Positions 1-64,000 of a stretch of DNA of 64,000 nt are shown piece after piece (position 1 is the first letter of the stretch; the number at the start of each line of letters is the position of its first letter). The DNA comes from an uncultured Bacteroidales bacterium (GTDB taxonomy: Bacteria; Bacteroidota; Bacteroidia; Bacteroidales; UBA1402), in the NCBI GenBank assembly GCA_964502355.1, contig CAZCWK010000004.1, positions 16,470 to 80,469 on the forward strand. The letters are read 5' to 3'. The translations under genes were made by a program, and so were the position numbers. The notes beneath the pieces were generated by a model. That model did not search any database and was not told where the DNA came from. It was given only the letters and a program-made list of their open reading frames with translations.

Positions 1-2
1 TT

Positions 3-458
3 AAATTACAGTTGGGATTTGCTTTGGGATTATTTGCAATTTTCGGAATGATAAGATACAGGACGGAAACCGTGCCCATCAGGGAAATGACTTATCTTTT
101 TATGATTATTGGTATTTCTGTAATAAACGGACTTGCAATGACGGTAAGTTACATGGAACTTGTTGTTACAAATCTCTTGTTTTTACTGGTAACATGGTTA
201 CTTGAATGTAACAAAATTTTGAAACGTACATCAAGTAAGGTCATTCTTTATGAGAAGATTAATCTTATAGTTCCGGAAAAAGAGCAGGAGCTAATGGAAG
301 ACCTTAAAGCAAGAACCGGTTTGGATATAATTAAGATTGAAGTCGGAAATATTGATTTCCTTAAGGATGTAGCATATCTGAAGGTTACTTATCAACCAAA
401 AATCGGAGAACCCCAGTCAACTGTTTCTTCATCAGACTTTAAACAAGGTAATTTTTAA
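3..458 (+). CDS. DUF4956-like integral membrane protein, 5'-truncated at the window edge
   Basis: The frame is open back to position 3 (KLQLGFALGLFAIFGMIRYRTE...). The track start at 12 is an internal TTG. Hydrophobic segments are followed by a soluble tail. The motif GFALGLFAIFG.IRYRT is recalled from the DUF4956 family. Confidence 0.55.
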   Translation, partial: KLQLGFALGLFAIFGMIRYRTETVPIREMTYLFMIIGISVINGLAMTVSYMELVVTNLLFLLVTWLLECNKILKRTSSKVILYEKINLIVPEKEQELMEDLKARTGLDIIKIEVGNIDFLKDVAYLKVTYQPKIGEPQSTVSSSDFKQGNF

Positions 459-473
459 TTTCAGCATTTTTGT

Positions 474-523
474 GAATTCCGGTGCGTGCTTTCACCGCTG
501 CTTGCGGCGAGTAGATTCAATGC
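474..523. repeat. Copy A of a short interspersed intergenic repeat (GAATTCCGGTGC...CGCTGCTTGCGGCGAG.AGATTCAAT)
   Basis: GAATTCCGGTGCGTGCTTTCACCGCTGCTTGCGGCGAGTAGATTCAATGC. Related copies lie at 3419, 15343 and 60776. Its second half matches 15423-15451 at 26/29 positions. Confidence 0.7.
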
Positions 524-659
524 ATTTATTCATAATTGTTGAAACAAAAATTGTGAAAATTAAATTTTTTTTAAGAAAAATATACTTTAGGTTTTTATAT
601 ATTTGTGTATTACCTCATGAACAGAGGTAATACACTTTTTTTATCTAAATACTTCAATC

Positions 660-2114
660 ATGGAAAACGATATTACAAAACTGGAGCCACAAATGCTCTG
701 GCAAAATTTTTATTCACTGACAAGGATTCCAAGACCATCAGGGTTCATGGGTCCCGTTCAGGATTTTATGTATAATTACTGTAAGTCTCTTGGTCTGGAA
801 ACAATCAAGGATGAAACCGGTAATATAATTGCAAGAAAGCCTGCATATCCCGGTATGGAAAATAAGCAAGGAGTAGTCCTTCAGGCGCATCTTGATATGG
901 TTCCACAGAAAAACAGCAATGTTAACCATGATTTTGAAAAGGATCCAATCAAACTTATAATTGAAAACGGTTGGATTAAGGCTGATCAAACTACTCTGGG
1001 AGCTGACAATGGTATCGGGGTCGCATCAATAATGTCAGTATTGGCATCTAAAGAAATTAAACACGGTCCACTTGAAGCAGTTTTCACTATTGACGAAGAA
1101 ACAGGAATGGACGGTGCATTTGGTTTGAAACCAAACTCTTTCAAGGGTAAAACACTTGTAAATCTTGATTCCGAGGATGAAGGCGAACTGTTCGTCGGAT
1201 GTGCCGGAGGTATTAATGTGACTGCAGAGTTTGACTTTCAGGGTTTGGATTCAGTCCCTGAAGGAGATATAGCTTTAGAGGTTATAATAAGCGGTTTAAA
1301 AGGTGGACATTCCGGGCTGGATATTAATCTTGGTAGAGGTAATGCAAATAAACTACTGTTTCGGTTTCTCAAAGATGCCGTTGCAGAATATGAAGCAAGG
1401 ATTGCTACATTTACCGGAGGAACTTTGAGGAATGCTATCCCCAGAGAAGCAAGTGCTATAGTTACCATACCGGAAGATGCATTACAGGACTTTATGGAAT
1501 TTGTGGCAGATTATGAGGATCTTATTAATGAAGAATATACAGGTATAGAAAATAAGATAACTTTTACAGCTGAAGCAACCGGAATTCCTGCAGGCCTTTT
1601 GCCAGAAGAAATTCAGGATGATGTAATAAATGCTGTTACAGCCGTTTATAATGGCGTACTAAGGATGATTCCCGGTATTCCGGAAATTGTTGAAACATCA
1701 TCAAGTTTATCCAAAGTTGATTGTACTGACGGACATATAGAATGTCTCTTTCTCGTAAGAAGTGCAACTGAAGACCAGAAAAAATATTTGGTTTCAATGA
1801 TACAAAGTTGTTTTTCTCTGGCGGGAGCCAAAGTAACAGAATCCGGAGCATATCCGGGATGGAAACCAAATCTCAAATCTCGCGTAAAAGATGTTCTTTC
1901 TGCAGTATATGAAGAAAAATGGGGTACAAAGCCCAAAATCAGTGTGATTCATGCCGGGTTGGAATGCGGTATAATTATGGATGCCGTAGGTGAATTGGAT
2001 ATGGTTTCTTTCGGACCTAATATTTGTTTCCCACATTCACCTGATGAAAAAGTTGAAATTGCGAGTGTTGCCAGATTTTGGGAGCATCTTACTGCTTCAT
2101 TGGAAAGGTTGTAA
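660..2114 (+). CDS. pepD: Aminoacyl-histidine (Xaa-His) dipeptidase, M20 family
   Basis: 484-aa ORF with metal-ligand blocks HLDMV, DNGIGVA, DEETGMDGA and NLDSEDEG, which are typical of PepD. Confidence 0.85.
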   Translation: MENDITKLEPQMLWQNFYSLTRIPRPSGFMGPVQDFMYNYCKSLGLETIKDETGNIIARKPAYPGMENKQGVVLQAHLDMVPQKNSNVNHDFEKDPIKLIIENGWIKADQTTLGADNGIGVASIMSVLASKEIKHGPLEAVFTIDEETGMDGAFGLKPNSFKGKTLVNLDSEDEGELFVGCAGGINVTAEFDFQGLDSVPEGDIALEVIISGLKGGHSGLDINLGRGNANKLLFRFLKDAVAEYEARIATFTGGTLRNAIPREASAIVTIPEDALQDFMEFVADYEDLINEEYTGIENKITFTAEATGIPAGLLPEEIQDDVINAVTAVYNGVLRMIPGIPEIVETSSSLSKVDCTDGHIECLFLVRSATEDQKKYLVSMIQSCFSLAGAKVTESGAYPGWKPNLKSRVKDVLSAVYEEKWGTKPKISVIHAGLECGIIMDAVGELDMVSFGPNICFPHSPDEKVEIASVARFWEHLTASLERL

Positions 2115-2142
2115 TTAATTAACTACTAAAATCCGGCATAAT

Positions 2143-3357
2143 ATGCGTGCGATAGGTAAAATATTTTTTGCAATAGTCTTGTTATTTGGTCTGTTATCCT
2201 CTCCTGTAAAGGCGCAGGATTTTTACCCCGAGAAACTAAAGAAAATCGACAGGCTGATTGAAGCTGCAATTGAAAGAGAGGCAATACCTTCGGCAGTCTG
2301 CTACGTATCTCAATACGGAAGGCCGGTATATTTTAAGGCGTTTGGATATTCTGACCGTGAAGCTGAGAAAAATTTAAAAAAAGATGCGATTTTCAGGATC
2401 GCCTCTCAGACAAAGCTGGTTACTACAATTGCTTTAATGTCGCTTTATGAAGATGGATTGTTCAGGATAGATGACCCGATAAAAAAATATTTGCCTGAAT
2501 TTTCTAATCCGAGAGTCGTTGTCTCCGGTTCAACCAAAGGCGGGGACCTGGTTACAAGGCCTGCAAAAGGTGATATTACTATCAGACAACTGCTTTCCCA
2601 TAGTTCCGGATTGAGTTATGACTTTTTTGATCAGGATGTAAGGGTTATTTGTTACCCCGACAGAAGTGTAACAACTGAAGACGTTATTAAAAGGATTGCA
2701 AAGCTGCCACTTAAACATGATCCGGGCGAGGGTTTCACTTATGGTTTCAGTCTTGATGTTGCCGGAAGGCTTGCTGAAATAATATCGGGTAAAAGTCTGG
2801 ATGTGCTTATTCAGGAAAAAGTACTTGATCCTCTGGATATGAAAGATTCTTATTTTTATCTGCCTAAAAGCAAATGGGACAGGTTGGTTCCTTTGTACCA
2901 AAAACCAAAAGCGGATATACCTGTGACACTTGCCGCTGATACGACTGAAAGATTTTATCCATTCAACACGGATCCCCATTTCTTTAGTGGAGGTGCAGGT
3001 TTATGCGGAACGATCGAAGACTATTCTCATGTATGTCAGATGATACTCGACTGGGGTATGTATAAAGGTAAAAGGGTGCTTTCCAGGAAAATAATTGATA
3101 TGATTTGCAGTGACCAGCTTTATGGTGTAGCAGGGGATTATCAGTTTGGTCTTGGCCTGGAGATTGCTACTGACGAAACATATCGTAAAACTATGAAATC
3201 GATCGGATCTTTACGTTGGGGAGGTTATTATGGCACTGAATATCTTATCGACCCTTCAGAAAATCTGATAATTTTATTTTATACCAATAAGGTTTCATGG
3301 TATCAGGATGACGTGTGGGGTGATTTTTATCGTTCTGTCTATATGTCTTTGAGATAA
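2143..3357 (+). CDS. Secreted serine hydrolase of the beta-lactamase (class C-like / PBP) family
   Basis: Signal peptide present. S-x-x-K motif in FRIASQTKLVT. Length 404 aa. Confidence 0.75.
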   Translation: MRAIGKIFFAIVLLFGLLSSPVKAQDFYPEKLKKIDRLIEAAIEREAIPSAVCYVSQYGRPVYFKAFGYSDREAEKNLKKDAIFRIASQTKLVTTIALMSLYEDGLFRIDDPIKKYLPEFSNPRVVVSGSTKGGDLVTRPAKGDITIRQLLSHSSGLSYDFFDQDVRVICYPDRSVTTEDVIKRIAKLPLKHDPGEGFTYGFSLDVAGRLAEIISGKSLDVLIQEKVLDPLDMKDSYFYLPKSKWDRLVPLYQKPKADIPVTLAADTTERFYPFNTDPHFFSGGAGLCGTIEDYSHVCQMILDWGMYKGKRVLSRKIIDMICSDQLYGVAGDYQFGLGLEIATDETYRKTMKSIGSLRWGGYYGTEYLIDPSENLIILFYTNKVSWYQDDVWGDFYRSVYMSLR

Positions 3358-3418
3358 TTAACAAATAAATCGCTCAAAACTATTGATTTCACGAAAACCA
3401 TTCGTATTTTTGCAGACT

Positions 3419-3466
3419 GAATTCCGGAGTGCTTAAACCCCGTTCTTATATGGTGGGGTCAGGATG
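3419..3466. repeat. Copy D (diverged) of the GAATTCCGG intergenic repeat
   Basis: GAATTCCGGAGTGCTTAAACCCCGTTCTTATATGGTGGGGTCAGG with an ACCCC/GGGGT stem. It lies upstream of exbB, downstream of a TATTTTTG -7-like box at 3405-3412. Confidence 0.5.
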
Positions 3467-3599
3467 TTACGGTAATTCTTTTGCAAAATCGTAGATTTCC
3501 GGCTTTTTGCACTGATGATTTACTGTTTTGGCAAACATATTTTTAGGATATTAACCATTGAAAAATCAATTTAGTATAAAACAAATCATTTAATTTATT

Positions 3600-4406
3600 A
3601 TGAAAACCCAAAAACAAGAAAAGAAGGTAAAGGTTTCAAAAGGCGTGCCTTCTAGTGTAGTTATTTTACTATGTGCAGTTATTGCATTCTGCTTTTTCTA
3701 CTTAGTTTGCGGTAGCCCTTCAAACTTTGATGAAAAAGGTCATCCACTTAACACATTTGGTACATTATTTCAGGGAGGTTTCGTTATTCCTATAGTATTG
3801 ACTTTGCTGTTTACAGTTCTGACTCTTTCAGTTGAAAGATTTTTTGCTCTTAACAAAATGAGAGGCAAGAAAAACCTGTCACAGTTTGTATATGAAGTAA
3901 AAACAAAACTTGAAAAAAATGATATTAAAGGTGCTGAAGTACTTTGTGCAGATCAAAAAGGTTCAGTAGCAAATATCCTGAAAGCTGCTTTGATCCGTTA
4001 CGAAGATGTTGAAAAAATGACTGACAGAAGCAACGACGAAAAATCAGAAATCATCCAGAAAGAAATCGAAGATGCAACAGCATTGGAACTTCCTTCATTG
4101 GAACAAAATTTAAATATTATCGCTACTATTTCGACTCTTGGTACACTTATGGGTCTTCTTGGTACTGTATTAGGTATGATCAGATCTTTCGGTGCTATGG
4201 GTCAGGAAGGAGCTCCGGATTCAACTGCTCTTGCTATCGGTATTTCTGAAGCTCTTTTGAATACAGCTACCGGTATTGCAACTGGTGCTTTGGCTATTAT
4301 TTTCTATAACTTCTACGCTCAGAAAGTACAGAACATTACCAATGCTGTTGACGAAATTGGTTTTGCCATTGGCCAGACCTACACAAAAACTCATGAAGGT
4401 AAATAA
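3600..4406 (+). CDS. exbB: MotA/TolQ/ExbB proton-channel protein
   Basis: 268 aa with TM helices and the C-terminal ExbB block LGLLGTVLGMI..F. First gene of the Ton operon. Confidence 0.85.
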   Translation: MKTQKQEKKVKVSKGVPSSVVILLCAVIAFCFFYLVCGSPSNFDEKGHPLNTFGTLFQGGFVIPIVLTLLFTVLTLSVERFFALNKMRGKKNLSQFVYEVKTKLEKNDIKGAEVLCADQKGSVANILKAALIRYEDVEKMTDRSNDEKSEIIQKEIEDATALELPSLEQNLNIIATISTLGTLMGLLGTVLGMIRSFGAMGQEGAPDSTALAIGISEALLNTATGIATGALAIIFYNFYAQKVQNITNAVDEIGFAIGQTYTKTHEGK

Positions 4407-4464
4407 ATAATATGAGTGATATTCCACGGAATTGAATTCATCATAAATTTATAAAACAAAAAAT

Positions 4465-5076
4465 ATGTCCAAGGTAAAACCAAAAAAACGTAGCACTTTC
4501 ATTGATATGACAGCAATGAGTGATGTTACTGTTCTTTTGCTGACATTCTTCATGAGTACGGCTACTTTTATTCCGAAAGAGCCCGTTCAGGTTTTGACAC
4601 CTGGTTCGGTTTCGGAAATAAAAATACCTGACGCCAATATAATGACTATTCTTATTGATAAAGGAGGAAGAGTTTTTCTTTTCCTTGACAGTAAGAAAGA
4701 TAAACTGGCGGTTTTGGAGAAAATGGGAAAAGACTATAATATCTCATTTACTGATAAACAGAAAGCTTCATTCATTAACCAGACAAGTATAGGTATGCCT
4801 GTCGGTAAGCTACAGAAGTTTCTGGATCTTGATCCTACTGACCAGGATGCTGCTTTAAGACAAATAGGCGGTCTTCCTGCTGACAGTACAAATAATCAGT
4901 TCAAAGAATGGGTTCGTAACGCGAATTCCGTTAACAAAGAATTGGCTATTGCCATAAAAGCAGACGAATCTACTCCTTATCCTATGGTTAAGAATGTTAT
5001 CACTACTCTGCAGGAATTAAAACTTAACAGGTATAATCTTGTTACCCAGTTAAGAGGAACTTCAGACGGATTCTGA
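4465..5076 (+). CDS. exbD: ExbD/TolR biopolymer transport protein
   Basis: N-terminal block IDMTAMSDVTVLLLTFFM (ExbD TM signature). Follows exbB. Confidence 0.8.
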   Translation: MSKVKPKKRSTFIDMTAMSDVTVLLLTFFMSTATFIPKEPVQVLTPGSVSEIKIPDANIMTILIDKGGRVFLFLDSKKDKLAVLEKMGKDYNISFTDKQKASFINQTSIGMPVGKLQKFLDLDPTDQDAALRQIGGLPADSTNNQFKEWVRNANSVNKELAIAIKADESTPYPMVKNVITTLQELKLNRYNLVTQLRGTSDGF

Positions 5077-5135
5077 TTTATTTGAAGCTATTTGAAGTAA
5101 ATTATTAATTGCAGATGACAATAAAAAAGTAAGAT

Positions 5136-5795
5136 ATGGCAGAAGTAAATACTGGAGGAGGGGGCGAAGCTAAAAAAGGCAAACCCAAAAAGATTAATCT
5201 TCGCGTTGACTTTACCCCGATGGTCGATATGAACATGTTGCTTATAACATTCTTCATGTTTTGTACAACGTTGGCTAAGCCGCAAACGATGGATCTTGTA
5301 ATGCCTGCTAAAGAAGAAAATTTAACTCAGGAAGATAAAAGTAAGGTTAAGGATGAAAATGCTATAACCGTGATTCTGGGCGAGAAAAATAAAGTCTATT
5401 ATTATCTGGGTAAACCAAAATATGATGACTATACTTCTTTAAAGAAGGTGAACTATAACGGAGCTGATGACAAGAACAGTCTACGCTCGATGTTACTTGA
5501 ACAAAACAAGTATGCAGTAAATCAAGTTAAGAAACTAAGGCAGATGAAATATGCCAAAGAAATATCTGAAGAAAATTACAAGGCAGAAATAAGGAAAATT
5601 AAAGATGCAAAAGATGGCAAGGTCGTAATGATCAAACCAACAGAAGGCTCTACATATAAGAACTTTATTGATGCTCTTGATGAAATGCAGATATGTTGTA
5701 TTGGTAAATATTCTGTTGAGGATCCAAAGGACCCTGAGATGTTTCTAATTAAGAACTTCGAGACCTCAGGAGCTTATTTTGAAGCTACGAAGTAA
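5136..5795 (+). CDS. exbD: ExbD/TolR biopolymer transport protein (second paralogue)
   Basis: Block VDFTPMVDMNMLLITFFM. Operon position supports the call. Confidence 0.8.
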   Translation: MAEVNTGGGGEAKKGKPKKINLRVDFTPMVDMNMLLITFFMFCTTLAKPQTMDLVMPAKEENLTQEDKSKVKDENAITVILGEKNKVYYYLGKPKYDDYTSLKKVNYNGADDKNSLRSMLLEQNKYAVNQVKKLRQMKYAKEISEENYKAEIRKIKDAKDGKVVMIKPTEGSTYKNFIDALDEMQICCIGKYSVEDPKDPEMFLIKNFETSGAYFEATK

Positions 5796-5827
5796 ATATT
5801 TTATATCAAAAATAAAAATAAGAGAAA

Positions 5828-6643
5828 GTGGCAAAAGATATAGATATTAATTCATCGGAGTGGTGTGATCTTGTTTTTGAAGGTAAAAATAAGGAATACG
5901 GAGCGTATTACATGAGAAGGTCCTCAGGACAAAGAAATGTAAAGTCGTTCATTATAATACTCATTTTTGCTATACTGATTGCATTGTTACCCACACTGAT
6001 TGCGACTGTCAAATCATTGACAAAGAATCAGGAAAAAATGGTTGAATCAACCGTTTTATCAGATCTCAAACTTGAAGACCAGGTTAAAGAGGAGAACATA
6101 ATTCGTCAGACAGAGGCTCCACCGCCCCCACCGTTGAAAAGTACTGTAAAATTTACAGAAATTGAAATCACGGATGAGGATATTAAAGAAGGTGAAGAGT
6201 TAAAATCTCAGGAAGAGTTGACCTCAACCAAAACTCAGATTTCAGTTGCTGACGTAAAAGGTACTGATGAAGAACATGGTGTAGACATCGCCGATTTGGA
6301 AGAGCATAAAGTAATTGTTGAAGAAAAACCTTTTACAACAGTTGAGCAAATGCCTCAGTTCCCGGGTGGTGAAGAAGAATTGATGAAATTCATTCTAGGT
6401 AATCTTCGTTATCCTTCCGTTGCAAAAGAAGTTGGGATTGAAGGTCGTGTAATTATACGTTTTGTTGTAAGCAGGAATGGAGACGTTCAAAATGTTGAAG
6501 TTCTGCGCGGATTGGATCCTTCTTGTGATAAAGAAGCTGTGAGGGTTGTTAAAATGATGCCCAACTGGATTCCCGGAAAGCAAAACGGACGTAATGTACC
6601 TGTATTCTTCACAATTCCGATTGTGTACAGGTTGGCTAAATAA
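5828..6643 (+). CDS. tonB: Energy transducer TonB
   Basis: GTG start, N-terminal TM anchor, a Pro run (APPPPPL) and a C-terminal TonB domain (PQFPGGEEELMKF...GRVIIRFVV...G). Confidence 0.8.
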   Translation: MAKDIDINSSEWCDLVFEGKNKEYGAYYMRRSSGQRNVKSFIIILIFAILIALLPTLIATVKSLTKNQEKMVESTVLSDLKLEDQVKEENIIRQTEAPPPPPLKSTVKFTEIEITDEDIKEGEELKSQEELTSTKTQISVADVKGTDEEHGVDIADLEEHKVIVEEKPFTTVEQMPQFPGGEEELMKFILGNLRYPSVAKEVGIEGRVIIRFVVSRNGDVQNVEVLRGLDPSCDKEAVRVVKMMPNWIPGKQNGRNVPVFFTIPIVYRLAK

Positions 6644-6726
6644 GATTTAAAGAATATTAATATTTTGTAATAGCAGAGAAGAAGCTTATCGTTTAGGCTG
6701 TCTTCTCTGCTTTTTGAGGTATATTT

Positions 6727-6921
6727 ATGGAGCCTAAGGAGAAATTTAATTTCAGAATTATTTGGGGTGCACTGATGGTAGTGATATATGTAACAATTTC
6801 TGTTTTGTTGATATTCACTGATACCTTCATGATGGAAAAGAACGTAAGACTTATAGTTGGATCATTGTTTTTAATTTACAGTATTTTCAGAGCAATAAAC
6901 CTGATAAAATTTAAAAAATGA
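6727..6921 (+). CDS. Small two-TM membrane protein (hypothetical)
   Basis: 64 aa with two hydrophobic helices. Its stop overlaps the next ATG (ATGA at 6918). Confidence 0.4.
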   Translation: MEPKEKFNFRIIWGALMVVIYVTISVLLIFTDTFMMEKNVRLIVGSLFLIYSIFRAINLIKFKK

Positions 6922-7856
6922 AACGAAGCTATTTATTTGTTTTTTTGTCATTAATCATAATCCTGACAGGTTGTGACAGGAGAAAGATTACCAGACTTGA
7001 CACATGGACAAGCGGTGAAGCCAAGATTGTAGCTGATGACTGCTTTTCCCCGATCATCAACGAAGAAATTGCAGTTTACGAAGGAATAAATCCTGATGCT
7101 TCGATTGAGCCGGTTTACACAAATGAAGTTGAGGCTTTTGATTTACTTCTAAAAGACAGCATACGTCTGTTGGTTGCTGCAAGAGAATTGACTACTAAGG
7201 AGACAGAATACCTTAAATCAAAAAAGTTATTCCCCAGGACAAATAAGATTGCACTCGATGGAATAGCCGTGATAATTAATAAAACAAATAAAGACTCAAT
7301 AATAAGCGTTTCTTCTCTTACCGGTATTCTTACAGGTAAGATTAAAAACTGGAATGAATTGTATCCGGATTCAAAACTGGGATCGATAAGAGCAGTTTTT
7401 GATAATCCGAATTCGAGTACTGTCAGATTTATGAAAGATTCTGTTTTAAACGGAAAACCTTTTGGTGAAAATGTAAAGTCTCTTGAAACTAACAGAGCAG
7501 TATTTGATTTTGTTGCTGAAACACCTAACGCTCTTGGTTTTGTCGGCGTAAGTTGGGTTTCAAACCCTAATGATACTACAAATCTTAGTTTTAACGGAAA
7601 AATCAGGGTAATGGCTGTCAGTGCATATGATGATGCAAGAGATGATAACAGTTATCAACCTTTTGCCGCCTGGATTGCTATGGCAAAATATCCATTGGTA
7701 CGTGATATTTATATTATTACTTCTGATGTACGTGGCGGTTTACCGTCAGGATTTATGGATTTTGTTGCAAAAAGCAGCGGTCAGCGACTTATAATGAAAT
7801 CAGGAATGGTTCCGGCGACTCAGCCGCTTAGACTTGTTAATGTTACCGAGAAATAA
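6918..7856 (+). CDS. PstS-family (PBP-like) substrate-binding lipoprotein of the Ton operon
   Basis: Lipoprotein signal (LTGC). Periplasmic binding protein-like sequence. This is its conserved position after tonB in Bacteroidota. Confidence 0.7.
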   Translation: MKRSYLFVFLSLIIILTGCDRRKITRLDTWTSGEAKIVADDCFSPIINEEIAVYEGINPDASIEPVYTNEVEAFDLLLKDSIRLLVAARELTTKETEYLKSKKLFPRTNKIALDGIAVIINKTNKDSIISVSSLTGILTGKIKNWNELYPDSKLGSIRAVFDNPNSSTVRFMKDSVLNGKPFGENVKSLETNRAVFDFVAETPNALGFVGVSWVSNPNDTTNLSFNGKIRVMAVSAYDDARDDNSYQPFAAWIAMAKYPLVRDIYIITSDVRGGLPSGFMDFVAKSSGQRLIMKSGMVPATQPLRLVNVTEK

Positions 7857-7889
7857 TTTAATAAATATAAAATATAAAAAACAGAAAGA

Positions 7890-9548
7890 ATGAAGAAGCA
7901 ATTTTTAACCGCATTTTTAATTACTGTTGCAACCGCAGCGTTTGCGGTCAGCAATCTGGGTATCGATTATTTTAAGCTTGGCGAATTTGATCAGGCAAAA
8001 GCTTATTTCGAAAAGCAATTAGCGCAAAGTCCGGCAGAATCAAATTACTATTTGGGCGAAATGGCTTTTGCAAATGGTAAAATTGATGAAGCCAAAGCTT
8101 ATTACGAAAAAGGATTGGCTGCTGATCCGTTATACATGCTTAACAACATTGGTAAAGCAAAGGTTATGATGAAAACAGATCGTACCAATGCAGATTTGCT
8201 TATTGCAACCACAATGAAGAAGAACAAGAAAAACGTTGAGTTAAATGTAGCTGTTGCTCGTGCTTATTATGAAAACGGTATCAAAGATGTAGCTCAGACA
8301 AAGTTGCTTCTCGCTAAGAAAGTTGGCAAAAATTCTCCTCTGGTTTATCTTTATGAAGGTGATATTTTACAGGATGACAATAAACCTGGAGATGCTGCAG
8401 CAAAATACGAACAGGCAATGTATTTTGATCCTGAAAGTGCTCTGGCAAAACTGAAATATGCAGTAGTTTATGAAAAAGTGAATCCTGATGTATCTGTTGA
8501 AACACTGAAAAAAGTTATTGCTGCTAAACCTGAATATCTTATTGCTTATAAATATCTGGGAAGAAGCTATCAGAAATCCGGTAAATACAATAGTGCTGTC
8601 GAGTCCTACAATACTTACTTTACTGATGGTCAATTTAAAGAAAAAGATATGGAATATCTGATTTCTTTAGCTCAGTCATATTATTTCACAGACCAGTTCC
8701 AGCAATCTATCGATGTGCTTGATAAAGGACTTGCAATGGAACCAAACAATTTTGTTTTGAACAGACTCAGGATGTATAATGCTTCTAAGGTAAATGACAA
8801 AGAAAATGGTTTAGCTTTAGCTGAAAAGTTTTTTAAACTTTCTACAACCGGATCTGACAGATTCATTTATCAGGATTATTCAGCTTATGCGTCAATTCTT
8901 GGTGATGCAGGTAAATATCAGGAATCTATTGATTTGTATAATAAAGTTTTAAATACTGAAGGTATTGAAGTAAACAAGACTGATATTTATAAAGAAATGG
9001 CTCCGCTTTATACTAAAAAAGGAGAACCTTTAATGGCTGCCGAATTGTATAAGAAAATAATTGACCTCGCGGGTTTTGATGCAACAGCTACTGATTACTA
9101 TCAAATGGGACGTACCTACTATACTGCAGCGCTTTCAAACCGTGCGGATACTACAGTTGCAGGAAAAGCTAAATTTAAAGAAATTGCAATTAAAGCTGAC
9201 AGTGCATTTTCAAAAGTTTGCCAGATGACTCCTGATAGTTATATAGGATATTTGTGGAGAGGTAATTTGAATTCTGCCCTTGATCCTACAACAGCATTGG
9301 GTTTGGCAAAACCACATTATGAAGCTACAATTGAGATTCTACTGAAAAAAATTGGTGAGGGATCGACAAACGGTTACACAAAAGATCTACTGAGATGCTA
9401 TGAATATCTTGGAGTATATTATTTCCAGAAAGATGATAAGGTAAACAGTACAAAGTATTGGACGAAAGTTCTCGAGCTGGATCCGAATAATGCTAATGGT
9501 AAAGCTATTTTGGAAGAGTATAAAAATGCTGCTTCTGCCAAGAAATAA
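7890..9548 (+). CDS. Tetratricopeptide-repeat protein
   Basis: 552 aa with a signal peptide and repeated A.Y..G...D....A..Y.KAL TPR units. Last gene of the operon. Confidence 0.8.
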   Translation: MKKQFLTAFLITVATAAFAVSNLGIDYFKLGEFDQAKAYFEKQLAQSPAESNYYLGEMAFANGKIDEAKAYYEKGLAADPLYMLNNIGKAKVMMKTDRTNADLLIATTMKKNKKNVELNVAVARAYYENGIKDVAQTKLLLAKKVGKNSPLVYLYEGDILQDDNKPGDAAAKYEQAMYFDPESALAKLKYAVVYEKVNPDVSVETLKKVIAAKPEYLIAYKYLGRSYQKSGKYNSAVESYNTYFTDGQFKEKDMEYLISLAQSYYFTDQFQQSIDVLDKGLAMEPNNFVLNRLRMYNASKVNDKENGLALAEKFFKLSTTGSDRFIYQDYSAYASILGDAGKYQESIDLYNKVLNTEGIEVNKTDIYKEMAPLYTKKGEPLMAAELYKKIIDLAGFDATATDYYQMGRTYYTAALSNRADTTVAGKAKFKEIAIKADSAFSKVCQMTPDSYIGYLWRGNLNSALDPTTALGLAKPHYEATIEILLKKIGEGSTNGYTKDLLRCYEYLGVYYFQKDDKVNSTKYWTKVLELDPNNANGKAILEEYKNAASAKK

Positions 9549-9570
9549 TATCAATAGATATAAATCTAAA

Positions 9571-9605
9571 AGCCCTGAAAGCATTCAAACTTTCAGGGCT
9601 TTTTT
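9571..9605. terminator. Rho-independent terminator between convergent genes
   Basis: Perfect 11-bp stem AGCCCTGAAAG / CTTTCAGGGCT with an 8-nt loop, followed by TTTTT. Confidence 0.8.
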
Positions 9606-9622
9606 AATATTGTAAAGAGTAA

Positions 9623-10909
<1,287 letters not shown>

Positions 10910-11074
10910 TTAAATTTAACTTCTAACTGCGGTTTCCCGGCCGCATAGCGACGTTTAAAACGCAATTTATACTAATACCATAAAAATATTCCACACTTTT
11001 TCAAGCGAGGAACTTAACAAAAATAACAAAAAAGATTGCTATAATGTTCAGTACTTATAGTAAAAAAATCACCT

Positions 11075-11620
11075 TTAGAGCATCATCCCTTTTCCTACTT
11101 CAGATGAAACAGCTTCACCTGAAAAGAGAGTCACAATTTGCAGAGCAAATTTAGCAGCAGCCCCCGGGCCATTAGCGGTAATAATATTGCCTGATTGGAC
11201 TACTTGTTTTTTTGAAAGGCTGGCACCAATAAGATTGTCTTCATATCCGGGATAGCATGTTGCTTCCTTTCCCTGGAGTATCCCAAGCTGACCAAGTATT
11301 AAAGGCGCTGCACAAATAGCTGCTATCTGTTTACCTTCGGTGTTGAAGTTTTTCAACAGATTTTTCAAACCTTCATGAACATTCAGATTTTTTGTACCCG
11401 GCATGCCTCCCGGTAGTATGAGCATGCTGGAGTCTTTCAGGTCAATGTCAGGGTACAATTCATCAGCCATTATTGTAATGCCATGAGCTCCCGTTACACT
11501 GTGGTCTCCGGTAATGGAAACGCTGATAATGTTCAGCTGTGCTCTTCTCAGTACATCAATAATAGTTATGGCTTCAATCTCTTCAAATCCCGGTGCTAAA
11601 AATAACAGAATTGGTTTCAT
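11075..11620 (-). CDS. DJ-1/PfpI/ThiJ family protein
   Basis: 181 aa. Nucleophile elbow AAICAAP. Begins LAPGFEEIEA. Confidence 0.85.
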   Translation of the reverse strand: MKPILLFLAPGFEEIEAITIIDVLRRAQLNIISVSITGDHSVTGAHGITIMADELYPDIDLKDSSMLILPGGMPGTKNLNVHEGLKNLLKNFNTEGKQIAAICAAPLILGQLGILQGKEATCYPGYEDNLIGASLSKKQVVQSGNIITANGPGAAAKFALQIVTLFSGEAVSSEVGKGMML

Positions 11621-11665
11621 GGAGAATATATTTATGTTTGATAATTTCTCAAACCTGACAGACTT

Positions 11666-12442
11666 CTATCTGAGTCTGTACTGATAAGTAATTGTGCCGC
11701 TTTGATTCTGGTTGCCTTCAATATTATTAAACCTTGCCTGTTTGGCTGCATTTACAGCAGCAGATCGTAATGTTGAGTTGTCAGTGTTGGTGCCCTGTAG
11801 TGAAACAGTCGCTGCTATTACGCTTCCCTGAGGGCTGACAACTATTCTTACAACTACAACACCTTCTTCCTGAACTGAGTATGATGGCATAGGTAATGCA
11901 CCCTGAGTGCTTCTGCCATTTAGTGAAAAATACCCGGATCCATAGCCGCCACCTTTTTTATTGCCTGATGTGGCGCTACCATTAACAGCTCCCTGATTGC
12001 CACTTCCGGTTGTAGAAGTGCCCTGGCTGGTACCTGAACCTGAAGGTTTGCCGAATACGGATGCTGCCTGATTTCTGATTTCAGAAGCTTTACGTTCCTG
12101 CTCTTTTCTTTTCTGGTCTTCTATTACCTTCTTTTGGGCTTCTTCTTTTTGTTTTTTTTGTTCCGTGAGATTAACTGATTTTTCAATATCCTGAGTTATA
12201 ATCTCTTCTGGTTTATTCTGTGTTGCGGGCTCGATTTCCACAGGTTCCGGTTTGGTGACTTCTTCTCCCGCCGGTTCGAACAATCCCTGTGCTTCATCTA
12301 CATTACCAAAATTTACCAACAAACCTTCCTCTGCAACAGGACTATTCTTTTTAAATCCCATCATCAGCATTAGGATCAGTATTGCCATATGTATTAATAC
12401 CGTTCCAGCCAGAGCTATTGATTTGTCTTTATTTATCGTCAT
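11666..12442 (-). CDS. TonB-family C-terminal domain protein (second Ton cluster)
   Basis: TM anchor, a Lys/Glu-rich linker, a Gly/Ser-rich region and a C-terminal TonB-like fold. Overlaps the upstream exbD by 4 nt. Confidence 0.6.
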   Translation of the reverse strand: MTINKDKSIALAGTVLIHMAILILMLMMGFKKNSPVAEEGLLVNFGNVDEAQGLFEPAGEEVTKPEPVEIEPATQNKPEEIITQDIEKSVNLTEQKKQKEEAQKKVIEDQKRKEQERKASEIRNQAASVFGKPSGSGTSQGTSTTGSGNQGAVNGSATSGNKKGGGYGSGYFSLNGRSTQGALPMPSYSVQEEGVVVVRIVVSPQGSVIAATVSLQGTNTDNSTLRSAAVNAAKQARFNNIEGNQNQSGTITYQYRLR

Positions 12443-12858
12443 TCCACTTTGGGTCTTGTAGCCAGTACCAATTTGAATTTATTCTCGTTGCATATGTTTA
12501 AAACCTTAACAAGCTCACCATATGGTATTTTCTCATCAGCATATAATGCAACGTACATATCGGGTTCCTCAAGAATTCTTTCTCTGAGGAAAGGTTCAAT
12601 CCCTTCAAATGCAACCTGTCTCTCTTTTTCATTACCAAAAGCCACATAATAATTCAGCTCAGCGTCGATAATTACTCTTGTCAGAGGTTTCGCCGAGGTT
12701 TGTTGTTTACTTTCGGGCAACAGAATTTTTATGGCATTAGGGTGGACAACAGTTGAAGTTATCATAAAGAATATCAACAACAGGAAAATGATATCAGTCA
12801 TGGAAGCCATGCTGAAACCGGAATCAATTTTATTTTGTCTTCTTAAACCCATTGTCAA
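12439..12858 (-). CDS. exbD: ExbD/TolR biopolymer transport protein
   Basis: 139 aa. Block MASMTDIIFLLLIFFM. Confidence 0.8.
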   Translation of the reverse strand: MTMGLRRQNKIDSGFSMASMTDIIFLLLIFFMITSTVVHPNAIKILLPESKQQTSAKPLTRVIIDAELNYYVAFGNEKERQVAFEGIEPFLRERILEEPDMYVALYADEKIPYGELVKVLNICNENKFKLVLATRPKVE

Positions 12859-12861
12859 ATA

Positions 12862-13569
12862 TTATTTAACAGGTTCATTGAGCAAATCCATAAATTCCAC
12901 AGTCTTGTCTTCAAGATTATTAACAATCTTACTGACTCGTGTAACCAGATAGTTGTATGCAAAGAATGCCGGGATTCCGACCATCAATCCTCCAACGGTT
13001 GTTATCATTGCTTCATAGATACCTGATGAAAGGATTATGATGTCAACATTAGCACCTGCATTAGCCATATCAAAAAAAGCTTTGACCATACCTGTTACTG
13101 TACCAAGAAATCCAATCATAGGAGCTCCTCCTGCAATAGCTGCCAATATAGGTAAGCCCTTTTCGAGTCTCGCAACTTCAATGTTTCCTACATTTTCAAT
13201 AGCAATCTGCACGTCATTCATCGGGCGACCTATTCTGGATATCCCTTTTTCTATCATTCTTGAGTAAGGACTGTTAGTTTGTTTACACAGCTTAACGGCA
13301 GACTCAGTCTTTCCATCCAGGATGTAATCCTTTATTCTGCTCATAAATGTCGGATCGTTTTTTAAGGCAGCCTTTGTTACCTTTAATCTTTCTATGAATA
13401 TATATATGCCCAGCAGAGATAAAAGTACAAGAGGTATCATTAGCCAACCTCCCTTTATCGCCATGTCAAAGAAATTCATTTTGGCTTCTGCAACTGATTG
13501 GTTGCTAACGTCTGAAAGTACCGGTAAAGCTTCCTGCGCAGTGGATTGAATGAAAAGTAGGGGATTCAT
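12862..13569 (-). CDS. exbB: MotA/TolQ/ExbB proton-channel protein
   Basis: 235 aa. Block GFLGTVTGMVKAF. Confidence 0.85.
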   Translation of the reverse strand: MNPLLFIQSTAQEALPVLSDVSNQSVAEAKMNFFDMAIKGGWLMIPLVLLSLLGIYIFIERLKVTKAALKNDPTFMSRIKDYILDGKTESAVKLCKQTNSPYSRMIEKGISRIGRPMNDVQIAIENVGNIEVARLEKGLPILAAIAGGAPMIGFLGTVTGMVKAFFDMANAGANVDIIILSSGIYEAMITTVGGLMVGIPAFFAYNYLVTRVSKIVNNLEDKTVEFMDLLNEPVK

Positions 13570-13581
13570 ATTTGATTTTAT

Positions 13582-14295
13582 TTAGATCAGGCAATTTTTA
13601 TATGATTGTATTGTGGTTTTTATTCCAAGATATAAGGCATCTGAAATCAGAGCATGACCAATTGAAACCTCCTCAATAAAAGGAATTTCAGAATGGAAGA
13701 AACCAAGGTTTTCCAGACTAAGATCATGACCTGCATTAACACCTAACCCCAGTTTGCGTGCAAGCTTCGCGGCTTCAATAAAAGGAGCTATAGCTGCAAC
13801 TCTGTTTTTGGAATAATTTGAGGCATAAGGCTCGGTATAAAGCTCAATCCTGTCTGCGCCTATCTTAGCAGCATTTTCAATGTCTTTTAAAACTGTTCCG
13901 ACAAAAATGGAACTTCTTATGCCTTTACTACTTAGCTCTTCAATTATTTCGGTAAGGAAGGCAAAGTTTGTTGTTGTATCCCAACCTGAATTTGAAGTGA
14001 TAGCTTCATGTGTGTCGGGTACTAATGTAACCTGCTGAGGTTTTACTTTTAAGACGAGGTCCATAAACTGTTTTATGGGATTGCCCTCAATGTTAAATTC
14101 CGTTGTTACCAAAGGCTTAAGGTTTAACACATCTCCATATCTTATGTGTCTCTCATCCGGTCTCGGGTGAACAGTTATACCTTCAGCACCAAAAGATTCA
14201 CAATCTACTGCGAATTTCAGTAAATCAGGCATATTACCACCTCTGGCATTCCTGAGAGTGGCAATTTTGTTGATATTTACACTTAATTTTGTCAT
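13582..14295 (-). CDS. pdxJ: Pyridoxine 5'-phosphate synthase
   Basis: 237 aa. Contains LSVNINKIATLRNARGG and the HPRPDERH block. Confidence 0.9.
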   Translation of the reverse strand: MTKLSVNINKIATLRNARGGNMPDLLKFAVDCESFGAEGITVHPRPDERHIRYGDVLNLKPLVTTEFNIEGNPIKQFMDLVLKVKPQQVTLVPDTHEAITSNSGWDTTTNFAFLTEIIEELSSKGIRSSIFVGTVLKDIENAAKIGADRIELYTEPYASNYSKNRVAAIAPFIEAAKLARKLGLGVNAGHDLSLENLGFFHSEIPFIEEVSIGHALISDALYLGIKTTIQSYKNCLI

Positions 14296-14454
14296 TTACT
14301 AAAAGTTTTCTCACTTTTGCATCAGTAAGCTACATAACGTCCGAATATTATATAATTTACCTACTGACCTATTGTTGCAAAGTTAATTGTTTTGGTCAAG
14401 TTTGGATAAAGCAAAGTGAGTTTTTTAGAATCTTTATAAAATCAATATATACAA

Positions 14455-15336
14455 ATGCAGGTTGCAATTTTTGGTAGTCGTTTTGAATCTGATAAATTAA
14501 ATCAGGTTATGAATGTTTTCAGCGCATTAAGGAAGGTTGACGCTGAAATTCAAATTTGTAAAGATTTTTATCAGTTTTTGACAACAGTCATGAATAATCC
14601 ACCTGCAATAGATAGAATAATTTCGTGCGATGATTTTTCAGCTGATTATGCAATAAGCATAGGCGGTGACGGCACATATCTTCGGACTGCTCACAGGATT
14701 GGGAGAAAGGGGATACCGATTATCGGTATAAATACCGGAAGGCTTGGTTTTCTTGCTGATGTTGAAAGTGTAGAAATTGAAGATGTGATAAACGAATTAT
14801 ACAAGCACTACTATAGCGTAACAGAGTTGAGTTTGCTCCGCCTGAAAGTTGATGGTAATGATTTTACAGAGATTCCGGCTGCCCTGAATGAAATTGCCAT
14901 TATGAAAAAAGACTCATCTTCAATGATAAACATACATGTCACTGTGGATGGAGAGTATCTTAACGGATACCAGGCTGACGGACTTGTGGTTTCAACACCT
15001 ACAGGATCAACAGCATATAACCTTAGTCTTGGTGGTCCGATAATTATGCCCGAAAGCAGGAGTATCATTATTTCCGCTATCGCCCCTCACAACCTTACCG
15101 TGAGACCCATTGTGTTGAATGATAGGTCAGTAATAGATATTGAAGTTGAAAGCCGTAATCATAATTTCCTTGTTTCGCTCGACGGATATGCCTATCCGAT
15201 GTCTTGTGTTTCCAAACTTCAGATCAGACTTTCTGATTTTGTAATAAAATCAATCAGAAGACACAACCACACATTCACACAAACAATCAGAAAAAAACTG
15301 ATGTGGGGTGTCGATCCAAGGATTGATTACAGATAA
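14455..15336 (+). CDS. nadK: NAD kinase
   Basis: 293 aa. Contains GGDGT and the TPTGSTAYNLS motif. Confidence 0.9.
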   Translation: MQVAIFGSRFESDKLNQVMNVFSALRKVDAEIQICKDFYQFLTTVMNNPPAIDRIISCDDFSADYAISIGGDGTYLRTAHRIGRKGIPIIGINTGRLGFLADVESVEIEDVINELYKHYYSVTELSLLRLKVDGNDFTEIPAALNEIAIMKKDSSSMINIHVTVDGEYLNGYQADGLVVSTPTGSTAYNLSLGGPIIMPESRSIIISAIAPHNLTVRPIVLNDRSVIDIEVESRNHNFLVSLDGYAYPMSCVSKLQIRLSDFVIKSIRRHNHTFTQTIRKKLMWGVDPRIDYR

Positions 15337-15342
15337 ATTTTT

Positions 15343-15466
15343 GAATTCCGGTGCGCGCATTCCCCGTTGCTATGCGGCGGGGTTAGCGCAAAATGAATTA
15401 TTCCTATACGGAATCGAAGATTCCTCGCTGCTTGCGGCGAGGAGATTCAATTCAGACGCGCGCATT
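15343..15466. repeat. Composite or nested copies (B) of the GAATTCCGG intergenic repeat
   Basis: First half at 15343-15364 (GAATTCCGGTGCGCGCATTCCC). A CCCCGTTGC/GCGGCGGGG hairpin follows. Second half at 15423-15451 (CCTCGCTGCTTGCGGCGAGGAGATTCAAT, with stem TCCTCGC/GCGAGGA). GCGCGCATT is repeated at 15354 and 15458. Confidence 0.7.
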
Positions 15467-15497
15467 AATCGCTGCTCCCGGTCTGTTTTAAAAGTTA

Positions 15498-16430
15498 TCA
15501 GATTACCAGATTCAGAAAATCTTTTTCAATCACGTCATTATTTTTTTCATCAGGTATCAGACCTTGTGGGACGATGCAGTGTTTCACGATGAAACGTAAA
15601 GTTCTCGTTTTTGCCCATGAATATCCGATGCAGAGAGTTAAAATCATAATAAGTGCGTTTCCAACCAGTAATTCAAAAACTTCAAGAGTATTCGCATCAC
15701 TTACAGGCTTTATTTCCTGTTCTCCTTTTTTGATTACAAGATTGTCAATGATATATTCGAATACAGATTTTGCAAACCAGATACCATATATACCCAGGGT
15801 TATTATCGACAGTAAAACTCCTTTGATATATATCCTGAAAAGTTTTTTCGGATCCCCGTTAAAACTAAAACTTAAATCACCAAAATTTAGATGACCGGTG
15901 AAATATTTTATAAATCTTACCAGAAACCATGGATTGTAAAGGCTTATAGTCAGCATCGAAAGAAAGCCATTAATAAGAAACATTCGCCCCGTTTCTTTAG
16001 GTTTACCTGAATAGGTGAAACCGGTATATGACCATTTTAAATTATTAAGCCTGTAATTAATAGTCCCATTGCAGGTCGCACCCCAAATGTAATAGGTTAA
16101 TAATGTGCAAAATAAAACAACAAGAGTGTACACTATATTCGCGAACATAGATTCCTGTATTTTAACTATTAAAAATGCACCGGCAATACATAATACGAGT
16201 ATCAATAATAGTGAAACCCAGAATTTAATAAAGCCTTTAAAAAAGTCTTTTCTTTTACCGTCAAATCTGAAGGGTATACCTTCATATGAGGTTTTTTCAT
16301 ATAAGTAATTTAATTCACGAAACTTGCCAAGTGGGTGAAGGATACCCAGAGTAATAATAGTGGTTATAAATTTAACAATCCTGATTTTCAGTAAGTCAAT
16401 TACTTTTCCTTCAAAATTAACTGTATTCAT
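15498..16430 (-). CDS. DUF898 (YjgN-like) multi-pass membrane protein
   Basis: 310 aa with repeated TM pairs. The N-terminal FEGK...L.I.IVKFITTIITLGI pattern is recalled from DUF898. Confidence 0.6.
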   Translation of the reverse strand: MNTVNFEGKVIDLLKIRIVKFITTIITLGILHPLGKFRELNYLYEKTSYEGIPFRFDGKRKDFFKGFIKFWVSLLLILVLCIAGAFLIVKIQESMFANIVYTLVVLFCTLLTYYIWGATCNGTINYRLNNLKWSYTGFTYSGKPKETGRMFLINGFLSMLTISLYNPWFLVRFIKYFTGHLNFGDLSFSFNGDPKKLFRIYIKGVLLSIITLGIYGIWFAKSVFEYIIDNLVIKKGEQEIKPVSDANTLEVFELLVGNALIMILTLCIGYSWAKTRTLRFIVKHCIVPQGLIPDEKNNDVIEKDFLNLVI

Positions 16431-16440
16431 AATTAAATGA

Positions 16441-18876
16441 TTATTTTCTGTTCAATTTGCCTCTGTAACTAATAATTTCACCTTTTGGGGTGACACCTTC
16501 GATAGTGACAGTGTATGTACCCGTAGCATCTGCTGTATAGAAAGACAGGTTAACTTCACCATTCTCATTACACGTCACATTTGGTTTCCAATATATCGTT
16601 GATCTGAGATCAGGAACAGAGCTCGTCCTTTGGCTCTCGGTAATATATTTAGGAGATATAAATTCAATACCTTTAGAGTAACCCAAAGGAGTTACTTTCG
16701 CCTGCCATGGGTCCAGAGAGTTGTTTCTTACGATCTCATCACCACGCTTAAGATAAATACAGATAACACCGTTCGCCCCCTGGGATCCGTATATGGCGGT
16801 TTCGCCGGGATCTTTGAGAATGTCTATCATTTTAACCTCACTCGGGCTTATGGCATTCATGTCTTCCATAGTGTACTCAATTTCGTCAACAAGGACCAAA
16901 GGCTTCCTGTTTCTAATCAGAACACCTGTGCCGGAATCATCCATAGTGACACCGGGAGTCATTAACAGAGCATCAAGAATAGTGGGAGCCATTGATAATT
17001 TTTCCTCATTGATAGACTGAGAAGGAGTAATGTACAATGCACCTCTGTCTCTTCTCAAATCCTTGTATTTATCTTCAGCACTGCTTACTATCTCGATAGA
17101 CTTCAGGTTAACAACCATCATGCCATTTTCATAATAGTATTTGTTCTTGCTCTTGTCCAGAAAACTTATAATTTCTTTTTCAGGTATTACGCTGGCATTC
17201 ATAGGTGCATCAAGTTTTACTTCAGGGAAAGAATCCTTATCAGGTAACAGTGTTACAAAAGGACTTTTCTTGTTTGCCTGAAGTAAATAAGTTGTGCTGT
17301 CAGGAAATTCGAAACCGTCAAAACTAAATCTGCCGTCTTTATCAGTCTTTTTAACATCAAAGGAAAGTCTGCTTTGCACAAACATAGTTACATCAACATC
17401 AGGGACAGGTTTTTTTGCGGGATATGTCAGCAAGCTGCCTGGAAGCGAAGCCCCGATCTCAAGTGCAAAAGTATCGCCTCTGGCATAGTTTCCTGCAAGT
17501 ACCTGAGGAATATCATAACGTGACCATTTATTTGTAAGCATCAGCATATCAAGCTCTGCACCTGACTTTGTGTTATCTTTTCTGAAAAAACTGTTCGGTT
17601 TTGTAAGTGGTTGTTTGATATCAGATTGCAACAAAATATAACTTTCAATAGTCTGGTCATCGGGATTGATCTTGACATCATTATCATCGGTGACACTTAT
17701 TGAGAAATTACCCTGTACCGGATTTCCCTTTGAATCTTTCAGGACTATGTGTGCATTGACTAAATCTCTTTTTTTATAATTGGTTCTATCAGTCTGAAAA
17801 GTAATTTCAGCTTTATCCTTACCATTGATAAAAACCTGGCGATCACTTATAAAATTTCCTTTTTTATCGAGCAGGACAAATTGAGTTATACCGCTGTACA
17901 TTCCTTGTTTGGAAATTTTAACGAAAGGAGCATCAGGCGTAAGCATATATTGACAAACAGGGATGCATCTTTGATGGGCAACAAGATATAAAGTATCACT
18001 AAGTGGCGCAGCATCAGGTAAAAGCAACGAACATAAGATTAAATCCTGATTTTGTTGTACACTCAGAGCGGTTTCATCCTTAATGGCTTTGGGAATATTT
18101 ACAGTGACAGTCCTTCCTTCATTATTATCACAAACAGCCTTGTATGTTTTTCCGGCTTCAGGTAACAACGAAAACACTCCAACTCCTTTACCATTAGTTG
18201 TAAATGTGCAAACCTCTTTTTTGTTTTCATCAATAATCCTGCCGGTGATTTCTACAGGTTTATCTTTTTTATCATAAGCGGTGAAACCGATAATCTGCAT
18301 ATTACCAGCGATTAATTTGCCTCCTTCCGGGAAAAAGTCAACATTGTAACTATGCTCCTGTTTGTCCATCCCCTGACTCATACCGGAGCCGGTTTTTTCT
18401 TCAGTGTTATTGTTTTGCAGAGAGTTTCCTATATATATACTGCGTCTGAAAAACCAGTCTTCTTTGATATTTTTCATGTAACTGGTATATGCCCTGATAC
18501 TGTACCAACCTTTTTTTATTTCAGGAGAGATGTCAATCTGTCCATAATACATTTTATTATCCGGTCTGATCTTCTTTCTGACAACTACATTATTTGAAGA
18601 ATTAAGTAATTCCACATATATATAGCGGCTTAGATTAATGGGCGTATGCAGAGCAGCATGCAGTAAATTTGCTCTGAACCACAATGTTTCACCGGCTGAA
18701 TAATATGGCTTGTCAATCTGGAGGTAAATTTTCTCCTGTGGAAAACTTTTTACCTGATTTGTAAGCCTCGTTAATGCAGTTTTCGCAACTCCATTAACCG
18801 GAGTCTGATTCTGGGCATTCATTCCAAAAGTAAAACTGGCAAGAATCAGCAGAGCAGAAAGAATAATCTTTGACAT
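16441..18876 (-). CDS. Secreted MG2-like / TonB-dependent-receptor plug domain protein
   Basis: 811 aa with a signal peptide. MG2-like block (YLQIDKPYYSAGETLWFRA). C-terminal plug-like block (DALLMTPGV...DILKDPGETAIYGSQGANGVI). Confidence 0.55.
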   Translation of the reverse strand: MSKIILSALLILASFTFGMNAQNQTPVNGVAKTALTRLTNQVKSFPQEKIYLQIDKPYYSAGETLWFRANLLHAALHTPINLSRYIYVELLNSSNNVVVRKKIRPDNKMYYGQIDISPEIKKGWYSIRAYTSYMKNIKEDWFFRRSIYIGNSLQNNNTEEKTGSGMSQGMDKQEHSYNVDFFPEGGKLIAGNMQIIGFTAYDKKDKPVEITGRIIDENKKEVCTFTTNGKGVGVFSLLPEAGKTYKAVCDNNEGRTVTVNIPKAIKDETALSVQQNQDLILCSLLLPDAAPLSDTLYLVAHQRCIPVCQYMLTPDAPFVKISKQGMYSGITQFVLLDKKGNFISDRQVFINGKDKAEITFQTDRTNYKKRDLVNAHIVLKDSKGNPVQGNFSISVTDDNDVKINPDDQTIESYILLQSDIKQPLTKPNSFFRKDNTKSGAELDMLMLTNKWSRYDIPQVLAGNYARGDTFALEIGASLPGSLLTYPAKKPVPDVDVTMFVQSRLSFDVKKTDKDGRFSFDGFEFPDSTTYLLQANKKSPFVTLLPDKDSFPEVKLDAPMNASVIPEKEIISFLDKSKNKYYYENGMMVVNLKSIEIVSSAEDKYKDLRRDRGALYITPSQSINEEKLSMAPTILDALLMTPGVTMDDSGTGVLIRNRKPLVLVDEIEYTMEDMNAISPSEVKMIDILKDPGETAIYGSQGANGVICIYLKRGDEIVRNNSLDPWQAKVTPLGYSKGIEFISPKYITESQRTSSVPDLRSTIYWKPNVTCNENGEVNLSFYTADATGTYTVTIEGVTPKGEIISYRGKLNRK

Positions 18877-18926
18877 TTATGTTAAATATTTGTATTGTGG
18901 GCCGAATTTAGGAAAAAAAACAACAC

Positions 18927-18954
18927 AAAAAAAAGCGACTCTGGTAAAAGCCGC
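18927..18954 (-). terminator. Probable terminator of rplS
   Basis: On the minus strand: GCGGC-loop-GUCGC stem (5 bp, including one G-U pair) followed by T8. Confidence 0.45.
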
Positions 18955-18985
18955 TTTTATTAAGATATATTTAGAAATGTGATTG

Positions 18986-19333
18986 TCAGGATCTTTTTTC
19001 CTTGATACGAGCCTTCTTGCCGGTAAGAGCACGAAGATAAAACAATTTAGCCCTGCGAACACGACCAACCTTGTTGACTGTGATGCTTTCGATAAATGGT
19101 GATTCCAATGGGAAGATACGTTCAACACCAATATTGTCAGACATCTTGCGTACTGTAAAACGTTTCTTTTCACCGTGGCCGTTGATTTTGATAACAACAC
19201 CTTTGTAAAGCTGAATACGTTCTTTGTTACCTTCTTTGATACGATAAGCGATTGTTACCGTGTCTCCGCTCTTGAAAGAAGGATATTCTTTGCCTGTAGA
19301 AAAAGCCTGTTCGGCAACTTTAATTAAATCCAT
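18986..19333 (-). CDS. rplS: 50S ribosomal protein L19
   Basis: 115 aa. Contains FKSGDTVTI.YRIKEGNKERIQ.Y.GVVI. Confidence 0.95.
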   Translation of the reverse strand: MDLIKVAEQAFSTGKEYPSFKSGDTVTIAYRIKEGNKERIQLYKGVVIKINGHGEKKRFTVRKMSDNIGVERIFPLESPFIESITVNKVGRVRRAKLFYLRALTGKKARIKEKRS

Positions 19334-19518
19334 AATGCTTTGAATTATATATTATTATTGGCGCAACATAACAGGCTACTCTATTTCCTGCCAGCGATTA
19401 CGCAAAGCGGCTGCAAAGAAATGAAAAAAAATTGATTTACACAATAATCAATTGGTTAAAAACATCATTGCAAGCGGATTTATACGATTCGGGAAATATT
19501 TATTAATTTCGTAAAAAA

Positions 19519-20271
19519 ATGACGACGATGAGAAGAGCGCTAATAATAATATGTTTGATTTGTATAAACGGTATTATACAGGCACAGGTAAGTCTGATCA
19601 ATTATGAAAGAATTGAAATTGACAGCAGATACGACACCATGGTTAATCCCGGGATGGAAAAAATATTCCTGAAGTATAAAACCAGTCTTGAAAATCAGGT
19701 TATGAAAATTATCGGAGAAAGTGAAATGTATATGGATGCAAAAGCTCCTGAGAGCTTGCTTTCAAACTTTCTTGCAGATCAGTTGCTGAAGAAGGCAAAC
19801 GAAATCAACGATAAAAAAGTTGATCTTGCAATAATAAATTTCGGAGGTATAAGAGCCCCGCTCAATAAAGGGAAAATTACGGTTTCTGACATATATAGAA
19901 TTATGCCATTTGAAAACGAACTGGTTATAGTCGATATTAAAGGTTCAGATTTGAAAGATGTTTTAGAAAATATTGCCGAAGAAGGTGGCGAGGGAATGTC
20001 CAATATCAGACTGGAGATTGCTGATAAAAAAATTGGTTCTCTGTTTATCGGAGGTGAACCATTTGATGAAAACAAAGAATACACAGTAGCAACCATGGAT
20101 TATCTGGCAGAGGGAAACAGTGGCATGAAGGGTTTCTTAAAAGCTACAAAACGATTTGATACTCATTTGAGGGTCAGGGATGTTTATATTTCTCAGATTG
20201 AAAAGATTACAGCCGGAGGAAATAAAGTCAGCTCCGTTCTTGACGGTCGTATTAAATTCGCAACAAAATAA
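19519..20271 (+). CDS. 5'-nucleotidase C-terminal (substrate-binding) domain protein, secreted
   Basis: 250 aa with its own signal peptide. Blocks IINFGGIRAPL, MPFENELV and TMDYLAEGN. Confidence 0.75.
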   Translation: MTTMRRALIIICLICINGIIQAQVSLINYERIEIDSRYDTMVNPGMEKIFLKYKTSLENQVMKIIGESEMYMDAKAPESLLSNFLADQLLKKANEINDKKVDLAIINFGGIRAPLNKGKITVSDIYRIMPFENELVIVDIKGSDLKDVLENIAEEGGEGMSNIRLEIADKKIGSLFIGGEPFDENKEYTVATMDYLAEGNSGMKGFLKATKRFDTHLRVRDVYISQIEKITAGGNKVSSVLDGRIKFATK

Positions 20272-20282
20272 ATCTGATTACA

Positions 20283-21113
20283 ATGATAAAAAAAATAATG
20301 ATATGTCTCGCCACAATGGTTTCAATGAATACCATGGCAGAAACCCCTCTTGTGATACTTCACACCAATGATACTCACAGTCAGCTTGAACCATATACAG
20401 CAGATGATAAAAGAAATGCAGACAAAGCAGGCATTTTGAGAAGAGAAGCATTGTACAGCGAAATACGTTCGAAAGAAAAAAATGTACTGGCTTTTGATGC
20501 CGGAGACTTTGTTCAGGGTACTCCTTATTTCAACCTTTTCAAAGGAGAAGCAGAAGTAAAAATGATGAATTACCTTAAACTTGATTGTATTACACTTGGA
20601 AACCATGAGTTTGATAATGGCATCAGCTTTCTGGAAAAGTTAATTAAAAAGGCAAATTTTCCGGTTGTGTGCTCCAATTATGATATGTCAGCGGTTTCGC
20701 TGGGTAAAAGAGTAAAAAAATGGTTGATTATCAATAAATATGGATTAAAAATTGGCATAGTAAGTGCAAATATAAGCCCTTACGGTTTGATTTCCCCGAT
20801 AAACTTTAAAGGCATCAAATATCTTGATCCGATAGCCACTGCTGAAAAATATGCTTTCTGGTTGAAGGACGAAAAAAAATGTGACATTGTGATTTGCATT
20901 TCACACCTTGGTCTTGAGTATAAAGATAATACTCCAAGTGATATGAATCTGGCAGCATCTTCGGAAAGTATTGACGTAATAATAGGCGGGCATACTCATA
21001 CATTCATGCCAAAGCCAATAGTTGTAAAAAATGCAGTCAATAAAGATGTAATAATTAATCAGGTAGGTAAGGGTGGTATTTATGCCGGCAAACTTAGTCT
21101 GGTTGTAAACTGA
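20283..21113 (+). CDS. Calcineurin-like metallophosphoesterase (5'-nucleotidase N-terminal catalytic domain), secreted
   Basis: 276 aa with its own signal peptide. Blocks HTNDTHS, DAGD, GNHEFD and GGHTH. Confidence 0.8.
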   Translation: MIKKIMICLATMVSMNTMAETPLVILHTNDTHSQLEPYTADDKRNADKAGILRREALYSEIRSKEKNVLAFDAGDFVQGTPYFNLFKGEAEVKMMNYLKLDCITLGNHEFDNGISFLEKLIKKANFPVVCSNYDMSAVSLGKRVKKWLIINKYGLKIGIVSANISPYGLISPINFKGIKYLDPIATAEKYAFWLKDEKKCDIVICISHLGLEYKDNTPSDMNLAASSESIDVIIGGHTHTFMPKPIVVKNAVNKDVIINQVGKGGIYAGKLSLVVN

Positions 21114-21122
21114 GTAATAAAT

Positions 21123-21836
21123 TTACTCGAACTGCAACGAGAAAATAAGAAGGCGTGAAGTAATATTATCAATCGCATTGGTATACTTCAAAAAAACTTC
21201 GCTACCCTGATCTGTACGGTCGTGTATCATTATATCTCCCATTCCGAGACTGAATTTCAACTCCGGCACAAGTTTAAAAAACGGAAGATAAAGATCGCAG
21301 CCCACACCGAATTCCAGATAAGTATTTATTGGTTTCAACAGAACCGGGACGTTTTTGTCTCTTCCCATGTCTACTCCGGCGCTAAGCCCACCCATCAGGT
21401 ATGGCCTGTAATTACCGGATCTTGCACCTCTGTACCTTAGGTTAAGTGGTAACATTATATAATTTGATCTTATGGGATAGTTTGTTGATATTGCACCGGG
21501 TTCGTCAGAGATAATATTCACATGCTTACTTCCAAAGTGAATTTCTGGCGTAAGCCTAAGGCTTAAAAAATCGAAAATTCTCAAATCTCCTATTACACCT
21601 ACTGTGAAACCGGGTGTATATGACGGTACACTGGCATACCAGGCATTACCATTATCGTCTGCAATGCCGGTATGGGAAAAAACAAGATCCTGAGTATGCA
21701 GACCAACTAAAAACCCAAAATGATATGGTCTAAGGTCTTCATATTGAAGATACTGTACCTTCTTTTGAGCAGATATTTGACCCGATGGATAAAGGGCCGG
21801 TATAAAAAACAATAATAACAGTATATATTTTTTCAA
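21123..21836 (-). CDS. Outer-membrane beta-barrel (porin/PorT-like) protein
   Basis: 237 aa with a signal peptide, alternating amphipathic strands and a C-terminal ...FSLQFE ending. Confidence 0.55.
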   Translation of the reverse strand: MKKYILLLLFFIPALYPSGQISAQKKVQYLQYEDLRPYHFGFLVGLHTQDLVFSHTGIADDNGNAWYASVPSYTPGFTVGVIGDLRIFDFLSLRLTPEIHFGSKHVNIISDEPGAISTNYPIRSNYIMLPLNLRYRGARSGNYRPYLMGGLSAGVDMGRDKNVPVLLKPINTYLEFGVGCDLYLPFFKLVPELKFSLGMGDIMIHDRTDQGSEVFLKYTNAIDNITSRLLIFSLQFE

Positions 21837-21960
21837 CTTTGAACTTCTTTTATTGACATTAAACGTTTTTTAAGCTGAAATATTGCAGTTAATTTTTGGA
21901 AGCATTGTAAAAATATGTACATTTGTCCAGCTAAATTATAATCATTTAATAATTCGTATC

Positions 21961-22128
21961 ATGGCTCATGTAATTAGTGAAGATTGCATCGCTTGCGGTA
22001 CTTGCATCGATGAATGTCCAGTTGAAGCAATATCTGAAGGTGATATCTATAAGATAGATCCGGATGTTTGCACAGATTGCGGGACTTGCGCAGATGTATG
22101 TCCTGTTGAAGCAATTCATCCGGCATAA
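21961..22128 (+). CDS. 2x[4Fe-4S] ferredoxin
   Basis: Two CxxCxxCxxxCP motifs (CIACGTCIDECP and CTDCGTCADVCP). The start is set at MAHVISEDC. The track's upstream extension is probably non-coding. Confidence 0.85.
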   Translation: MAHVISEDCIACGTCIDECPVEAISEGDIYKIDPDVCTDCGTCADVCPVEAIHPA

Positions 22129-22268
22129 TCTCAAAGAGAAACGGAAAAAGTGAAGGGTGTCTTTAAATAAGGCGCCCTTTATTTTTTTAATAAAAAAAAT
22201 AAATTTTTAACCATTCTTTTTTATATTTGTACTATCAGTAATCTCAGGTTGCATAATTATCTGTATTT

Positions 22269-24824
22269 ATGGATGAAGGATCGGTTGCATTGTCTTTGAT
22301 CCAGAACGCTTCTGTTCTGATATGTTTCGTCTTGCTTTTCGATTATTTTCAAAATAAGGAAAAAGTAAAGAATGGAATTATTTATAAAATAATAAACGGA
22401 CTTTTTGTTTCAGCAATAGGAATATTACTGATGGTTACTCCATGGTCATTTACGCCGGGTTTATTTTTTGACACTAGAAGTATTCTTCTTTCTATTACCG
22501 GATTGTTTTTTGGCCCTGTACCTACCGGAGTGGCAATGTTGGTTCTGGGTGTTATCAGGTATGGCATTGGTGGTGACGGGGTATATATGGGAATCGCAAC
22601 CATATTGTCGTCCGGTTTGATCGGTATATTGTGGAACTTTTATGGCATACTTAGCAATAAATCAAAAAATAAGTTTTACAAACTTACCTTATTTGGTTTA
22701 GTAGTTCATGTGTTTTTCTTGGCTATGACTTTGTTTTTACCTGAAGAACTACGCATGAGAACATTCAATGCCCTGCTGATACCGGTTCTGGTAATATACA
22801 TTCCCGGTACTGTTATAATAGGCTTATTAATTTATAAAAGAATAGATAACTGGGAGGCAAGAATATTACTAAATGAATCCCAGGCTTTATATTCATCTTT
22901 GGTTGATCATATGCCTGCCGGAGTATTCAGGAAATCTTCTGATGGAAGATACGATTTTGTAAACGATCGTTTCTGTCAGCTTAAAGGATTGAAAAGAGAA
23001 GAAATCTTAGGTAAAGATCCTAAAGAACTGGCTGATTACGAAAAAAAGAAAAATAGTGAAGGAGGTTATTTGACTCCACCTGTACAAAGGACCCTGGTAA
23101 CGCAAGGCACTGATCATCATGAATGGATTATGAGGCATGGTATGCCAATAGTTGTAGAAGAAGCTTACATTCAGGCAGATGGTCACATTGAATATTTTCA
23201 GGTTGTCAAGACTCCAATATTTGACTCGCATGGTAAAGTGATTGGAACGCAGGGAATGCAATTTGATATTACTACGGCCAAGAAAAATCAGGATGCCCTT
23301 GCATATGAGAAATTTCTTTTAAAAACATATATGGACAATACTCCGGATACTATTTTCTTTAAAGATATTGAAAGCCGGTTTATAAGAATAAATAAAGCTC
23401 AATGCAAAGTTTTGGGATTAAGTGAAGAGCATGAAGCATTAGGGAAATCAGATTTTGATTTCTTCTCAATCAATCATGCAAGAGTTGCTTATGATGATGA
23501 ACAACTGATAATAAGAACAGGCAAAGCACTAATAAATAAGGAAGAAAAAGCAACTTTGAGCGACGGTCGTGAATATTGGTTCAGTACCTCAAAATTCCCT
23601 CTTAAAGATAGGGATGGCAAGATTATTGGCACATATGGACTTTCAAAAAACATAACCGAGCAAAAAACACTTGAAGCAGACTTAATAACTGCAAAAACTC
23701 TGGCTGAAGAAAGTGATCATTTGAAGACTGCGTTTCTTCACAACATATCACATGAAATCAGAACTCCGATGAATGCGATTATCGGATTCTCAGGTTTTTT
23801 AAATGATCCCGGCATAAGCGATGCGGAGAAATCACATTTCACCCAAATAATCGTTCAAAGCAGCAATCAGCTAATGTCAATAATTGATGATATAGTGTTG
23901 ATAGCCACTATAGAAGCAGGGCAGGAAAAGCTTAACGAAAAAGAGATGAAACTAAATACAGCTCTATCGTTTGAATATGAAAAATTTCTATCAAGAGCTA
24001 ACGAGAAAGGACTTGATTTTGTAATTAATCCCGGACTAAAAGATGCGGGCTCTGTTATTATTGCAGACGAGACCAAACTAATACAGGTGGTCTCAAATTT
24101 GCTGGCAAATGCATTTAAATTTACCAACAAAGGACGTATCGAATTTGGATATACATTAAAAAAAGATAATCTTGAGTTTTATGTCAAAGATACCGGCATA
24201 GGGATATCCGGAGAGATGCATAAAGAAATCTTTCAAAGATTCAGACAGGTCGATAGCTCAATAAGCAGACAATATGGGGGGTCAGGACTCGGACTTTCCA
24301 TTTGTAAAGCTTATCTTGATTTGATGGGAGGAAAGATATGGGTTGAATCAGAAAAAGGAGCCGGATCATGTTTCTATTTTACAATACCCTATAAAAAAGC
24401 AGAAATGCCGGAAAGCACAATACTATTAACACCTGAAAAAAACATAACATTCATAAACAACTCAGTTACAATACTTGTAGCTGAAGATGAAGATTTGAAT
24501 TTCCTGTTAGTAAGAGAGTTATTAAGGCCTTATAATCTGAATCTGATCAGAGCAGAAAATGGTGTAGAAGCTGTAAATATAATTACAGAAGAACCTAATG
24601 TTGCCATGGTACTTATGGATCTTAAGATGCCTGTTATGGATGGATTTGAAGCAACAAAGCTGATTAAAGGCATCCGACCGGAACTTGAAGTGATAGCCCT
24701 GACCGCGTATTCATTGGAAGCTGATAAAATAAAAGCACTAACAAGTGGTTGTTCTGATGTGATTGTAAAACCTATCAAAAAAGAAAAATTATTTGAAAAA
24801 TTAAGTGCTTTTATATCTGGATGA
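22269..24824 (+). CDS. Hybrid sensor histidine kinase/response regulator with a LytS-type 5TM sensor and PAS domains
   Basis: 851 aa. Multi-TM N-terminus, two PAS-like segments, H-box HEIRTPMNAI, an ATPase domain (GGSGLGLSI) and a C-terminal REC (LMDLKMPVMDG). Confidence 0.85.
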   Translation: MDEGSVALSLIQNASVLICFVLLFDYFQNKEKVKNGIIYKIINGLFVSAIGILLMVTPWSFTPGLFFDTRSILLSITGLFFGPVPTGVAMLVLGVIRYGIGGDGVYMGIATILSSGLIGILWNFYGILSNKSKNKFYKLTLFGLVVHVFFLAMTLFLPEELRMRTFNALLIPVLVIYIPGTVIIGLLIYKRIDNWEARILLNESQALYSSLVDHMPAGVFRKSSDGRYDFVNDRFCQLKGLKREEILGKDPKELADYEKKKNSEGGYLTPPVQRTLVTQGTDHHEWIMRHGMPIVVEEAYIQADGHIEYFQVVKTPIFDSHGKVIGTQGMQFDITTAKKNQDALAYEKFLLKTYMDNTPDTIFFKDIESRFIRINKAQCKVLGLSEEHEALGKSDFDFFSINHARVAYDDEQLIIRTGKALINKEEKATLSDGREYWFSTSKFPLKDRDGKIIGTYGLSKNITEQKTLEADLITAKTLAEESDHLKTAFLHNISHEIRTPMNAIIGFSGFLNDPGISDAEKSHFTQIIVQSSNQLMSIIDDIVLIATIEAGQEKLNEKEMKLNTALSFEYEKFLSRANEKGLDFVINPGLKDAGSVIIADETKLIQVVSNLLANAFKFTNKGRIEFGYTLKKDNLEFYVKDTGIGISGEMHKEIFQRFRQVDSSISRQYGGSGLGLSICKAYLDLMGGKIWVESEKGAGSCFYFTIPYKKAEMPESTILLTPEKNITFINNSVTILVAEDEDLNFLLVRELLRPYNLNLIRAENGVEAVNIITEEPNVAMVLMDLKMPVMDGFEATKLIKGIRPELEVIALTAYSLEADKIKALTSGCSDVIVKPIKKEKLFEKLSAFISG

Positions 24825-25009
24825 GGCTGTATTATAGTGTATTTTGTGTTTAGACCTCAATTTCAGTATCGTCAATAATTATCAGAATTATAAATCATAT
24901 ACAGAGAAAGGTCCCCAACCACGAGGACCCTTCAAAATACTTTGCCAAACTTGAAACATTATACTGTAAAGCAAAGCTTCAACCAACTAAAAAACCTGAA
25001 AATTTAAAT

Positions 25010-25540
25010 TCAACCTAAATGAACAGTCAGAGCACAACTCTTTTCCACCAACTTACTGTTCTCAAAATTAACCCTTACCTTAAATTGATTTCCTGAAACA
25101 CTATCTGTCAGAATGTCTTCCTTAAAATCAAAACCATTAGAAACCTTTCTGAAACTTTTTGACTCATTAATCTTGTTTTCCTTCACGGATGCGTGATAAA
25201 CTGCCATTTCAAGAACATCATTTGCACTATTCAATGTAAGATATCCTGCAGCGCCATTTACGAATGCATGTCTTGCATATTCCTCATTAGGTAATGCACT
25301 ATATATTAACACACTTGTGGTTATTTTATTCTCCTTGATACCGGCAAGTATTTCCATTCCGCCAGGACCTTCAAGATTAGTATCTAATACAACCAAATCA
25401 TAGTTTCTGGTACTGATTTTTTCAAAAGCCTGATATCCATCAGATACTTCGTCAATAATCTTTAAGCCGGGAACTTTCCTTACAATCTTCCTTAAGCTGT
25501 CACCAAGGAACCTGCTGTTTTCTGCTACCAGTATTTTCAT
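25010..25540 (-). CDS. Degenerate (pseudo-)receiver domain protein without an output HTH
   Basis: Clear paralogue of the REC domain of 26202-26831. It has AENS in place of ADDH and GYLTL in place of GYLSK. The C-terminal ~55 aa are unassigned. Confidence 0.65.
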   Translation of the reverse strand: MKILVAENSRFLGDSLRKIVRKVPGLKIIDEVSDGYQAFEKISTRNYDLVVLDTNLEGPGGMEILAGIKENKITTSVLIYSALPNEEYARHAFVNGAAGYLTLNSANDVLEMAVYHASVKENKINESKSFRKVSNGFDFKEDILTDSVSGNQFKVRVNFENSKLVEKSCALTVHLG

Positions 25541-25551
25541 GACCTCAGGTA

Positions 25552-26037
25552 TTAATTGTAATTAACTGTTACCCTCATAGGAGTTGCAGATGTATATAAA
25601 CCATGAGCAACATTCTTATTGAGTTGTACTTGAGCACCAACAGTGATGTTTTCGGTGTTTGAATTTCTGAGTTCAGCATTTCTGATAGCTCTGAAACCGG
25701 AAACCTTCATGTCATTGTTGTTATTATTAGTGATCACCGGTTCTTCAGGAAGAGAGATGTCAAATGTTGCACCGGTACCTGAAACCTTAAAAGAAGCGAG
25801 TGATACGTTTCCTTCATCAACCATCTCAATTTTAGCAGCGTTTCTTTCAGAAGCTTTATTCAAATTTGCACTTGAAGAAAGACTTACATTACCAAGACTC
25901 ATATCATTTACACTGCTTATAGAAGCGGGGGAAACTATCGTAACACACATGTGTCCGATTGCTTTTGTTTGTGAAAACAAAGCGGCAGGAAGGAGAACCA
26001 TCGCTGCGAAGAAGAATATTTTGATGCTTGTTTTCAT
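25552..26037 (-). CDS. DUF4402/SCPU-like pilin-like secreted protein (orphan seventh paralogue)
   Basis: Start set at MKTSIKIFFF (signal peptide). Shares MSLGNV, ASFKVSG...FDISLP and the C-terminal ...GLYTSATPMRVTVNYN with the 48.7-53 kb paralogues. Confidence 0.65.
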   Translation of the reverse strand: MKTSIKIFFFAAMVLLPAALFSQTKAIGHMCVTIVSPASISSVNDMSLGNVSLSSSANLNKASERNAAKIEMVDEGNVSLASFKVSGTGATFDISLPEEPVITNNNNNDMKVSGFRAIRNAELRNSNTENITVGAQVQLNKNVAHGLYTSATPMRVTVNYN

Positions 26038-26084
26038 AACCCTGGAGATTGACTGATTTTGTACTCCAAAGGTATGGTGAGGCA

Positions 26085-26182
26085 CTCCTACAAATTGAAA
26101 GGCAAACAGTAGTTCCTATATAGGGGAATTCTAAAAAAAAAGTAGGAATATTCCTGCCCTTGTAGGGGAAGTCCTACAAGGC
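26085..26182. promoter_or_regulatory. Palindrome-rich operator-like region upstream of the orphan pilin gene
   Basis: CCTATATAGG at 26115-26124. An A9 tract at 26133-26141. AGGAATATTCCT at 26144-26155. CTTGTAGG-N6-CCTACAAG at 26159-26180. TTGTAGGA appears twice in the gene's orientation. Confidence 0.5.
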
Positions 26183-26201
26183 TAACGGGAAAAGGAGAGA
26201 A

Positions 26202-26831
26202 TTATTCGATAAGTTTGTTTTTAATAGCATACATGGTAAGATCAGCATTTGTTTTCATGTCCATCTTTTCCATGATTCTGGTCTTGTATGTACTCACTGT
26301 TTTATCAGAAATAAAAAGTGAAGCAGCAATTTCAGTAACGGACTTACCCTTCGCCAATAAAATCATAACCTGAAATTCCCTGGATGATAGCTGGTCATGC
26401 GGGAGTTTGTTGTCCATATCAGGATTTTGGAATATCAATCTTTCAGCCAGAGCAGCTGAAACATATTTACCACCGGAAGCAATTTTCCTGATTGCAAGAG
26501 CGAGCTCTTCAAATGCACTGTCTTTTGATAAATAACCCGATGCACCCAATTTAAAGGCCCTTATTGCATACTGTTCCTGAGGATAAAAACTGAAAACTAA
26601 AACTTTGGTATTGATGTTCCTGTCTTTCATCCTTTGTAAAACATCAAGACCGGTCATCCCGGGCATAGAAATATCAAGGATAACAAGATCGTATTCTGTG
26701 CTGCAGATTTTCGAAAAAGCCTGTACTCCATCCGAAACCTCTTCAATAAGGTTTATTTCCGGGAGGTTTCTGACTATTTGCTTTACACCTTCTCTTACAA
26801 TGGCATGGTCATCTGCTATAAGTATCTTCAT
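26202..26831 (-). CDS. NarL/FixJ-type response regulator (REC + LuxR HTH)
   Basis: 209 aa. Contains ADDH, the phospho-acceptor context LDISMPG, GYLSK and a C-terminal LuxR HTH (SVTEIAASLFISDKTVSTYKTRIMEKM). Confidence 0.9.
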   Translation of the reverse strand: MKILIADDHAIVREGVKQIVRNLPEINLIEEVSDGVQAFSKICSTEYDLVILDISMPGMTGLDVLQRMKDRNINTKVLVFSFYPQEQYAIRAFKLGASGYLSKDSAFEELALAIRKIASGGKYVSAALAERLIFQNPDMDNKLPHDQLSSREFQVMILLAKGKSVTEIAASLFISDKTVSTYKTRIMEKMDMKTNADLTMYAIKNKLIE

Positions 26832-27925
26832 AAACTTTGATTTTTTGGTACTTTAACTATAATGCTCGTTCCTCTACCTTCGTTATTGACAAAAGTAATT
26901 GAACCTCCGCATTGTTGTATCCTTTGCTTCATTCCCATAATTCCAAAAGATTTTCCTGACTGGATCTTTTCCTCAGGTATTCCCACTCCGTTATCGCAAA
27001 TTGTTAAGATTATTTCAGAATTTTCATCGAGCGCTATCGAGACCTCACTGGCTTCAGAATGTCTGATAACATTAGTCAATGCCTCCTGGATAATTCTGAA
27101 TAAAGTAAGACTGGCTTTTGGTGAAACATCTTCTATCTCTTTAAGAGTCAGGATGCATGGTACGCCTGTTCTGTCTATAAACTGCTCGCAATACCATTCT
27201 ATAGCAGGTACCAGGCCAAGATCATCAAGCACACCGGGATGCAATTCTGATGAAATCCTCTGAACTCTTCTGATAACTTCATTTGATGTCATTATCATTC
27301 TGTCCATTTTCTGAGAAACCAAATCCTTGTTATCAAGATTTTGTTTGACCCAGTTCAGATCCATCTTTAAAGCCGTCATTGCCTGACCAAGCTCGTCGTG
27401 TACCTGAAGTGAGATGGAGGACTTCTCCTCTTCGACAGCCTTTATAAGATACTCATTCATTTGCTCAAGCTGATCTTTAGCCTTTTTAAGCTCTAGCTCA
27501 GAAGCAATCAACATCTGAGTATTTTCAATCACTCTTTGTTTTTGCCAGAAAAGCTCAAGGAAAACCCTGATCTTGCTTGTCAGTATCAACTCATTAAGTG
27601 GTTTGATCAGATAATCAACTGCTCCGGCTTTATAACCCTCAAGTATCTTTGAATTATTCGGGTAGTCAGCGGTCAGAAATATTATCGGGACTTTATTGTC
27701 GGTGCGGTTTTCATTTAGCTTAACCGCAAGCTCATAGCCGTTCATAATTGGCATCTGAACGTCAAGTATGGCAAGTGAAAGGTCCGTTTCGTGTGTAAGA
27801 TCCAGCGCTTCCTGACCCGATGTAGCCCAAATCATCTTAGCCTGTATATTCCTTAATATGATTTCAAGGTACATAAGGTTGGTGGAGTTGTCGTCGACAA
27901 TCAAAATATTGGGGAGCGTTTGCAT
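26828..27925 (-). CDS. Soluble REC-histidine kinase (N-terminal receiver, coiled coil, HisKA_3 + HATPase)
   Basis: 365 aa with no TM segment. REC (VDDN...LDVQMP...LIKP), H-box VHDELGQ and an ATPase block DNGVGIP...GIMGM. Overlaps the downstream RR start by 4 nt. Confidence 0.85.
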   Translation of the reverse strand: MQTLPNILIVDDNSTNLMYLEIILRNIQAKMIWATSGQEALDLTHETDLSLAILDVQMPIMNGYELAVKLNENRTDNKVPIIFLTADYPNNSKILEGYKAGAVDYLIKPLNELILTSKIRVFLELFWQKQRVIENTQMLIASELELKKAKDQLEQMNEYLIKAVEEEKSSISLQVHDELGQAMTALKMDLNWVKQNLDNKDLVSQKMDRMIMTSNEVIRRVQRISSELHPGVLDDLGLVPAIEWYCEQFIDRTGVPCILTLKEIEDVSPKASLTLFRIIQEALTNVIRHSEASEVSIALDENSEIILTICDNGVGIPEEKIQSGKSFGIMGMKQRIQQCGGSITFVNNEGRGTSIIVKVPKNQSL

Positions 27926-28075
27926 ATAAATATTTTATATATATAGAACAAAGATAGATTTTTTTGTTTAACAGTTATGTTTATAAAATTCAATTATTTT
28001 GTCAAAAACAAAAGTAAAATTTGTATTTCTGAAGTATTTGACCTAATTTTAACACAGTAAAAATAGCCATAAGAT

Positions 28076-28906
28076 ATGCCTAAATATAATATATTGGTTG
28101 TTGATGACAATCCCCATGCTGTCACCATGGTTTCAATTGTATTGTCAAGGAATATCGAATGCGAATTATCAGTAGCATTTGACGGACCTACAGCGATAAA
28201 AAAAGCGAGGGAAATCATACCGGATTTGATACTTATGGATTGGCAAATGCCGGGTATTGACGGTATCAGGGCTATAGAAATCTTAAAAGAAGATCCTGAA
28301 ACCACAAATATTCCGATAATAATGATTACCTGCTATTCAGAAAGAGATTATCTTGAAAAGGCTTTTAAAGCAGGTGTAATTGATTTCATCAAAAAACCAT
28401 ACGAGCAGGTCGAACTGCTTGCAAGGATCCGATCTGTTTTAAAGACAATCGATTATTACAAGGCTATGCTTGAATCTCAAAAAAGAGAGTCAACTGCACT
28501 TTCGCTTCAAAGTGTTCAAAATGAAGAGTTTAAGCATAAGTGTATATCTGAGCTTAAGCAATTGAAGTTAAATCACAAGACCAATCCTGAAAAGACTGAG
28601 GAGAATATTGATAAGGTTATAGTAAATCTTAATTCAGATATGTCTTCAAGCTCATGGAATCAGCTGGAACAAAGGATTAAGGATACCGATCAACAGTTTT
28701 TCAAGAGCATAGGCGAGAAGCATCCCAATCTTACTCCTGCCGAGATGAAGCTAAGTCTTTATCTGCGAATGAATCTCTCAACCAAAGAGATTTCCGGTCT
28801 TACATTCCAGACATATGACAGTGTAAGGATCGCGAGAACCAGACTCAGGAAAAAGCTGAACCTGTCAAATGACGACAATCTTGTAGGATATATAAGCTCA
28901 TTTTGA
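28076..28906 (+). CDS. Response regulator (REC + long linker + LuxR-type HTH)
   Basis: 276 aa. REC (VDDN...MDWQMPG...IKKP) and a C-terminal HTH (TPAEMKLSLYLRMNLSTKEISGLT...VRIARTRLRKKL). Confidence 0.8.
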   Translation: MPKYNILVVDDNPHAVTMVSIVLSRNIECELSVAFDGPTAIKKAREIIPDLILMDWQMPGIDGIRAIEILKEDPETTNIPIIMITCYSERDYLEKAFKAGVIDFIKKPYEQVELLARIRSVLKTIDYYKAMLESQKRESTALSLQSVQNEEFKHKCISELKQLKLNHKTNPEKTEENIDKVIVNLNSDMSSSSWNQLEQRIKDTDQQFFKSIGEKHPNLTPAEMKLSLYLRMNLSTKEISGLTFQTYDSVRIARTRLRKKLNLSNDDNLVGYISSF

Positions 28907-28909
28907 TGT

Positions 28910-29023
28910 TTGTATCCTTTTTGTATCCTTAAATTTTATATACAAGTATCTGAATTGATTCTTTCTTTACTGTTTAAACCCCATAATCGTAATTATTTTT
29001 GTATATGGATTTTTGTATCCTTT
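28910..29023 (+). promoter_or_regulatory. Promoter of the giant adhesin gene: 21-nt TTGTATCCTTT x2 element, conserved 17-nt block, TAnnTTTG -7 box, third TTGTATCCTTT in the leader
   Basis: 21-mer at 28910-28930. TGATTCTTTCTTTACTG at 28956-28972. TATTTTTG at 28994-29001. TTGTATCCTTT at 29013-29023. The pilin promoter at 48541-48632 has the same register. Confidence 0.7.
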
Positions 29024-29046
29024 TTACTTTCATATAGTACAATATA

Positions 29047-32000
29047 ATGATGCGATTCATAATTCGTAAGTTTAATATCTATACTCCTGTAATTATTACA
29101 ATTGCAGTACTTATATCGTTATTTTCTTTTACTTCCGATCTTATTGGGCAGACTACTCAGACTTTTACTTCAAGTGGAGCTTTTTCGGTTCCCGATCGTG
29201 TGATAGAAATAACTGTACAATGTTGGGGTGCCGGTGGTGCAGGAGGTGGATCTTCAACGTCGTCATATGGAGGTTCCGGTGGCGGTGGTGGTGCTTATTC
29301 GACTGGAACAATAAGTGTTGTACCTAATCAGAGCATATCATATACTGTTGGTCTTGGTGGATCAGGGAGTACAGGTAATGGTACAGCTGGAGGAAGTTCA
29401 TCCTTTTCAACTCTTACTGCCAATGGCGGTGGCGGTGGCGGTGGCGGTGGCGATAGTGGAACACGAGGAGCAGGAGGTACTGCTTCCGGAGGATCAACGA
29501 ATACTACAGGAGGTAATGGTGTAACAGGCGGCACTTCTGGTGGTAAAGGAGGAGATGGTGCTAATGGAGGTACAGGTGGAAATGGTAGTACAGATAATGA
29601 TGGTGTTGCAGGAAACTTTCCCGGAGGAGGTGGAGGAGGTGGAGAAGCTTCAGGAATTTGGCTTTGGACTACATCAAAATCAGGTGGAGCTGGAGCAAAT
29701 GGACAAATAAAAATAACATATTCCACTGTAAACGTTGTTGTTTCCGCTTCATCAGGTAGTACTACCGGTTATTATAAAACGCTTAAGAATGCATTTGACA
29801 AAATAAATGATGGTACTCACAAAGGAAATATTTCGATCACTATATATGGAGATCTTACTGAATCTTCTACTGCATTATTAAATGCCTCTGGAACCGGGAG
29901 TGCGAGTTACAATAATGTGAATATTTATCCTGTTGTCTCGGGTGTAACTATAAGCGGTTCAATAGATGGGCCTTTAATAAAGTTAGACGGAGCGGATAAT
30001 GTAACAATAGATGGTCGTGTAAATAATACCGGAAGTACTGCTGATTTGGTTATCGAGAATACAAATACAGGATCGGGTGCCGTAACGATTTCCATGGACA
30101 ATACGGCTCAAAATAATACAATCAGTTATTGTACAATTAAAGGCAGTGGAGGTTCGGATACTAATGGTACTATAAATTTTACCTCGACAGGTTCAAATAC
30201 TGGCAATACTATTACTCAAAATAATATTACAAAAAGTAGTACCGCAGGAAGGACAAATGCTGTCTACTCAAGTGGTTCAAATACGGGTAATACAGTTAGT
30301 AACAATAATTTCTATGATTGTTGGAATGTTGGTGCAAGTTCGAACTTTATTAATCTGGCATCATCAGCATCAGACTGGACGATAGGAGGGAACAGTTTTT
30401 ACAATACAACAACATTTCTTCCTGCCGGGGCTTACGAATACTATGGTATTAATATTTCAAACTCTGCTTCAGGTAATAATTTTTCAATAACCGGTAATTA
30501 TTTTGGTGGAAATGCTGCTTTGTGTTCAGGAACAATGACCATAGGCAATACGAGCGCACAATCTGTAAAATTTAATCCGGTTAATTTATCTGTTGGTACA
30601 ACTACTCCAACATCTGTTCAGGGTAACTATATCAGAGGTATTACTATGTATAGTGCCAATAATTTACCTTTTACCGGTATTAATCTAATTTCAGGACTCT
30701 TTAATGTTGGTGATGAAACCGGTAACAATATTGGACAAAACACAGGTACGGGATCAATTACAATAAATGGCTATTCTACTGCAACCGTTTCATATGGTAT
30801 AAACATAGCTACTTCAAATGATGTAGTGGTTTCAAATAATAATATTGGTTCTATCACAGCGGCTAACAACAACGCCGCTTACGGACATAGCTTTTATGGG
30901 ATAATAAAAAATGCGGGAGCCGGGACTTTGACTGTATCAAACAATTTAATTGGTAGTGCTTCAACAGCTGGAAGCATCAACTGTTCATCAGCTGCAACAG
31001 GTGAAAATCAGATATTATCCGGTATAAGTACAACAACAAGTTCTGCATTAAATTTCACTTTATCAGGTAATACAATTGCAAATCTGTCTAATGCCACAAC
31101 AAGAAATCATGCTGAGAATTCTGTATATGGTATAAGTTGTGCCGGAGCTTCAACTAATGTTTTATCAAATAACTTTATTCATCATCTTTCGTGTAGTTCA
31201 ACAGGAACAATTAATGTGGTTTCAGGTATTCAACTAACCAATTATTCAGGTGGAAACACTCTGAAAAACAATATTATTTCATTGGGTGACGGTTTGAACG
31301 GAAAGTTGTATGCAATAAATGGTATTTATGATGCTTGTAATATTACAAATGTTTATTACCACAATACCTCTTTTATTTCTGGAACAATTACAGGTAGTAC
31401 ATCTACCAACACTTATGCTTTCAATAATAATTCATGGATAAATCAGGGTATAAATCTTAAAAACAACATTTTTGCCAACTTAAGATCTGGAGGTTCAGGT
31501 ACCGGGAAGCATGTAGCTTTAAAAATTATGAATGTTAGTCCATCTGTAAGTGATTACAATGACTTATATGTGTCCGGAACAAATGGGATTACAGGTATAA
31601 ATAACACTACTTCCTGTCAGACTCTAGCAGATTGGCGCACATCTACTTCAAAAGATGCGAACAGCATTTCTGAGAATCCATCGTTTACAATAACTACAGG
31701 AAGTACGGCAACAGAGTTTATGCCGGGTAATGATATTTATGGTACAGATTTGACGGCAACTGTACCAACAGACTATTTTGGCACAACCAGATACACAGAT
31801 CCTACAATGGGTGCAGTAGAAAGGCCACTTACGTATAAAGTCGAAGTATATAATGGTTCAACACTTTTAGCTTCTTATATGAAACTGAAAAGTGCTTTTG
31901 ATAAGATTAATGATGGTTCACATACGGGTGCTTTAACTATTAAGTTGGTTGGCTCAACAAATGAAAAAGCTAAAGCAGTATTGAATGCAAGTGGTACAAC

Positions 32001-35000
32001 TACCGGTGGTGGCACCTCAAGCTATACAAGTATCAATATATATCCTACTATCTCAGGATTAAAGCTTGCTGGTAATTTGAATGATGCATTAATATTACTG
32101 AACGGAGCTGATAACATCACTTTTGATGGTAGAGTAAATGCAACGGGGTCTACACTTGACCTGATTATCCAAAATACTAATGTTTTACCGGGAGCCGTTA
32201 CTTTACTATTGGATAATTCAGCTCAAAACAATATATTCCAATATAATATTATTAAAGGAGGCGGTGGTGCATCAACTAATGGTACGTTCGTTTTTGGAGT
32301 CAATGGAAATAATTCAAATAATACAATAAGCAATTGCCAATTAACAAATAACGGAACAAGACGTCAGAATACTGTTTATTCTGCTACCGGCAATAATACC
32401 GGCAACAGTATGACTAATAATCAGATATATGACATTTGGTCTGCCGGGGCTACTTCTTACGCTGTTAATCTGGGTTCTGGTGTATCAGGATGGACTATCT
32501 CAGGAAACAGTATTTATGAAACCACGACTCTGACACCTTCTGCTGCTAATAACTATTATGGTATCAGTATCTCAAGTACATCAGGTAATGGTTTCACAAT
32601 AAGTGATAACTATATTGGTGGTCAGGCTACACAATGTGGAGGCTCGGCAATGGTATTAGGCAGTACATCTCAAAGTAGCATATTTTATCCTTTATATATA
32701 AATGCAGGGAGTGCTACGGCATCATCTGTACAAGGTAACAGGATTAAGAATATTAACTATTCAAGTTCAAGTGCCACACCATTTTATGGTATTTATATAA
32801 GTGCGGGACTTGTTAATATCGGTACGGTATCCGGTAATGCTATCGGAGATACAACTTCTACAGGAAATCTGACTTTAACATCGGGTGCTAATGCTGTTTC
32901 TTATGGAATATATGTTTCAAGCGCAAGTTCGGTTAATGTTTCCAACAATTTAATAGGATCAATTAACCTGGCGACTACATATAATTCTCATGGATTTACA
33001 GGTATCAAAAAGACTGCTGTTGCCGGAAGTTTTACTTCAGGTGGTAATAAAATAGGTAGTATTGCAACAGCCAACAATATAAGGTCTATCTCCTCTAATG
33101 CAAGCCAGAATATCATGGGTATCAGTACAGATGGTACCGGAAGCAATACAATAAGTAATAATATAATTGCAAATATTAATAATACTACAGGTCAGGGCAA
33201 TAGTAGTATGTATGGTATTTCTGCTTCAGGAGCCGGCACTACTACGGTTTCGTATAATTTTATTTATAATGTTTCATTAAGCACGACTGTAATTACAAAT
33301 AAGCTTGCAGGTATTCAAACATCATCTGGTTCCAATACTATTTATAACAACATTGTCGTTTTAGGCGGTAATATTACAAACGGGCTTTATTCAATAAATG
33401 GTTTATTATCAGAAAACGCTTCGACTGACTATTTTTATCACAATACTGTATATCTTTCAGGATCCATAAGTGGAGAAACCTCAGTTTATACCAACGCTTT
33501 TTATAAAGCAGTTACCGGTACTGCGATTATTAAAAATAATATTTTATTTAATGCAAGATCCGGAGGTACGGGTAATGGTAGACATAGTGCTATATCGCTC
33601 AATAGTACTACAGGCGTAACGAGTAATTATAATGTCTTATATGCTCCAAATACAAATGGAGTAGTAGGTGCGATTGTTTTAGATGCTTATAACGCGACCT
33701 CGTATGCAAATATTTCTAACTGGCGAAATGATTCAGGTGGTGATGCATCAAGTTTTAATATTGATCCGGCTTTTGCAAATGCCGGAGGTTTTGTTCCTGC
33801 CAATTATAAGCCAAGTGCTGCAGTGCTTGGAGAAAATATTATATCAATAGTTCCATATGATTTTGAAGGTGCGACGAGACCAATAACTCCTACTATGGGT
33901 GCTTTTGAAAGGATTCCGGGCAAAGTAAATGTTTATAGTGGACTGGATTATCAGGCAAGTTATACAACATTAAAAAGAGCTTTTGATAAAATAAATGATG
34001 GTACGCATACTGGAGCTCTGACTGTTAAGATAAGCGCGAATACTACAGAAAATCAAACTGCAACTCTTTATAATAGCGGATACACAAGTGGAAGTAAAGT
34101 TTCAAGTTATACTTCAGTTCTGATATATCCTACATCAAGCGGTATAACTGTTTCCGGATCGATAAACGGGGTTTTAATTAATCTTGATGGTGCAGATAAA
34201 GTTACGTTCGATGGGCGTGTCAATATGATTGGTTCTACGCCCGGCATGACAATTTCAAATACTTCTACTGGAGCCTCTACAGTTTCAATACAGCTTAATA
34301 ATACGGCACAGAATGATACTGTGAGGTATTGCAACATTCTTGGAGGTGGAGGAGGTGCAGCTAATGCGACCATACTTTTTGGTACGGCTGGAAATAATAG
34401 TAATAATGTTGTAGAAAATAACAATATTACCAATAACGGTACAAGAAGGGCTAATACTATTTATTCTGCAACAGGAACAAATGTTTCAAACATTATCCGA
34501 TACAACAATATTTACAATAACTGGAGTGCTTCAAACAATTCTTATTCGATAAATTTAGGAACTGGTGCCAGTGCCTGGACAATATCAGGCAACAGTATAT
34601 ATGCGACTACGTCTTTTACTTCCGGTGCTTATAGTTATTACGGTATTTATATATCAAATACTTCAGGTAATGGGTTTGAAATTTCAAACAATTACATTGG
34701 TGGAGGTGCACCATCCTGCGGTGGTACTGCTCTGACTATAGGCACAGCGTCATCAGTGATGTATCCAATTTATGTCAATGTCGGGTCTACGACTGCAACA
34801 TCGATTCAGGGCAATACTATTAAGAATATTTCATACACGAGTTCAAGTGCTACTCCATTTTATGGCATTTACATAAATACAGGTCTTGCTAATGTTGGTA
34901 CAGTTACTGGAAATATTTTTGGTGATGCTGCAACAGGTTCAATTACATTAACGGGTTCAGCGAATACTCCTTCGTCTTATGGTATTTATATTGCAAGTAC

Positions 35001-38000
35001 AGCTGCGGTTAATGTCTCGAATAATATTATAAGTTCTGTTACAGCCTCAAATACTTCGGCTGCAAACGCGCATAGTTTTTACGGAATATACAAAACATCA
35101 GGTGCCGGGACGCTCAATATTTCATCAAATGTAGTCGGGCACGGTTCAACTGCATCAAGTGTAATAACAAGCTCAGCTTCAACTGGAAGGGGGCAGATAT
35201 TAATGGGTATTTACTCTGCCGGGACTGGTGCCGTAACAATTTCGGACAATACAGTAGCCAATCTTGTAAATTCAACTACAACATCTTCTGCTTCAAGAAT
35301 AAGAGGCATCCAAACTGATGCGGGGTCGAATACTATTACAAGCAATAATATCTACAACCTTACGCTTCAAGCTGTGACCTCCAATACTACTGGAACTGAT
35401 GCATGTCAGATTGGTATTCATCAGGGTAGTGCGACTGGTGCTCAAACTATAGAAGGCAACAATGTAAATACTCTTACTAACAATTCTTCATCTGTAATTT
35501 CAGTATATGGTATTCTGTTTACAGGACCGACTACGGGTACTAATAGTGTCGCAAAGAATTATATTTATGGATTTAGTTTGCCGAATGTTAACCCTACAAC
35601 TTCGGTTGCACAGAGTTTTGTTGATGGTATCTACCTGGCTTCAGGAACAGTAAATGTTACAAACAATATTGTTGTTTTAGGTAATGGTATAACCAATAAC
35701 TGTACGATTTTTGGTATAAGAAATTTAACCTCAAGTGCTGTAACAGTATATCATAATACAATATTAATAAATGGAACTGCCGCAACCGGAGTGGGTTGGT
35801 CATTTGGTCTGTATGAAAACGCGGGTAGTACAAGTGTAACAAGAGACATAAGGAACAATATTTTTTGGAATACCCGTACCGGCGGGACTTCAGGGTCTGT
35901 TCATCATTGTGCTATATATATAAATGCAACTACTAATCTGACTCTTGATTATAATGATTATGGTTGGGTTGGAAGCTTTTTTGGTGAGTTTACTCCAGGA
36001 ACGTATTATGCGGATCTTGCCTCATGGAAAACAGCCACCGTTAAAGATGCGAACAGTATAAATACCGATCCTTTATTTTTAAATCCGGGGGGAACAGCAC
36101 CTGAAAATTATAAATCCGGTATTCAATTACAGGGTATTAACAATACCGGTGTTGCGTATGACTTTGGTAATACTGAGAGGGTTGAATTTACTATGGGTGC
36201 CTGGGAGTATCCTGCATCACGAGTATCTGTATATATTTCAGATGTTTTACAGCAAAACTATTTTACATTAAAAGCAGCTTTTGATGCTGTAAATGCAGGA
36301 ACGCATCAAGGTGTATTATCTATAAGGATTAATTCAAATACTAATGAACCCGGTACTGCGGCTTTGAATGCGAGTGGAACCGGCTCAGCAAATTACAGTA
36401 GAATTGTAATTTATCCTACAGGCCCTGATATCACTGTTAACGGAAATGTTAACGGACCTCTCGTAAATTTCCAGGGAGCTGACAATGTTTTCTTGAACGG
36501 TAGTGTTTATCAAACTAATACATCTCCTGGTTTGACGGTTTCTAATACTAATACCGGTACAGGTGCAAGCACTATATGCTTTAGTGAATCTGCTCAAAAT
36601 AACCGTGTTTCATACTGTATTCTTAAAGGTTCAGGACTAGGTTCTGGCAGAGGCGTTGTTTATTATGCAACATCTACATCCGGTAACGGTAATGACAATG
36701 ACACAATCTCAAATTGCAATATTACAGCTTCAACTGCCGGAAGACCGCTTAATACTGTTTATTCATCCGGAACTTCTGGTAGTGAGAATGATAATAATTT
36801 TATTTCAAATAATTCGGTATATAATTTTCTAAATCTTGCAAACAACTCTAATGGTGTACTTATAGATGGTAACTCAAATAGGTTTACCATCTCAGGTAAC
36901 AGTTTTTACGGAACAGCAACATTTACTCCGACTTCTGCTTCTACATTTAATATAATTAATATCAGTAATACTTCGGGAGGGGGGCATGTGATCTCCGGTA
37001 ACTATATTGGAGGTAGCAGTGCATTATGTACAGGCTCTTTTGTTAAGTCAGGCAACAACAATATTTTTAATGCTATTACTATAAATACAGGCACAGCTGA
37101 AGCTACGGGTGTATATGGTAATGTTATTAAAAATATCAGTATTACAAATACAGGAAATGCTGATTGTAAAGCCATAAATATTACATCCGGTTTGGTAAAT
37201 GTTGGTACTGCCGGAGGAAACACTATTGGCGAAACCACAGGAACCGGATCAATTACTCTTTCAAATGCAGCTACCGGAGGTTCCTTGTATGGTATATATA
37301 TATCTGGTTCCAATGATGTAAATTGTCAGAATAATTTAATAGGTTCTTTATCGACTACTTCAAGCAATACTGCGAATGCTGTTAGTTTATATGGTATTTT
37401 TAAAACGGCAATTGGTGGTAATACAAATATTTCTAACAATATTATAGGTAGCGTTACTACTGAAAATAGTATTAGTGCAAATTCAATATCTTCTTCAAAT
37501 ATTCAGCATGTATATGGAGTTTATTCTGCAGGCACAGGACAAACTACGATAAATGCAAATGAAATAGCTGATCTTACAAATGCTACTACCAGCACGCAGT
37601 ATTCTTTTACAAGGGGTATTATGACTATTGATGGTTCAAATACCATAACAAATAATACAATTCATCACCTGAAAACTTCAAGCTCTCAGGGGGAAAACTA
37701 TACAAATGTTTGTTTGGTTGGAATATTTCAGGTTAGCGAGACAGCCAATACTGTACAGACTATAACAGGAAACAAGATATTTGAACTTACAAATAATACG
37801 ACAGTTAAAATTGAGATTTATGGTATTTTCTACAAAGGACCAACTACAGGAAGTCCTACCACTCATCAGATAGGTAGAAATTTCATCCATACTTTTAATT
37901 TGGTTTCTACTACGGGAGCATATATACATGGTATATCCATGTATTCCGGAACATATACACTATCAAATAATATTGTATTTCTAGGAAATAATATAACGAC

Positions 38001-41000
38001 AGGTTGTAGTATTTGGGGTTTATGGAACTATAGCAGCAGCCCAATACGCATTTATCATAACACGTCGTATCTTACCGGTACAGCATCTTCAGGCACATCT
38101 TTTTCTTATGCGATGAGGGATTTGAGCGGCTCAGCGACTGACAGAAAAATCAAGAATAATATTTTTTGGGATGAACGAGTTGTTTCAGGTTCCATTTATC
38201 CTCATTACGCTATATATATTGAAAACACAAATAATCTGGAGCTGGATTATAATGACTACCAGTTTACGCAGTATATTGGAAAAGTAGGTACTACCAATTA
38301 TTCGACTTTAGCTAGTTGGCAAACAGGCACCGGGAAAGATTTAAATACGATTATCCTGAATCCTCAACTTACAAATCTTGGTGGTATTCTGCCATCTGAC
38401 TATCAGCCTAACGTCACAGGCTTGTCAGGAACGCCTCTTTCAGAAATACCTACCGATTTTGGTTTCATGGAAAGAAGCACTACTGCCCCGACTATGGGAG
38501 CATGGGAATATTTCTCAAATCCTGTCGAAATATGGAATGGTACAATTTTCAGGAATTCATATCCCACATTAAAAGGAGCTTTTGATAAAATAAATGATGG
38601 TACTTATAAAGGACCAACCGGAGACCTTATAATAAAAATCAGAGGTAATACAATAGAAACGGCTACGGCTACTCTTTATCATTCAGGTTATAACAGTATA
38701 TCAAATTATACTAAACTCCTTATATATCCTGCCAGAAGTAATATTCAGGTGAAGGGTACCTTGTCTGCTCCGCTTGTTGACCTGAATGGTGCAGATAATG
38801 TGATTTTTGACGGGCGTTTAAATGGTAATGCGTCGATGTATGAGTTAATGCTATTGAATGATGCCAATACAACAAGTGCTTCTACAATTAAGTTTACCAA
38901 TTCTGCTGAAAATAATACGATAAGGTATTGTAAGGTGCAGGGCCTTACTACTGCTACCAGTGGCGGTATTGTTTATTTCTCTTCATCTTCATCCGGAAAC
39001 GGTAATGATAATAACTGTATTTTAAATAATAAGATATCTATAGTTGATAACAATAACAATTATAGAGTAATCAATGGTGTATACTCAGAAGGGCTATCCG
39101 GATTTGAGAATAACAACGACAGTATTAAGAATAATGAAATTTATGATACCTGGAGTCCTGGAGTAAGTTCAAACAGTATAAATATTGCTTCCTATTCTTC
39201 CGGTTTCGTCATATCAGGAAATAGTATTTATGAAACCACTGCTTTTACACCTACAGCTGGTTATACTTATCAGGCGATAAGAATTAATAATACTTCTGGT
39301 ACAGGTTTTATTATTAGTGGCAATTACATAGGAGGTAAAGCTGCTCAATGTCAGGGTACAGCTATGAGTCTCGGTATTAACACATCTCAATCTATAGTTT
39401 ACCAGCCAATTTATATTAATGCAGGAACATCAATTGCTACATCTTTACAAGGAAATATTATACAAAATATTGAAGTCAGAAGTAGTAATGCTTCGCCTTT
39501 TTCGGCTATTTATGTTAATGGCGGTACTTCAAATATTGGAACCTCTTCAGCTAATACCGTTGGTAGTTCAACGGGTACAGGCTCGATAACCATTACCAAT
39601 AGTTCAGGCTCAGCAAATGCAAAATCTTATGGTGTTTATTTAAATACTTCAGGTGATGTTAATATAAATGCTAACAAAATTGGATCAATAACGACTGCAT
39701 CCAGCTCTAGTACTTACGGACATGATTTTTATGCAATATATAAAGCAGCAGTCTCCGGAGTTTTGACTATTGCAAATAATATTATAGGAAGTACTTCTAC
39801 ATCGGGTAGTGTTAATACAAGTAGTTCTTCTTCCAATAATAATCAGTTGCTTTGTGGAGTATATACTGATGGTACAGGCGTTACAAATATCAGAAATAAC
39901 ACCATAGCAAATTTACTTAACAGCACTACCAGGAACAACGTAAATAATAGTGTTATAGGTATTCGTTTAAATGGTGTAAACAGTAATGCAAATACTGTGG
40001 AACAAAATTTTGTTTATGGATTGTCCTGCTCAAATACAGCTACAACCAGTGCGGCAAATATGCTTTTAGGGATTTATGTAAACTCAGGAAATGCCAGTCT
40101 TATAAATAACATTATCAATTTAGGTCAGGGGATTTCGGCATTGTTTGGTATTTATGGAATAGTAATAACCGGTAACAGCTCTTATACTAATAATATTTAT
40201 CACAATACAGTATATATTTCAGGTACGGCTACAAATACCACATCAAATACTGCTGCATTTTATAAAATCAATACAGCCGGTCAGACTAATCTGAAAAACA
40301 ATATTCTGTTTAATGCCCGTTCGGGTGGAACTACAGGATACCATTATGCAATTTATTTACCGGGCAGTTCTAATCTGACTATAAATGGCAATGATTATTA
40401 TGTAAACGACACCCAAGGCAGATTAGGTTATTTATCAGGCGGTATAACTACAATTACTGCATGGAGGACAGCAACCGGTCAGGATGTAAACAGCATAAGT
40501 ACTAACCCTAATTTTGTAAGTGCGGGCTCCACTGTCGCTGCAGATTATTATCCCGGTTTAGGTGTAAATTTACTTGGATTATCCGGTACTGGTGTTAATG
40601 TGGACTACGGTAGTTATCCAAGAAGCTCGTCATCACCAACAATGGGAGCATGGGAAAGATCAAATAAATGGAAAGGAACCACAAGCATAGACTGGAATAC
40701 TGCCAGCAACTGGACAGGAAATACCGTACCAGCCGTTGATGACAATATAATTTTTGATGATGCTCCATTCAGGCCTTGTTATATGGATCAGGACAGGTTT
40801 GTAACAGATATAATCAATGCACAGTCAGCTTTCAGAATGGTAACCAATGGTTTTAATCTGAATATTAAAGGTAATCTCGTTTTTACTAACGGCGCGCAAA
40901 TAGATGCTTCTGCGACAGGCTCAACGGTTACATTTAATGGCTCTTCAGCTCAAACCATACCTTCTGGTACATTTTATAATGATAAGGTATATAATCTGAC

Positions 41001-42693
41001 AGTAAATAATTCATATAATGTAACTCTTAATGGTACTGTCCGTTTGCTGAATAATCTTACTGCTACCAGCGGTTTGCTTGATGCCACTCCTACAGGTGCC
41101 ACGATGATATATGAAGGGACATCTGAACAAACAATAGCTTCTTCTCAATATGTTAATAATCAGGCTTATAATATAACAGCAAATAATGCCGCTGGTGTAG
41201 TCGTCAATACTAACTTCACTGTTTTGAACAACGCTGCGATTAATTCCGGAGATAAGCTCACGATACCTGAAAATATCGGATTGACTGTAAATGGTACAAT
41301 GACGAATAATGCCGGTAATGCGGGTTTATTATTAAAGTCTTCGATAATCGGTACAGCATCGCTTATACATAATTCAAACGGAGTAGCGGCTACTGTTCAG
41401 CGTTACGTAGACGGAGATAGCACTGTTTGGCATTTCTTAGCACCGCCGGTTAGTGGTCAGCCAATACATGGTACTTCATGGACACCATCGGGTAATTATG
41501 GTGATGGTACAGGTTATGATATGTATGTTTGGGACGAACATACTTCTTGTTGGGTTTATAATCTTAATACCACTGCTACACCTACATGGACTTCCATTCA
41601 TCCGGTTGACAATTTTATTGCTGGGAGGGGCTATTTATATGCATTACTGGATTCGGCTTCAACAAAAAGTTTTGCGGGAAACCTTAATAATGGAGTGGTT
41701 TATCAGACTTTGACAGCTTCTTCTGATTCTGTTCAGTTGAAAGGTTTCAACTTTATCGGGAATCCGTATCCAAGTAGTATTGACTGGTCTGTTAGTGCCG
41801 GATTCTCAAGGTCTATGTTATATAACAATGGAGGAGGATATGATATTTGGACATGGAGTAATACTGCTGAAAATTATGGAGTATATAATTCTGCTGATGC
41901 TGATGGCACTGGTACAAATAATGTAACTAAATTTATTGCTCCTATGCAGGGTTTCTTCGTGTATGCATCAACAGGTGGTACCTTTGGTTTCAACAATGCG
42001 GCAAGAGCTCATACAGGCGCAAGTACCTGGTTGAAGAGTGCGCCGGCCAGAAGTTCCGGTAAAATAAAACTTACTGTCAGTGCGCCGGAAAGCAAAGGCA
42101 GTGACGAGATACAAATGAGGTTCGGATATAACAGTAATGACGAAGGCGCATATAAATTATTCAGTAATGTAAAAACTGCTCCAAGTCTGTTTATACCTTA
42201 TTATAATAAGAACTATGCTGTAAGACGACTGACAACTGCAGAAGATAATAAGAAAACTCCTCTTTCATTCAGGGCAGGAGTAGATGGTAAATATTCTATA
42301 ACATGTCAGTTTGATCCGACTGTTACTGACAAAATATTCCTGGAAGACAAAATAACAGGCACAATACATGACTTCAGTCAGTCAGATACTTATACATTCA
42401 CGGCGAAACCGGGAGATTTGCAGTCCCGCTTTGCAATACATCTGGGTGAAATAGTCCCTGAAGATAATATTGACCTTTTTGCAGTTTATGCAAGAGCAGG
42501 TGTATTATATGTGGATTTAAGTAATCTGAATGACGAATATGAGGTTACAGTCTACGACCTTGGCGGTAAAGTGTTGCACAAAGCCAAAGTATTCGGTGGC
42601 GATGTAGAAGAAGTCTCCCTCAGCACCAGAGGTATTTACATGGTTTCACTCAGATCACAGAAGTTTTTAGTAACAAAGAAGGTGGTGTATTAA
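29047..42693 (+). CDS. Giant (4548 aa) T9SS-secreted surface protein: signal peptide, Gly-rich N-terminal domain, five ~700-770-aa beta-helix-like modules, C-terminal region and T9SS sorting domain
   Basis: A single uninterrupted ORF. N-terminal hydrophobic signal. Block TFTSSGAFSVPD..EITVQCWGAGGAGGG. Pervasive NN(I/F)-type short repeats rich in Asn/Gly/Ser/Thr. Type A T9SS CTD at the end. Confidence 0.85.
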   Translation: MMRFIIRKFNIYTPVIITIAVLISLFSFTSDLIGQTTQTFTSSGAFSVPDRVIEITVQCWGAGGAGGGSSTSSYGGSGGGGGAYSTGTISVVPNQSISYTVGLGGSGSTGNGTAGGSSSFSTLTANGGGGGGGGGDSGTRGAGGTASGGSTNTTGGNGVTGGTSGGKGGDGANGGTGGNGSTDNDGVAGNFPGGGGGGGEASGIWLWTTSKSGGAGANGQIKITYSTVNVVVSASSGSTTGYYKTLKNAFDKINDGTHKGNISITIYGDLTESSTALLNASGTGSASYNNVNIYPVVSGVTISGSIDGPLIKLDGADNVTIDGRVNNTGSTADLVIENTNTGSGAVTISMDNTAQNNTISYCTIKGSGGSDTNGTINFTSTGSNTGNTITQNNITKSSTAGRTNAVYSSGSNTGNTVSNNNFYDCWNVGASSNFINLASSASDWTIGGNSFYNTTTFLPAGAYEYYGINISNSASGNNFSITGNYFGGNAALCSGTMTIGNTSAQSVKFNPVNLSVGTTTPTSVQGNYIRGITMYSANNLPFTGINLISGLFNVGDETGNNIGQNTGTGSITINGYSTATVSYGINIATSNDVVVSNNNIGSITAANNNAAYGHSFYGIIKNAGAGTLTVSNNLIGSASTAGSINCSSAATGENQILSGISTTTSSALNFTLSGNTIANLSNATTRNHAENSVYGISCAGASTNVLSNNFIHHLSCSSTGTINVVSGIQLTNYSGGNTLKNNIISLGDGLNGKLYAINGIYDACNITNVYYHNTSFISGTITGSTSTNTYAFNNNSWINQGINLKNNIFANLRSGGSGTGKHVALKIMNVSPSVSDYNDLYVSGTNGITGINNTTSCQTLADWRTSTSKDANSISENPSFTITTGSTATEFMPGNDIYGTDLTATVPTDYFGTTRYTDPTMGAVERPLTYKVEVYNGSTLLASYMKLKSAFDKINDGSHTGALTIKLVGSTNEKAKAVLNASGTTTGGGTSSYTSINIYPTISGLKLAGNLNDALILLNGADNITFDGRVNATGSTLDLIIQNTNVLPGAVTLLLDNSAQNNIFQYNIIKGGGGASTNGTFVFGVNGNNSNNTISNCQLTNNGTRRQNTVYSATGNNTGNSMTNNQIYDIWSAGATSYAVNLGSGVSGWTISGNSIYETTTLTPSAANNYYGISISSTSGNGFTISDNYIGGQATQCGGSAMVLGSTSQSSIFYPLYINAGSATASSVQGNRIKNINYSSSSATPFYGIYISAGLVNIGTVSGNAIGDTTSTGNLTLTSGANAVSYGIYVSSASSVNVSNNLIGSINLATTYNSHGFTGIKKTAVAGSFTSGGNKIGSIATANNIRSISSNASQNIMGISTDGTGSNTISNNIIANINNTTGQGNSSMYGISASGAGTTTVSYNFIYNVSLSTTVITNKLAGIQTSSGSNTIYNNIVVLGGNITNGLYSINGLLSENASTDYFYHNTVYLSGSISGETSVYTNAFYKAVTGTAIIKNNILFNARSGGTGNGRHSAISLNSTTGVTSNYNVLYAPNTNGVVGAIVLDAYNATSYANISNWRNDSGGDASSFNIDPAFANAGGFVPANYKPSAAVLGENIISIVPYDFEGATRPITPTMGAFERIPGKVNVYSGLDYQASYTTLKRAFDKINDGTHTGALTVKISANTTENQTATLYNSGYTSGSKVSSYTSVLIYPTSSGITVSGSINGVLINLDGADKVTFDGRVNMIGSTPGMTISNTSTGASTVSIQLNNTAQNDTVRYCNILGGGGGAANATILFGTAGNNSNNVVENNNITNNGTRRANTIYSATGTNVSNIIRYNNIYNNWSASNNSYSINLGTGASAWTISGNSIYATTSFTSGAYSYYGIYISNTSGNGFEISNNYIGGGAPSCGGTALTIGTASSVMYPIYVNVGSTTATSIQGNTIKNISYTSSSATPFYGIYINTGLANVGTVTGNIFGDAATGSITLTGSANTPSSYGIYIASTAAVNVSNNIISSVTASNTSAANAHSFYGIYKTSGAGTLNISSNVVGHGSTASSVITSSASTGRGQILMGIYSAGTGAVTISDNTVANLVNSTTTSSASRIRGIQTDAGSNTITSNNIYNLTLQAVTSNTTGTDACQIGIHQGSATGAQTIEGNNVNTLTNNSSSVISVYGILFTGPTTGTNSVAKNYIYGFSLPNVNPTTSVAQSFVDGIYLASGTVNVTNNIVVLGNGITNNCTIFGIRNLTSSAVTVYHNTILINGTAATGVGWSFGLYENAGSTSVTRDIRNNIFWNTRTGGTSGSVHHCAIYINATTNLTLDYNDYGWVGSFFGEFTPGTYYADLASWKTATVKDANSINTDPLFLNPGGTAPENYKSGIQLQGINNTGVAYDFGNTERVEFTMGAWEYPASRVSVYISDVLQQNYFTLKAAFDAVNAGTHQGVLSIRINSNTNEPGTAALNASGTGSANYSRIVIYPTGPDITVNGNVNGPLVNFQGADNVFLNGSVYQTNTSPGLTVSNTNTGTGASTICFSESAQNNRVSYCILKGSGLGSGRGVVYYATSTSGNGNDNDTISNCNITASTAGRPLNTVYSSGTSGSENDNNFISNNSVYNFLNLANNSNGVLIDGNSNRFTISGNSFYGTATFTPTSASTFNIINISNTSGGGHVISGNYIGGSSALCTGSFVKSGNNNIFNAITINTGTAEATGVYGNVIKNISITNTGNADCKAINITSGLVNVGTAGGNTIGETTGTGSITLSNAATGGSLYGIYISGSNDVNCQNNLIGSLSTTSSNTANAVSLYGIFKTAIGGNTNISNNIIGSVTTENSISANSISSSNIQHVYGVYSAGTGQTTINANEIADLTNATTSTQYSFTRGIMTIDGSNTITNNTIHHLKTSSSQGENYTNVCLVGIFQVSETANTVQTITGNKIFELTNNTTVKIEIYGIFYKGPTTGSPTTHQIGRNFIHTFNLVSTTGAYIHGISMYSGTYTLSNNIVFLGNNITTGCSIWGLWNYSSSPIRIYHNTSYLTGTASSGTSFSYAMRDLSGSATDRKIKNNIFWDERVVSGSIYPHYAIYIENTNNLELDYNDYQFTQYIGKVGTTNYSTLASWQTGTGKDLNTIILNPQLTNLGGILPSDYQPNVTGLSGTPLSEIPTDFGFMERSTTAPTMGAWEYFSNPVEIWNGTIFRNSYPTLKGAFDKINDGTYKGPTGDLIIKIRGNTIETATATLYHSGYNSISNYTKLLIYPARSNIQVKGTLSAPLVDLNGADNVIFDGRLNGNASMYELMLLNDANTTSASTIKFTNSAENNTIRYCKVQGLTTATSGGIVYFSSSSSGNGNDNNCILNNKISIVDNNNNYRVINGVYSEGLSGFENNNDSIKNNEIYDTWSPGVSSNSINIASYSSGFVISGNSIYETTAFTPTAGYTYQAIRINNTSGTGFIISGNYIGGKAAQCQGTAMSLGINTSQSIVYQPIYINAGTSIATSLQGNIIQNIEVRSSNASPFSAIYVNGGTSNIGTSSANTVGSSTGTGSITITNSSGSANAKSYGVYLNTSGDVNINANKIGSITTASSSSTYGHDFYAIYKAAVSGVLTIANNIIGSTSTSGSVNTSSSSSNNNQLLCGVYTDGTGVTNIRNNTIANLLNSTTRNNVNNSVIGIRLNGVNSNANTVEQNFVYGLSCSNTATTSAANMLLGIYVNSGNASLINNIINLGQGISALFGIYGIVITGNSSYTNNIYHNTVYISGTATNTTSNTAAFYKINTAGQTNLKNNILFNARSGGTTGYHYAIYLPGSSNLTINGNDYYVNDTQGRLGYLSGGITTITAWRTATGQDVNSISTNPNFVSAGSTVAADYYPGLGVNLLGLSGTGVNVDYGSYPRSSSSPTMGAWERSNKWKGTTSIDWNTASNWTGNTVPAVDDNIIFDDAPFRPCYMDQDRFVTDIINAQSAFRMVTNGFNLNIKGNLVFTNGAQIDASATGSTVTFNGSSAQTIPSGTFYNDKVYNLTVNNSYNVTLNGTVRLLNNLTATSGLLDATPTGATMIYEGTSEQTIASSQYVNNQAYNITANNAAGVVVNTNFTVLNNAAINSGDKLTIPENIGLTVNGTMTNNAGNAGLLLKSSIIGTASLIHNSNGVAATVQRYVDGDSTVWHFLAPPVSGQPIHGTSWTPSGNYGDGTGYDMYVWDEHTSCWVYNLNTTATPTWTSIHPVDNFIAGRGYLYALLDSASTKSFAGNLNNGVVYQTLTASSDSVQLKGFNFIGNPYPSSIDWSVSAGFSRSMLYNNGGGYDIWTWSNTAENYGVYNSADADGTGTNNVTKFIAPMQGFFVYASTGGTFGFNNAARAHTGASTWLKSAPARSSGKIKLTVSAPESKGSDEIQMRFGYNSNDEGAYKLFSNVKTAPSLFIPYYNKNYAVRRLTTAEDNKKTPLSFRAGVDGKYSITCQFDPTVTDKIFLEDKITGTIHDFSQSDTYTFTAKPGDLQSRFAIHLGEIVPEDNIDLFAVYARAGVLYVDLSNLNDEYEVTVYDLGGKVLHKAKVFGGDVEEVSLSTRGIYMVSLRSQKFLVTKKVVY
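29731..40659 (+). repeat. Five tandem, diverged coding modules inside the giant gene
   Basis: Landmark (Y..LK.AFDKINDG(T/S)H.G) at nt 29791, 31894, 33979, 36277 and 38578, all in frame, with spacings of 701, 695, 766 and 767 aa. Each module ends in (P/F)TMGA(V/F/W)E. Confidence 0.85.
42466..42690 (+). other. T9SS type A C-terminal sorting domain
   Basis: ...YEVTVYDLGGKVLHKAKV...VSLSTRGIYMVSLRSQKFLVTKKVVY matches the usual CTD pattern (V.iYd..GK.v..., GiY.v.v, K.v.). Confidence 0.8.
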
Positions 42694-42794
42694 ATATTCT
42701 TCAAATTATCTGACTGCGTTCGTAGCAGATATCAGCAATAAAATTTATAATTATAACATATATGTTGTATATTTACAACAAATGTGTTGCGATT

Positions 42795-43295
42795 ATGGAA
42801 GAAATTATAGTAAAAAACATTAAACCTTTCGATACAAAAGGCAGTATCAAAAGGTCGATTAGCAGCGATACTGACAAATCCTGGGTTATTGAGACCCCGG
42901 TAAAGGCTTATCGTTGGAAAAACAACATTGAAAAGATAAACATTATCAGGGAAGGGATTCCTTATGATGCTTTTGATACATTAAGCAGACAACTAAATAT
43001 TCCTGTTAAAGCTACTCTTGCCATGATAGGTATGCCTCAAACGACATACAACAAGAAAAAAAATGAAAAATCGCTGTTAGATAGAAGAAATAGTGAATTA
43101 GTTATGCTGATAGTAGAGTTAATTCAATTCGGACTTGAAGTTTTTAATAACGAGGAAATCAAGTTTCAAAGATGGTTGAAGAAACCGAATATTTCTTTGG
43201 GTGGCAATTCTCCTGAAAGTATGCTGGATACGATAACCGGAATAGATGAAGTTAAGCACTGCCTTAACAGAATTGAATTTGGAAATTTTGCGTGA
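42795..43295 (+). CDS. Xre/MbcA/ParS-type antitoxin (DUF2384 toxin-binding domain)
   Basis: C-terminal FQRWLKKPNISLGGNSPESMLDT..GIDEV...L.RIEFGNFA. Start set at MEEIIV. A 4-nt ATGA overlap links it to the RES gene. Confidence 0.75.
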   Translation: MEEIIVKNIKPFDTKGSIKRSISSDTDKSWVIETPVKAYRWKNNIEKINIIREGIPYDAFDTLSRQLNIPVKATLAMIGMPQTTYNKKKNEKSLLDRRNSELVMLIVELIQFGLEVFNNEEIKFQRWLKKPNISLGGNSPESMLDTITGIDEVKHCLNRIEFGNFA

Positions 43296-43771
43296 TGAAG
43301 ATCTATAGAGTTGAAAGAGAAAAGTATATTGAAACCACCTTGACAGGAATAGGGGCTTCAATGACTGATGGATTCCGTTGGAACAGTTTATTTACCAGAC
43401 TTGTTTATACATCTGAAAGCAGGGCATTGGCTATGCTTGAGGTTTTTGTACATATGGATTTAAGTGAGGATTTACCTGCAGACCGGATTCTTGTTGAAAT
43501 ATTTATTCCTGATAATGTAATTATACAGGAAGTAAAAACAGAGGATCTTCCTAAAGGGTGGGATGCTAAGCCTCCTGCTGTCATTACACAAACAATAGGA
43601 GATGATTTTGTTATTCAAAAAACTGCTTTGATATTAAAAGTGCCGAGTTATATTGTTCCTGATGAATACAATTATCTGATTAATCCTTATCACGAAGATA
43701 TCAGTAAGCTGAAGATACTTAATATTGCTCCTTTGACTTTTGATAATAGATTGATTAATCCGGGTATGTGA
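43292..43771 (+). CDS. RES-domain toxin (MbcT/ParT-like NAD+-targeting family)
   Basis: 159 aa. GFRWNS...LVYTSESRALAMLEVFVH carries the R-E-S signature context. Confidence 0.75.
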   Translation: MMKIYRVEREKYIETTLTGIGASMTDGFRWNSLFTRLVYTSESRALAMLEVFVHMDLSEDLPADRILVEIFIPDNVIIQEVKTEDLPKGWDAKPPAVITQTIGDDFVIQKTALILKVPSYIVPDEYNYLINPYHEDISKLKILNIAPLTFDNRLINPGM

Positions 43772-43782
43772 TAATTATAGAC

Positions 43783-45312
43783 TCATTCATTAATTAACCA
43801 GTATCCGTTTTTTAGGGTTCCTTTGCGTTCCAGCAAGCCTGATACTTTGAGTTGTTTTATTATTCTATCCGCAGAACTGCCAGATATTCCGGCATTTATA
43901 GCAATATTCCTTATTGTGATAAGCGGATTATTATTTATCAATTCGATTACCTTTCCGAGTAGATCAGTAGGTGCATAAGATATCTTAGGTTCTGATAAAT
44001 GATTTCCAATAACGTTTTTTGGCTTAGGCTTTACAAAAGCCGGATGGATATAAAAATCCACCTCAAAATATGTACGTTCTTCGTCAAAAATAAATTCTGG
44101 TGAAGGTGAACCGTTTTCTCTTAATACTTTTTTAATTCTGGAAATTCCTGTTGCTTTACCCTCAGTTAAATCCAACTCTTTTAAAAAATCACCCAGTTTC
44201 CTGTTTCTATAGCGTCTGGGCTTAATTGGGCCTTTTGTAAAAGCTTCAGCTTTTATGGATCGGTCGGGTCCGCCATAATTAATTATTGCTATGTAGTTTG
44301 GATAAATCCTTACTTCTATAGGTTCCCTAACCTGGTAGTCTCTATGATAAACGGCGTTCGCGATTGCCTCTTCTAAAGCCTCCAGCGGATAATTCCATAT
44401 CCTTACGGCTTCGGCTCTATCTGACAACTTGGTAATTTTCTCCTGTAAAATCGTTGACTTACAAAAATCAATAAATCTTTTTATTTGGTTCTGAACCGGA
44501 CCGTCGATCGGCGGTCTTTCATAAAAAGCCGGATCATCCGCGCCGTTTGGAAACTCTACGACCTCAATTCGCGAATAAGGAAAAAACAAATGCGGCTTTT
44601 CGGAAAAAAGCATCAGAGAAATGTTTTTTGGATAAAGTGCTTCCGGAGGGCCTGAAACCAAATCCATTTGCAAAAGCAGATCCGCTTTTGACAAAGATTC
44701 AGAAAACTCAAACAATCTGCTCTTTGTTATTCGTAAATGGTCTCTTACCAGTGTTATGGAGATGTCTTCAAGAGATGAATTGGTGTTGACTCTGTCGTCA
44801 AAAGGTACTTTGCTAGCCAGTTCAATGAGTTCCTGTTGCTCCTGCAAATCCGCTTTAACAGAATTGGAATACTTCCTGATATAATAATAAAATCTTTTTT
44901 CTCTTGATGTTATTTGTTCAGGCACCTCATATGGGCGGTTTGGCCCTCCCGGTATCCAAAGTACAATGATATATTTCCCATAAATCTGTTCTATTGACAT
45001 TTTAGGCGTATATACCGGTCTAACCAGATTGTTGAAACCTATCATTTGCTTTTGAATATTATCCATCTGTTCTATCGGAATGCCTTTTAGCGGAAACTTA
45101 GCCACACCTTTGTCTTCTTCTACACCAATGATAATATACCCGCCCCCGATGTTTTCAATATCGTTAGCGAAAGCACAGATTGTTCTGTAAATGCTGTCAG
45201 GGTTCCAGCTTGCTTTAAATTCCAAACGGTCATGCTCAATGATTCGACCTTTAAGCAAATCGGGAATGTTAACTGGTAATGGCATATTTCGTTGTTTTTC
45301 AGTTATTGTCAA
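43783..45312 (-). CDS. AlbA_2 (Schlafen-like) DNA-binding / ATP-binding protein with a C-terminal winged HTH
   Basis: 509 aa. N-terminal E.DRLEFK...I.RTICAFAN...GGYIIIGV. Mid-protein HATPase_c_4-like EAIANAVYHRDY. C-terminal wHTH. Confidence 0.65.
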   Translation of the reverse strand: MTITEKQRNMPLPVNIPDLLKGRIIEHDRLEFKASWNPDSIYRTICAFANDIENIGGGYIIIGVEEDKGVAKFPLKGIPIEQMDNIQKQMIGFNNLVRPVYTPKMSIEQIYGKYIIVLWIPGGPNRPYEVPEQITSREKRFYYYIRKYSNSVKADLQEQQELIELASKVPFDDRVNTNSSLEDISITLVRDHLRITKSRLFEFSESLSKADLLLQMDLVSGPPEALYPKNISLMLFSEKPHLFFPYSRIEVVEFPNGADDPAFYERPPIDGPVQNQIKRFIDFCKSTILQEKITKLSDRAEAVRIWNYPLEALEEAIANAVYHRDYQVREPIEVRIYPNYIAIINYGGPDRSIKAEAFTKGPIKPRRYRNRKLGDFLKELDLTEGKATGISRIKKVLRENGSPSPEFIFDEERTYFEVDFYIHPAFVKPKPKNVIGNHLSEPKISYAPTDLLGKVIELINNNPLITIRNIAINAGISGSSADRIIKQLKVSGLLERKGTLKNGYWLINE

Positions 45313-45543
45313 TACCTGGCATGGAGCAACCAGATTAGTAATGCAAATATATAAATTAATTGTTTAAAATATATTAATATTTAAAATGTTTGTTTGAGGG
45401 ATTAATCATCCTATTAGGTATTGATTTTCGAGAAATACATATTTTAATAATAGAAGTTCAGATAGCAAATCTATTTGATAATAGACAGGATCCTGAAAGG
45501 TTTATTTGTAAATAAGCCCGGACTTAATATAATTACGTATTAT

Positions 45544-45570
45544 AGTTGAATGTTTCAGCGTGCTGAGTTG
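45544..45570. repeat. 27-bp direct repeat, left copy (AGTTGAATGTTTCAGCGTGCTGAGTTG)
   Basis: Identical 27-mer at 47713-47739. Weaker similarity extends ~30 nt upstream (TAAGCCC.GA...TAATT). Confidence 0.85.
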
Positions 45571-45716
45571 TTGACTTTGTGCGCTGAGTTTAGTGTGCCA
45601 TGCATGGCGCATCACTCGACAATGAGAGTCCGTTATGTTGGCTGGCAGTTGCAAATACCCAAAACTACTCTTTTTAATTTCAAATAAAGATTGTACCTTC
45701 GTAAAAATAGTCCTTA

Positions 45717-46856
45717 ATGCAAGAGTCAATTATCATACGAAATTTTGGTCCTATTAAGAATGTAGAGATCAAAGATATAAAGCCATTTACTGTTTTTATT
45801 GGAGAGTCGGGAAGTGGAAAAAGTACGATTATGAAAGTAATCGTTCTATTTCGTTGGATTTATAAGATGGTTAATATCCGTTCTTATTTAAAGCATGCAA
45901 ATATTACAGTGTCACCATTCAAATTTAATTTCAAAGAATATTTGGACAACGGAGGTTTTGAAGAAGAAGCCTATATACACCCGGATACTGAAATAATTTA
46001 CAAAAGAGGAAATAATGAAATTTCTTATATTGGTTCACTTAACACAAATGTAATTGTACCTGAAAACGATTTGAGTTTAGACAAAATGAGTTTTATTGCT
46101 GATAAGAGAAATATAGTACCTGATATTCTTGCCAATAATTCAAAAGCAGATAGTTTTTTTGTAAAAGAAACTTATGAAGATTTCAAAATTGCATACCCTT
46201 TCATTAGGGAATTGCCTATGAATTATTTAGGAGTAAAATATTCTCGCAAGAAAGTTGGTTCAATTACAAAGCATTTTATTGAAAGCACAGATGAGAATAA
46301 GAAATACCCTCCGATAAAATTGGAAAATGCATCTTCTGGCATGCAAACGGTAACTCCTTTGTCAGTTATAATTGAATATTTTGCCAAGCACTATAATTTT
46401 TCAAAATTCGGTGATAAAATTATCTTTAAATATCTGTATGAGAGTGATGATTTGAAGAAGTTTAATACTGGTTTAAATATCGGTGAAATAAAAAATAAAA
46501 ATGTTCATATTCATATTGAAGAACCTGAACTAAGCTTATATCCTGAAAGTCAGCGTAGTTTGATTGATTTTATTATTAATCGTTGCTTTATTGAAAAACA
46601 TAACGATTATAATATGACTGTTATGATGGCCACCCATAGTCCATACATTATCAATCACTTGAATTTGTTGATAAAGTCTTACGATAACGATAAATTGATT
46701 GAGGGGGCGAAACTAGATTATGATAGTATCTCTGTATATCAAGTAGACGATGGCACTTTGTATGATTTGAAAATTAAGAATAAAAGATTGATTAATACAA
46801 ATATTCTTTCCGAAACTATCAATAATATTTACAGTGAGTACAACGAGATAGGATGA
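45717..46856 (+). CDS. ABC-type (AAA_15/AAA_21-like) ATPase, candidate defence-system component
   Basis: Walker A GESGSGKST, signature-like ENASSGMQ, Walker B VHIHIEEPELSLYP and H-loop MMATHSPY. AT-rich relative to the flanks. Confidence 0.75.
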   Translation: MQESIIIRNFGPIKNVEIKDIKPFTVFIGESGSGKSTIMKVIVLFRWIYKMVNIRSYLKHANITVSPFKFNFKEYLDNGGFEEEAYIHPDTEIIYKRGNNEISYIGSLNTNVIVPENDLSLDKMSFIADKRNIVPDILANNSKADSFFVKETYEDFKIAYPFIRELPMNYLGVKYSRKKVGSITKHFIESTDENKKYPPIKLENASSGMQTVTPLSVIIEYFAKHYNFSKFGDKIIFKYLYESDDLKKFNTGLNIGEIKNKNVHIHIEEPELSLYPESQRSLIDFIINRCFIEKHNDYNMTVMMATHSPYIINHLNLLIKSYDNDKLIEGAKLDYDSISVYQVDDGTLYDLKIKNKRLINTNILSETINNIYSEYNEIG

Positions 46857-47527
46857 ATGAATTATTGAAATGTGATTTTATTACTCACTACAACAGAGAA
46901 CCAAATTTACCTGTTTCTTGTACATTGATTTTGAAATCAACTCGAAATACAGAATTCTCTCTAATAGATGATGATGCAATGATTTATTCTCTGGATGATA
47001 AGGATGGTGTGGCGAGATACAATAATATTGATTCGTTAGATGTTACTGTTATTAATTATGAGAAATTTATTACTACATTACCACCAAGAGTAAAGAATAC
47101 TGGGTCTATCGGAAGTAATATTTGTGATTTGATTGTTTATACAGACGACAAAAATTACTTTTTATTGAATGAATTGACAGACACCAAAACTTATCTTCTT
47201 TATGAACACGAAAGGTCCGGTGAAAAGGTGGAAGGAAAAATATCCAAAGCTAGACGTCAATTAAAACAGTCATTGGAAAATATAGTCGATGTACCTACGA
47301 TAGGGATGTATATCGAGAGTTTCAAAATTAAACAGTGTTGTTTCTTTAACAAACAAGCAAAATATGCACCGGAAGAGTTGAATGCGACAAAAGCGTTTAA
47401 TTCTTTAAATGCTATCTCATCAACAGGCAACTCTATGTCGAATCCTGACATTGAGAATTTAGGATTTGAGTATTGGGAATTTTATGACAACCAAACTTAC
47501 TTCATAATAAGTGACTCAATAAAATAA
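46853..47527 (+). CDS. Unknown partner protein of the ATPase, possibly PD-(D/E)xK nuclease-like
   Basis: 224 aa with a 4-nt ATGA overlap onto the ATPase gene. The pattern ICDLIVY-x11-ELTDTK resembles a D...(D/E)xK core. No other recognisable motif. Confidence 0.5.
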   Translation: MNELLKCDFITHYNREPNLPVSCTLILKSTRNTEFSLIDDDAMIYSLDDKDGVARYNNIDSLDVTVINYEKFITTLPPRVKNTGSIGSNICDLIVYTDDKNYFLLNELTDTKTYLLYEHERSGEKVEGKISKARRQLKQSLENIVDVPTIGMYIESFKIKQCCFFNKQAKYAPEELNATKAFNSLNAISSTGNSMSNPDIENLGFEYWEFYDNQTYFIISDSIK

Positions 47528-47577
47528 AAACTTGCGAAAGACTTTGCTTTATTCACGATTTTATCTCGCTATGCCTT

Positions 47578-47602
47578 ACGTGGATTCTTCACGTTTTTTT
47601 TA
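47578..47602 (+). terminator. Weak terminator after the ATPase cassette
   Basis: ACGTG-gattctt-CACGT followed by T8. Confidence 0.4.
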
Positions 47603-47712
47603 AAGACACGGGTAATTTAGCACATAGCAGTTATTGATAAACATAGAATATATAAATCCTATTAAGTGACAGTAATTACAGCTAAGCCCTGATTTTTGTA
47701 ATTGTGGGCTTA

Positions 47713-47739
47713 AGTTGAATGTTTCAGCGTGCTGAGTTG
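47713..47739. repeat. 27-bp direct repeat, right copy
   Basis: Identical to 45544-45570. Locally CAGCGTGCTGA (47725-47735) pairs with TCAGCACGCTG (47769-47779). Confidence 0.85.
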
Positions 47740-47835
47740 GATTGTCTTCGTGCGGAAAGTTTGTATGTTCAGCACGCTGAATTTCGGAATTTATAGTTAC
47801 TTTTGTAGAAACTGTCTATTATATATAAAAGGTGT

Positions 47836-48246
47836 ATGGCTGTAAAGTTTTGTGTGTACAAACAAACTCATGATGTTTCGGGCAAGAATGACGAAATTTA
47901 CTATGCTAAAGCTCAGTCTTCGGGCGAGATAGGGTTTGAAGAGATTTGTAATAAGATTTCAGACAGGTCATCGGCTACTAAAGGTGACGTTATGCTTGTG
48001 CTTGATGGTTGTATTAATGTGATTAAGGAAGCCATTAAGGAAGGTCACATTGTGAGACTTGGTGATTTTGGCAGCCTTAACCTGACAATTTGCAGCGAGG
48101 GAGTAAGCAATGAAAAAGACTTCTCTGCAAAGAATATCACAAGTGCTAAACTTAATTTTAAACCGGGGAAAGACCTTCAGGATACACTAAAGGAGCTGAC
48201 TTACGAGAAAACCACTGTAAAAAGACCAAAGAAAAAAACTATTTGA
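47836..48246 (+). CDS. Bacteroidales-type HU-like DNA-binding protein
   Basis: 136 aa. Block SSATKGDVMLVLDGCINVIKEAIKEGHIVRLGDFGSL...AKLNFKPGK, which is an HU/IHF-like arm and fold pattern. Confidence 0.7.
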   Translation: MAVKFCVYKQTHDVSGKNDEIYYAKAQSSGEIGFEEICNKISDRSSATKGDVMLVLDGCINVIKEAIKEGHIVRLGDFGSLNLTICSEGVSNEKDFSAKNITSAKLNFKPGKDLQDTLKELTYEKTTVKRPKKKTI

Positions 48247-48335
48247 GGATCGGAATTTAAAACCCATCTTTGAGTAACAGGCACTATACCGAGGTGAAGA
48301 AAATGCAATTCCCGGGATTAATTGATTTACGAAAT

Positions 48336-48362
48336 CATTTCGCTCAGTACTGAGGCGAAATG
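48336..48362. other. Strong imperfect palindrome or hairpin
   Basis: CATTTCGC-TCAGTACTGA-G-GCGAAATG (8 + 4 bp with one bulge). No T-run follows it. Confidence 0.4.
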
Positions 48363-48493
48363 AGTTTACAAATCATCAGTAATACTATTAAAAATCCGGA
48401 TTTATTACAGTTGGTATAGGAGCTTCAAAGTTTGAATGAATTAGATAAGTGGGTAGAAACCACTGAGAATACGCTGAAATAGTCTTAAAAAAA

Positions 48494-48632
48494 CGAACAA
48501 TTGTTTCCCTTACCGAACAATTGTATCCTAAACCGAACAATTGTATCCTTTTTGTATCCTTCTTGTTCGGTCGCATGTTTCCCTTCTGATGCTTTCTTTT
48601 CTGAAAAATACTTTTTTATGAATTTATCTTTG
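48494..48632 (+). promoter_or_regulatory. Promoter/operator of the pilin operon: three 20-bp phased CGAACAATTGTWTCC repeats, the 21-nt TTGTATCCTTT x2 element, a conserved 17-nt block and a TAnnTTTG -7 box
   Basis: Repeat units start at 48494, 48514 and 48534. 21-mer at 48541-48561. TGATGCTTTCTTTTCTG at 48587-48603. TATCTTTG at 48625-48632. Confidence 0.7.
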
Positions 48633-48729
48633 TAATGTTAAAAGTCGACAACAATCAGATCGGCTTTTACATAAAGGCATTTACAATATCTAATAAAACA
48701 AAAAAATAAACAATTTAATTTTTAAGACT

Positions 48730-49272
48730 ATGAAAAAAGTATTTTTATCAATCGTTGCCCTCGCCGCTTTAGTGGCTCTTCCTATGAGTGTTAGTGCACA
48801 GTCTGCTGGTAATAATGAAACTACTGCTACAGCTACAACTGCAAAAGCAATTATAGTTAATCCAATTAAGTTGGAGAATACTGGTGCGCAACCATTGTAT
48901 TTTGGTACAGTTGCAAGTTCAACTACTAATATTGGAACAGTATTAGTACCTGCAGCTGATGCACCTACAGCAATAAATTCGAATGTATCTTTATTAACTA
49001 CTGATCAAACTGCTGCCAAATTTACAATTACTGGTGAAGTGGATGCGAATTATACGATAACGCTTCCTGCTGCAGCTATTAGCTTGACAGGTAGTGATGG
49101 TGGAGATCCTATGACTGTAGATCAATGGACTTGCGATTTAGATGATGATACAGAACTGACACTTGCTGGAGGAACGCAGGTTTTTTATGTAGGAGGCACA
49201 TTAAATGTTGGTCAATCTCAGAAAGCAGGCACTTATACTGGTACATTTAATGTTTATGTGAATTATAATTGA
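48730..49272 (+). CDS. DUF4402/SCPU-like pilin-like subunit 1 (candidate major subunit)
   Basis: 180 aa. Signal peptide ...VSAQS. Contains LYFGTV and AKFTITG..YTITLP. Ends ...GTYTGTFNVYVNYN. Confidence 0.7.
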   Translation: MKKVFLSIVALAALVALPMSVSAQSAGNNETTATATTAKAIIVNPIKLENTGAQPLYFGTVASSTTNIGTVLVPAADAPTAINSNVSLLTTDQTAAKFTITGEVDANYTITLPAAAISLTGSDGGDPMTVDQWTCDLDDDTELTLAGGTQVFYVGGTLNVGQSQKAGTYTGTFNVYVNYN

Positions 49273-49329
49273 TTAACGGTATATTTGTATAAATTCATTT
49301 TATAAATATTCCAAAATTAAGGCAGCTAA

Positions 49330-49854
49330 ATGATGAAAATAAAATTTATAAAAATACCAACTTTATCTATTTTCTTTTTGCTGCCTTTCTTTACTTACAG
49401 TCAAGTAAGCTCTACTGCCACGAATATCGGTATTGATGCAAAAGTGATTGCTCCTATTTCAATTTCAAACACCAGTTCAACAAAATTGAATTTTGGGACT
49501 ATTTCCAGATCATCTGTTGCCGGGACTGTGACTGTGACACCAGAAGGACAAAGAACAACTTCAGGAGGGGTTTCCGTTTTAAGCTCGTCATTTTTTACCG
49601 CTGCTCCATTCAGTGTTTCTGGTGAAAATAGTGCTGGTTTTAACTTGACGCTACCTGATAATGATGATGTGAAGATGACACGTACCGGTGGTACTGAAGA
49701 GATGGAAGTTACGAATTTCACTCACAACTCCGGTTTAGTTTTATCAAGTTCAGGTGCTGCAACTTTTTCTGTAGGAGCAACGCTTAATTTAGATGCTGAT
49801 CAGGTTGCCGGTGATTATACAGGTTCTTTTAATGTAACTATTGCATATCAATAA
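49330..49854 (+). CDS. DUF4402/SCPU-like pilin-like subunit 2
   Basis: 174 aa with a signal peptide. Contains LNFGTI and APFSVSG..FNLTLP. Ends ...GDYTGSFNVTIAYQ. Confidence 0.7.
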   Translation: MMKIKFIKIPTLSIFFLLPFFTYSQVSSTATNIGIDAKVIAPISISNTSSTKLNFGTISRSSVAGTVTVTPEGQRTTSGGVSVLSSSFFTAAPFSVSGENSAGFNLTLPDNDDVKMTRTGGTEEMEVTNFTHNSGLVLSSSGAATFSVGATLNLDADQVAGDYTGSFNVTIAYQ

Positions 49855-49855
49855 T

Positions 49856-50371
49856 ATGATAAAGTTCATTTCGATAATATTTACAGGTTTGATGCTTTGT
49901 TGCTATCCCTTGTATGCAATGGGAGAGAACGGAGCATCAGCTTCGTCTTCTGCAAGAGTAAATATTATTCAACCGATTTTGTTGTCAAAAGTGGACGATA
50001 TGAACTTCGGAAAGATACTTAATGGTTACACAGGTTCGGTTTTATTGACTACATCGGGCGGCAGGAGTGCTGTTGGTGCCAATGTGGTCGGGACTACAGG
50101 ATGGTCCCCTGCTAAGTTTGATGTGAGAGGTACTAATGATTACGAATATTATATAGCACTTCCTTCAAATATTGTTTTAAAAAATGGTGATAATGAGATA
50201 AGAGTAGAGAATCTGGTTGCCAAACCTTCCTCATCATCTGATGATGCTTTGGTTGGGGTGGTTAAAAGTGATTCATACTTTACTGTGGGAGGCAGACTTG
50301 TTATAAATTCTTCAAATCTGCCTGCCGGCATATATACATCAAGTTTTGATGTAAGTATCGGATATAATTAA
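49856..50371 (+). CDS. DUF4402/SCPU-like pilin-like subunit 3
   Basis: Start chosen at MIKFISIIF. An alternative ATG at 49841 overlaps the upstream gene. Contains MNFGKI and AKFDVRG. Ends ...GIYTSSFDVSIGYN. Confidence 0.65.
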   Translation: MIKFISIIFTGLMLCCYPLYAMGENGASASSSARVNIIQPILLSKVDDMNFGKILNGYTGSVLLTTSGGRSAVGANVVGTTGWSPAKFDVRGTNDYEYYIALPSNIVLKNGDNEIRVENLVAKPSSSSDDALVGVVKSDSYFTVGGRLVINSSNLPAGIYTSSFDVSIGYN

Positions 50372-50402
50372 TTTTTATGTCTTCAACCAACCACAAAAAA
50401 AT

Positions 50403-50915
50403 ATGAAAAAGATAATTGCACTGACTCTTTTGATAGCCTTCGTTGCGATAATGCCATCAAGGCTTTTTGCGGCTGATCCATTAACAGCTCCATCGAGTGC
50501 GAAAATTGATGCAGAGTTGTTGTCAGCTTATTCTGTTTCAAATAATACCTCTCTTAATTTTGGTAAATTAATACCAACTGCGACTGATGGTACTGTTTTA
50601 ATTAATGCTGCCGGAACTTCTTGTATAGAAACAAATGTTATTAAAGCTGCAGGTCACACGTTTTCTGCTGCTTCTTTTACAATAAATTCAGCAGTAGATG
50701 TAAACTGGTCTTTGGGTGCTATAGCAAACCAAACATTAAAACTGGAAACTGACAATAATATTACTATGTCGGTGATTAATTTTACACCTAGTATATCTTC
50801 AGGAAACACTGCAACTGCAAAGAATTTTACTGTTGGTGCAACTTTAAATGTTCCTGCAAACAAAACCGTCGGTAAGTACACAGGTAGTTTTCCCGTAACT
50901 GTTACTTTTAATTAA
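50403..50915 (+). CDS. DUF4402/SCPU-like pilin-like subunit 4
   Basis: 170 aa with a signal peptide. Contains LNFGKL and ASFTINS. Ends ...GKYTGSFPVTVTFN. Confidence 0.7.
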   Translation: MKKIIALTLLIAFVAIMPSRLFAADPLTAPSSAKIDAELLSAYSVSNNTSLNFGKLIPTATDGTVLINAAGTSCIETNVIKAAGHTFSAASFTINSAVDVNWSLGAIANQTLKLETDNNITMSVINFTPSISSGNTATAKNFTVGATLNVPANKTVGKYTGSFPVTVTFN

Positions 50916-50923
50916 GTAATAAT

Positions 50924-51433
50924 ATGAAACGCTTTATAGTAACTTGTTTGATAGTTGTTTCAGTTGCCATTAACGCTATTGCACAGACCAGTGTGATCGG
51001 CAAAATGGAAGCTGAAATTGCTGTACCTGTTGCAGCGTCCGAAACCGAATTGCTTAATTTCGGTAAGGTACTGCCTGAAACAGGCGGAGGTACTGTAAAG
51101 ATATCTGCAGCCGGCGAGCGTACTGCAACTGGTAATATTATCCTGATGGATGATATTTACAGTGCGGGACGTTTTGTTGTTTCCGGTATGCCGAATAGTT
51201 TGGTTTCTATTGTGTTACCACAGACACCACAAAAAATGGTACTGGCTAACGGTAGTAGTGAAATCACTGTTGACGAGTTTACATCTGATGTGCCTGTAGG
51301 CGGTCAGGTAGTAAGACAAAGCGACGGCAAAGCTGAAGTTAGCATTGGTGCAACTTTACATCTGGGAAATGGATTAAGTAATCCGGCCGGATATTATTCC
51401 GGTACTTACGAAGTAGTTTTCATGTATAATTGA
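50924..51433 (+). CDS. DUF4402/SCPU-like pilin-like subunit 5
   Basis: 169 aa with a signal peptide. Contains LNFGKV and GRFVVSG..VSIVLP. Ends ...GYYSGTYEVVFMYN. Confidence 0.7.
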   Translation: MKRFIVTCLIVVSVAINAIAQTSVIGKMEAEIAVPVAASETELLNFGKVLPETGGGTVKISAAGERTATGNIILMDDIYSAGRFVVSGMPNSLVSIVLPQTPQKMVLANGSSEITVDEFTSDVPVGGQVVRQSDGKAEVSIGATLHLGNGLSNPAGYYSGTYEVVFMYN

Positions 51434-51632
51434 AATGAAAAACTACCACAGTAAAAAAGCGTTCTTTGAAATGATTCCATGCAATATTCACTGAATTTTT
51501 AAAAAATGACTGTAAAATCGAGATATAATTTGCCTGATACATTACTTATTAATGAAAAAATTTATGCTTTTCATCTTTTATTTGTGGGTAATATCATTAT
51601 CTTTGGCGATTATACCTGTAATATAGCATATC

Positions 51633-52469
51633 ATGAAAGTTAAAGTCCGGTATTTTGTAACATTATTTTTGTTAATCCAGGGATTTCAGTACATGTTTTC
51701 CCAGGGTAACCTTCTTGTCGCTCCGATCAGAGTGGTGTTTGAGAATGGTAAACAAAGAGAAGATTTGAATCTTTCCAACATCGGCCAGGATACTGCCGTT
51801 TATCTGATTTCATTTTTACATTATCAGATGCTGGAAGATGGAAGTTTCAAAATGTTGTCTGATTCAGACGCTTTACCAACACCGAGATCAGACAGTTATC
51901 TGAGAATTTTCCCGAGAAGAGTTACTCTTCCTCCCGGTGAATCACAGATAGTAAGGTTGCAATTCAGGAAGCCTGCTGATTTGAAAGAAGGAGAATACCG
52001 TTCTCATCTTTATTTCAGGGCTGACAGGAATGCTGCTCCACTTGGATTGGTAGATGAAAACCGTGACACAACACAGCTTTCAGTAAGTATTACCCCTATT
52101 TTCGGTATAAGTATTCCGGTGATAGTGCGTAACGGCAATCTTGATCTGGGTATAAATCTTAGCGATGTAAATCTTACATCTGTAAACGACAGTACTTACA
52201 ATCTTGCAGTCTCGATCAACAGAACAGGCAAAAAATCAGCTTACGGTAGTCTTGAAGCAACTTATGTACCTAATGGTGGTAAGGAAGTTGTACTTGGATT
52301 AGCCAACGGAGTCGGTGTTTATACTGAGCTAAGCAAAAGAGTTTATAATCTTCCGCTTAGGATGCGCGCAGGGACTAAAATTCAGAAGGGAAAAATCATT
52401 GTAAGATATCTTATGCCGCGTGATGACGGTGGTAAGGAGCTTGCAAGAACTGAATACATAATCCCCTGA
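51633..52469 (+). CDS. PapD-like periplasmic pilus chaperone
   Basis: 278 aa with a signal peptide. LLVAPIRVVFENGKQREDLNLSNIGQDTAVYLISF and LRIFPRRVTLPPGESQIVRLQF parallel the FimC/PapD N-domain blocks, including the conserved Arg. Confidence 0.7.
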   Translation: MKVKVRYFVTLFLLIQGFQYMFSQGNLLVAPIRVVFENGKQREDLNLSNIGQDTAVYLISFLHYQMLEDGSFKMLSDSDALPTPRSDSYLRIFPRRVTLPPGESQIVRLQFRKPADLKEGEYRSHLYFRADRNAAPLGLVDENRDTTQLSVSITPIFGISIPVIVRNGNLDLGINLSDVNLTSVNDSTYNLAVSINRTGKKSAYGSLEATYVPNGGKEVVLGLANGVGVYTELSKRVYNLPLRMRAGTKIQKGKIIVRYLMPRDDGGKELARTEYIIP

Positions 52470-52498
52470 TTATCATTTAACTGTAACCCATTAAGAAA

Positions 52499-53053
52499 GT
52501 GAAAAAAAATGCTTTCCTTGCCATACTGGCAGGGTCGCTTGTGATAAGTTTGCATATAAATGCCCAGACTCCTCCCCAGTTTCCAACCAGGGACGGAGTT
52601 GTTTTGACTCCTGTGGTTGACATGTCCTTTGGTGATTTTACTGTACCTCAGAATGCTTCAGGTGGTACTGTTGTTTTATTGACAGACAACTCGCGTAGTC
52701 AGACCGGTGATGTATATCTCCTTAACAGGGGTACTGCTGTAAGAGCTGCAATGTTTGAATTTAAACTTTGTCCGGGTCGTACAATAAAGATTTATTACCC
52801 TTCGAATATTCAGATATTAGGTACTGGAAGCAGCAATAACGGAGGCGCAATGGATGTAACTAATCTTCAGTTCAAACTAGAAGGAGGTACTATAGATGAG
52901 TTCGGATCAGGATATGTAAGGTTTACTTCAAACAAAGGTTGTAATGAAATTCACAGGATATATGTCGGCGGCACATTAACTGCCAGGGCTTTAGGATACA
53001 ATCCTGCCGGCACTTATCATAGTAACTTAAGTTTGATGATAGTTCAGCAATGA
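52499..53053 (+). CDS. Divergent DUF4402/SCPU-like subunit 6 (candidate adaptor or tip subunit)
   Basis: GTG start, supported by the signal peptide MKKNAFLAILAGSLVISLHINAQ. Contains MSFGDF. Two Cys residues. Ends ...GTYHSNLSLMIVQQ, with Gly at -14 but no penultimate aromatic. Confidence 0.6.
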   Translation: MKKNAFLAILAGSLVISLHINAQTPPQFPTRDGVVLTPVVDMSFGDFTVPQNASGGTVVLLTDNSRSQTGDVYLLNRGTAVRAAMFEFKLCPGRTIKIYYPSNIQILGTGSSNNGGAMDVTNLQFKLEGGTIDEFGSGYVRFTSNKGCNEIHRIYVGGTLTARALGYNPAGTYHSNLSLMIVQQ

Positions 53054-53085
53054 CATCCTGATTAAGAAAAATAATTACTCCTCTG

Positions 53086-56000
53086 ATGACTGTCAAGCTT
53101 TTTAATAATTTTAAAAATCATTCGCTAAGTTTTTGCATTATGTTGCTTTTAGTTTCATTTGGTGCAAAAAGTTATGCTCAGGATGAATTTGACAGCTCGG
53201 TGCTTGATGCTTTTAATGTCACGATCAAGATAGATGACGTGGGCAGTTACATTTTCCCTGCTTTATATCAGGATCCTGATGGTTTATATATTCCTGTTGA
53301 AAGTCTGTTTAGCCTGTTAAAGGTTGTAAACAAGACCTCAGAAGAAGGTAAGATTGTAAAAGGTTTTTTTGAAACTGAAGCAAATCCTTACGAAATTAAT
53401 TTTCCCAAACGCTTTATTACTTTCAAAGGCAAGACAGTCAAAATTGACTCGACGGAAGCAGTAATGGATATGGGTACTTTGTATCTTAAAGCAAGTGCAT
53501 ACCAGAAGGCTTTTGGTTTCACAATGTCATTAAACTTCAGAGCACTTACGGCAAGTTTTAAATCGGAATTTGAACTTCCTGTAGTTAAACTGAATAAACA
53601 GGAGAAGGCGAGAGAAAAGGCAGGAGCCAAAGGAGGCGATGAAGTCGCATACGATACAATATATAAAAGAGATTATCACTGGATGAGAGGTGGCATGATA
53701 GATTGGTCAGTTGCTTCGAGCCAGGCAAAAGAATATGTCAGTGAAACGCGCGTGGAATTTGGAGGAGGAGCAGAAGTGCTTGGTGGTGAAGCGAATATAT
53801 TTTTAAATTGGTCAAATGTCTATGGTATGAACAGACAACAACAAAATTACAGTTGGAGATGGGCCGACAATGATGCGAAAGTTGTAAAACAAATACAACT
53901 CGGTCGCGTCAATAGTCGTTCTGTAGCCTCTTTGTTGTCTCCTATAGACGGTTTCACATTAACCAATGCACCGACTACTGTCAGAAAGGCATTGGGTAGT
54001 TATGTAATTTCCGATTACACTGACCCTGATTGGGTAATAGAGCTTTATATAAATAATGTGTTGACTGCTTATACCAGATCTGATGCTTCAGGTTTTTACA
54101 CATTTACGATGCCAATCGTGTATGGTACAAGCAATATTGTTTTAAGATTTTACGGTCCCGGCGGTGAAATAAGGTCTGAGCAGAAGACCTTTAATATGCC
54201 TTACAACATGTTGCCAAAGGGAGAGTTTGAGTATAAAATTACCGGTGGGGCTTTGATGGATTCTCTGGATTCAAAATATGGCAGGGCTGAAACTAATTTT
54301 GGTATAGCAAGATGGTTGTCTGCAGGAATTGGTGCTGAATATCTTTCATCAATTTCAGTAATTGACACTACCGGTTTTTCAAGTCCGGTCATACCTTTTG
54401 CCAACTTTACTTTACAACCGTTTTCAAAGCTTTTAATTACCGGTGAATACGCTCACAAGGTTAGATGGAAGACTACGATGAACCTGACTTTGCCCGGACG
54501 TTCAGTTCTTGAACTTAATTATGCGAGATATACTCCGGGTCAAAAGGCTATAATATATAATTACCTCGAAGAGAGGATGGGAAGTTTCTCTATGCCTTAC
54601 AAATTAAGAAATCTCTCGGGTTATGCTAAAGCTTCAGTAAGGCAAAATATTTATGCTAATTTCACTTACAATTCAAGTGAATTGATGCTTGCAGCCAATT
54701 ACAGGGATTACAATATGAACTACAGTAATTTCCTGAACTGGACTCCTGCAGGCAACACTAATGTTTACGGAAATCTGGCTTTAGGCTTTAAGTTTGGCAA
54801 ATATTTGTCATTCAGACCTTCAGCGCAGTATAATTATACGACCAACAACCTGATTTCGATCAAGGGTGAGGTTGAATCCAAGATGTTCAAGGATGCTAAT
54901 GTTGCTTTCAGGTATGAAAACAGCGTGATGTCTAAAACACACAGTTTCAACTTGTCATTCAGATATGATTTGCCTTATGTTTCAACTTATGTGGCAGCAG
55001 GTTATAGCAACAGGCAGTTGCAATCTTCTGAATCAGCAAGAGGAAGCTTCTCTTTCGGGAGTGGCAAGAAATATGTTATTGTTGACAAAAGAGGATCTGT
55101 CGGTCGTTCTGGTCTGACGATTGAGTCTTTTGTCGATGTAAACTTTAATGGTAAACGTGATAAGGGAGAGCCTTCTACTGAGAGACTTAAGGTCAGATGC
55201 AGTGGTGGACAAATGCAGGTAAGAGAGAAGGATTCTGTTGTCAGGATTACTGGACTTGAGCCATTTGTTGCCTACACTTTGATTCTTGATGAAACCAGCT
55301 TCGAAAGTCTGACATGGAAACTTCCTTTTAAAAATGTAAAGGTTACCACCGATCCTAATCAGTTCAAGAAAGTCCTGGTTCCTGTGCTTCCTATGGGTGA
55401 AATTTCAGGTCAGGTAGCTGATGATAAAGGTAATGGTCTCGGACGTATCCTGATAGTATTTAAGGATTCACAAGGGAAGAAGGTCGCTCAGACTATTTCC
55501 GAATCTGATGGATATTTCACATATATTGGATTCAAACCTGGCGATTATCAGGTTGGAATCGACTCAATACAGTTGCAGATACTCAAGAGAGAGTCTGATC
55601 CTGTGATGGTAACTGTGAAACCTGATGTTCAGGGTGATGTGGTTGATGCAGGTAACATTGAATGGCGTGATATGCCGGGTTACATTAATGGCAGATCTAT
55701 CAAGGAATTACAGGAAGAAGCAGATAGAAAGACCGCAGAAAGCGGTATGATTGGCGGCACCAAGCCGACTGAAGCTAAACCTGTGGTAAGTAAGCCTGCG
55801 ATAAGAAGACCTGAACCTACTGTCATCAGCTTACCTGAACACAAAGCTGATTCTGAAAATATCAGAGTTAAGAAGATAGTTCCGTGGAGCATGGAGATTG
55901 CAGTAGTACATTATGTGGATGGTACTTATTGCTTGCAACTTGGAGCTTACAAGACTTTCAAACCTGGTGAAGATATGCTTAAGAAGGTATTGAGATTGTT

Positions 56001-56136
56001 CCCGGGTTCAGCGGTTTTGGTTGAAGAAAACAACTTGTACAAATTGAGAACTAACCGTTCACAGTCACTTGCAGAAACTATAAGACTTGCAAGAAAGGTA
56101 CAGGCAACAGGAGTTTTGGGAGTATTTCCCGAGTAA
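53086..56136 (+). CDS. Large outer-membrane protein, usher candidate, with C-terminal carboxypeptidase-regulatory-like and SPOR domains
   Basis: 1016 aa with a signal peptide. Long region of aromatic-terminated strand-like segments. Block VIELYINNVLTAY..SDASGFYTF..PIVYGTSNIVLRFYGPGGEIRSEQKTFNMPY. Block GEISGQV.D..G.GLGRILIVF. SPOR-like YCLQLGAYKT...LYKLRT. Confidence 0.55.
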   Translation: MTVKLFNNFKNHSLSFCIMLLLVSFGAKSYAQDEFDSSVLDAFNVTIKIDDVGSYIFPALYQDPDGLYIPVESLFSLLKVVNKTSEEGKIVKGFFETEANPYEINFPKRFITFKGKTVKIDSTEAVMDMGTLYLKASAYQKAFGFTMSLNFRALTASFKSEFELPVVKLNKQEKAREKAGAKGGDEVAYDTIYKRDYHWMRGGMIDWSVASSQAKEYVSETRVEFGGGAEVLGGEANIFLNWSNVYGMNRQQQNYSWRWADNDAKVVKQIQLGRVNSRSVASLLSPIDGFTLTNAPTTVRKALGSYVISDYTDPDWVIELYINNVLTAYTRSDASGFYTFTMPIVYGTSNIVLRFYGPGGEIRSEQKTFNMPYNMLPKGEFEYKITGGALMDSLDSKYGRAETNFGIARWLSAGIGAEYLSSISVIDTTGFSSPVIPFANFTLQPFSKLLITGEYAHKVRWKTTMNLTLPGRSVLELNYARYTPGQKAIIYNYLEERMGSFSMPYKLRNLSGYAKASVRQNIYANFTYNSSELMLAANYRDYNMNYSNFLNWTPAGNTNVYGNLALGFKFGKYLSFRPSAQYNYTTNNLISIKGEVESKMFKDANVAFRYENSVMSKTHSFNLSFRYDLPYVSTYVAAGYSNRQLQSSESARGSFSFGSGKKYVIVDKRGSVGRSGLTIESFVDVNFNGKRDKGEPSTERLKVRCSGGQMQVREKDSVVRITGLEPFVAYTLILDETSFESLTWKLPFKNVKVTTDPNQFKKVLVPVLPMGEISGQVADDKGNGLGRILIVFKDSQGKKVAQTISESDGYFTYIGFKPGDYQVGIDSIQLQILKRESDPVMVTVKPDVQGDVVDAGNIEWRDMPGYINGRSIKELQEEADRKTAESGMIGGTKPTEAKPVVSKPAIRRPEPTVISLPEHKADSENIRVKKIVPWSMEIAVVHYVDGTYCLQLGAYKTFKPGEDMLKKVLRLFPGSAVLVEENNLYKLRTNRSQSLAETIRLARKVQATGVLGVFPE

Positions 56137-56165
56137 ATTTTAGAAAAGAAATAAAAATATATATT

Positions 56166-56516
56166 ATGGTTTGTAAAGACACTTATATGAAGCTTGTAAA
56201 ACAGGGAGACCACTGGCGGATGGACGGCAAGACGTTCGCTAAGTTCATTTCCCATGTTTCGGGCTATTTTATATCCAACGAATATATGAAGGACATATCT
56301 GTGGATGATGTTTTGTATGCCGACATTTCATCTGACGATCTCTATGTGGTAAGTGCCATTTTCGGAGCTTACTCTCCGAATGAGAATACCATAATACTTG
56401 CACCTGTTCATCCGGGTACTTTCATCTTGCCGTGGCTAAATTATTTCCAGATGAATGTCTGTGAAAAAGCTGAAATAGACAATCGTATGAGATCCATACT
56501 TATGAAAGCTGTATAA
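56166..56516 (+). CDS. Hypothetical protein at the tail of the pilus operon
   Basis: 116-aa ORF with no recognisable motif and no signal peptide. The operon terminator follows it. Confidence 0.3.
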   Translation: MVCKDTYMKLVKQGDHWRMDGKTFAKFISHVSGYFISNEYMKDISVDDVLYADISSDDLYVVSAIFGAYSPNENTIILAPVHPGTFILPWLNYFQMNVCEKAEIDNRMRSILMKAV

Positions 56517-56542
56517 AAAAGAAACAAAATTTATAATACCTT

Positions 56543-56573
56543 AAGCCCTGAAGCCATACTTCGGGGCTTTTTT
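56543..56573 (+). terminator. Rho-independent terminator
   Basis: AAGCCCTGAAG-ccata-CTTCGGGGCTT (11 bp, one G-U pair) followed by T6. Confidence 0.8.
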
Positions 56574-56671
56574 ATCGTTTCAAGTGATTATCTTTGTATT
56601 CAGATAGGTATGAAGATTGAAATGTCTGCAGATGCTAATCCGGCGGTACATTATTTTAAAGAAGTTGATTC

Positions 56672-59164
56672 ATGAGATTATCCGAATTAAATACTGGTGA
56701 GAAGGCTGTTGTCGTGAAGGTTTTGGGACACGGTGGTTTCAGGAAACGTATCATTGAGATGGGTTTCGTGAGGGGCAAGGTTGTGAAATCTGTACAGAAT
56801 GCACCGCTTCTTGATCCGGTTAAGTACAGGGTAATGTCTTACGAGGTTTCACTCAGGAGGAATGAAGCCGAAAATATTGAGGTTATTAGTCTCTCTGAAG
56901 CCATGAAAGCTGAATCCAATCAGAACCTTCAGGGACTGGTTGAAGAAGAAATACTCAGAAAATCTGCTTTTGAAAAGCGTAAAACAATAAATGTTGCTCT
57001 TGTCGGAAACCCTAACTGCGGGAAAACTACACTCTTTAACCGTGCTTCAGGTGCACATGAGCACGAAGGCAATTACAGCGGTGTAACTGTGGATGCCAAG
57101 GAGGGCTCTTTTAAGTTTAACGGTTATACCATTCGTTTGATAGACCTGCCCGGCACTTACTCCCTGTCTGCATATAGTCCTGAAGAGCTTTATGTCAGAA
57201 AGCATATCACTGATGATGCTCCTGATGTAGTCCTGAATGTCGTGGATTCATCAAATCTCGAGCGTAACTTGTTCCTCACGACTCAACTGATTGATATGAA
57301 TGTCAGGATGGTTGTGGCTCTTAATATGTTTGATGAGCTTGAAGATAAGGGTAATAAGCTGGATTACAAGCAGCTTGGTCATTTGCTGGGTATTCCTATG
57401 GTGCCTACAGTGGCAAGGAAGGGCAAAGGTATTGAGAAGTTGTTTAAGACAATTATCAGTATATATGAGAATACCGACTTCCTAACCAAAGATGGCAAAG
57501 TCAAAAAGCATGAGTTGGAGGAACTTCATGATATCTATCACAAGATTGACATAGACCATCATGCGATTGATGATTTCAGAGATGAAAAGAAAGTTTCATT
57601 CTCACGGCATATTCATGTCAATCACGGTCAGGCGGTTGAGGCAGCTATAAATGCTGTAAGAAATGAGATAATACTCAATGAGAAGCTCAGGGCGAAGTAT
57701 TCGACGAGGTTTCTTTCTATAAAACTTTTGGAAGGGGATAAGGATATTGAAAATATCATTTCCGGACTTCCAAATGCTCTGGTTATATTTAATGTTCGTG
57801 ACAAGGTTGTAAAAGATATACAGAATGAACTAAAAGAAGATGCTGAGTCTGCTGTAACTAATGCGAAATATGGTTTCATATCGGGCGCTCTTGCTGAAAC
57901 CTTTAAGGAGAACAAAAAACATAAGGCTACAAAGACCGGTAAGATTGACAAGATACTGCTTAACAAGTATCTGGGCTATCCGATTTTCTTGTTGTTTATG
58001 TTCGTGATGTTCGAGTGCACATTTGTTTTGGGTGAATATCCGAAACAATGGATTGAGAGCCTCGTGGATTTGTTCTCCTTTTTTGTAAGGGAAAATATGG
58101 CAGCCGGACCGCTAAAAGATCTGCTTGTTGATGGTATCATAGGTGGTGTAGGCGGGGTTATTGTTTTTTTACCCAACATCCTGATACTGTACTTCTTTAT
58201 TTCTATAATGGAGGATACCGGGTATATGTCCAGGGCGGCTTTTATCATGGATAAACTAATGCATAAGATGGGTCTTCATGGTAAGTCTTTCATACCGATG
58301 ATCATGGGTTTCGGTTGTACTGTTCCGGCCATAATGGCTACACGTACCATAGAGAGCCGTAACAGCAGGCTGATTACTATACTTGTTACTCCGCTTATGT
58401 CCTGTAGTGCCAGATTGCCGGTATATTTGCTGCTGGCGGGTGCTTTCTTCCCGGAATATGCAGGTCTGGTGCTTTTCGGAGTCTATCTTTTTGGCATAAT
58501 TTTATCGGTAATCTTTGCCAGAATCTTCAAGAAGTTGTTTTTTAAGGGTGAGGATTTGCCTTTTGTAATGGAGTTGCCTCCTTACCGCAAGCCGACAATG
58601 AAAGCGACTGTACGTCATATGTGGGAAAAGGGCAAGCAATATCTGAAGAAGATGGGTTCGGTTATTCTCTTTGCTTCAATTTTGATATGGTTTCTCGGGT
58701 ATTATCCTCGTAATCAGGCTTATGTTGATAATCCCACTCCGCAGAATCATAAACTCCAGCACGAAAATTCATATATCGGCAAGGTTGGTCATTTTGTTGA
58801 ACCTGCTTTGAAACCGTTAGGTTTTGATTGGAAGATTGGGGTTTCGCTCGTAACGGGCATCACTGCCAAAGAAATTGTTGTAAGCACCATGTCTGTGCTA
58901 TACACAAAAGGTGATTCTTCAATGGATCTGGCTGAAAGACTGCGTGCAGAGAAATACTCAGACGGGACATCCGTATACAATGAAGCAGTAGCTCTTGCGC
59001 TGATAGTTTTCGTACTGATTTATATGCCCTGCATTGCAACAATCACCGCTATCAAGCAGGAAACCGGGACCTGGAGATGGGCTCTCTTTGAAGTCTTTTA
59101 CACTATTGCGCTTGCCTGGTTAGCGGCATTCGTGGTTTACAGGGTTGGGCTATTGATTTTTTGA
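56672..59164 (+). CDS. feoB: Ferrous iron transporter, FeoA-FeoB fusion
   Basis: 830 aa. N-terminal FeoA (LSELNTGEKAVVVKV...), G domain GNPNCGKTTLFN...DLPGTYSL, and a polytopic C-terminal region. Confidence 0.9.
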   Translation: MRLSELNTGEKAVVVKVLGHGGFRKRIIEMGFVRGKVVKSVQNAPLLDPVKYRVMSYEVSLRRNEAENIEVISLSEAMKAESNQNLQGLVEEEILRKSAFEKRKTINVALVGNPNCGKTTLFNRASGAHEHEGNYSGVTVDAKEGSFKFNGYTIRLIDLPGTYSLSAYSPEELYVRKHITDDAPDVVLNVVDSSNLERNLFLTTQLIDMNVRMVVALNMFDELEDKGNKLDYKQLGHLLGIPMVPTVARKGKGIEKLFKTIISIYENTDFLTKDGKVKKHELEELHDIYHKIDIDHHAIDDFRDEKKVSFSRHIHVNHGQAVEAAINAVRNEIILNEKLRAKYSTRFLSIKLLEGDKDIENIISGLPNALVIFNVRDKVVKDIQNELKEDAESAVTNAKYGFISGALAETFKENKKHKATKTGKIDKILLNKYLGYPIFLLFMFVMFECTFVLGEYPKQWIESLVDLFSFFVRENMAAGPLKDLLVDGIIGGVGGVIVFLPNILILYFFISIMEDTGYMSRAAFIMDKLMHKMGLHGKSFIPMIMGFGCTVPAIMATRTIESRNSRLITILVTPLMSCSARLPVYLLLAGAFFPEYAGLVLFGVYLFGIILSVIFARIFKKLFFKGEDLPFVMELPPYRKPTMKATVRHMWEKGKQYLKKMGSVILFASILIWFLGYYPRNQAYVDNPTPQNHKLQHENSYIGKVGHFVEPALKPLGFDWKIGVSLVTGITAKEIVVSTMSVLYTKGDSSMDLAERLRAEKYSDGTSVYNEAVALALIVFVLIYMPCIATITAIKQETGTWRWALFEVFYTIALAWLAAFVVYRVGLLIF

Positions 59165-59209
59165 TTTATAAATTCCGGCTATTTGTCAATTTTGTGAGTC
59201 ATAAACCAT

Positions 59210-60229
59210 CTATTTTTTATCAATTTTATCAGTCTGAGATTTCAAGTCCCTTATTGCTCTGTCGAAATCACTCTCGTATTGTAGCATTTCTTTGTGGCGA
59301 TATACTTTATACTCTTGTGTTGCCTTTTCAATTGCTTGTTTGCGAGTAACTGTTCCGGCGTTGTCAAGCAAGGGGCGATTACCAATAGATAGTATATTGT
59401 CTAGTTTCTCAATCCACTGTTGCATTGTCATTGCCTGCTGTTCGATTGCTTGTAATTCTGCAAAATCAAGATATTGAGAAACCAATAAATTTAAGATTTG
59501 CAATTCTTTTTCTGAAAGATAGTTTTTTGCAATTTTGACGTCATCACGAGTTATGTAATCTCCCTTAAAGTTGGTCATGCCCAGCATTGCTTTTTCAGCA
59601 TCCACTCTTTGAAATATTACTTCTGCTGCAGTATGTTGATGAGCTGCATAATGCATTTTATTTTGAACAGTTGCGAAAAAAAGGCGGGTTATATCTGCTC
59701 GTGGATCATAGTCTATTGAAGTCGCATAAATATCAGTAACTTGTTGATACAGATTGCGCTCGCTTGAACGAATATCCCTGATTCTTTGTAATAATTCGCG
59801 AAAATATCGATTACCATTGCCTTTGAGGCGTTCATCATCAATAGTAAATCCCTTTTGGATATATTCATGAAGCCGTAGTGTTGCCCATTGTCTGAAACGT
59901 GTTGCTACTTGAGACTTAACACGATAACCTATAGAAATTATCATATCCAGATTATAGTGCTCAATCTGTCTTTTTACTGATCTGTTGCCTTCATTTCTAA
60001 CTAACAAGAAATACTTGTGAGTTGCTTCCTTTTTTAATTCACCTTCGTCTAAAATGCTATTTATGTGCAAGCTGATATTTTGCTGGGTTGTATCAAACAA
60101 TTGAGCAATTTGTTGTTGCGAAAGCCAAATATCCTGGCTGTCAAAGCGAACATTGATATTTGTCACACCATTGTCATCTTGATACAGGATAAATTGACTA
60201 TTTGTAAGTTGGGTTTTATCTTCAGGCAT
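59210..60229 (-). CDS. RhuM-family (virulence-associated) protein
   Basis: Start set at MPEDKTQL, because the track's longer start would overlap rhaM. Block HYNLDMIISIGYRVKSQVATRFRQWAT is typical of RhuM. Confidence 0.7.
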   Translation of the reverse strand: MPEDKTQLTNSQFILYQDDNGVTNINVRFDSQDIWLSQQQIAQLFDTTQQNISLHINSILDEGELKKEATHKYFLLVRNEGNRSVKRQIEHYNLDMIISIGYRVKSQVATRFRQWATLRLHEYIQKGFTIDDERLKGNGNRYFRELLQRIRDIRSSERNLYQQVTDIYATSIDYDPRADITRLFFATVQNKMHYAAHQHTAAEVIFQRVDAEKAMLGMTNFKGDYITRDDVKIAKNYLSEKELQILNLLVSQYLDFAELQAIEQQAMTMQQWIEKLDNILSIGNRPLLDNAGTVTRKQAIEKATQEYKVYRHKEMLQYESDFDRAIRDLKSQTDKIDKK

Positions 60230-60240
60230 AAATAATACGT

Positions 60241-60630
60241 TTATTTGTACAAATAAAACATTCTGTCCATTAGCTGCCATTTTTCAGCTGATGAAGCTCC
60301 GGGTTTCGCAATCTGGAAGATTGACATGTATTCCTCCCATTCTGCCTGGCGGTCGAGGGTGGCAAGTTTAGCCATGGCTGATTCCCATTCAAAGTCAAGA
60401 GGGGTTTCGACAATCATAAACAACCTTGTGCCGAGTATATATAGCTCCATCTCGAGGATGCCTACTTCACGGATGCCGGCTCTGATCTCAGGCCATGCTT
60501 CGGCTTCACTATGGCGTTTAACATATTCCTTAATCAACTCCGGATCATCTTTAAGGTCAAGTGTCTGGCAGTAGCGTTTTACGGGTTGATCGTATTCCTG
60601 TACTTTGTATCCTGTAAGTTTTGTTTCCAT
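60241..60630 (-). CDS. rhaM: L-rhamnose mutarotase
   Basis: 129 aa. KRYCQTLDLKDDPELIKEYVKRH...WPE...GI..MEIY..G.RLFMI.E pattern. Confidence 0.75.
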   Translation of the reverse strand: METKLTGYKVQEYDQPVKRYCQTLDLKDDPELIKEYVKRHSEAEAWPEIRAGIREVGILEMELYILGTRLFMIVETPLDFEWESAMAKLATLDRQAEWEEYMSIFQIAKPGASSAEKWQLMDRMFYLYK

Positions 60631-60775
60631 AGTTTTTTTGATAAAATGATTTGCGACAAATTTAGTGTTTTTAATTTTTTCAAATCAGAAAAATTTTTCA
60701 TTGAGGATTGGGAACTAAACAAGTACCTGTTTTGTTAATATTTAGCTTGTTATTTTGATGCTTTAAAGCTGTTTG

Positions 60776-60832
60776 GAATTCCGGTGCACGCTAACCCCGC
60801 TGCTTTGAGGCGAGAAGATTTGATGCTTTTCC
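60776..60832. repeat. Copy C of the GAATTCCGG intergenic repeat
   Basis: GAATTCCGGTGCACGCTAACCCCGCTGCTTTGAGGCGAGAAGATTTGATGCTTTTCC. Collinear with copy A. Confidence 0.7.
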
Positions 60833-61064
60833 ACGGACTTTTAAAATTAATCACAGAAATCAGTAAAATGATACGAAATAAAACAAGTAAAAACTTGTAT
60901 AAATCAATTATTATTATTTATTTTGTAGTAGAAAATTTATTTTGTTAATTAGAGTTTTTGCAAAGAAGTTTTCAGATAATAAACTTAAATATATAAAAAT
61001 GAAACTCATGGCAGAGTATCTATGGGTTATTTAAAAGAAATTCAACTATAAAAACTATTTACAA

Positions 61065-61568
61065 ATGGCAACAATCACATTTAAAGGCGGTCCGGTACAA
61101 ACTTCAGGTAATCTTCCTTCAGTAGGAAGTAAAGCAAAAAATTTCTGTCTTACAGGTGCAAATCTGGCTGATGTATCTCTGGCAGATTATGCTGGCAAAA
61201 GAGTTGTAATGAATATTTTCCCTAGTATTGATACAGGTGTTTGCGCTGCTTCTGTAAGGCGTTTTAATGCAGAAGTTGAAAAACTGGCAAACACTGTTGT
61301 ATTATGTATTTCAGCAGACCTTCCATTTGCTGCAAGTCGTTTCTGTGCTGCTGAAGGTCTATCTAATGTTGTTACCCTTAGTGAGTTGCGTCAGCCCCGA
61401 AGCTTTGGTGAAGATTATGGACTTCGTATGGTAGACGGGCCTTTGGCAGGTCTTATGTCACGTTCCGTAGTTGTTCTTGACGAAACCGGAACTGTAATTT
61501 ACACCGAGCAAGTACCTGATATCGTGCAGGAGCCGGCTTATGAGCCAGTTGTTGCGTTGCTGAAATAA
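61065..61568 (+). CDS. tpx: Thiol peroxidase (atypical 2-Cys peroxiredoxin)
   Basis: 167 aa. Contains FPSIDTGVCA (peroxidatic Cys) and LPFAASRFC (resolving Cys). Confidence 0.9.
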   Translation: MATITFKGGPVQTSGNLPSVGSKAKNFCLTGANLADVSLADYAGKRVVMNIFPSIDTGVCAASVRRFNAEVEKLANTVVLCISADLPFAASRFCAAEGLSNVVTLSELRQPRSFGEDYGLRMVDGPLAGLMSRSVVVLDETGTVIYTEQVPDIVQEPAYEPVVALLK

Positions 61569-61687
61569 AATGAATTTATGGCAATATCTATGAATGCTTA
61601 TTATAATTAGTTGAGGCGTAATTGAAATAAAAGTGCTCTTAGTTTATAGATTTTTGGTGTTTTATTGAAAAAGTTCATTCTTGCTGT

Positions 61688-61728
61688 GACCCGGTTCAAG
61701 CTTTTGCTTCGATTCGGGTCTTTTTTTT
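61688..61728 (+). terminator. Rho-independent terminator of tpx
   Basis: GACCCGgttcAAGC-tttt-GCTTcgattCGGGTC followed by T8. Confidence 0.7.
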
Positions 61729-61841
61729 GCCGGAAATCATAAGCAAACATCTAAAACTAGTATAAAAGAGCAAAATCTATTAATTTTTCCTTTTACTGAT
61801 TACATTTGTATAATAATGTCACAGCAAAAAAGTCTAAAATC

Positions 61842-63617
61842 ATGAAACGCACAAGATTACTTGCATTGTTAATTCTTTTATCGGTTTCACAAATAATTAT
61901 TGCATTACCCCCTGTTTTCGGGAGTGAATACGAAGGCAAGACGCAGAAAGATGAGCTGACCAGAACTTTCATCTCTCCTCAAAGGATTGTCTGGAAGTTT
62001 GCCGGGAAGAATAATAATCTTGTCAAGGATGAGCAGTTCCTGCTTAATCAGGGTAACAGCCAGTCTGAAATGGGAAAACGCAACATGTGTACTGTTACAA
62101 GCACACTTGATGATACTGCAGGGATTATTCTTGATTACGGGCGTGAATTACACGGTGGTCTTCAACTTGTAATGGGCTCATCAACCTGGAGGCAGCCTTC
62201 GCTTGTAAGAATCCGTTTTGGTGAATCGGTAGGTGAGGTCAACAGCACTACAAATAATTCAGAATGGAAAGTCGGATATTCTACTGACGATCATGCTAAA
62301 AGAGATATAATTATGGAAATCCCCCGTGACGGATCAATCGAAATCGGAAATACCGGTTTCAGATTTGTAAGGATTGATTTGTTACAAATGTTAACTACAA
62401 TCAGGATTAAGGAAGCGCGTGCAGTACTGCGTTACCGTGATATTGATTATGTGGGTTCATTCAAAAGCAGTGACGAAAGGTTGAATAAAATCTGGATGAC
62501 AGCAGCATATACCGTACATCTCAACATGCAGGAATTTCTTTGGGACGGAATTAAACGGGACAGGCTTGTATGGCTTGGGGATATGCATCCTGAGGTTTCG
62601 ACAATAATGAGGGTCTTTGGTAATAACGAAGTTGTGCCTAAAAGTCTTGACCTTGCATGTCAACAATTTCCTCTGCCCGGATGGATGAACAATATGAGCT
62701 CTTATTCTTTATGGTATCTGATTATTCAGTATGAGTGGTACATGCAAAACGGTGATTTGAACTTTCTTAAAAAACATAAGGATTACATAATCGGGTTGGT
62801 CAAACAAATAGATGGCAGGATTGATGAAAACGGGAATCAGGATTTTTCACCGAGACTTTTTCTTGACTGGCCTTCAAGCCCGAATCCAAAAGGTGTCGAA
62901 GCAGGTTTAAGAGGTTTATCTGCCTGGGCTTTAAAGGATGCTGAGAAATTATGTAATTATCTTGGTGAAACCCAATCAGCGGATATTTGTAATGCTGCAC
63001 TTCAGCGACTCTCAAAACAAACTTTGCCCCATAACGGATTGAAACAGGCTGCGGCATTGATGTCAATTAGCGGTCAGATGGAACCCCGCAAAGCGACTGA
63101 TGAAGTCATTGCCGTCGGTGGTCCGAAAGGTTTCTCTACATTCTATGGTTATTACATGCTTCAGGCATTGGCTTTATCTGGTGATTATGATCTGGCTATT
63201 GATATAATCGATAAGTACTGGGGTGGAATGCTTGATATGGGTGCAACGACTTTCTGGGAAGATTTTGATCTTGACTGGACAGTAAATGCTGGCAGACTTG
63301 ATGAAATGAAACCTCCGGGCAAGAAAGATATTCACGGAGATTTCGGGGCATATTGTTATCCCGGTTTCAGACATAGTTTTTGTCACGGTTGGTCATCGGG
63401 TCCTGCAGCCTGGCTTAGCGAAAATGTGCTGGGAGTAAAAGTAATTGAACCTGGTTGCAAAACATTAAAGATAGAGCCTCATCTTGGCAAGCTTGAATGG
63501 GCGGAAGGGACGTATCCGACCCCTAAAGGTGTGGTAAGTATCAAACATGTACGTACGGCTGACGGGAAAATCAAAACTACAGTAAAAGCTCCGAATGGAA
63601 TTAAAATAATTAAATAA
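61842..63617 (+). CDS. Secreted six-hairpin glycoside hydrolase, alpha-L-rhamnosidase-like (GH78-related)
   Basis: Start set at MKRTRLLALLILL (signal peptide). The track start at 61806 is TTG. Blocks DR.VW.GD, TFWEDFD and FCHGWSSGPAAWL recall the rhamnosidase catalytic domain. Adjacent to rhaM. Confidence 0.5.
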   Translation: MKRTRLLALLILLSVSQIIIALPPVFGSEYEGKTQKDELTRTFISPQRIVWKFAGKNNNLVKDEQFLLNQGNSQSEMGKRNMCTVTSTLDDTAGIILDYGRELHGGLQLVMGSSTWRQPSLVRIRFGESVGEVNSTTNNSEWKVGYSTDDHAKRDIIMEIPRDGSIEIGNTGFRFVRIDLLQMLTTIRIKEARAVLRYRDIDYVGSFKSSDERLNKIWMTAAYTVHLNMQEFLWDGIKRDRLVWLGDMHPEVSTIMRVFGNNEVVPKSLDLACQQFPLPGWMNNMSSYSLWYLIIQYEWYMQNGDLNFLKKHKDYIIGLVKQIDGRIDENGNQDFSPRLFLDWPSSPNPKGVEAGLRGLSAWALKDAEKLCNYLGETQSADICNAALQRLSKQTLPHNGLKQAAALMSISGQMEPRKATDEVIAVGGPKGFSTFYGYYMLQALALSGDYDLAIDIIDKYWGGMLDMGATTFWEDFDLDWTVNAGRLDEMKPPGKKDIHGDFGAYCYPGFRHSFCHGWSSGPAAWLSENVLGVKVIEPGCKTLKIEPHLGKLEWAEGTYPTPKGVVSIKHVRTADGKIKTTVKAPNGIKIIK

Positions 63618-63675
63618 TATTGGTTTCTACTATAGTTCATTTTACGGACAGATATAAGTATTAAAATTATGGCAT

Positions 63676-64000
63676 ATGAAAACTGTTAAAATTTATCTGA
63701 CTTTAACGGCAATGATTTTGATTTGCTTCGTTGGTAATGCACAAAAATCTGCCAGCGATAAGAAGTATTCTGAAATTGCCAATTATGATGAAAGTAAAGT
63801 TCCCGTTTATTCTCTTCCGGATGTACTTCAGACCATTAACGGTGATAAAGTAACAACTGTAGGAGAGTGGGAAAAGATCAGACGTCCTGAAATATTAGGG
63901 ATGTTAACTACATATATGTATGGAAAAACACCGGGAAGACCTGCTGATTTACATTGGGTAGTCAGGTCTGTTGATAATAAGGCTCTTGACGGGCGGGCGA
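63676..64000 (+). CDS. Secreted esterase-like protein, 3'-truncated (possibly CE15 glucuronoyl esterase-like)
   Basis: Open frame from the ATG at 63676 to the window end. It is absent from the track because it has no stop. Signal peptide MKTVKIYLTLTAMILICFVGNAQ. The N-terminal pattern YDESKVP.Y.LPD.L...G..V....W...RRPEIL is recalled from CE15 enzymes. Confidence 0.4.
   Translation, partial: MKTVKIYLTLTAMILICFVGNAQKSASDKKYSEIANYDESKVPVYSLPDVLQTINGDKVTTVGEWEKIRRPEILGMLTTYMYGKTPGRPADLHWVVRSVDNKALDGRA

Follow-up and report, generated by a model that had tools for sequence, protein, structure and literature searches.

A shared four-site promoter array before a giant T9SS adhesin gene and a DUF4402 pilus operon in an uncultured Bacteroidales bacterium, and its candidate response regulator

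Why should a giant adhesin gene and a pilus operon be preceded by the same 21 nucleotides? An earlier note on the window (the whole 64,000-nucleotide stretch of DNA analyzed here) had placed identical copies of TTGTATCCTTTTTGTATCCTT at 28910-28930 and 48541-48561, both on the forward strand and 19.6 kb apart, and had proposed that one activator binds them at a fixed distance from two core promoters. The copies are where it had put them: the first ends 117 nt upstream of the giant-gene ATG (29047), and the second lies upstream of the ATG of the first pilin gene, a DUF4402 gene (48730).

Results

Two promoters with one layout

The shared promoter element is real and far beyond chance. We estimate the chance of a second exact copy of the 21-mer in 64 kb at about 3e-8. 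Without gaps, the 73 nt that follow it are identical at 39 positions, against a mean of 19.4 for random window pairs, and 39/73 was reached by 1 of 20,000 random pairs or shuffles; the 60 nt upstream, 18/60 identical, are unrelated between the loci. The paired pattern TTGTATCCNNNTTGTATCC is found at two places in the window, even allowing up to three mismatches, namely the two promoters. The loci resemble each other only in functional blocks, and not beyond the 5' edge of the 21-mer. The earlier view of a conserved architecture and not a recent copy is borne out. The finer correspondences described there also hold: the 17-nt blocks TGATTCTTTCTTTACTG (28956-28972) and TGATGCTTTCTTTTCTG (48587-48603) agree at 15 of 17 positions, and TATTTTTGTA at 28994 and TATCTTTGTA at 48625 each begin exactly 84 nt from the start of their 21-mer.

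The 21-mer comprises two 11-bp TTGTATCCTTT units and, judged from the promoter alignment, is only the distal, well-conserved half of a four-site array. Each promoter carries four 8-bp direct-repeat sites, all on one face of the helix, of which R1 and R2 are near-perfect copies of TTGTATCC and R3 and R4 are weaker ones. The Bacteroidota sigma-A -7 consensus is TAnnTTTG, and the box lies at -12 to -5 in mapped Flavobacterium promoters (PMC9723704). We set the predicted transcription start site (TSS) 12 nt past the start of the -7 box, which gives the following common layout.

R1: offset 0 from the 21-mer start, about -96 from the predicted TSS
R2: offset +11, about -85
R3: offset +33/34, about -62
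R4: offset +44/45, about -51
T-run: about +54 to +59, -42 to -37
-7 box TAnnTTTG: +84, -12

No conserved TTTG was found in the promoter alignment at -36 to -33 (canonical -33), and the sole conserved feature nearby is the T-run. The missing -33 element is consistent with activator dependence but is no proof of it.

At the giant gene, the promoter is made up as follows.

28910-28930, forward strand: the 21-mer, distal pair of the giant-gene promoter
28910-28917 and 28921-28928, forward strand: R1 and R2, each TTGTATCC, 11 bp apart
28944-28962, forward strand: degenerate proximal pair, R3 AAGTATCT at 28944-28951 (offset 34) and R4 TTGATTCT at 28955-28962 (offset 45)
28994-29001, forward strand: predicted sigma-A -7 box TATTTTTG, a TAnnTTTG match at +84
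29013-29023, forward strand: extra TTGTATCCTTT in the predicted leader, about +8 to +18

The distal pair begins 4 nt past the stop codon of the regulator gene at 28076-28906. R4 opens the 17-nt block recognized earlier, and R3 and R4 fall in the same columns as the conserved R3 and R4 of other promoters. From the position of the box, the TSS is predicted near 29006, with a leader of about 41 nt. We found no terminator separating the 21-mer from the regulator gene, and transcripts of the latter may therefore read through. Two further words had been reported here. The third TTGTATCCTTT, at 29013-29023, is present; it was not found in the giant-gene promoters of L041, L067, and L079, and it is lineage-specific and no conserved part of the element. 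The related TTGTAGGATA at 28881 is also present, but we do not count it as an inverted repeat or as part of the element, because it lies within regulator coding sequence (...NLVGYI codons) and the orthologous locus L041 does not preserve it at the DNA level. Another exact TTGTATCCTTT, at 26915, lies antisense within the kinase gene and may be due to chance.

The pilin-operon promoter repeats the layout.

48490-48549, forward strand: three tandem 20-bp units AAACCGAACAATTGTATCCT (TRF, 3.0 copies, 82% matches)
48541-48561, forward strand: the identical 21-mer, distal pair, with R1 at 48541-48548 and R2 at 48552-48559
48575-48593, forward strand: proximal pair, R3 ATGTTTCC at 48575-48582 and R4 CTGATGCT at 48586-48593
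48625-48632, forward strand: predicted sigma-A -7 box TATCTTTG, matching TAnnTTTG

Here the box position places the predicted TSS near 48637, with a leader of about 93 nt. The TTGTTTCCCTTCTGATGCT of the proximal pair also occurs in L054, and similar sequences occur in L017, L021, L028, L031, L045, and L051. The 20-bp units, which the earlier note does not mention, place further TTGTTTCC and TTGTATCC words upstream of R1, at -40 and -20, and R1 itself overlaps with the last of them; none of the other loci compared has this array. Across the whole window, no Rfam family reached its gathering score and no tRNAs were found, so the leaders contain no recognized RNA element.

The adhesin gene, the pilus operon, and the sequence between them

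29047-42693, forward strand: giant adhesin gene, 4548 aa (ORF list)
42694-48489, no strand assigned: derived 5.8-kb insertion between the giant gene and the pilin promoter (Pfam; the gap is 24 nt in relatives)
48730-56516, forward strand: pilus operon (Pfam and PDB matches)
48730-51433, forward strand: five DUF4402 pilin genes (Pfam DUF4402; the operon's DUF4402 genes match at E=1e-12 to 1e-29)
51633-52469, forward strand: PapD-like chaperone (PDB 4ncd, a pili assembly chaperone, E=2.6e-5; CfaA 4e-4; EcpB 0.18)
52499-53053, forward strand: sixth DUF4402 gene
53086-56136, forward strand: putative usher, 1016 aa, a role assigned from size and position only
56166-56516, forward strand: 116-aa ORF

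The giant adhesin has a glycine-rich N-terminal domain (Gly_rich_2, E=1.1e-11), is internally repetitive, with repeats of about 2.1-2.3 kb, and carries at its C-terminus a T9SS type A sorting domain (TIGR04183, 31 bits against a cutoff of 23, in the last 167 residues); Pfam Por_Secre_tail matches the orthologous adhesin in L079. The DUF4402 proteins carry signal peptides and a C-terminal ...VTVAYN motif. A DUF4402 pilin had no sequence match in the PDB, and its AF2 model (pLDDT 58.5) was too poor for a fold search. The 1016-aa protein matched CarboxypepD_reg only, with no Usher family or PDB sequence match that would tie it to PapC, FimD, or CsuD, and it could be too divergent for such a match. 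Our literature searches found no papers on DUF4402, only primers for TTGTATCC, and nothing relevant that combined a LuxR response regulator with a T9SS adhesin.

The same pilus gene order is found in L051, L057, L063, L068, L075, and L076, and the giant gene ends 24 nt before R1 in L041, L053, L057, L064, L068, and L076. The ancestral module thus begins with the response regulator gene, followed by a promoter and the giant adhesin gene and then, after 24 nt, by a second promoter and the pilus operon. The insertion in the window carries a Xre/RES toxin-antitoxin pair, a Schlafen AlbA_2 gene, an AAA_15 ATPase with a 224-aa ORF, and an HU-HIG gene (47836-48246).

Recurrence in other genomes

A search beyond the window for the 21-mer and its composite layout, as envisaged earlier, was productive. 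Using a 19-mer alone as the query against GTDB representatives, among which the source genome is not included, we obtained 15 Bacteroidota loci, of which 8, all in Bacteroidales MAGs, have TAnnTTTG at +82 to +85; none of the matched loci outside Bacteroidota had the architecture. With the matches from a metagenome scan included, there are 30 distinct promoters with the same 19-mer in the same position. Every one has two distal units and a -7 box 82-85 nt away, although in most of them R1, R2, and the box were forced by the search pattern. R3 (TTGT[A/T]TCC), R4 (CTGTATAGG or CTGATGCT), and the T-run are conserved as well, though unforced by that pattern. Pattern matches with the box at 77-81 or 86-88 nt, as well as L056 and L069, look like chance matches, and L088, with an HSP20 neighbor, has no clear array.

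Nearly all of the 30 promoters precede either a giant T9SS adhesin gene or a DUF4402 pilin gene from a pilus operon that includes a chaperone; DUF4402 pilins lie downstream in 24, and in the window and L067 giant adhesins do. In L041, L067, and L079 the promoter of the giant gene is laid out as it is in the window, which agrees with the proposal of a fixed-distance transcription factor site common to adhesin and pilus promoters. A second copy of the promoter stands before a second pilin gene in L057 and L063, and in five loci (L007, L048, L062, L074, and L077) a copy is found at an unlinked locus consisting of tpiA and a lone pilin gene, which implies a trans-acting factor. These uncultured Bacteroidales come from sludge, digesters, and sediments, and L081/L082 is interrupted by an IS element.

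Candidate regulators

26202-26831, reverse strand: second candidate, a classical NarL-type regulator (REC and GerE; Pfam, NCBIfam)
26828-27925, reverse strand: hybrid kinase REC-HisKA_3-HATPase_c, divergent from the regulator gene (Pfam)
28076-28906, forward strand: candidate regulator gene, 276 aa (Pfam Response_reg, 88 bits, E=5e-25)

Both regulators had been named as candidates, and the comparison between genomes separates them. The 276-aa protein combines a receiver with a helical hairpin of about 100 residues (helices 111-169 and 171-215) and a divergent LuxR/GerE-type HTH at 221-274, with the recognition helix ...YDSVRIARTRLRKK. Residues D10, D11, D55, and K107 are invariant or nearly so in 44 orthologues. 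The AF2 model (pLDDT 85.8) has four helices at 221-274, and a profile of 24 C-termini matches only LuxR-type HTH structures at marginal values (E=0.002-0.06), the best being 3clo (E=0.0024), with StyR, EL222, DosR, NarL, GerE, VraR, and EvgA among the others. Foldseek matches the full length to StyR, FixJ, VraR, and LiaR. Pfam GerE does not match the window protein itself, and several orthologues have precomputed PF00196 matches. Profile and model together identify it as a probable DNA-binding response regulator of the NarL/FixJ class with a divergent HTH. In place of the short receiver-HTH linker (typical total about 200-220 aa), it has two inserted helices of about 59 and 45 residues, which bring its length to 276 aa and mark it as a member of an atypical subfamily that has no curated name.

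Orthologues with 38-81% identity lie directly upstream of the promoter and a large T9SS/SprB-type gene in L041, L067, L079, L083, L085, and L089. Every giant gene whose 5' end is visible has an orthologue beside it, and no other regulator stays linked to the module across the loci compared. For the classical regulator at 26202-26831, which gave a sub-threshold match to NCBIfam FimZ, no orthologue was detected in the related loci examined. The first candidate therefore stands and the second loses ground: comparative evidence supports 28076-28906 over 26202-26831 as the likely regulator of the sites. The hybrid kinase is a possible phosphodonor of the 276-aa regulator. An orthologue (78.5% identical) occupies the same divergent position in L067, and the kinase is not conserved beside more distant regulator orthologues.

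Repeat word and recognition helix

The helix ...SVRIAR... is paired with TTGTATCC or TTATATCC in the window, L041, L067, and L079. A clade with ...SVRVSR... (P0075, P0098, and P0104, mutually 46-57% identical) is paired with TTGCTTCC in L083, L085, and L089, and ...SVRTAR... (P0068) with TTGTTTCA in L086. Sites lie at 0/11/33/44 in L083, with the box at +84, and at the same offsets in L086, with TATATTTA at +83; in L085 and L089 there is just one pair, 51 and 50 nt ahead of the box, and this is the distance from R3 to the box. Three word classes thus track three helix classes, over about 10 informative loci in three or four clades. The comparison suggests that the repeat word varies along with the recognition helix and that the 0/11/33/44/+84 spacing stays constant, although the co-variation could equally reflect any lineage-specific factor. 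Two distant homologues fit less readily, with L087 having a weak pair only and L090 palindromes instead. P0048 is a regulator with 63% identity yet has a VS helix; P0048 and P0053-55 are all close to the window's regulator and have VS or IS helices.

Discussion

We propose, with a probability of roughly 0.6, that the two promoters belong to a single regulon of activator-dependent sigma-A promoters and that their four-site array is probably bound by the response regulator encoded at 28076-28906. Fixed geometry, linkage, and the co-variation of helix and word across genomes are the comparative evidence that supports reading the array as activator sites. The regulator would be phosphorylated, possibly by the divergent HisKA_3 hybrid kinase, and would bind head-to-tail with one monomer per helical turn. 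Binding would nucleate at the strong distal pair; the helical hairpin may drive oligomerization and so help fill the weak proximal pair, which would touch RNA polymerase next to the -33 region. The giant T9SS adhesin would thereby be switched on along with the DUF4402 chaperone-type pilus. LuxR-type HTH proteins usually bind inverted repeats, whereas the sites here are direct repeats.

The strongest competitor, to which we give a clear minority share, accepts the array as a true transcription factor site but has it read by another protein, either that encoded at 26202-26831 or an unlinked regulator, with the 276-aa regulator acting otherwise. The product of 26202-26831 is a canonical REC-GerE protein whose gene, about 2 kb away, shares an operon with that of a HisKA_3 kinase, the promoters in the tpiA context show that the factor acts in trans and that linkage is not required, and the co-variation evidence for the 276-aa regulator is thin. 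What tips the balance is that the related loci examined yielded no 26202-26831 orthologue, while the 276-aa regulator sits next to every visible giant-gene start and the repeat word shifts together with its recognition helix.

It is improbable that the repeats are instead repressor operators or a nucleoid-type scaffold (e.g., for HU-HIG) silencing both loci. An R-like word, TTTGTATCG, does overlap the -7 box and TSS in most pilin promoters and could add a repressive component, another lies in the giant-gene leader of the window (29013), and an HU-HIG gene is close at hand. That gene, however, belongs to the insertion that other loci lack, and the promoter has no recognizable -33 element, with the best-conserved sites upstream of it at about -96 to -44, the usual position for an activator.

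Far less credible still is a 21-mer that is a duplication or mobile-element relic (flanking direct repeats or an att site) with no regulatory role. Exact direct copies do flank a segment with defence-type and toxin-antitoxin genes, and the 19-mer adjoins a tRNA gene in L001 and L030. Yet the 19.6-kb segment has no integrase, the ORF beside the L001 copy matches nothing in Pfam and is no recombinase, similarity ends at the 5' edge of the 21-mer and is limited to functional blocks, and about 30 promoters in many genomes, none with the insertion, keep the same distance from array to -7 box; the comparative data thus largely refute this origin. Equally hard to credit is a slippage tract of tandem 11-bp (and, at the pilin locus, 20-bp) units whose copy number alters spacing and so causes adhesin and pilus phase variation: TRF detects tandem repeats at both loci and fimbrial genes are often phase-variable, but two copies of an 11-mer are a poor slippage substrate, and all 30 promoters, from diverse samples, have two copies and 82-85 nt to the -7 box.

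Taking the activator reading further, we offer a broader and more tentative synthesis, whose several parts together we put at somewhat below even odds. A new response-regulator subfamily (receiver, coiled-coil hairpin, and LuxR HTH) may be the master switch of an unrecognized Bacteroidales surface module, comprising a giant T9SS beta-helix adhesin and a DUF4402 pilus with its PapD-like chaperone and non-canonical usher. Helix residues IA/VS/TA would set repeat positions 4-5 as TA/CT/TT within the rigid 0/11/33/44/+84 layout, and the whole would be a convergent counterpart of the Bordetella bvg-fha-fim system.

The shared promoter ties the giant T9SS adhesin to the chaperone-type pilus, which suggests that the two act jointly in attachment. 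The array offers an entry point to a module for which our searches found no literature: it supplies a cis-element of rigid geometry, points to a candidate regulator, and predicts a specificity code, and the motif can be used for predicting regulon members in metagenome-assembled genomes. The proposed mechanism follows a familiar pattern, that of a two-component regulator whose phased sites lie upstream of a weak promoter, and the array is a new and well-defined case of it.

Comparison with known systems

The closest analogue is BvgA, which acts on fhaB and fim in Bordetella; the likeness is convergent, with no sequence relationship beyond domain families. In the bvgAS-fhaB-fimBCD region, the gene of a LuxR-type regulator lies beside a giant adhesin gene followed by chaperone-usher fimbrial genes, all co-regulated, an organization that resembles the regulator-adhesin-pilus order of the window. 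BvgA promoters are occupied by one monomer per turn at sites on one face, with a strong distal site and weaker sites extending to an imperfect -35 (PMC7250471). The predicted sites of the two arrays in the window share this promoter geometry. They differ in that BvgA half-sites are inverted heptads bound by head-to-head dimers 22 bp apart, whereas the 8-bp sites of the window are direct repeats that form two pairs, 33 bp apart. The window regulator also differs from BvgA in the helical hairpin of about 100 residues between receiver and HTH, the promoter is of the Bacteroidota sigma-A type (-7 TAnnTTTG), and the adhesin uses the T9SS, in contrast to the two-partner secretion of the Bordetella system.

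PhoB and OmpR boxes are head-to-tail direct repeats with 11-bp periodicity that lie upstream of a weak -35 and fill cooperatively. The window array is like them in its 11-bp head-to-tail repeats, but their output domain is a winged helix, whereas that of the window regulator is a four-helix LuxR-type HTH; NCBIfam PhoB matches to it cover the receiver only and fall far below cutoff. DegU of Bacillus subtilis, a NarL-family regulator of aprE, has been reported, when phosphorylated, to use tandem direct repeats; it belongs to another phylum, with another promoter type and other targets, and is without the helical hairpin insertion. In FimZ of Salmonella and E. coli and FimS/FimR of Porphyromonas gingivalis, a response regulator controls a pilus operon, as proposed here. 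FimZ is of the NarL type, whereas FimR is of the OmpR type and controls type V FimA pili, not DUF4402 pili, and neither system is known to have this repeat array or a linked giant T9SS adhesin.

Genes around the two promoters

The two copies of the promoter analyzed here lie among the following features of the window.

26202-26831, minus strand: canonical REC-GerE regulator
26828-27925, minus strand: REC-HisKA_3-HATPase hybrid kinase
28076-28906, plus strand: receiver domain with a divergent C-terminal HTH (the 276-aa regulator)
29047-42693, plus strand: giant protein with a Gly_rich_2 N-terminal domain, long internal repeats and a T9SS type A sorting domain
42694-48489: Xre/RES toxin-antitoxin pair, Schlafen AlbA_2, AAA_15 ATPase with a 224-aa ORF, and HU-HIG
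48730-56516, plus strand: five DUF4402 genes, a PapD-like chaperone, a sixth DUF4402 gene, a 1016-aa outer-membrane-sized protein and a 116-aa ORF

The chaperone (51633-52469) matches PDB 4ncd (E=2.6e-5) and CfaA, so "pilus operon" is a reasonable name for 48730-56516. The 1016-aa protein has no family match, no PDB sequence match and no detectable similarity to known ushers, and an usher role is therefore suggested by position only; its counterpart in L079 (L numbers denote loci from other genomes or metagenomes) carries an OmpA domain. Together with the DUF4402 pilins, 51633-56136 may encode a non-canonical chaperone-type pilus in Bacteroidales. Most of the giant gene is made up of internal repeats that have diverged and recur every ~2.1-2.3 kb, and GGN-rich glycine tracts lie toward its 5' end.

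A conserved four-site promoter

The 21-mer TTGTATCCTTTTTGTATCCTT lies at 28910-28930, 4 bases past the stop codon of the 28076-28906 gene and 117 nt from the ATG of the 4548-codon giant gene. An identical copy is found at 48541-48561, 5' of the first of the six DUF4402 genes, and the paired pattern has no third site in the window with up to three mismatches allowed. The earlier note had reported this shared element, and all of its coordinates proved correct on re-checking. On the 3' side of the 21-mer, the two promoters are co-linear and gap-free with 39/73 positions identical; random window pairs average 19.4 matches, and 39 was attained by 1/20,000 random pairs or shuffles. The 60 nt on the 5' side are unrelated (18/60). 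The similarity is clustered in blocks, namely a 17-nt TGAT[T/G]CTTTCTTT[A/T]CTG and a TAT[T/C]TTTGTA at precisely +84 from the first base of the 21-mer in both loci. Neither an Rfam family nor a tRNA nor an intrinsic terminator plays a part at the promoters.

Scanning GTDB representative genomes with the 19-mer TTGTATCCTTTTTGTATCC alone returned 44 loci. In eight of these, from four Bacteroidales/Bacteroidota MAGs and unbiased except for the 19-mer, the Bacteroidota sigma-A -7 box (TAnnTTTG) lies 82-85 nt from the 19-mer start, with a third TTGTATC[CT] at +33/34. A metagenome scan that required the repeat pair and, 58-70 nt further on, a -7 box returned 34 loci; the members whose box falls 82-85 nt away form a coherent family, and other distances look like chance. 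The scans combined yielded 30 distinct promoters with the same layout. Numbering the four 8-bp repeat sites R1-R4 from the 21-mer start (R1 and R2 distal, R3 and R4 proximal) and anchoring on the -7 box, we observed conservation also where the search pattern imposed nothing: R3 is TTGT[A/T]TCC at offset 33/34, R4 is CTGTATAGG or CTGATGCT at 44/45, and a T-run and a TATCG after the -7 box are likewise conserved. A weak TTGTACCC is also present around offset 24 in some of the promoters, and a canonical -33 TTTG is absent from the aligned set.

At the window's giant gene, R3 reads AAGTATCT and R4 reads TTGATTCT; at its pilin operon, the two sites read ATGTTTCC and CTGATGCT. The 17-nt block of the earlier note thus consists of R4 plus a T-rich segment; block and 21-mer are real, their extent now being that of a four-site array, while the words at 28881 and 29013 that it had listed with them are not conserved parts of the array. 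That the two 21-mers are identical reflects strong constraint on the sites, not recent copying. In mapped Flavobacterium promoters, the -7 box spans -12 to -5 (PMC9723704); setting the box likewise here would place R1-R4 at about -96, -85, -62 and -51 relative to the predicted TSS.

Several other occurrences of these words were noted. At 48490-48549, a 20-bp unit (AAACCGAACAATTGTATCCT) whose core, GAACAATTGTT, is near-palindromic is repeated three times in tandem, adjoining R1 of the pilin promoter on its 5' side and overlapping it, and CCGAACAA...TTGTTCGG flanks its 21-mer on both sides; the tandem array was not seen at other loci and may represent extra sites or the target of a second factor. 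Another exact TTGTATCCTTT, at 26915-26925 and antisense within the hybrid kinase gene (minus strand), has no partner site and may be due to chance. The 19-mer matches outside Bacteroidota lie in unrelated contexts. In Streptococcus (L003, L004, L008, L016, L018, L023, L027, L035), the 19-mer falls inside a conserved intergenic repeat (GGATACGACAAAAACGTTGTATCCTTTTTGTATCC) that is unrelated to the Bacteroidales promoter. At two further loci, L001 (5242-5350) and L030, the 19-mer sits ~60 nt from a tRNA gene 3' end, with a terminator-like hairpin between and no -7 box at +84; the neighboring 329-aa ORF has no Pfam match.

Downstream genes and the ancestral module

A DUF4402 pilin is the first ORF after the promoter in 24 instances, the window excluded, and in L067 that ORF encodes a giant protein sharing 48% identity with the N-terminal third of the window's. 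The conserved order, found in L041, L053, L057, L064, L068 and L076, is regulator, promoter, giant adhesin, 24 nt, promoter, pilins, chaperone, pilin, large outer-membrane protein and 116-aa protein. In the window, 5.8 kb (42694-48489) separate the giant-gene stop from the pilin promoter. Because this gap is only 24 nt in six relatives, the segment, which contains no integrase, is a derived defense-like insertion, and the window differs from the ancestral state by this insertion parting the two promoters. The giant genes of the same six loci end ...AAGGTTGTATAC/TTAA (KVVY stop), so that 35 nt separate R1 from a word resembling the R sites (TTGTATAC or TTGTATAT); this probably reflects what the T9SS sorting domain must encode.

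Second promoter copies precede the second pilin gene in L057 and L063. A separate recurring locus runs tpiA, promoter, lone pilin (L007, L048, L062, L074, L077). In L058/L066, the tpiA-context promoter drives not a lone DUF4402 gene but a 499-aa PAS-HisKA-HATPase kinase ORF, whose N-terminus resembles a pilin signal peptide, suggesting a replacement or fusion. In L015 (3389-4000) and L061 (same as L034), a promoter of this architecture precedes another family of ~200-aa secreted proteins, without Pfam match, and in L015 the next gene is of chaperone size; this may be a second pilin family of the regulon.

The probable regulator reading the sites

Full-length orthologues of the 276-aa regulator, ~276 aa long, extend down to ~35% identity. 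Its AF2 model (pLDDT 85.8) has a receiver followed by two long helices, at residues 111-169 and 171-215, and by a bundle of four helices at 221-274. A profile built from 24 C-termini matches LuxR-type HTH structures only (3clo, StyR, EL222, DosR, NarL, GerE, VraR, EvgA), and Foldseek aligns the whole model with StyR, FixJ, VraR and LiaR. On these grounds, it belongs to the NarL/FixJ class of regulators and carries an unusual helical hairpin as an insertion.

The earlier note had proposed either this protein or the NarL-type product of 26202-26831 as the reader of the sites. The latter is disfavored, having no counterpart at the related loci examined; the hybrid kinase is conserved in L067, a close relative, where it is likewise divergent. 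Linkage and co-variation favor the 276-aa regulator. Wherever a giant gene has a visible 5' end, an orthologue lies directly upstream (window, L041, L067, L079, L083, L085, L089).

Promoter words at loci found via the regulator protein, not via the motif (percentages give regulator identity; offsets from array start)
L079: regulator 59%; TTATATCC, TTGTATCC; -7 box at +84
L083: regulator 38%; TTGCTTCC x4 at 0, 11, 33, 44; box at +84
L085: same clade as L083; TTGCTTCC pair, 51 nt before box
L089: same clade as L083; CTGCTTCC, TTGCTTCC, 50 nt before box
L086: regulator 37%; TTGTTTCA x3 and TTGTTTGC at 0, 11, 33, 44; TATATTTA at +83

The 50-51 nt from pair to box in L085 and L089 equal the R3-to-box distance. 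Recognition helix SVRIAR accompanies the TTGTATCC clade and SVRVSR the TTGCTTCC clade, whose members are 46-57% identical mutually; L086 has SVRTAR. This co-variation of helix and word with kept geometry is the strongest argument for the adjacent regulator as reader, and is suggestive, resting on few clades, with L087 and L090 not fitting clearly.

Further repeats accompany some of these genes. In L090 (6480-6570), 3' of a distant homologue with helix SVRVSR, three palindromes, each 14 bp long and of the pattern TTGTAnnnnTACAA, are found in place of direct repeats. In L083, ~25 tandem AAAGTGA(G/A)CT copies follow the regulator stop codon (8830-9030), and the unit recurs as its reverse complement a few hundred bases further on (~9310-9420), 5' of the TTGCTTCC array.

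Proposed mechanism and comparison with known systems

Architecture, conservation, linkage and co-variation are shown by the comparative evidence, which supports, with these refinements, the earlier interpretation of a shared regulatory promoter. We propose that the regulator, activated through phosphorylation by a presumed kinase partner, would bind head-to-tail, one monomer per turn, on a single DNA face. The strong distal sites R1 and R2 would nucleate binding, and oligomerization, plausibly via the helical hairpin, would fill the weak proximal pair, which may touch RNA polymerase at a promoter without a good -33 element. In this way, the giant adhesin and pilus operon, and in other genomes the extra pilin genes, would be switched on jointly.

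A literature search found no description of DUF4402, the 276-aa regulator family or the repeat motif. In Bordetella, the gene order is bvg-fhaB-fimBCD, which resembles the regulator-adhesin-pilus order here. BvgA at the Pfha and fim promoters is also the closest analogue of the array: one monomer binds per helical turn with all sites on one face, the upstream site has high affinity, and a weak site abuts an imperfect -35 (PMC7250471). In the proposed model, the array has in common with these promoters the monomer per turn, the single face, the strong upstream site and the weak site near the core promoter. BvgA sites, however, are inverted repeats whereas those here are direct, and the hairpin insertion, Bacteroidota promoter type and T9SS cargo further set the present system apart; the likeness is a convergent one. 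Direct repeats with 11-bp periodicity are also the logic of PhoB/OmpR boxes, which are read by a different DNA-binding fold. The array is a well-defined new case of a familiar regulatory design, tied to an unstudied surface module.

Follow-up and report, generated by a model that had tools for sequence, protein, structure and literature searches.

Pairs made up of an ABC ATPase and a nuclease are one of the commonest designs in bacterial immunity. Septu joins the ATPase PtuA to the HNH protein PtuB, in retron-associated forms as well (PtuAB of Ec78, Ec83 and Eco7), and PARIS has an ABC ATPase, AriA, as sensor or scaffold and a TOPRIM nuclease, AriB, as effector. HEC-02, an ABC ATPase with a NERD-domain protein, was tested by Payne et al. 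(2024; bioRxiv 10.1101/2024.01.29.577857). PDC-M29 is entered in PADLOC-DB v2 as a 'phage defence candidate' (cassette CAS_00123, FAM_00005>>FAM_02872) and was nominated through its embedding in RM, BREX and DISARM loci (Payne et al., bioRxiv 10.1101/2024.01.29.577857). In the literature, we found PDC-M29 named in no main text; it is given in the supplement of Payne et al. only, where FAM_02872 has no functional annotation.

Here, we describe a two-gene cassette in a 64,000-nucleotide stretch of DNA (the window) from an uncultured Bacteroidales bacterium. Gene A (45717..46856, + strand) encodes a 379-residue standalone ABC ATPase of the AAA_15/AAA_21 type that is similar to PDC-M29A and has a PtuA-like fold, as judged from the open reading frame, Pfam, PADLOC and an AF2 model. 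Gene B (46853..47527, + strand) encodes a 224-residue putative nuclease of the PD-(D/E)xK type, assigned from the open reading frame, hhalign and an AF2 model as a divergent sister of PDC-M29B. We consider it reasonably likely that the pair is a self-contained mobile operon of two genes, a PtuA-like ATPase and a PD-(D/E)xK-type nuclease, that belongs to a rare, divergent branch of PDC-M29 and is a candidate for anti-phage function; its most likely candidate role is defence of a Septu-like type, with a PD-(D/E)xK protein as the effector. As a kind of locus it is unsurprising, since its architecture and its family have both been catalogued already.

Organization of the cassette

The stop codon of A and the start codon of B share an ATGA (junction GGATGAATG), in agreement with the two overlapping genes of 379 and 224 residues read from the open-reading-frame list in the preliminary description of this DNA. 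The low GC content that had been estimated there from a few lines also holds for the whole cassette, at 0.301 versus a mean of 0.373 (s.d. 0.02) for the window, the second lowest value among 622 segments of equal length. A hairpin followed by a T-run (47578..47604, + strand), located 51 nt past the stop codon of B, is the sole terminator-like site between 45300 and 47900, a count no higher than in shuffled sequences, and probably marks the end of the two-gene A–B operon. A sigma-70 promoter scan gave no more sites than expected by chance, Bacteroidota promoters being outside the model of the scan.

The ATPase

Gene A has the hallmarks of an ABC ATPase: a Walker A motif (GESGSGKST, residues 29-37), an ABC signature (ENASSGMQ, 203-210), a Walker B motif with the catalytic glutamate (IHIEEPELSLYP, 265-276) and an H-loop (ATHSPY, 305-310). 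No variation was seen among 13 homologues in the segments G29ESGSGKST37, S206SGxQ210, I265HIEEPELSL274 and T306HSPY310, and the Pfam matches to AAA_15 (9.8e-19) and AAA_21 (4.4e-16) are both above the gathering thresholds, bearing out the earlier assignment as a standalone ATPase of this type. The top of 88 PADLOC matches is PDC-M29A (PDLC04562; E = 9.7e-33, 112 bits), with residues 4-330 of A aligned to profile positions 3-336 of 410. Weaker matches involve two AriA models (4.7e-17 and 8.4e-16), HEC-02A (8.7e-11) and PtuA (~1e-10), and A scores 18.8 with the NCBIfam PtuA equivalog, the cut-off of which is 500.

An AF2 model of A, built from an input of 13 sequences, is of moderate confidence (pLDDT 72.6, pTM 0.79). 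A Foldseek search of the PDB with this model gave Septu PtuA (PDB codes 8ee4 and 8eea) as the best hit, with E values of ~2e-8 (best 1.7e-8), a probability of 1.00 and a TM-score of ~0.45; further PtuA-type structures (8sux, 9n69 and 9nnb) follow at ~2e-8 to 1e-7. Retron PtuA (E ~1e-8) and Rad50 heads (E ~1e-8 to 1e-7) are also matched with a probability of 1.00.

PtuA thus provides the closest solved structures to A, and the cassette shares with Septu a two-gene logic in which the partner of an ABC ATPase is a small nuclease, putative in the case of B. In contrast to the HNH nuclease PtuB, B is of the PD-(D/E)xK type, with conserved motifs of a D/E/K/Q kind; no HNH match was found for it in Pfam, NCBIfam or PADLOC. 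Unlike retron-associated PtuAB, the cassette contains no retron. PARIS is similar in that A matches AriA and in the architecture of ATPase sensor or scaffold plus nuclease effector, but the cassette lacks a TOPRIM/DUF4435 partner (no TOPRIM match to B in Pfam or PADLOC) and B is unrelated to AriB. HEC-02 likewise offers a match to A and a partner of the PD-(D/E)xK clan; however, A is far weaker in its match to HEC-02A than to PDC-M29A, and Pfam finds no NERD domain in B.

The putative nuclease

Gene B, which the preliminary description could place in no recognized family, indeed gave no match in Pfam, NCBIfam or PADLOC and, when PHROGs is included, no usable match as a single sequence. Neither of the two PADLOC PDC-M29B models matches it at E ≤ 1, so that the PADLOC check proposed earlier succeeded for A, through PDC-M29A, but not for B. 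Searches of PDB sequences with B, with a B-family profile and with a PDC-M29B profile found nothing. Among relatives of B, which were gathered into a family of 58 clusters and 447 representatives, 13 of 56 close and ten of 40 distant members match the PDC-M29B models weakly (best E = 6e-9). An hhalign comparison of the family with 20 genuine PDC-M29B proteins gave a probability of 97.1% (E = 5e-11, 134 columns), with motifs in register (CD with CD, ELT with ELK, A..QL with A..QL), and PDC-M29B has a textbook D...ExK nuclease motif. On this profile evidence, B is homologous to PDC-M29B, although it falls below detection by the PADLOC models. Since this branch goes unrecognized by the PDC-M29B models, surveys that use them probably undercount the family.

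Sub-threshold matches of the B family are to HSDR_N_2 (two members, 0.0012), SduA_C (0.024) and the PADLOC REase_II model (3.5e-4); the top three Pfam entries for genuine PDC-M29B, also sub-threshold, are NERD (four of 20, 0.0027), PDDEXK_9 (two, 0.0024) and HSDR_N_2 (0.0092). We take NERD, PDDEXK_9 and HSDR_N_2 all to be members of the PD-(D/E)xK clan.

The preliminary description had pointed to a possible D...(D/E)xK core in B, formed by the motifs ICDLIVY (from residue 90) and NELTDTK (from residue 106). The acidic residues of this proposal, D92 and E107, were correctly picked and are conserved, together with Q136, in 176 of 177 representatives of the family. Its lysine was not: K112 of NELTDTK is variable across the family, the canonical position of the motif lysine is occupied by T109, and the residue that co-varies with this position is K129, with which the following helix begins. 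Positions 109 and 129 carry exactly one lysine between them in 194 of 197 sequences, as a functional requirement for this residue would predict; the protein of Dyadobacter frigoris (P0047) is an example of the K109 type. A tree built without these two columns implies 10-14 switches between the positions; an underpowered test by independent contrasts had three well-supported contrasts for the swap, each of which went the way predicted (p = 0.25). Proteins that are otherwise homologous but differ in which of two sites holds the lysine provide a clean natural experiment on an active site. Cases of active-site residues that have changed position are on record for PD-(D/E)xK enzymes. Taken as a whole, the conservation pattern argues for a putative live nuclease site in B composed of D92, E107, K129 and Q136.

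The AF2 model of B has a pLDDT of 91.1. Its secondary structure around D92, E107 and K129 is strand–strand–helix–strand, the order expected for PD-(D/E)xK enzymes, with D92 preceding the strand 93-97 and E107 inside the strand 102-109. Foldseek searches of the PDB and BFVD with this model returned nothing at E ≤ 0.001; the top non-significant PDB matches are BsoBI (E = 0.25) followed by an McrBC chain (7vsr_M), SfsA, HindIII and Bax1 (E of 2-3), and the best BFVD match is likewise non-significant (E = 0.084). For the restriction-endonuclease-like fold anticipated for B, the motif, the order of secondary-structure elements and the remote homology speak in favour, with no significant Foldseek match to add to them.

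The T109 substitution, together with the lack of a significant fold match to a solved nuclease, might be taken to indicate that B has lost the ExK lysine and is inactive as a nuclease, acting instead for the ATPase as a sensor or adaptor that binds nucleic acid, with the effector encoded elsewhere or missing altogether. We regard this as improbable given the near-invariance of D92, E107 and Q136, the single lysine retained at position 109 or 129 and the precedent for active-site relocation in this class of enzymes.

Relationship to PDC-M29

The suggestion that A and B form a new pairing did not survive comparison with PDC-M29, to which both genes are homologous (A in the PADLOC search, B by hhalign) in the same order and on the same strand. 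A stop–start overlap is also present in 20 genuine PDC-M29 loci, and in both groups an ABC ATPase is combined with a small cysteine-containing PD-(D/E)xK protein. The two nevertheless differ in several respects. B of the window has 224 residues versus ~165 for PDC-M29B and contains an inserted hairpin (~113-127) and a conserved C-terminal extension (~186-218, 'GFEYWEF'); its motif lysine is at position 129 instead of 109; and A is shorter, with 379 residues versus 410-430. The pair of the window is outside any RM, BREX or DISARM locus, and its branch is the rarer of the two, being present in one of 400 other genomes of the phylum, compared with 25 of 401 for PDC-M29B.

Distribution and divergence

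In each of the 17 loci that include the two genes, A immediately precedes B, the genes overlapping by 4 nt or being separated by no more than 3 nt, and the same layout of two genes with no third recurs in 13 loci of the window's branch. This co-occurrence supports conservation of A and B as a single unit. A search of 60 relatives, 13 of them from the same genus, did not find the family, and the genomic location of the pair differs in every genome. Between loci, identity drops to background ~100 nt beyond the pair, giving the cassette sharp borders, and B evolves far faster than A. The pair looks horizontally acquired and defence-like. The ATPase is conserved and the nuclease changes fast, with an abrupt transition where the two genes meet; this contrast suggests an exchange of effector alleles, a point of relevance to the ability of such systems to keep up with the counter-measures of phages.

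The similarity of the A model to Rad50 heads (E ~1e-7) and the combination of an ABC ATPase and a nuclease common to both raise the question of a housekeeping complex for DNA repair or recombination, of the kind formed by Rad50/SbcC and a nuclease. Such a role is extremely unlikely in view of the failure to find the family in the 60 relatives and its rarity in the phylum, the low GC content and shifting location of the cassette, the rapid evolution of B relative to A and the size of A, whose 379 residues include no coiled-coil insertion in the AF2 model.

Possible function

In the Septu-like defence module that we favour, A would be a catalytically competent ABC ATPase with a fold like that of Septu PtuA. 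If Septu and other systems of the ABC-ATPase/nuclease design are a guide, A may oligomerize and bind B, either holding it inactive or directing it, with ATP binding or hydrolysis by A as the presumed switch. A phage cue would then release or activate B, allowing it to cut nucleic acid, whether phage DNA or, as a form of abortive infection, all DNA. The fast divergence of B might stem from an arms race or from altered specificity.

Flanking repeats and mobility

The cassette is flanked by a perfect direct repeat of 27 nt (AGTTGAATGTTTCAGCGTGCTGAGTTG), the left copy of which (45544..45570, + strand) is 147 nt upstream of A and the right copy of which (47713..47739, + strand) is 186 nt downstream of B and 97 nt upstream of an HU-HIG gene. 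These are the only two copies in the 2.9-Mb genome when up to three mismatches are allowed. At another locus (L004) the pair is flanked by perfect direct repeats of 35 nt, unrelated in sequence to those of the window; long flanking repeats occur at these two of 13 loci only. A search for an empty site in which the 27-nt repeat occurs once found none; the genome G405 has only an element of 79% similarity, in another context.

These repeats, which differ from one another, together with the sharp borders and with solitary insertions between or inside housekeeping operons, such as the RND efflux operon within which the pair sits at locus L013, would also fit a selfish addiction or mobility module akin to a toxin–antitoxin or RM unit. 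B would in that case be a toxic nuclease that A restrains, protection from phage would be incidental and the nuclease activity of B itself may promote insertion of the cassette. RM units without mobility genes have been described to undergo 'insertion with long target duplication' (PMC2853133), which the repeat-flanked pair resembles, and the Pfam label of AAA_21 is 'putative AbiEii toxin, type IV TA'. On the other hand, long repeats are confined to the two loci above, the single-repeat empty site that would point to a target duplication was not found and the PDC-M29 relatives are embedded in RM, BREX and DISARM loci. We judge a selfish module to be fairly unlikely, and it overlaps with defence by abortive infection rather than excluding it.

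A bolder version, in which the A–B complex itself drives intergenic insertion with a target duplication of 27-35 bp and no transposase or integrase, as a minimal self-mobilizing nuclease cassette, is very unlikely in our estimation. Were it true, changes of target or escape from inhibitors would lie behind the repeated moves of the catalytic lysine and the fast replacement of B alleles, and a mechanism would be at hand for the unexplained long-target-duplication insertions of RM units.

Genomic neighbourhood

The cassette of the window belongs to an accessory island of ~5.8 kb (42700..48540, borders approximate to ~30 bp), with a giant T9SS-type surface-protein gene on one side and the promoter of a pilus operon on the other; the corresponding sites are empty in four genomes of the same genus (L046, L039, L049 and L048). 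Rfam and tRNA scans of the island gave nothing, and hence no tRNA-linked integration site. The defence-island company ascribed to the cassette holds for this genome, in which the island also carries a type II toxin–antitoxin pair and an AlbA_2-type protein, as noted at the outset, but does not extend to eight other genomic contexts of the pair, where the neighbours are mostly housekeeping genes. Most homologous loci are outside recognizable defence islands.

The toxin–antitoxin pair consists of an Xre-family antitoxin (42762-43295) and a RES toxin (43292-43771), both on the + strand and identified with Pfam and NCBIfam, the scores of 102.8 (NF049845, cut-off 90) and 164.2 (NF049844, cut-off 110) being above the cut-offs. 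Neither this pair nor the AlbA_2 protein was retained as a component of the system, as they are never beside A and B at other loci. The AlbA_2 protein (43783..45312, − strand; Pfam) has 509 residues and combines the Schlafen-like AlbA_2 domain with HATPase_c_4 and a winged helix; it shows partial PADLOC matches to pAgo- and SIR2-associated models.

Gene organization and the ATPase

The two-gene cassette in the window is a rare, divergent branch of PDC-M29, a phage defence candidate already catalogued in PADLOC with the components PDC-M29A (ATPase) and PDC-M29B. It consists of two ORFs on the + strand, gene A (45717–46856; a 379-residue ABC ATPase) and gene B (46853–47527; a 224-residue partner), with an ATGA overlap shared by the stop codon of A and the start codon of B, as the preliminary description had reported. 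That observation was confirmed overall and its interpretation proved partly right. The low GC content noted there holds, at 0.301 for the cassette against a window mean of 0.373 (s.d. 0.02), the second lowest value among 622 windows of equal length. So do the neighbours: an Xre antitoxin and a RES toxin each score above their NCBIfam cut-offs, and Pfam recognizes an AlbA_2/HATPase_c_4/wHTH protein on the − strand, opposite to the cassette (43783–45312). The gene for an HU-HIG DNA-binding protein (Pfam) lies downstream, and no transporter or membrane partner was found among the window ORFs near A. A PADLOC pAgo-associated model (1.3e-18) covers ∼380 residues of the AlbA_2 protein, which also aligns with the SIR2-associated 'Aga' models; no Argonaute or SIR2 gene was found near it.

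Protein A carries a Walker A motif (G29ESGSGKST), the signature ENASSGMQ at 203, a Walker B motif (IHIEEPELSLYP) at 265 and an H-loop (ATHSPY) at 305, and these catalytic motifs are all invariant in 13 homologues. The family assignment made earlier is borne out by Pfam, whose gathering thresholds are exceeded for AAA_15 (9.8e-19) as well as for AAA_21 (4.4e-16). A sequence search of the PDB with A gave nothing close (best hit FtsE, E = 0.003). An AF2 model of moderate quality (pLDDT 72.6, pTM 0.79, 13 sequences) gave Septu PtuA and retron-associated PtuA complexes as its top structural matches, with Rad50 heads next (E from 1.7e-8, probability 1.00, TM ∼0.45). The Rad50 heads bear on a rival reading of the cassette as a repair complex; they rank behind the PtuA structures, and the long coiled coil is absent from A.

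Relationship to PDC-M29

A PADLOC search with A gave PDC-M29A as by far the best match (9.7e-33, nearly full length), followed by AriA, HEC-01A, NsnB, PtuA, GajA and Old at 1e-17 to 1e-8, but the B of the window matched no PADLOC model. Nor did B match Pfam or NCBIfam, and the PHROGs hits were marginal only. When B-family members were scanned one by one, weak matches to the PDC-M29B models (best E 6e-9) emerged for 13 of 56 close members and for 10 of 40 from the diverse set. Alignment of the B family with PDC-M29B using hhalign gave a probability of 97.1% (E = 5e-11, 134 columns) with the motif blocks in register. The PDC-M29B alignment itself displays a textbook motif, RCDGML, 13 residues and FVELK, followed by A..QLE.T and KKA..CNK. 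The three Pfam families most often hit below threshold by PDC-M29B members were NERD (four members), PDDEXK_9 (two) and HSDR_N_2 (one), all of which we take to belong to the PD-(D/E)xK clan; some B-family members have sub-threshold matches to HSDR_N_2, SduA_C and PADLOC REase_II. On the profile alignment, the motif and the weak clan matches, B is a sister of PDC-M29B that has diverged from it, and a putative PD-(D/E)xK nuclease is the best reading of each. Given the matches of both genes, the earlier proposal of a new ATPase–nuclease pairing does not stand; what is new is a connection at profile level for a branch missed by the PDC-M29B models.

Genuine PDC-M29 loci, taken from genomes of the same phylum, have the same layout, with the ATPase stop overlapping the B start. 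Their ATPases are longer than A (410–430 versus 379 residues) and 26–30% identical to it, whereas PDC-M29B is shorter than B (∼165 versus 224 residues). The PDC systems are 145 candidates nominated through their embedding in BREX, DISARM or RM loci, among which PDC-M29 is cassette CAS_00123, FAM_00005>>FAM_02872 (Payne et al., bioRxiv 10.1101/2024.01.29.577857). No functional annotation of FAM_02872 was found in that work, and a literature search found no paper naming PDC-M29 in its main text.

Putative active site of B

A word-seeded search gave 58 B-family clusters, every one annotated 'hypothetical', and a full profile search gave 447 representatives at 50% identity, the best 150 of which are short (mostly ∼200–230 residues, with some shorter fragments). 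Invariant residues among close relatives include F35, D39, N58, C91, D92, E107, Q136 and C162, reduced to F35, D92, E107 and Q136 in a diverse set. The lysine of NELTDTK (K112), earlier proposed as catalytic, occupies a variable column, which does not support that role. A confident AF2 model from the family alignment (mean pLDDT 91.1, pTM 0.88) places D92 directly before strand 93–97, E107 within strand 102–109 and both K129 and Q136 on helix 129–145, with the CCFF motif on the next strand (159–166); this predicted order fits that of a PD-(D/E)xK active site. In Foldseek, however, the model had no significant neighbour, the best PDB hit being BsoBI at E = 0.25 and the best BFVD hit reaching E = 0.084. 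The weak matches included BsoBI, McrBC (chain 7vsr_M), SfsA, HindIII, N.BspD6I and Bax1, as well as viral exonucleases and PD-(D/E)XK and NERD proteins; the restriction-type nucleases among them are only a hint of a nuclease fold.

Relocation of the active-site lysine is known in the PD-(D/E)xK superfamily. In the hhalign register, T109 of B falls on the lysine of the PDC-M29B ExK and K129 on a conserved Trp that starts the next helix. In an alignment of 177 B-family representatives and 20 genuine PDC-M29B proteins, 129 sequences combine T, S or A at 109 with K at 129 and 45 combine K at 109 with a non-lysine at 129; the three that deviate (T/R, R/R and K/K at 109/129) each still have at least one basic residue at these two sites. 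PDC-M29B has K at 109 in 20/20 and at 129 in 0/20. On a tree built without both columns the state switches 10–14 times. All three phylogenetically independent contrasts on well-supported branches were opposite in direction (sign test p = 0.25, which at n = 3 cannot reach significance), and six control columns were mostly unchanged in the same contrasts. This pattern, also new here, suggests that the B family requires one lysine, which could be supplied from either position. A threonine at the ExK lysine might suit B as an inactive adaptor; conservation holds, though, for both acidic residues and for Q136, and sequences lacking the lysine at one of the two positions almost always have it at the other. 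For an active nuclease, we propose D92, E107, K129 and Q136 as the active site in this copy of B, which D39 and N58, invariant in both the B family and PDC-M29B, may assist.

In Septu, an oligomeric ATPase binds the nuclease, whose activity is gated by nucleotide state. For the cassette, the analysis establishes the PDC-M29 homology of both genes, the intact ATPase motifs, the strict gene coupling and the horizontal mobility. By analogy with Septu, oligomeric A would bind B, the nucleotide state of A would gate the nuclease activity of B, and B might then be released to cut DNA by a signal from the phage or by dropping ATP levels.

Genomic context and divergence

In all 17 loci covering both genes (ten distinct contexts, the window included), B immediately follows A, with a 4-nt overlap or a gap of at most 3 nt, so that the pair is conserved as a unit. 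Its neighbours change from context to context, with housekeeping genes predominating: uvrA and accC (L001), panB and a pseudouridine synthase gene (L012), metH and an MTHFR gene (L063) or a sigma factor gene and tamB (L065). In Candidatus Symbiothrix dinenymphae (L013, 7724–13670) the cassette is inside an RND efflux operon, with the adaptor (membrane-fusion protein) gene on one side and the pump gene on the other, and a HEPN/nucleotidyltransferase pair is found at a distance of 3 kb. The defence neighbourhood claimed earlier thus applies to the window, with Xre/RES and AlbA_2, and to some loci with defence-type genes within 10 kb (HEPN/nucleotidyltransferase, Mrr, AIPR, another AAA_15 gene), but elsewhere the surroundings are mostly housekeeping. 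In L064 a second AAA_15/AAA_21 ATPase, apparently split (132 + 459 residues; 11214–13006), lies 6 kb from the cassette. The B family was found in 0/60 relatives (13 of the same genus, 15 of the same family, 32 of the same order) and in 1/400 other genomes sampled from the phylum, versus 25/401 for PDC-M29B.

Between loci, nucleotide identity is ∼90–96% over A, drops sharply to ∼50–65% past the A/B junction and is at background ∼100 nt beyond the cassette. The window and L005 share 81% amino-acid identity in A and 45% in B. L007 and L009 (A 6840–7997, B 8001–8630; region 6700–8700) share 96% and 63%, respectively, or ∼92% and ∼62% at the DNA level, with a sharp break at the gene junction. These two loci are from MAGs labelled Emticicia and Flavobacterium; A has therefore moved recently between distant hosts, across genera, with the effector allele probably replaced. 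The B alleles are either exchanged by recombination or very fast evolving, and this evidence of effector-allele turnover is a further new element. L004, whose A is 63% identical to that of the window, is the one genome match labelled outside Bacteroidota (Lactobacillales bacterium MAG); either the cassette crossed between phyla or the contig, of termite-gut metagenome origin, was mis-binned.

Flanking repeats and the island

A perfect 27-nt direct repeat (45544–45570 and 47713–47739) brackets the cassette, with no further copies in the 2.9-Mb genome at up to three mismatches. L004 has a perfect 35-nt direct repeat at equivalent positions (2525–2559 and 4463–4497), unrelated in sequence, and no flanking repeat of at least 20 nt was found in the other 11 loci. 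[quoted passage not shown] This evidence of repeat-flanked insertion is likewise new; since no unoccupied site carrying just one copy of the repeat turned up in a search, target duplication stays a lead. A selfish addiction or mobility unit is a rival to defence here: the repeats and the ever-changing neighbours would suit it, and the homology of both genes to PDC-M29 favours a defence candidate. The inverted complement of the right 27-nt copy comes after it at 47769–47781, and the two would pair into a hairpin shortly before the HU-HIG gene.

The Xre/RES pair, the AlbA_2 protein, the cassette and the HU-HIG gene lie together between a giant surface-protein gene and the promoter of a pilus operon. 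This whole segment is absent from four loci in three same-genus genomes, in which the 3′ end of the surface-protein gene runs almost straight into a conserved element corresponding to window 48541–48600; window ∼42.70–48.54 kb (42700–48540, 5.8 kb) is therefore an accessory island. The conserved element, 60 nt long and situated at the pilus promoter, shows 82–85% identity within the genus, compared with 67–70% for flanking coding DNA, and has a 21-nt exact core in one same-genus genome (G401). Three 20-nt tandem repeats (48494–48553) precede it.
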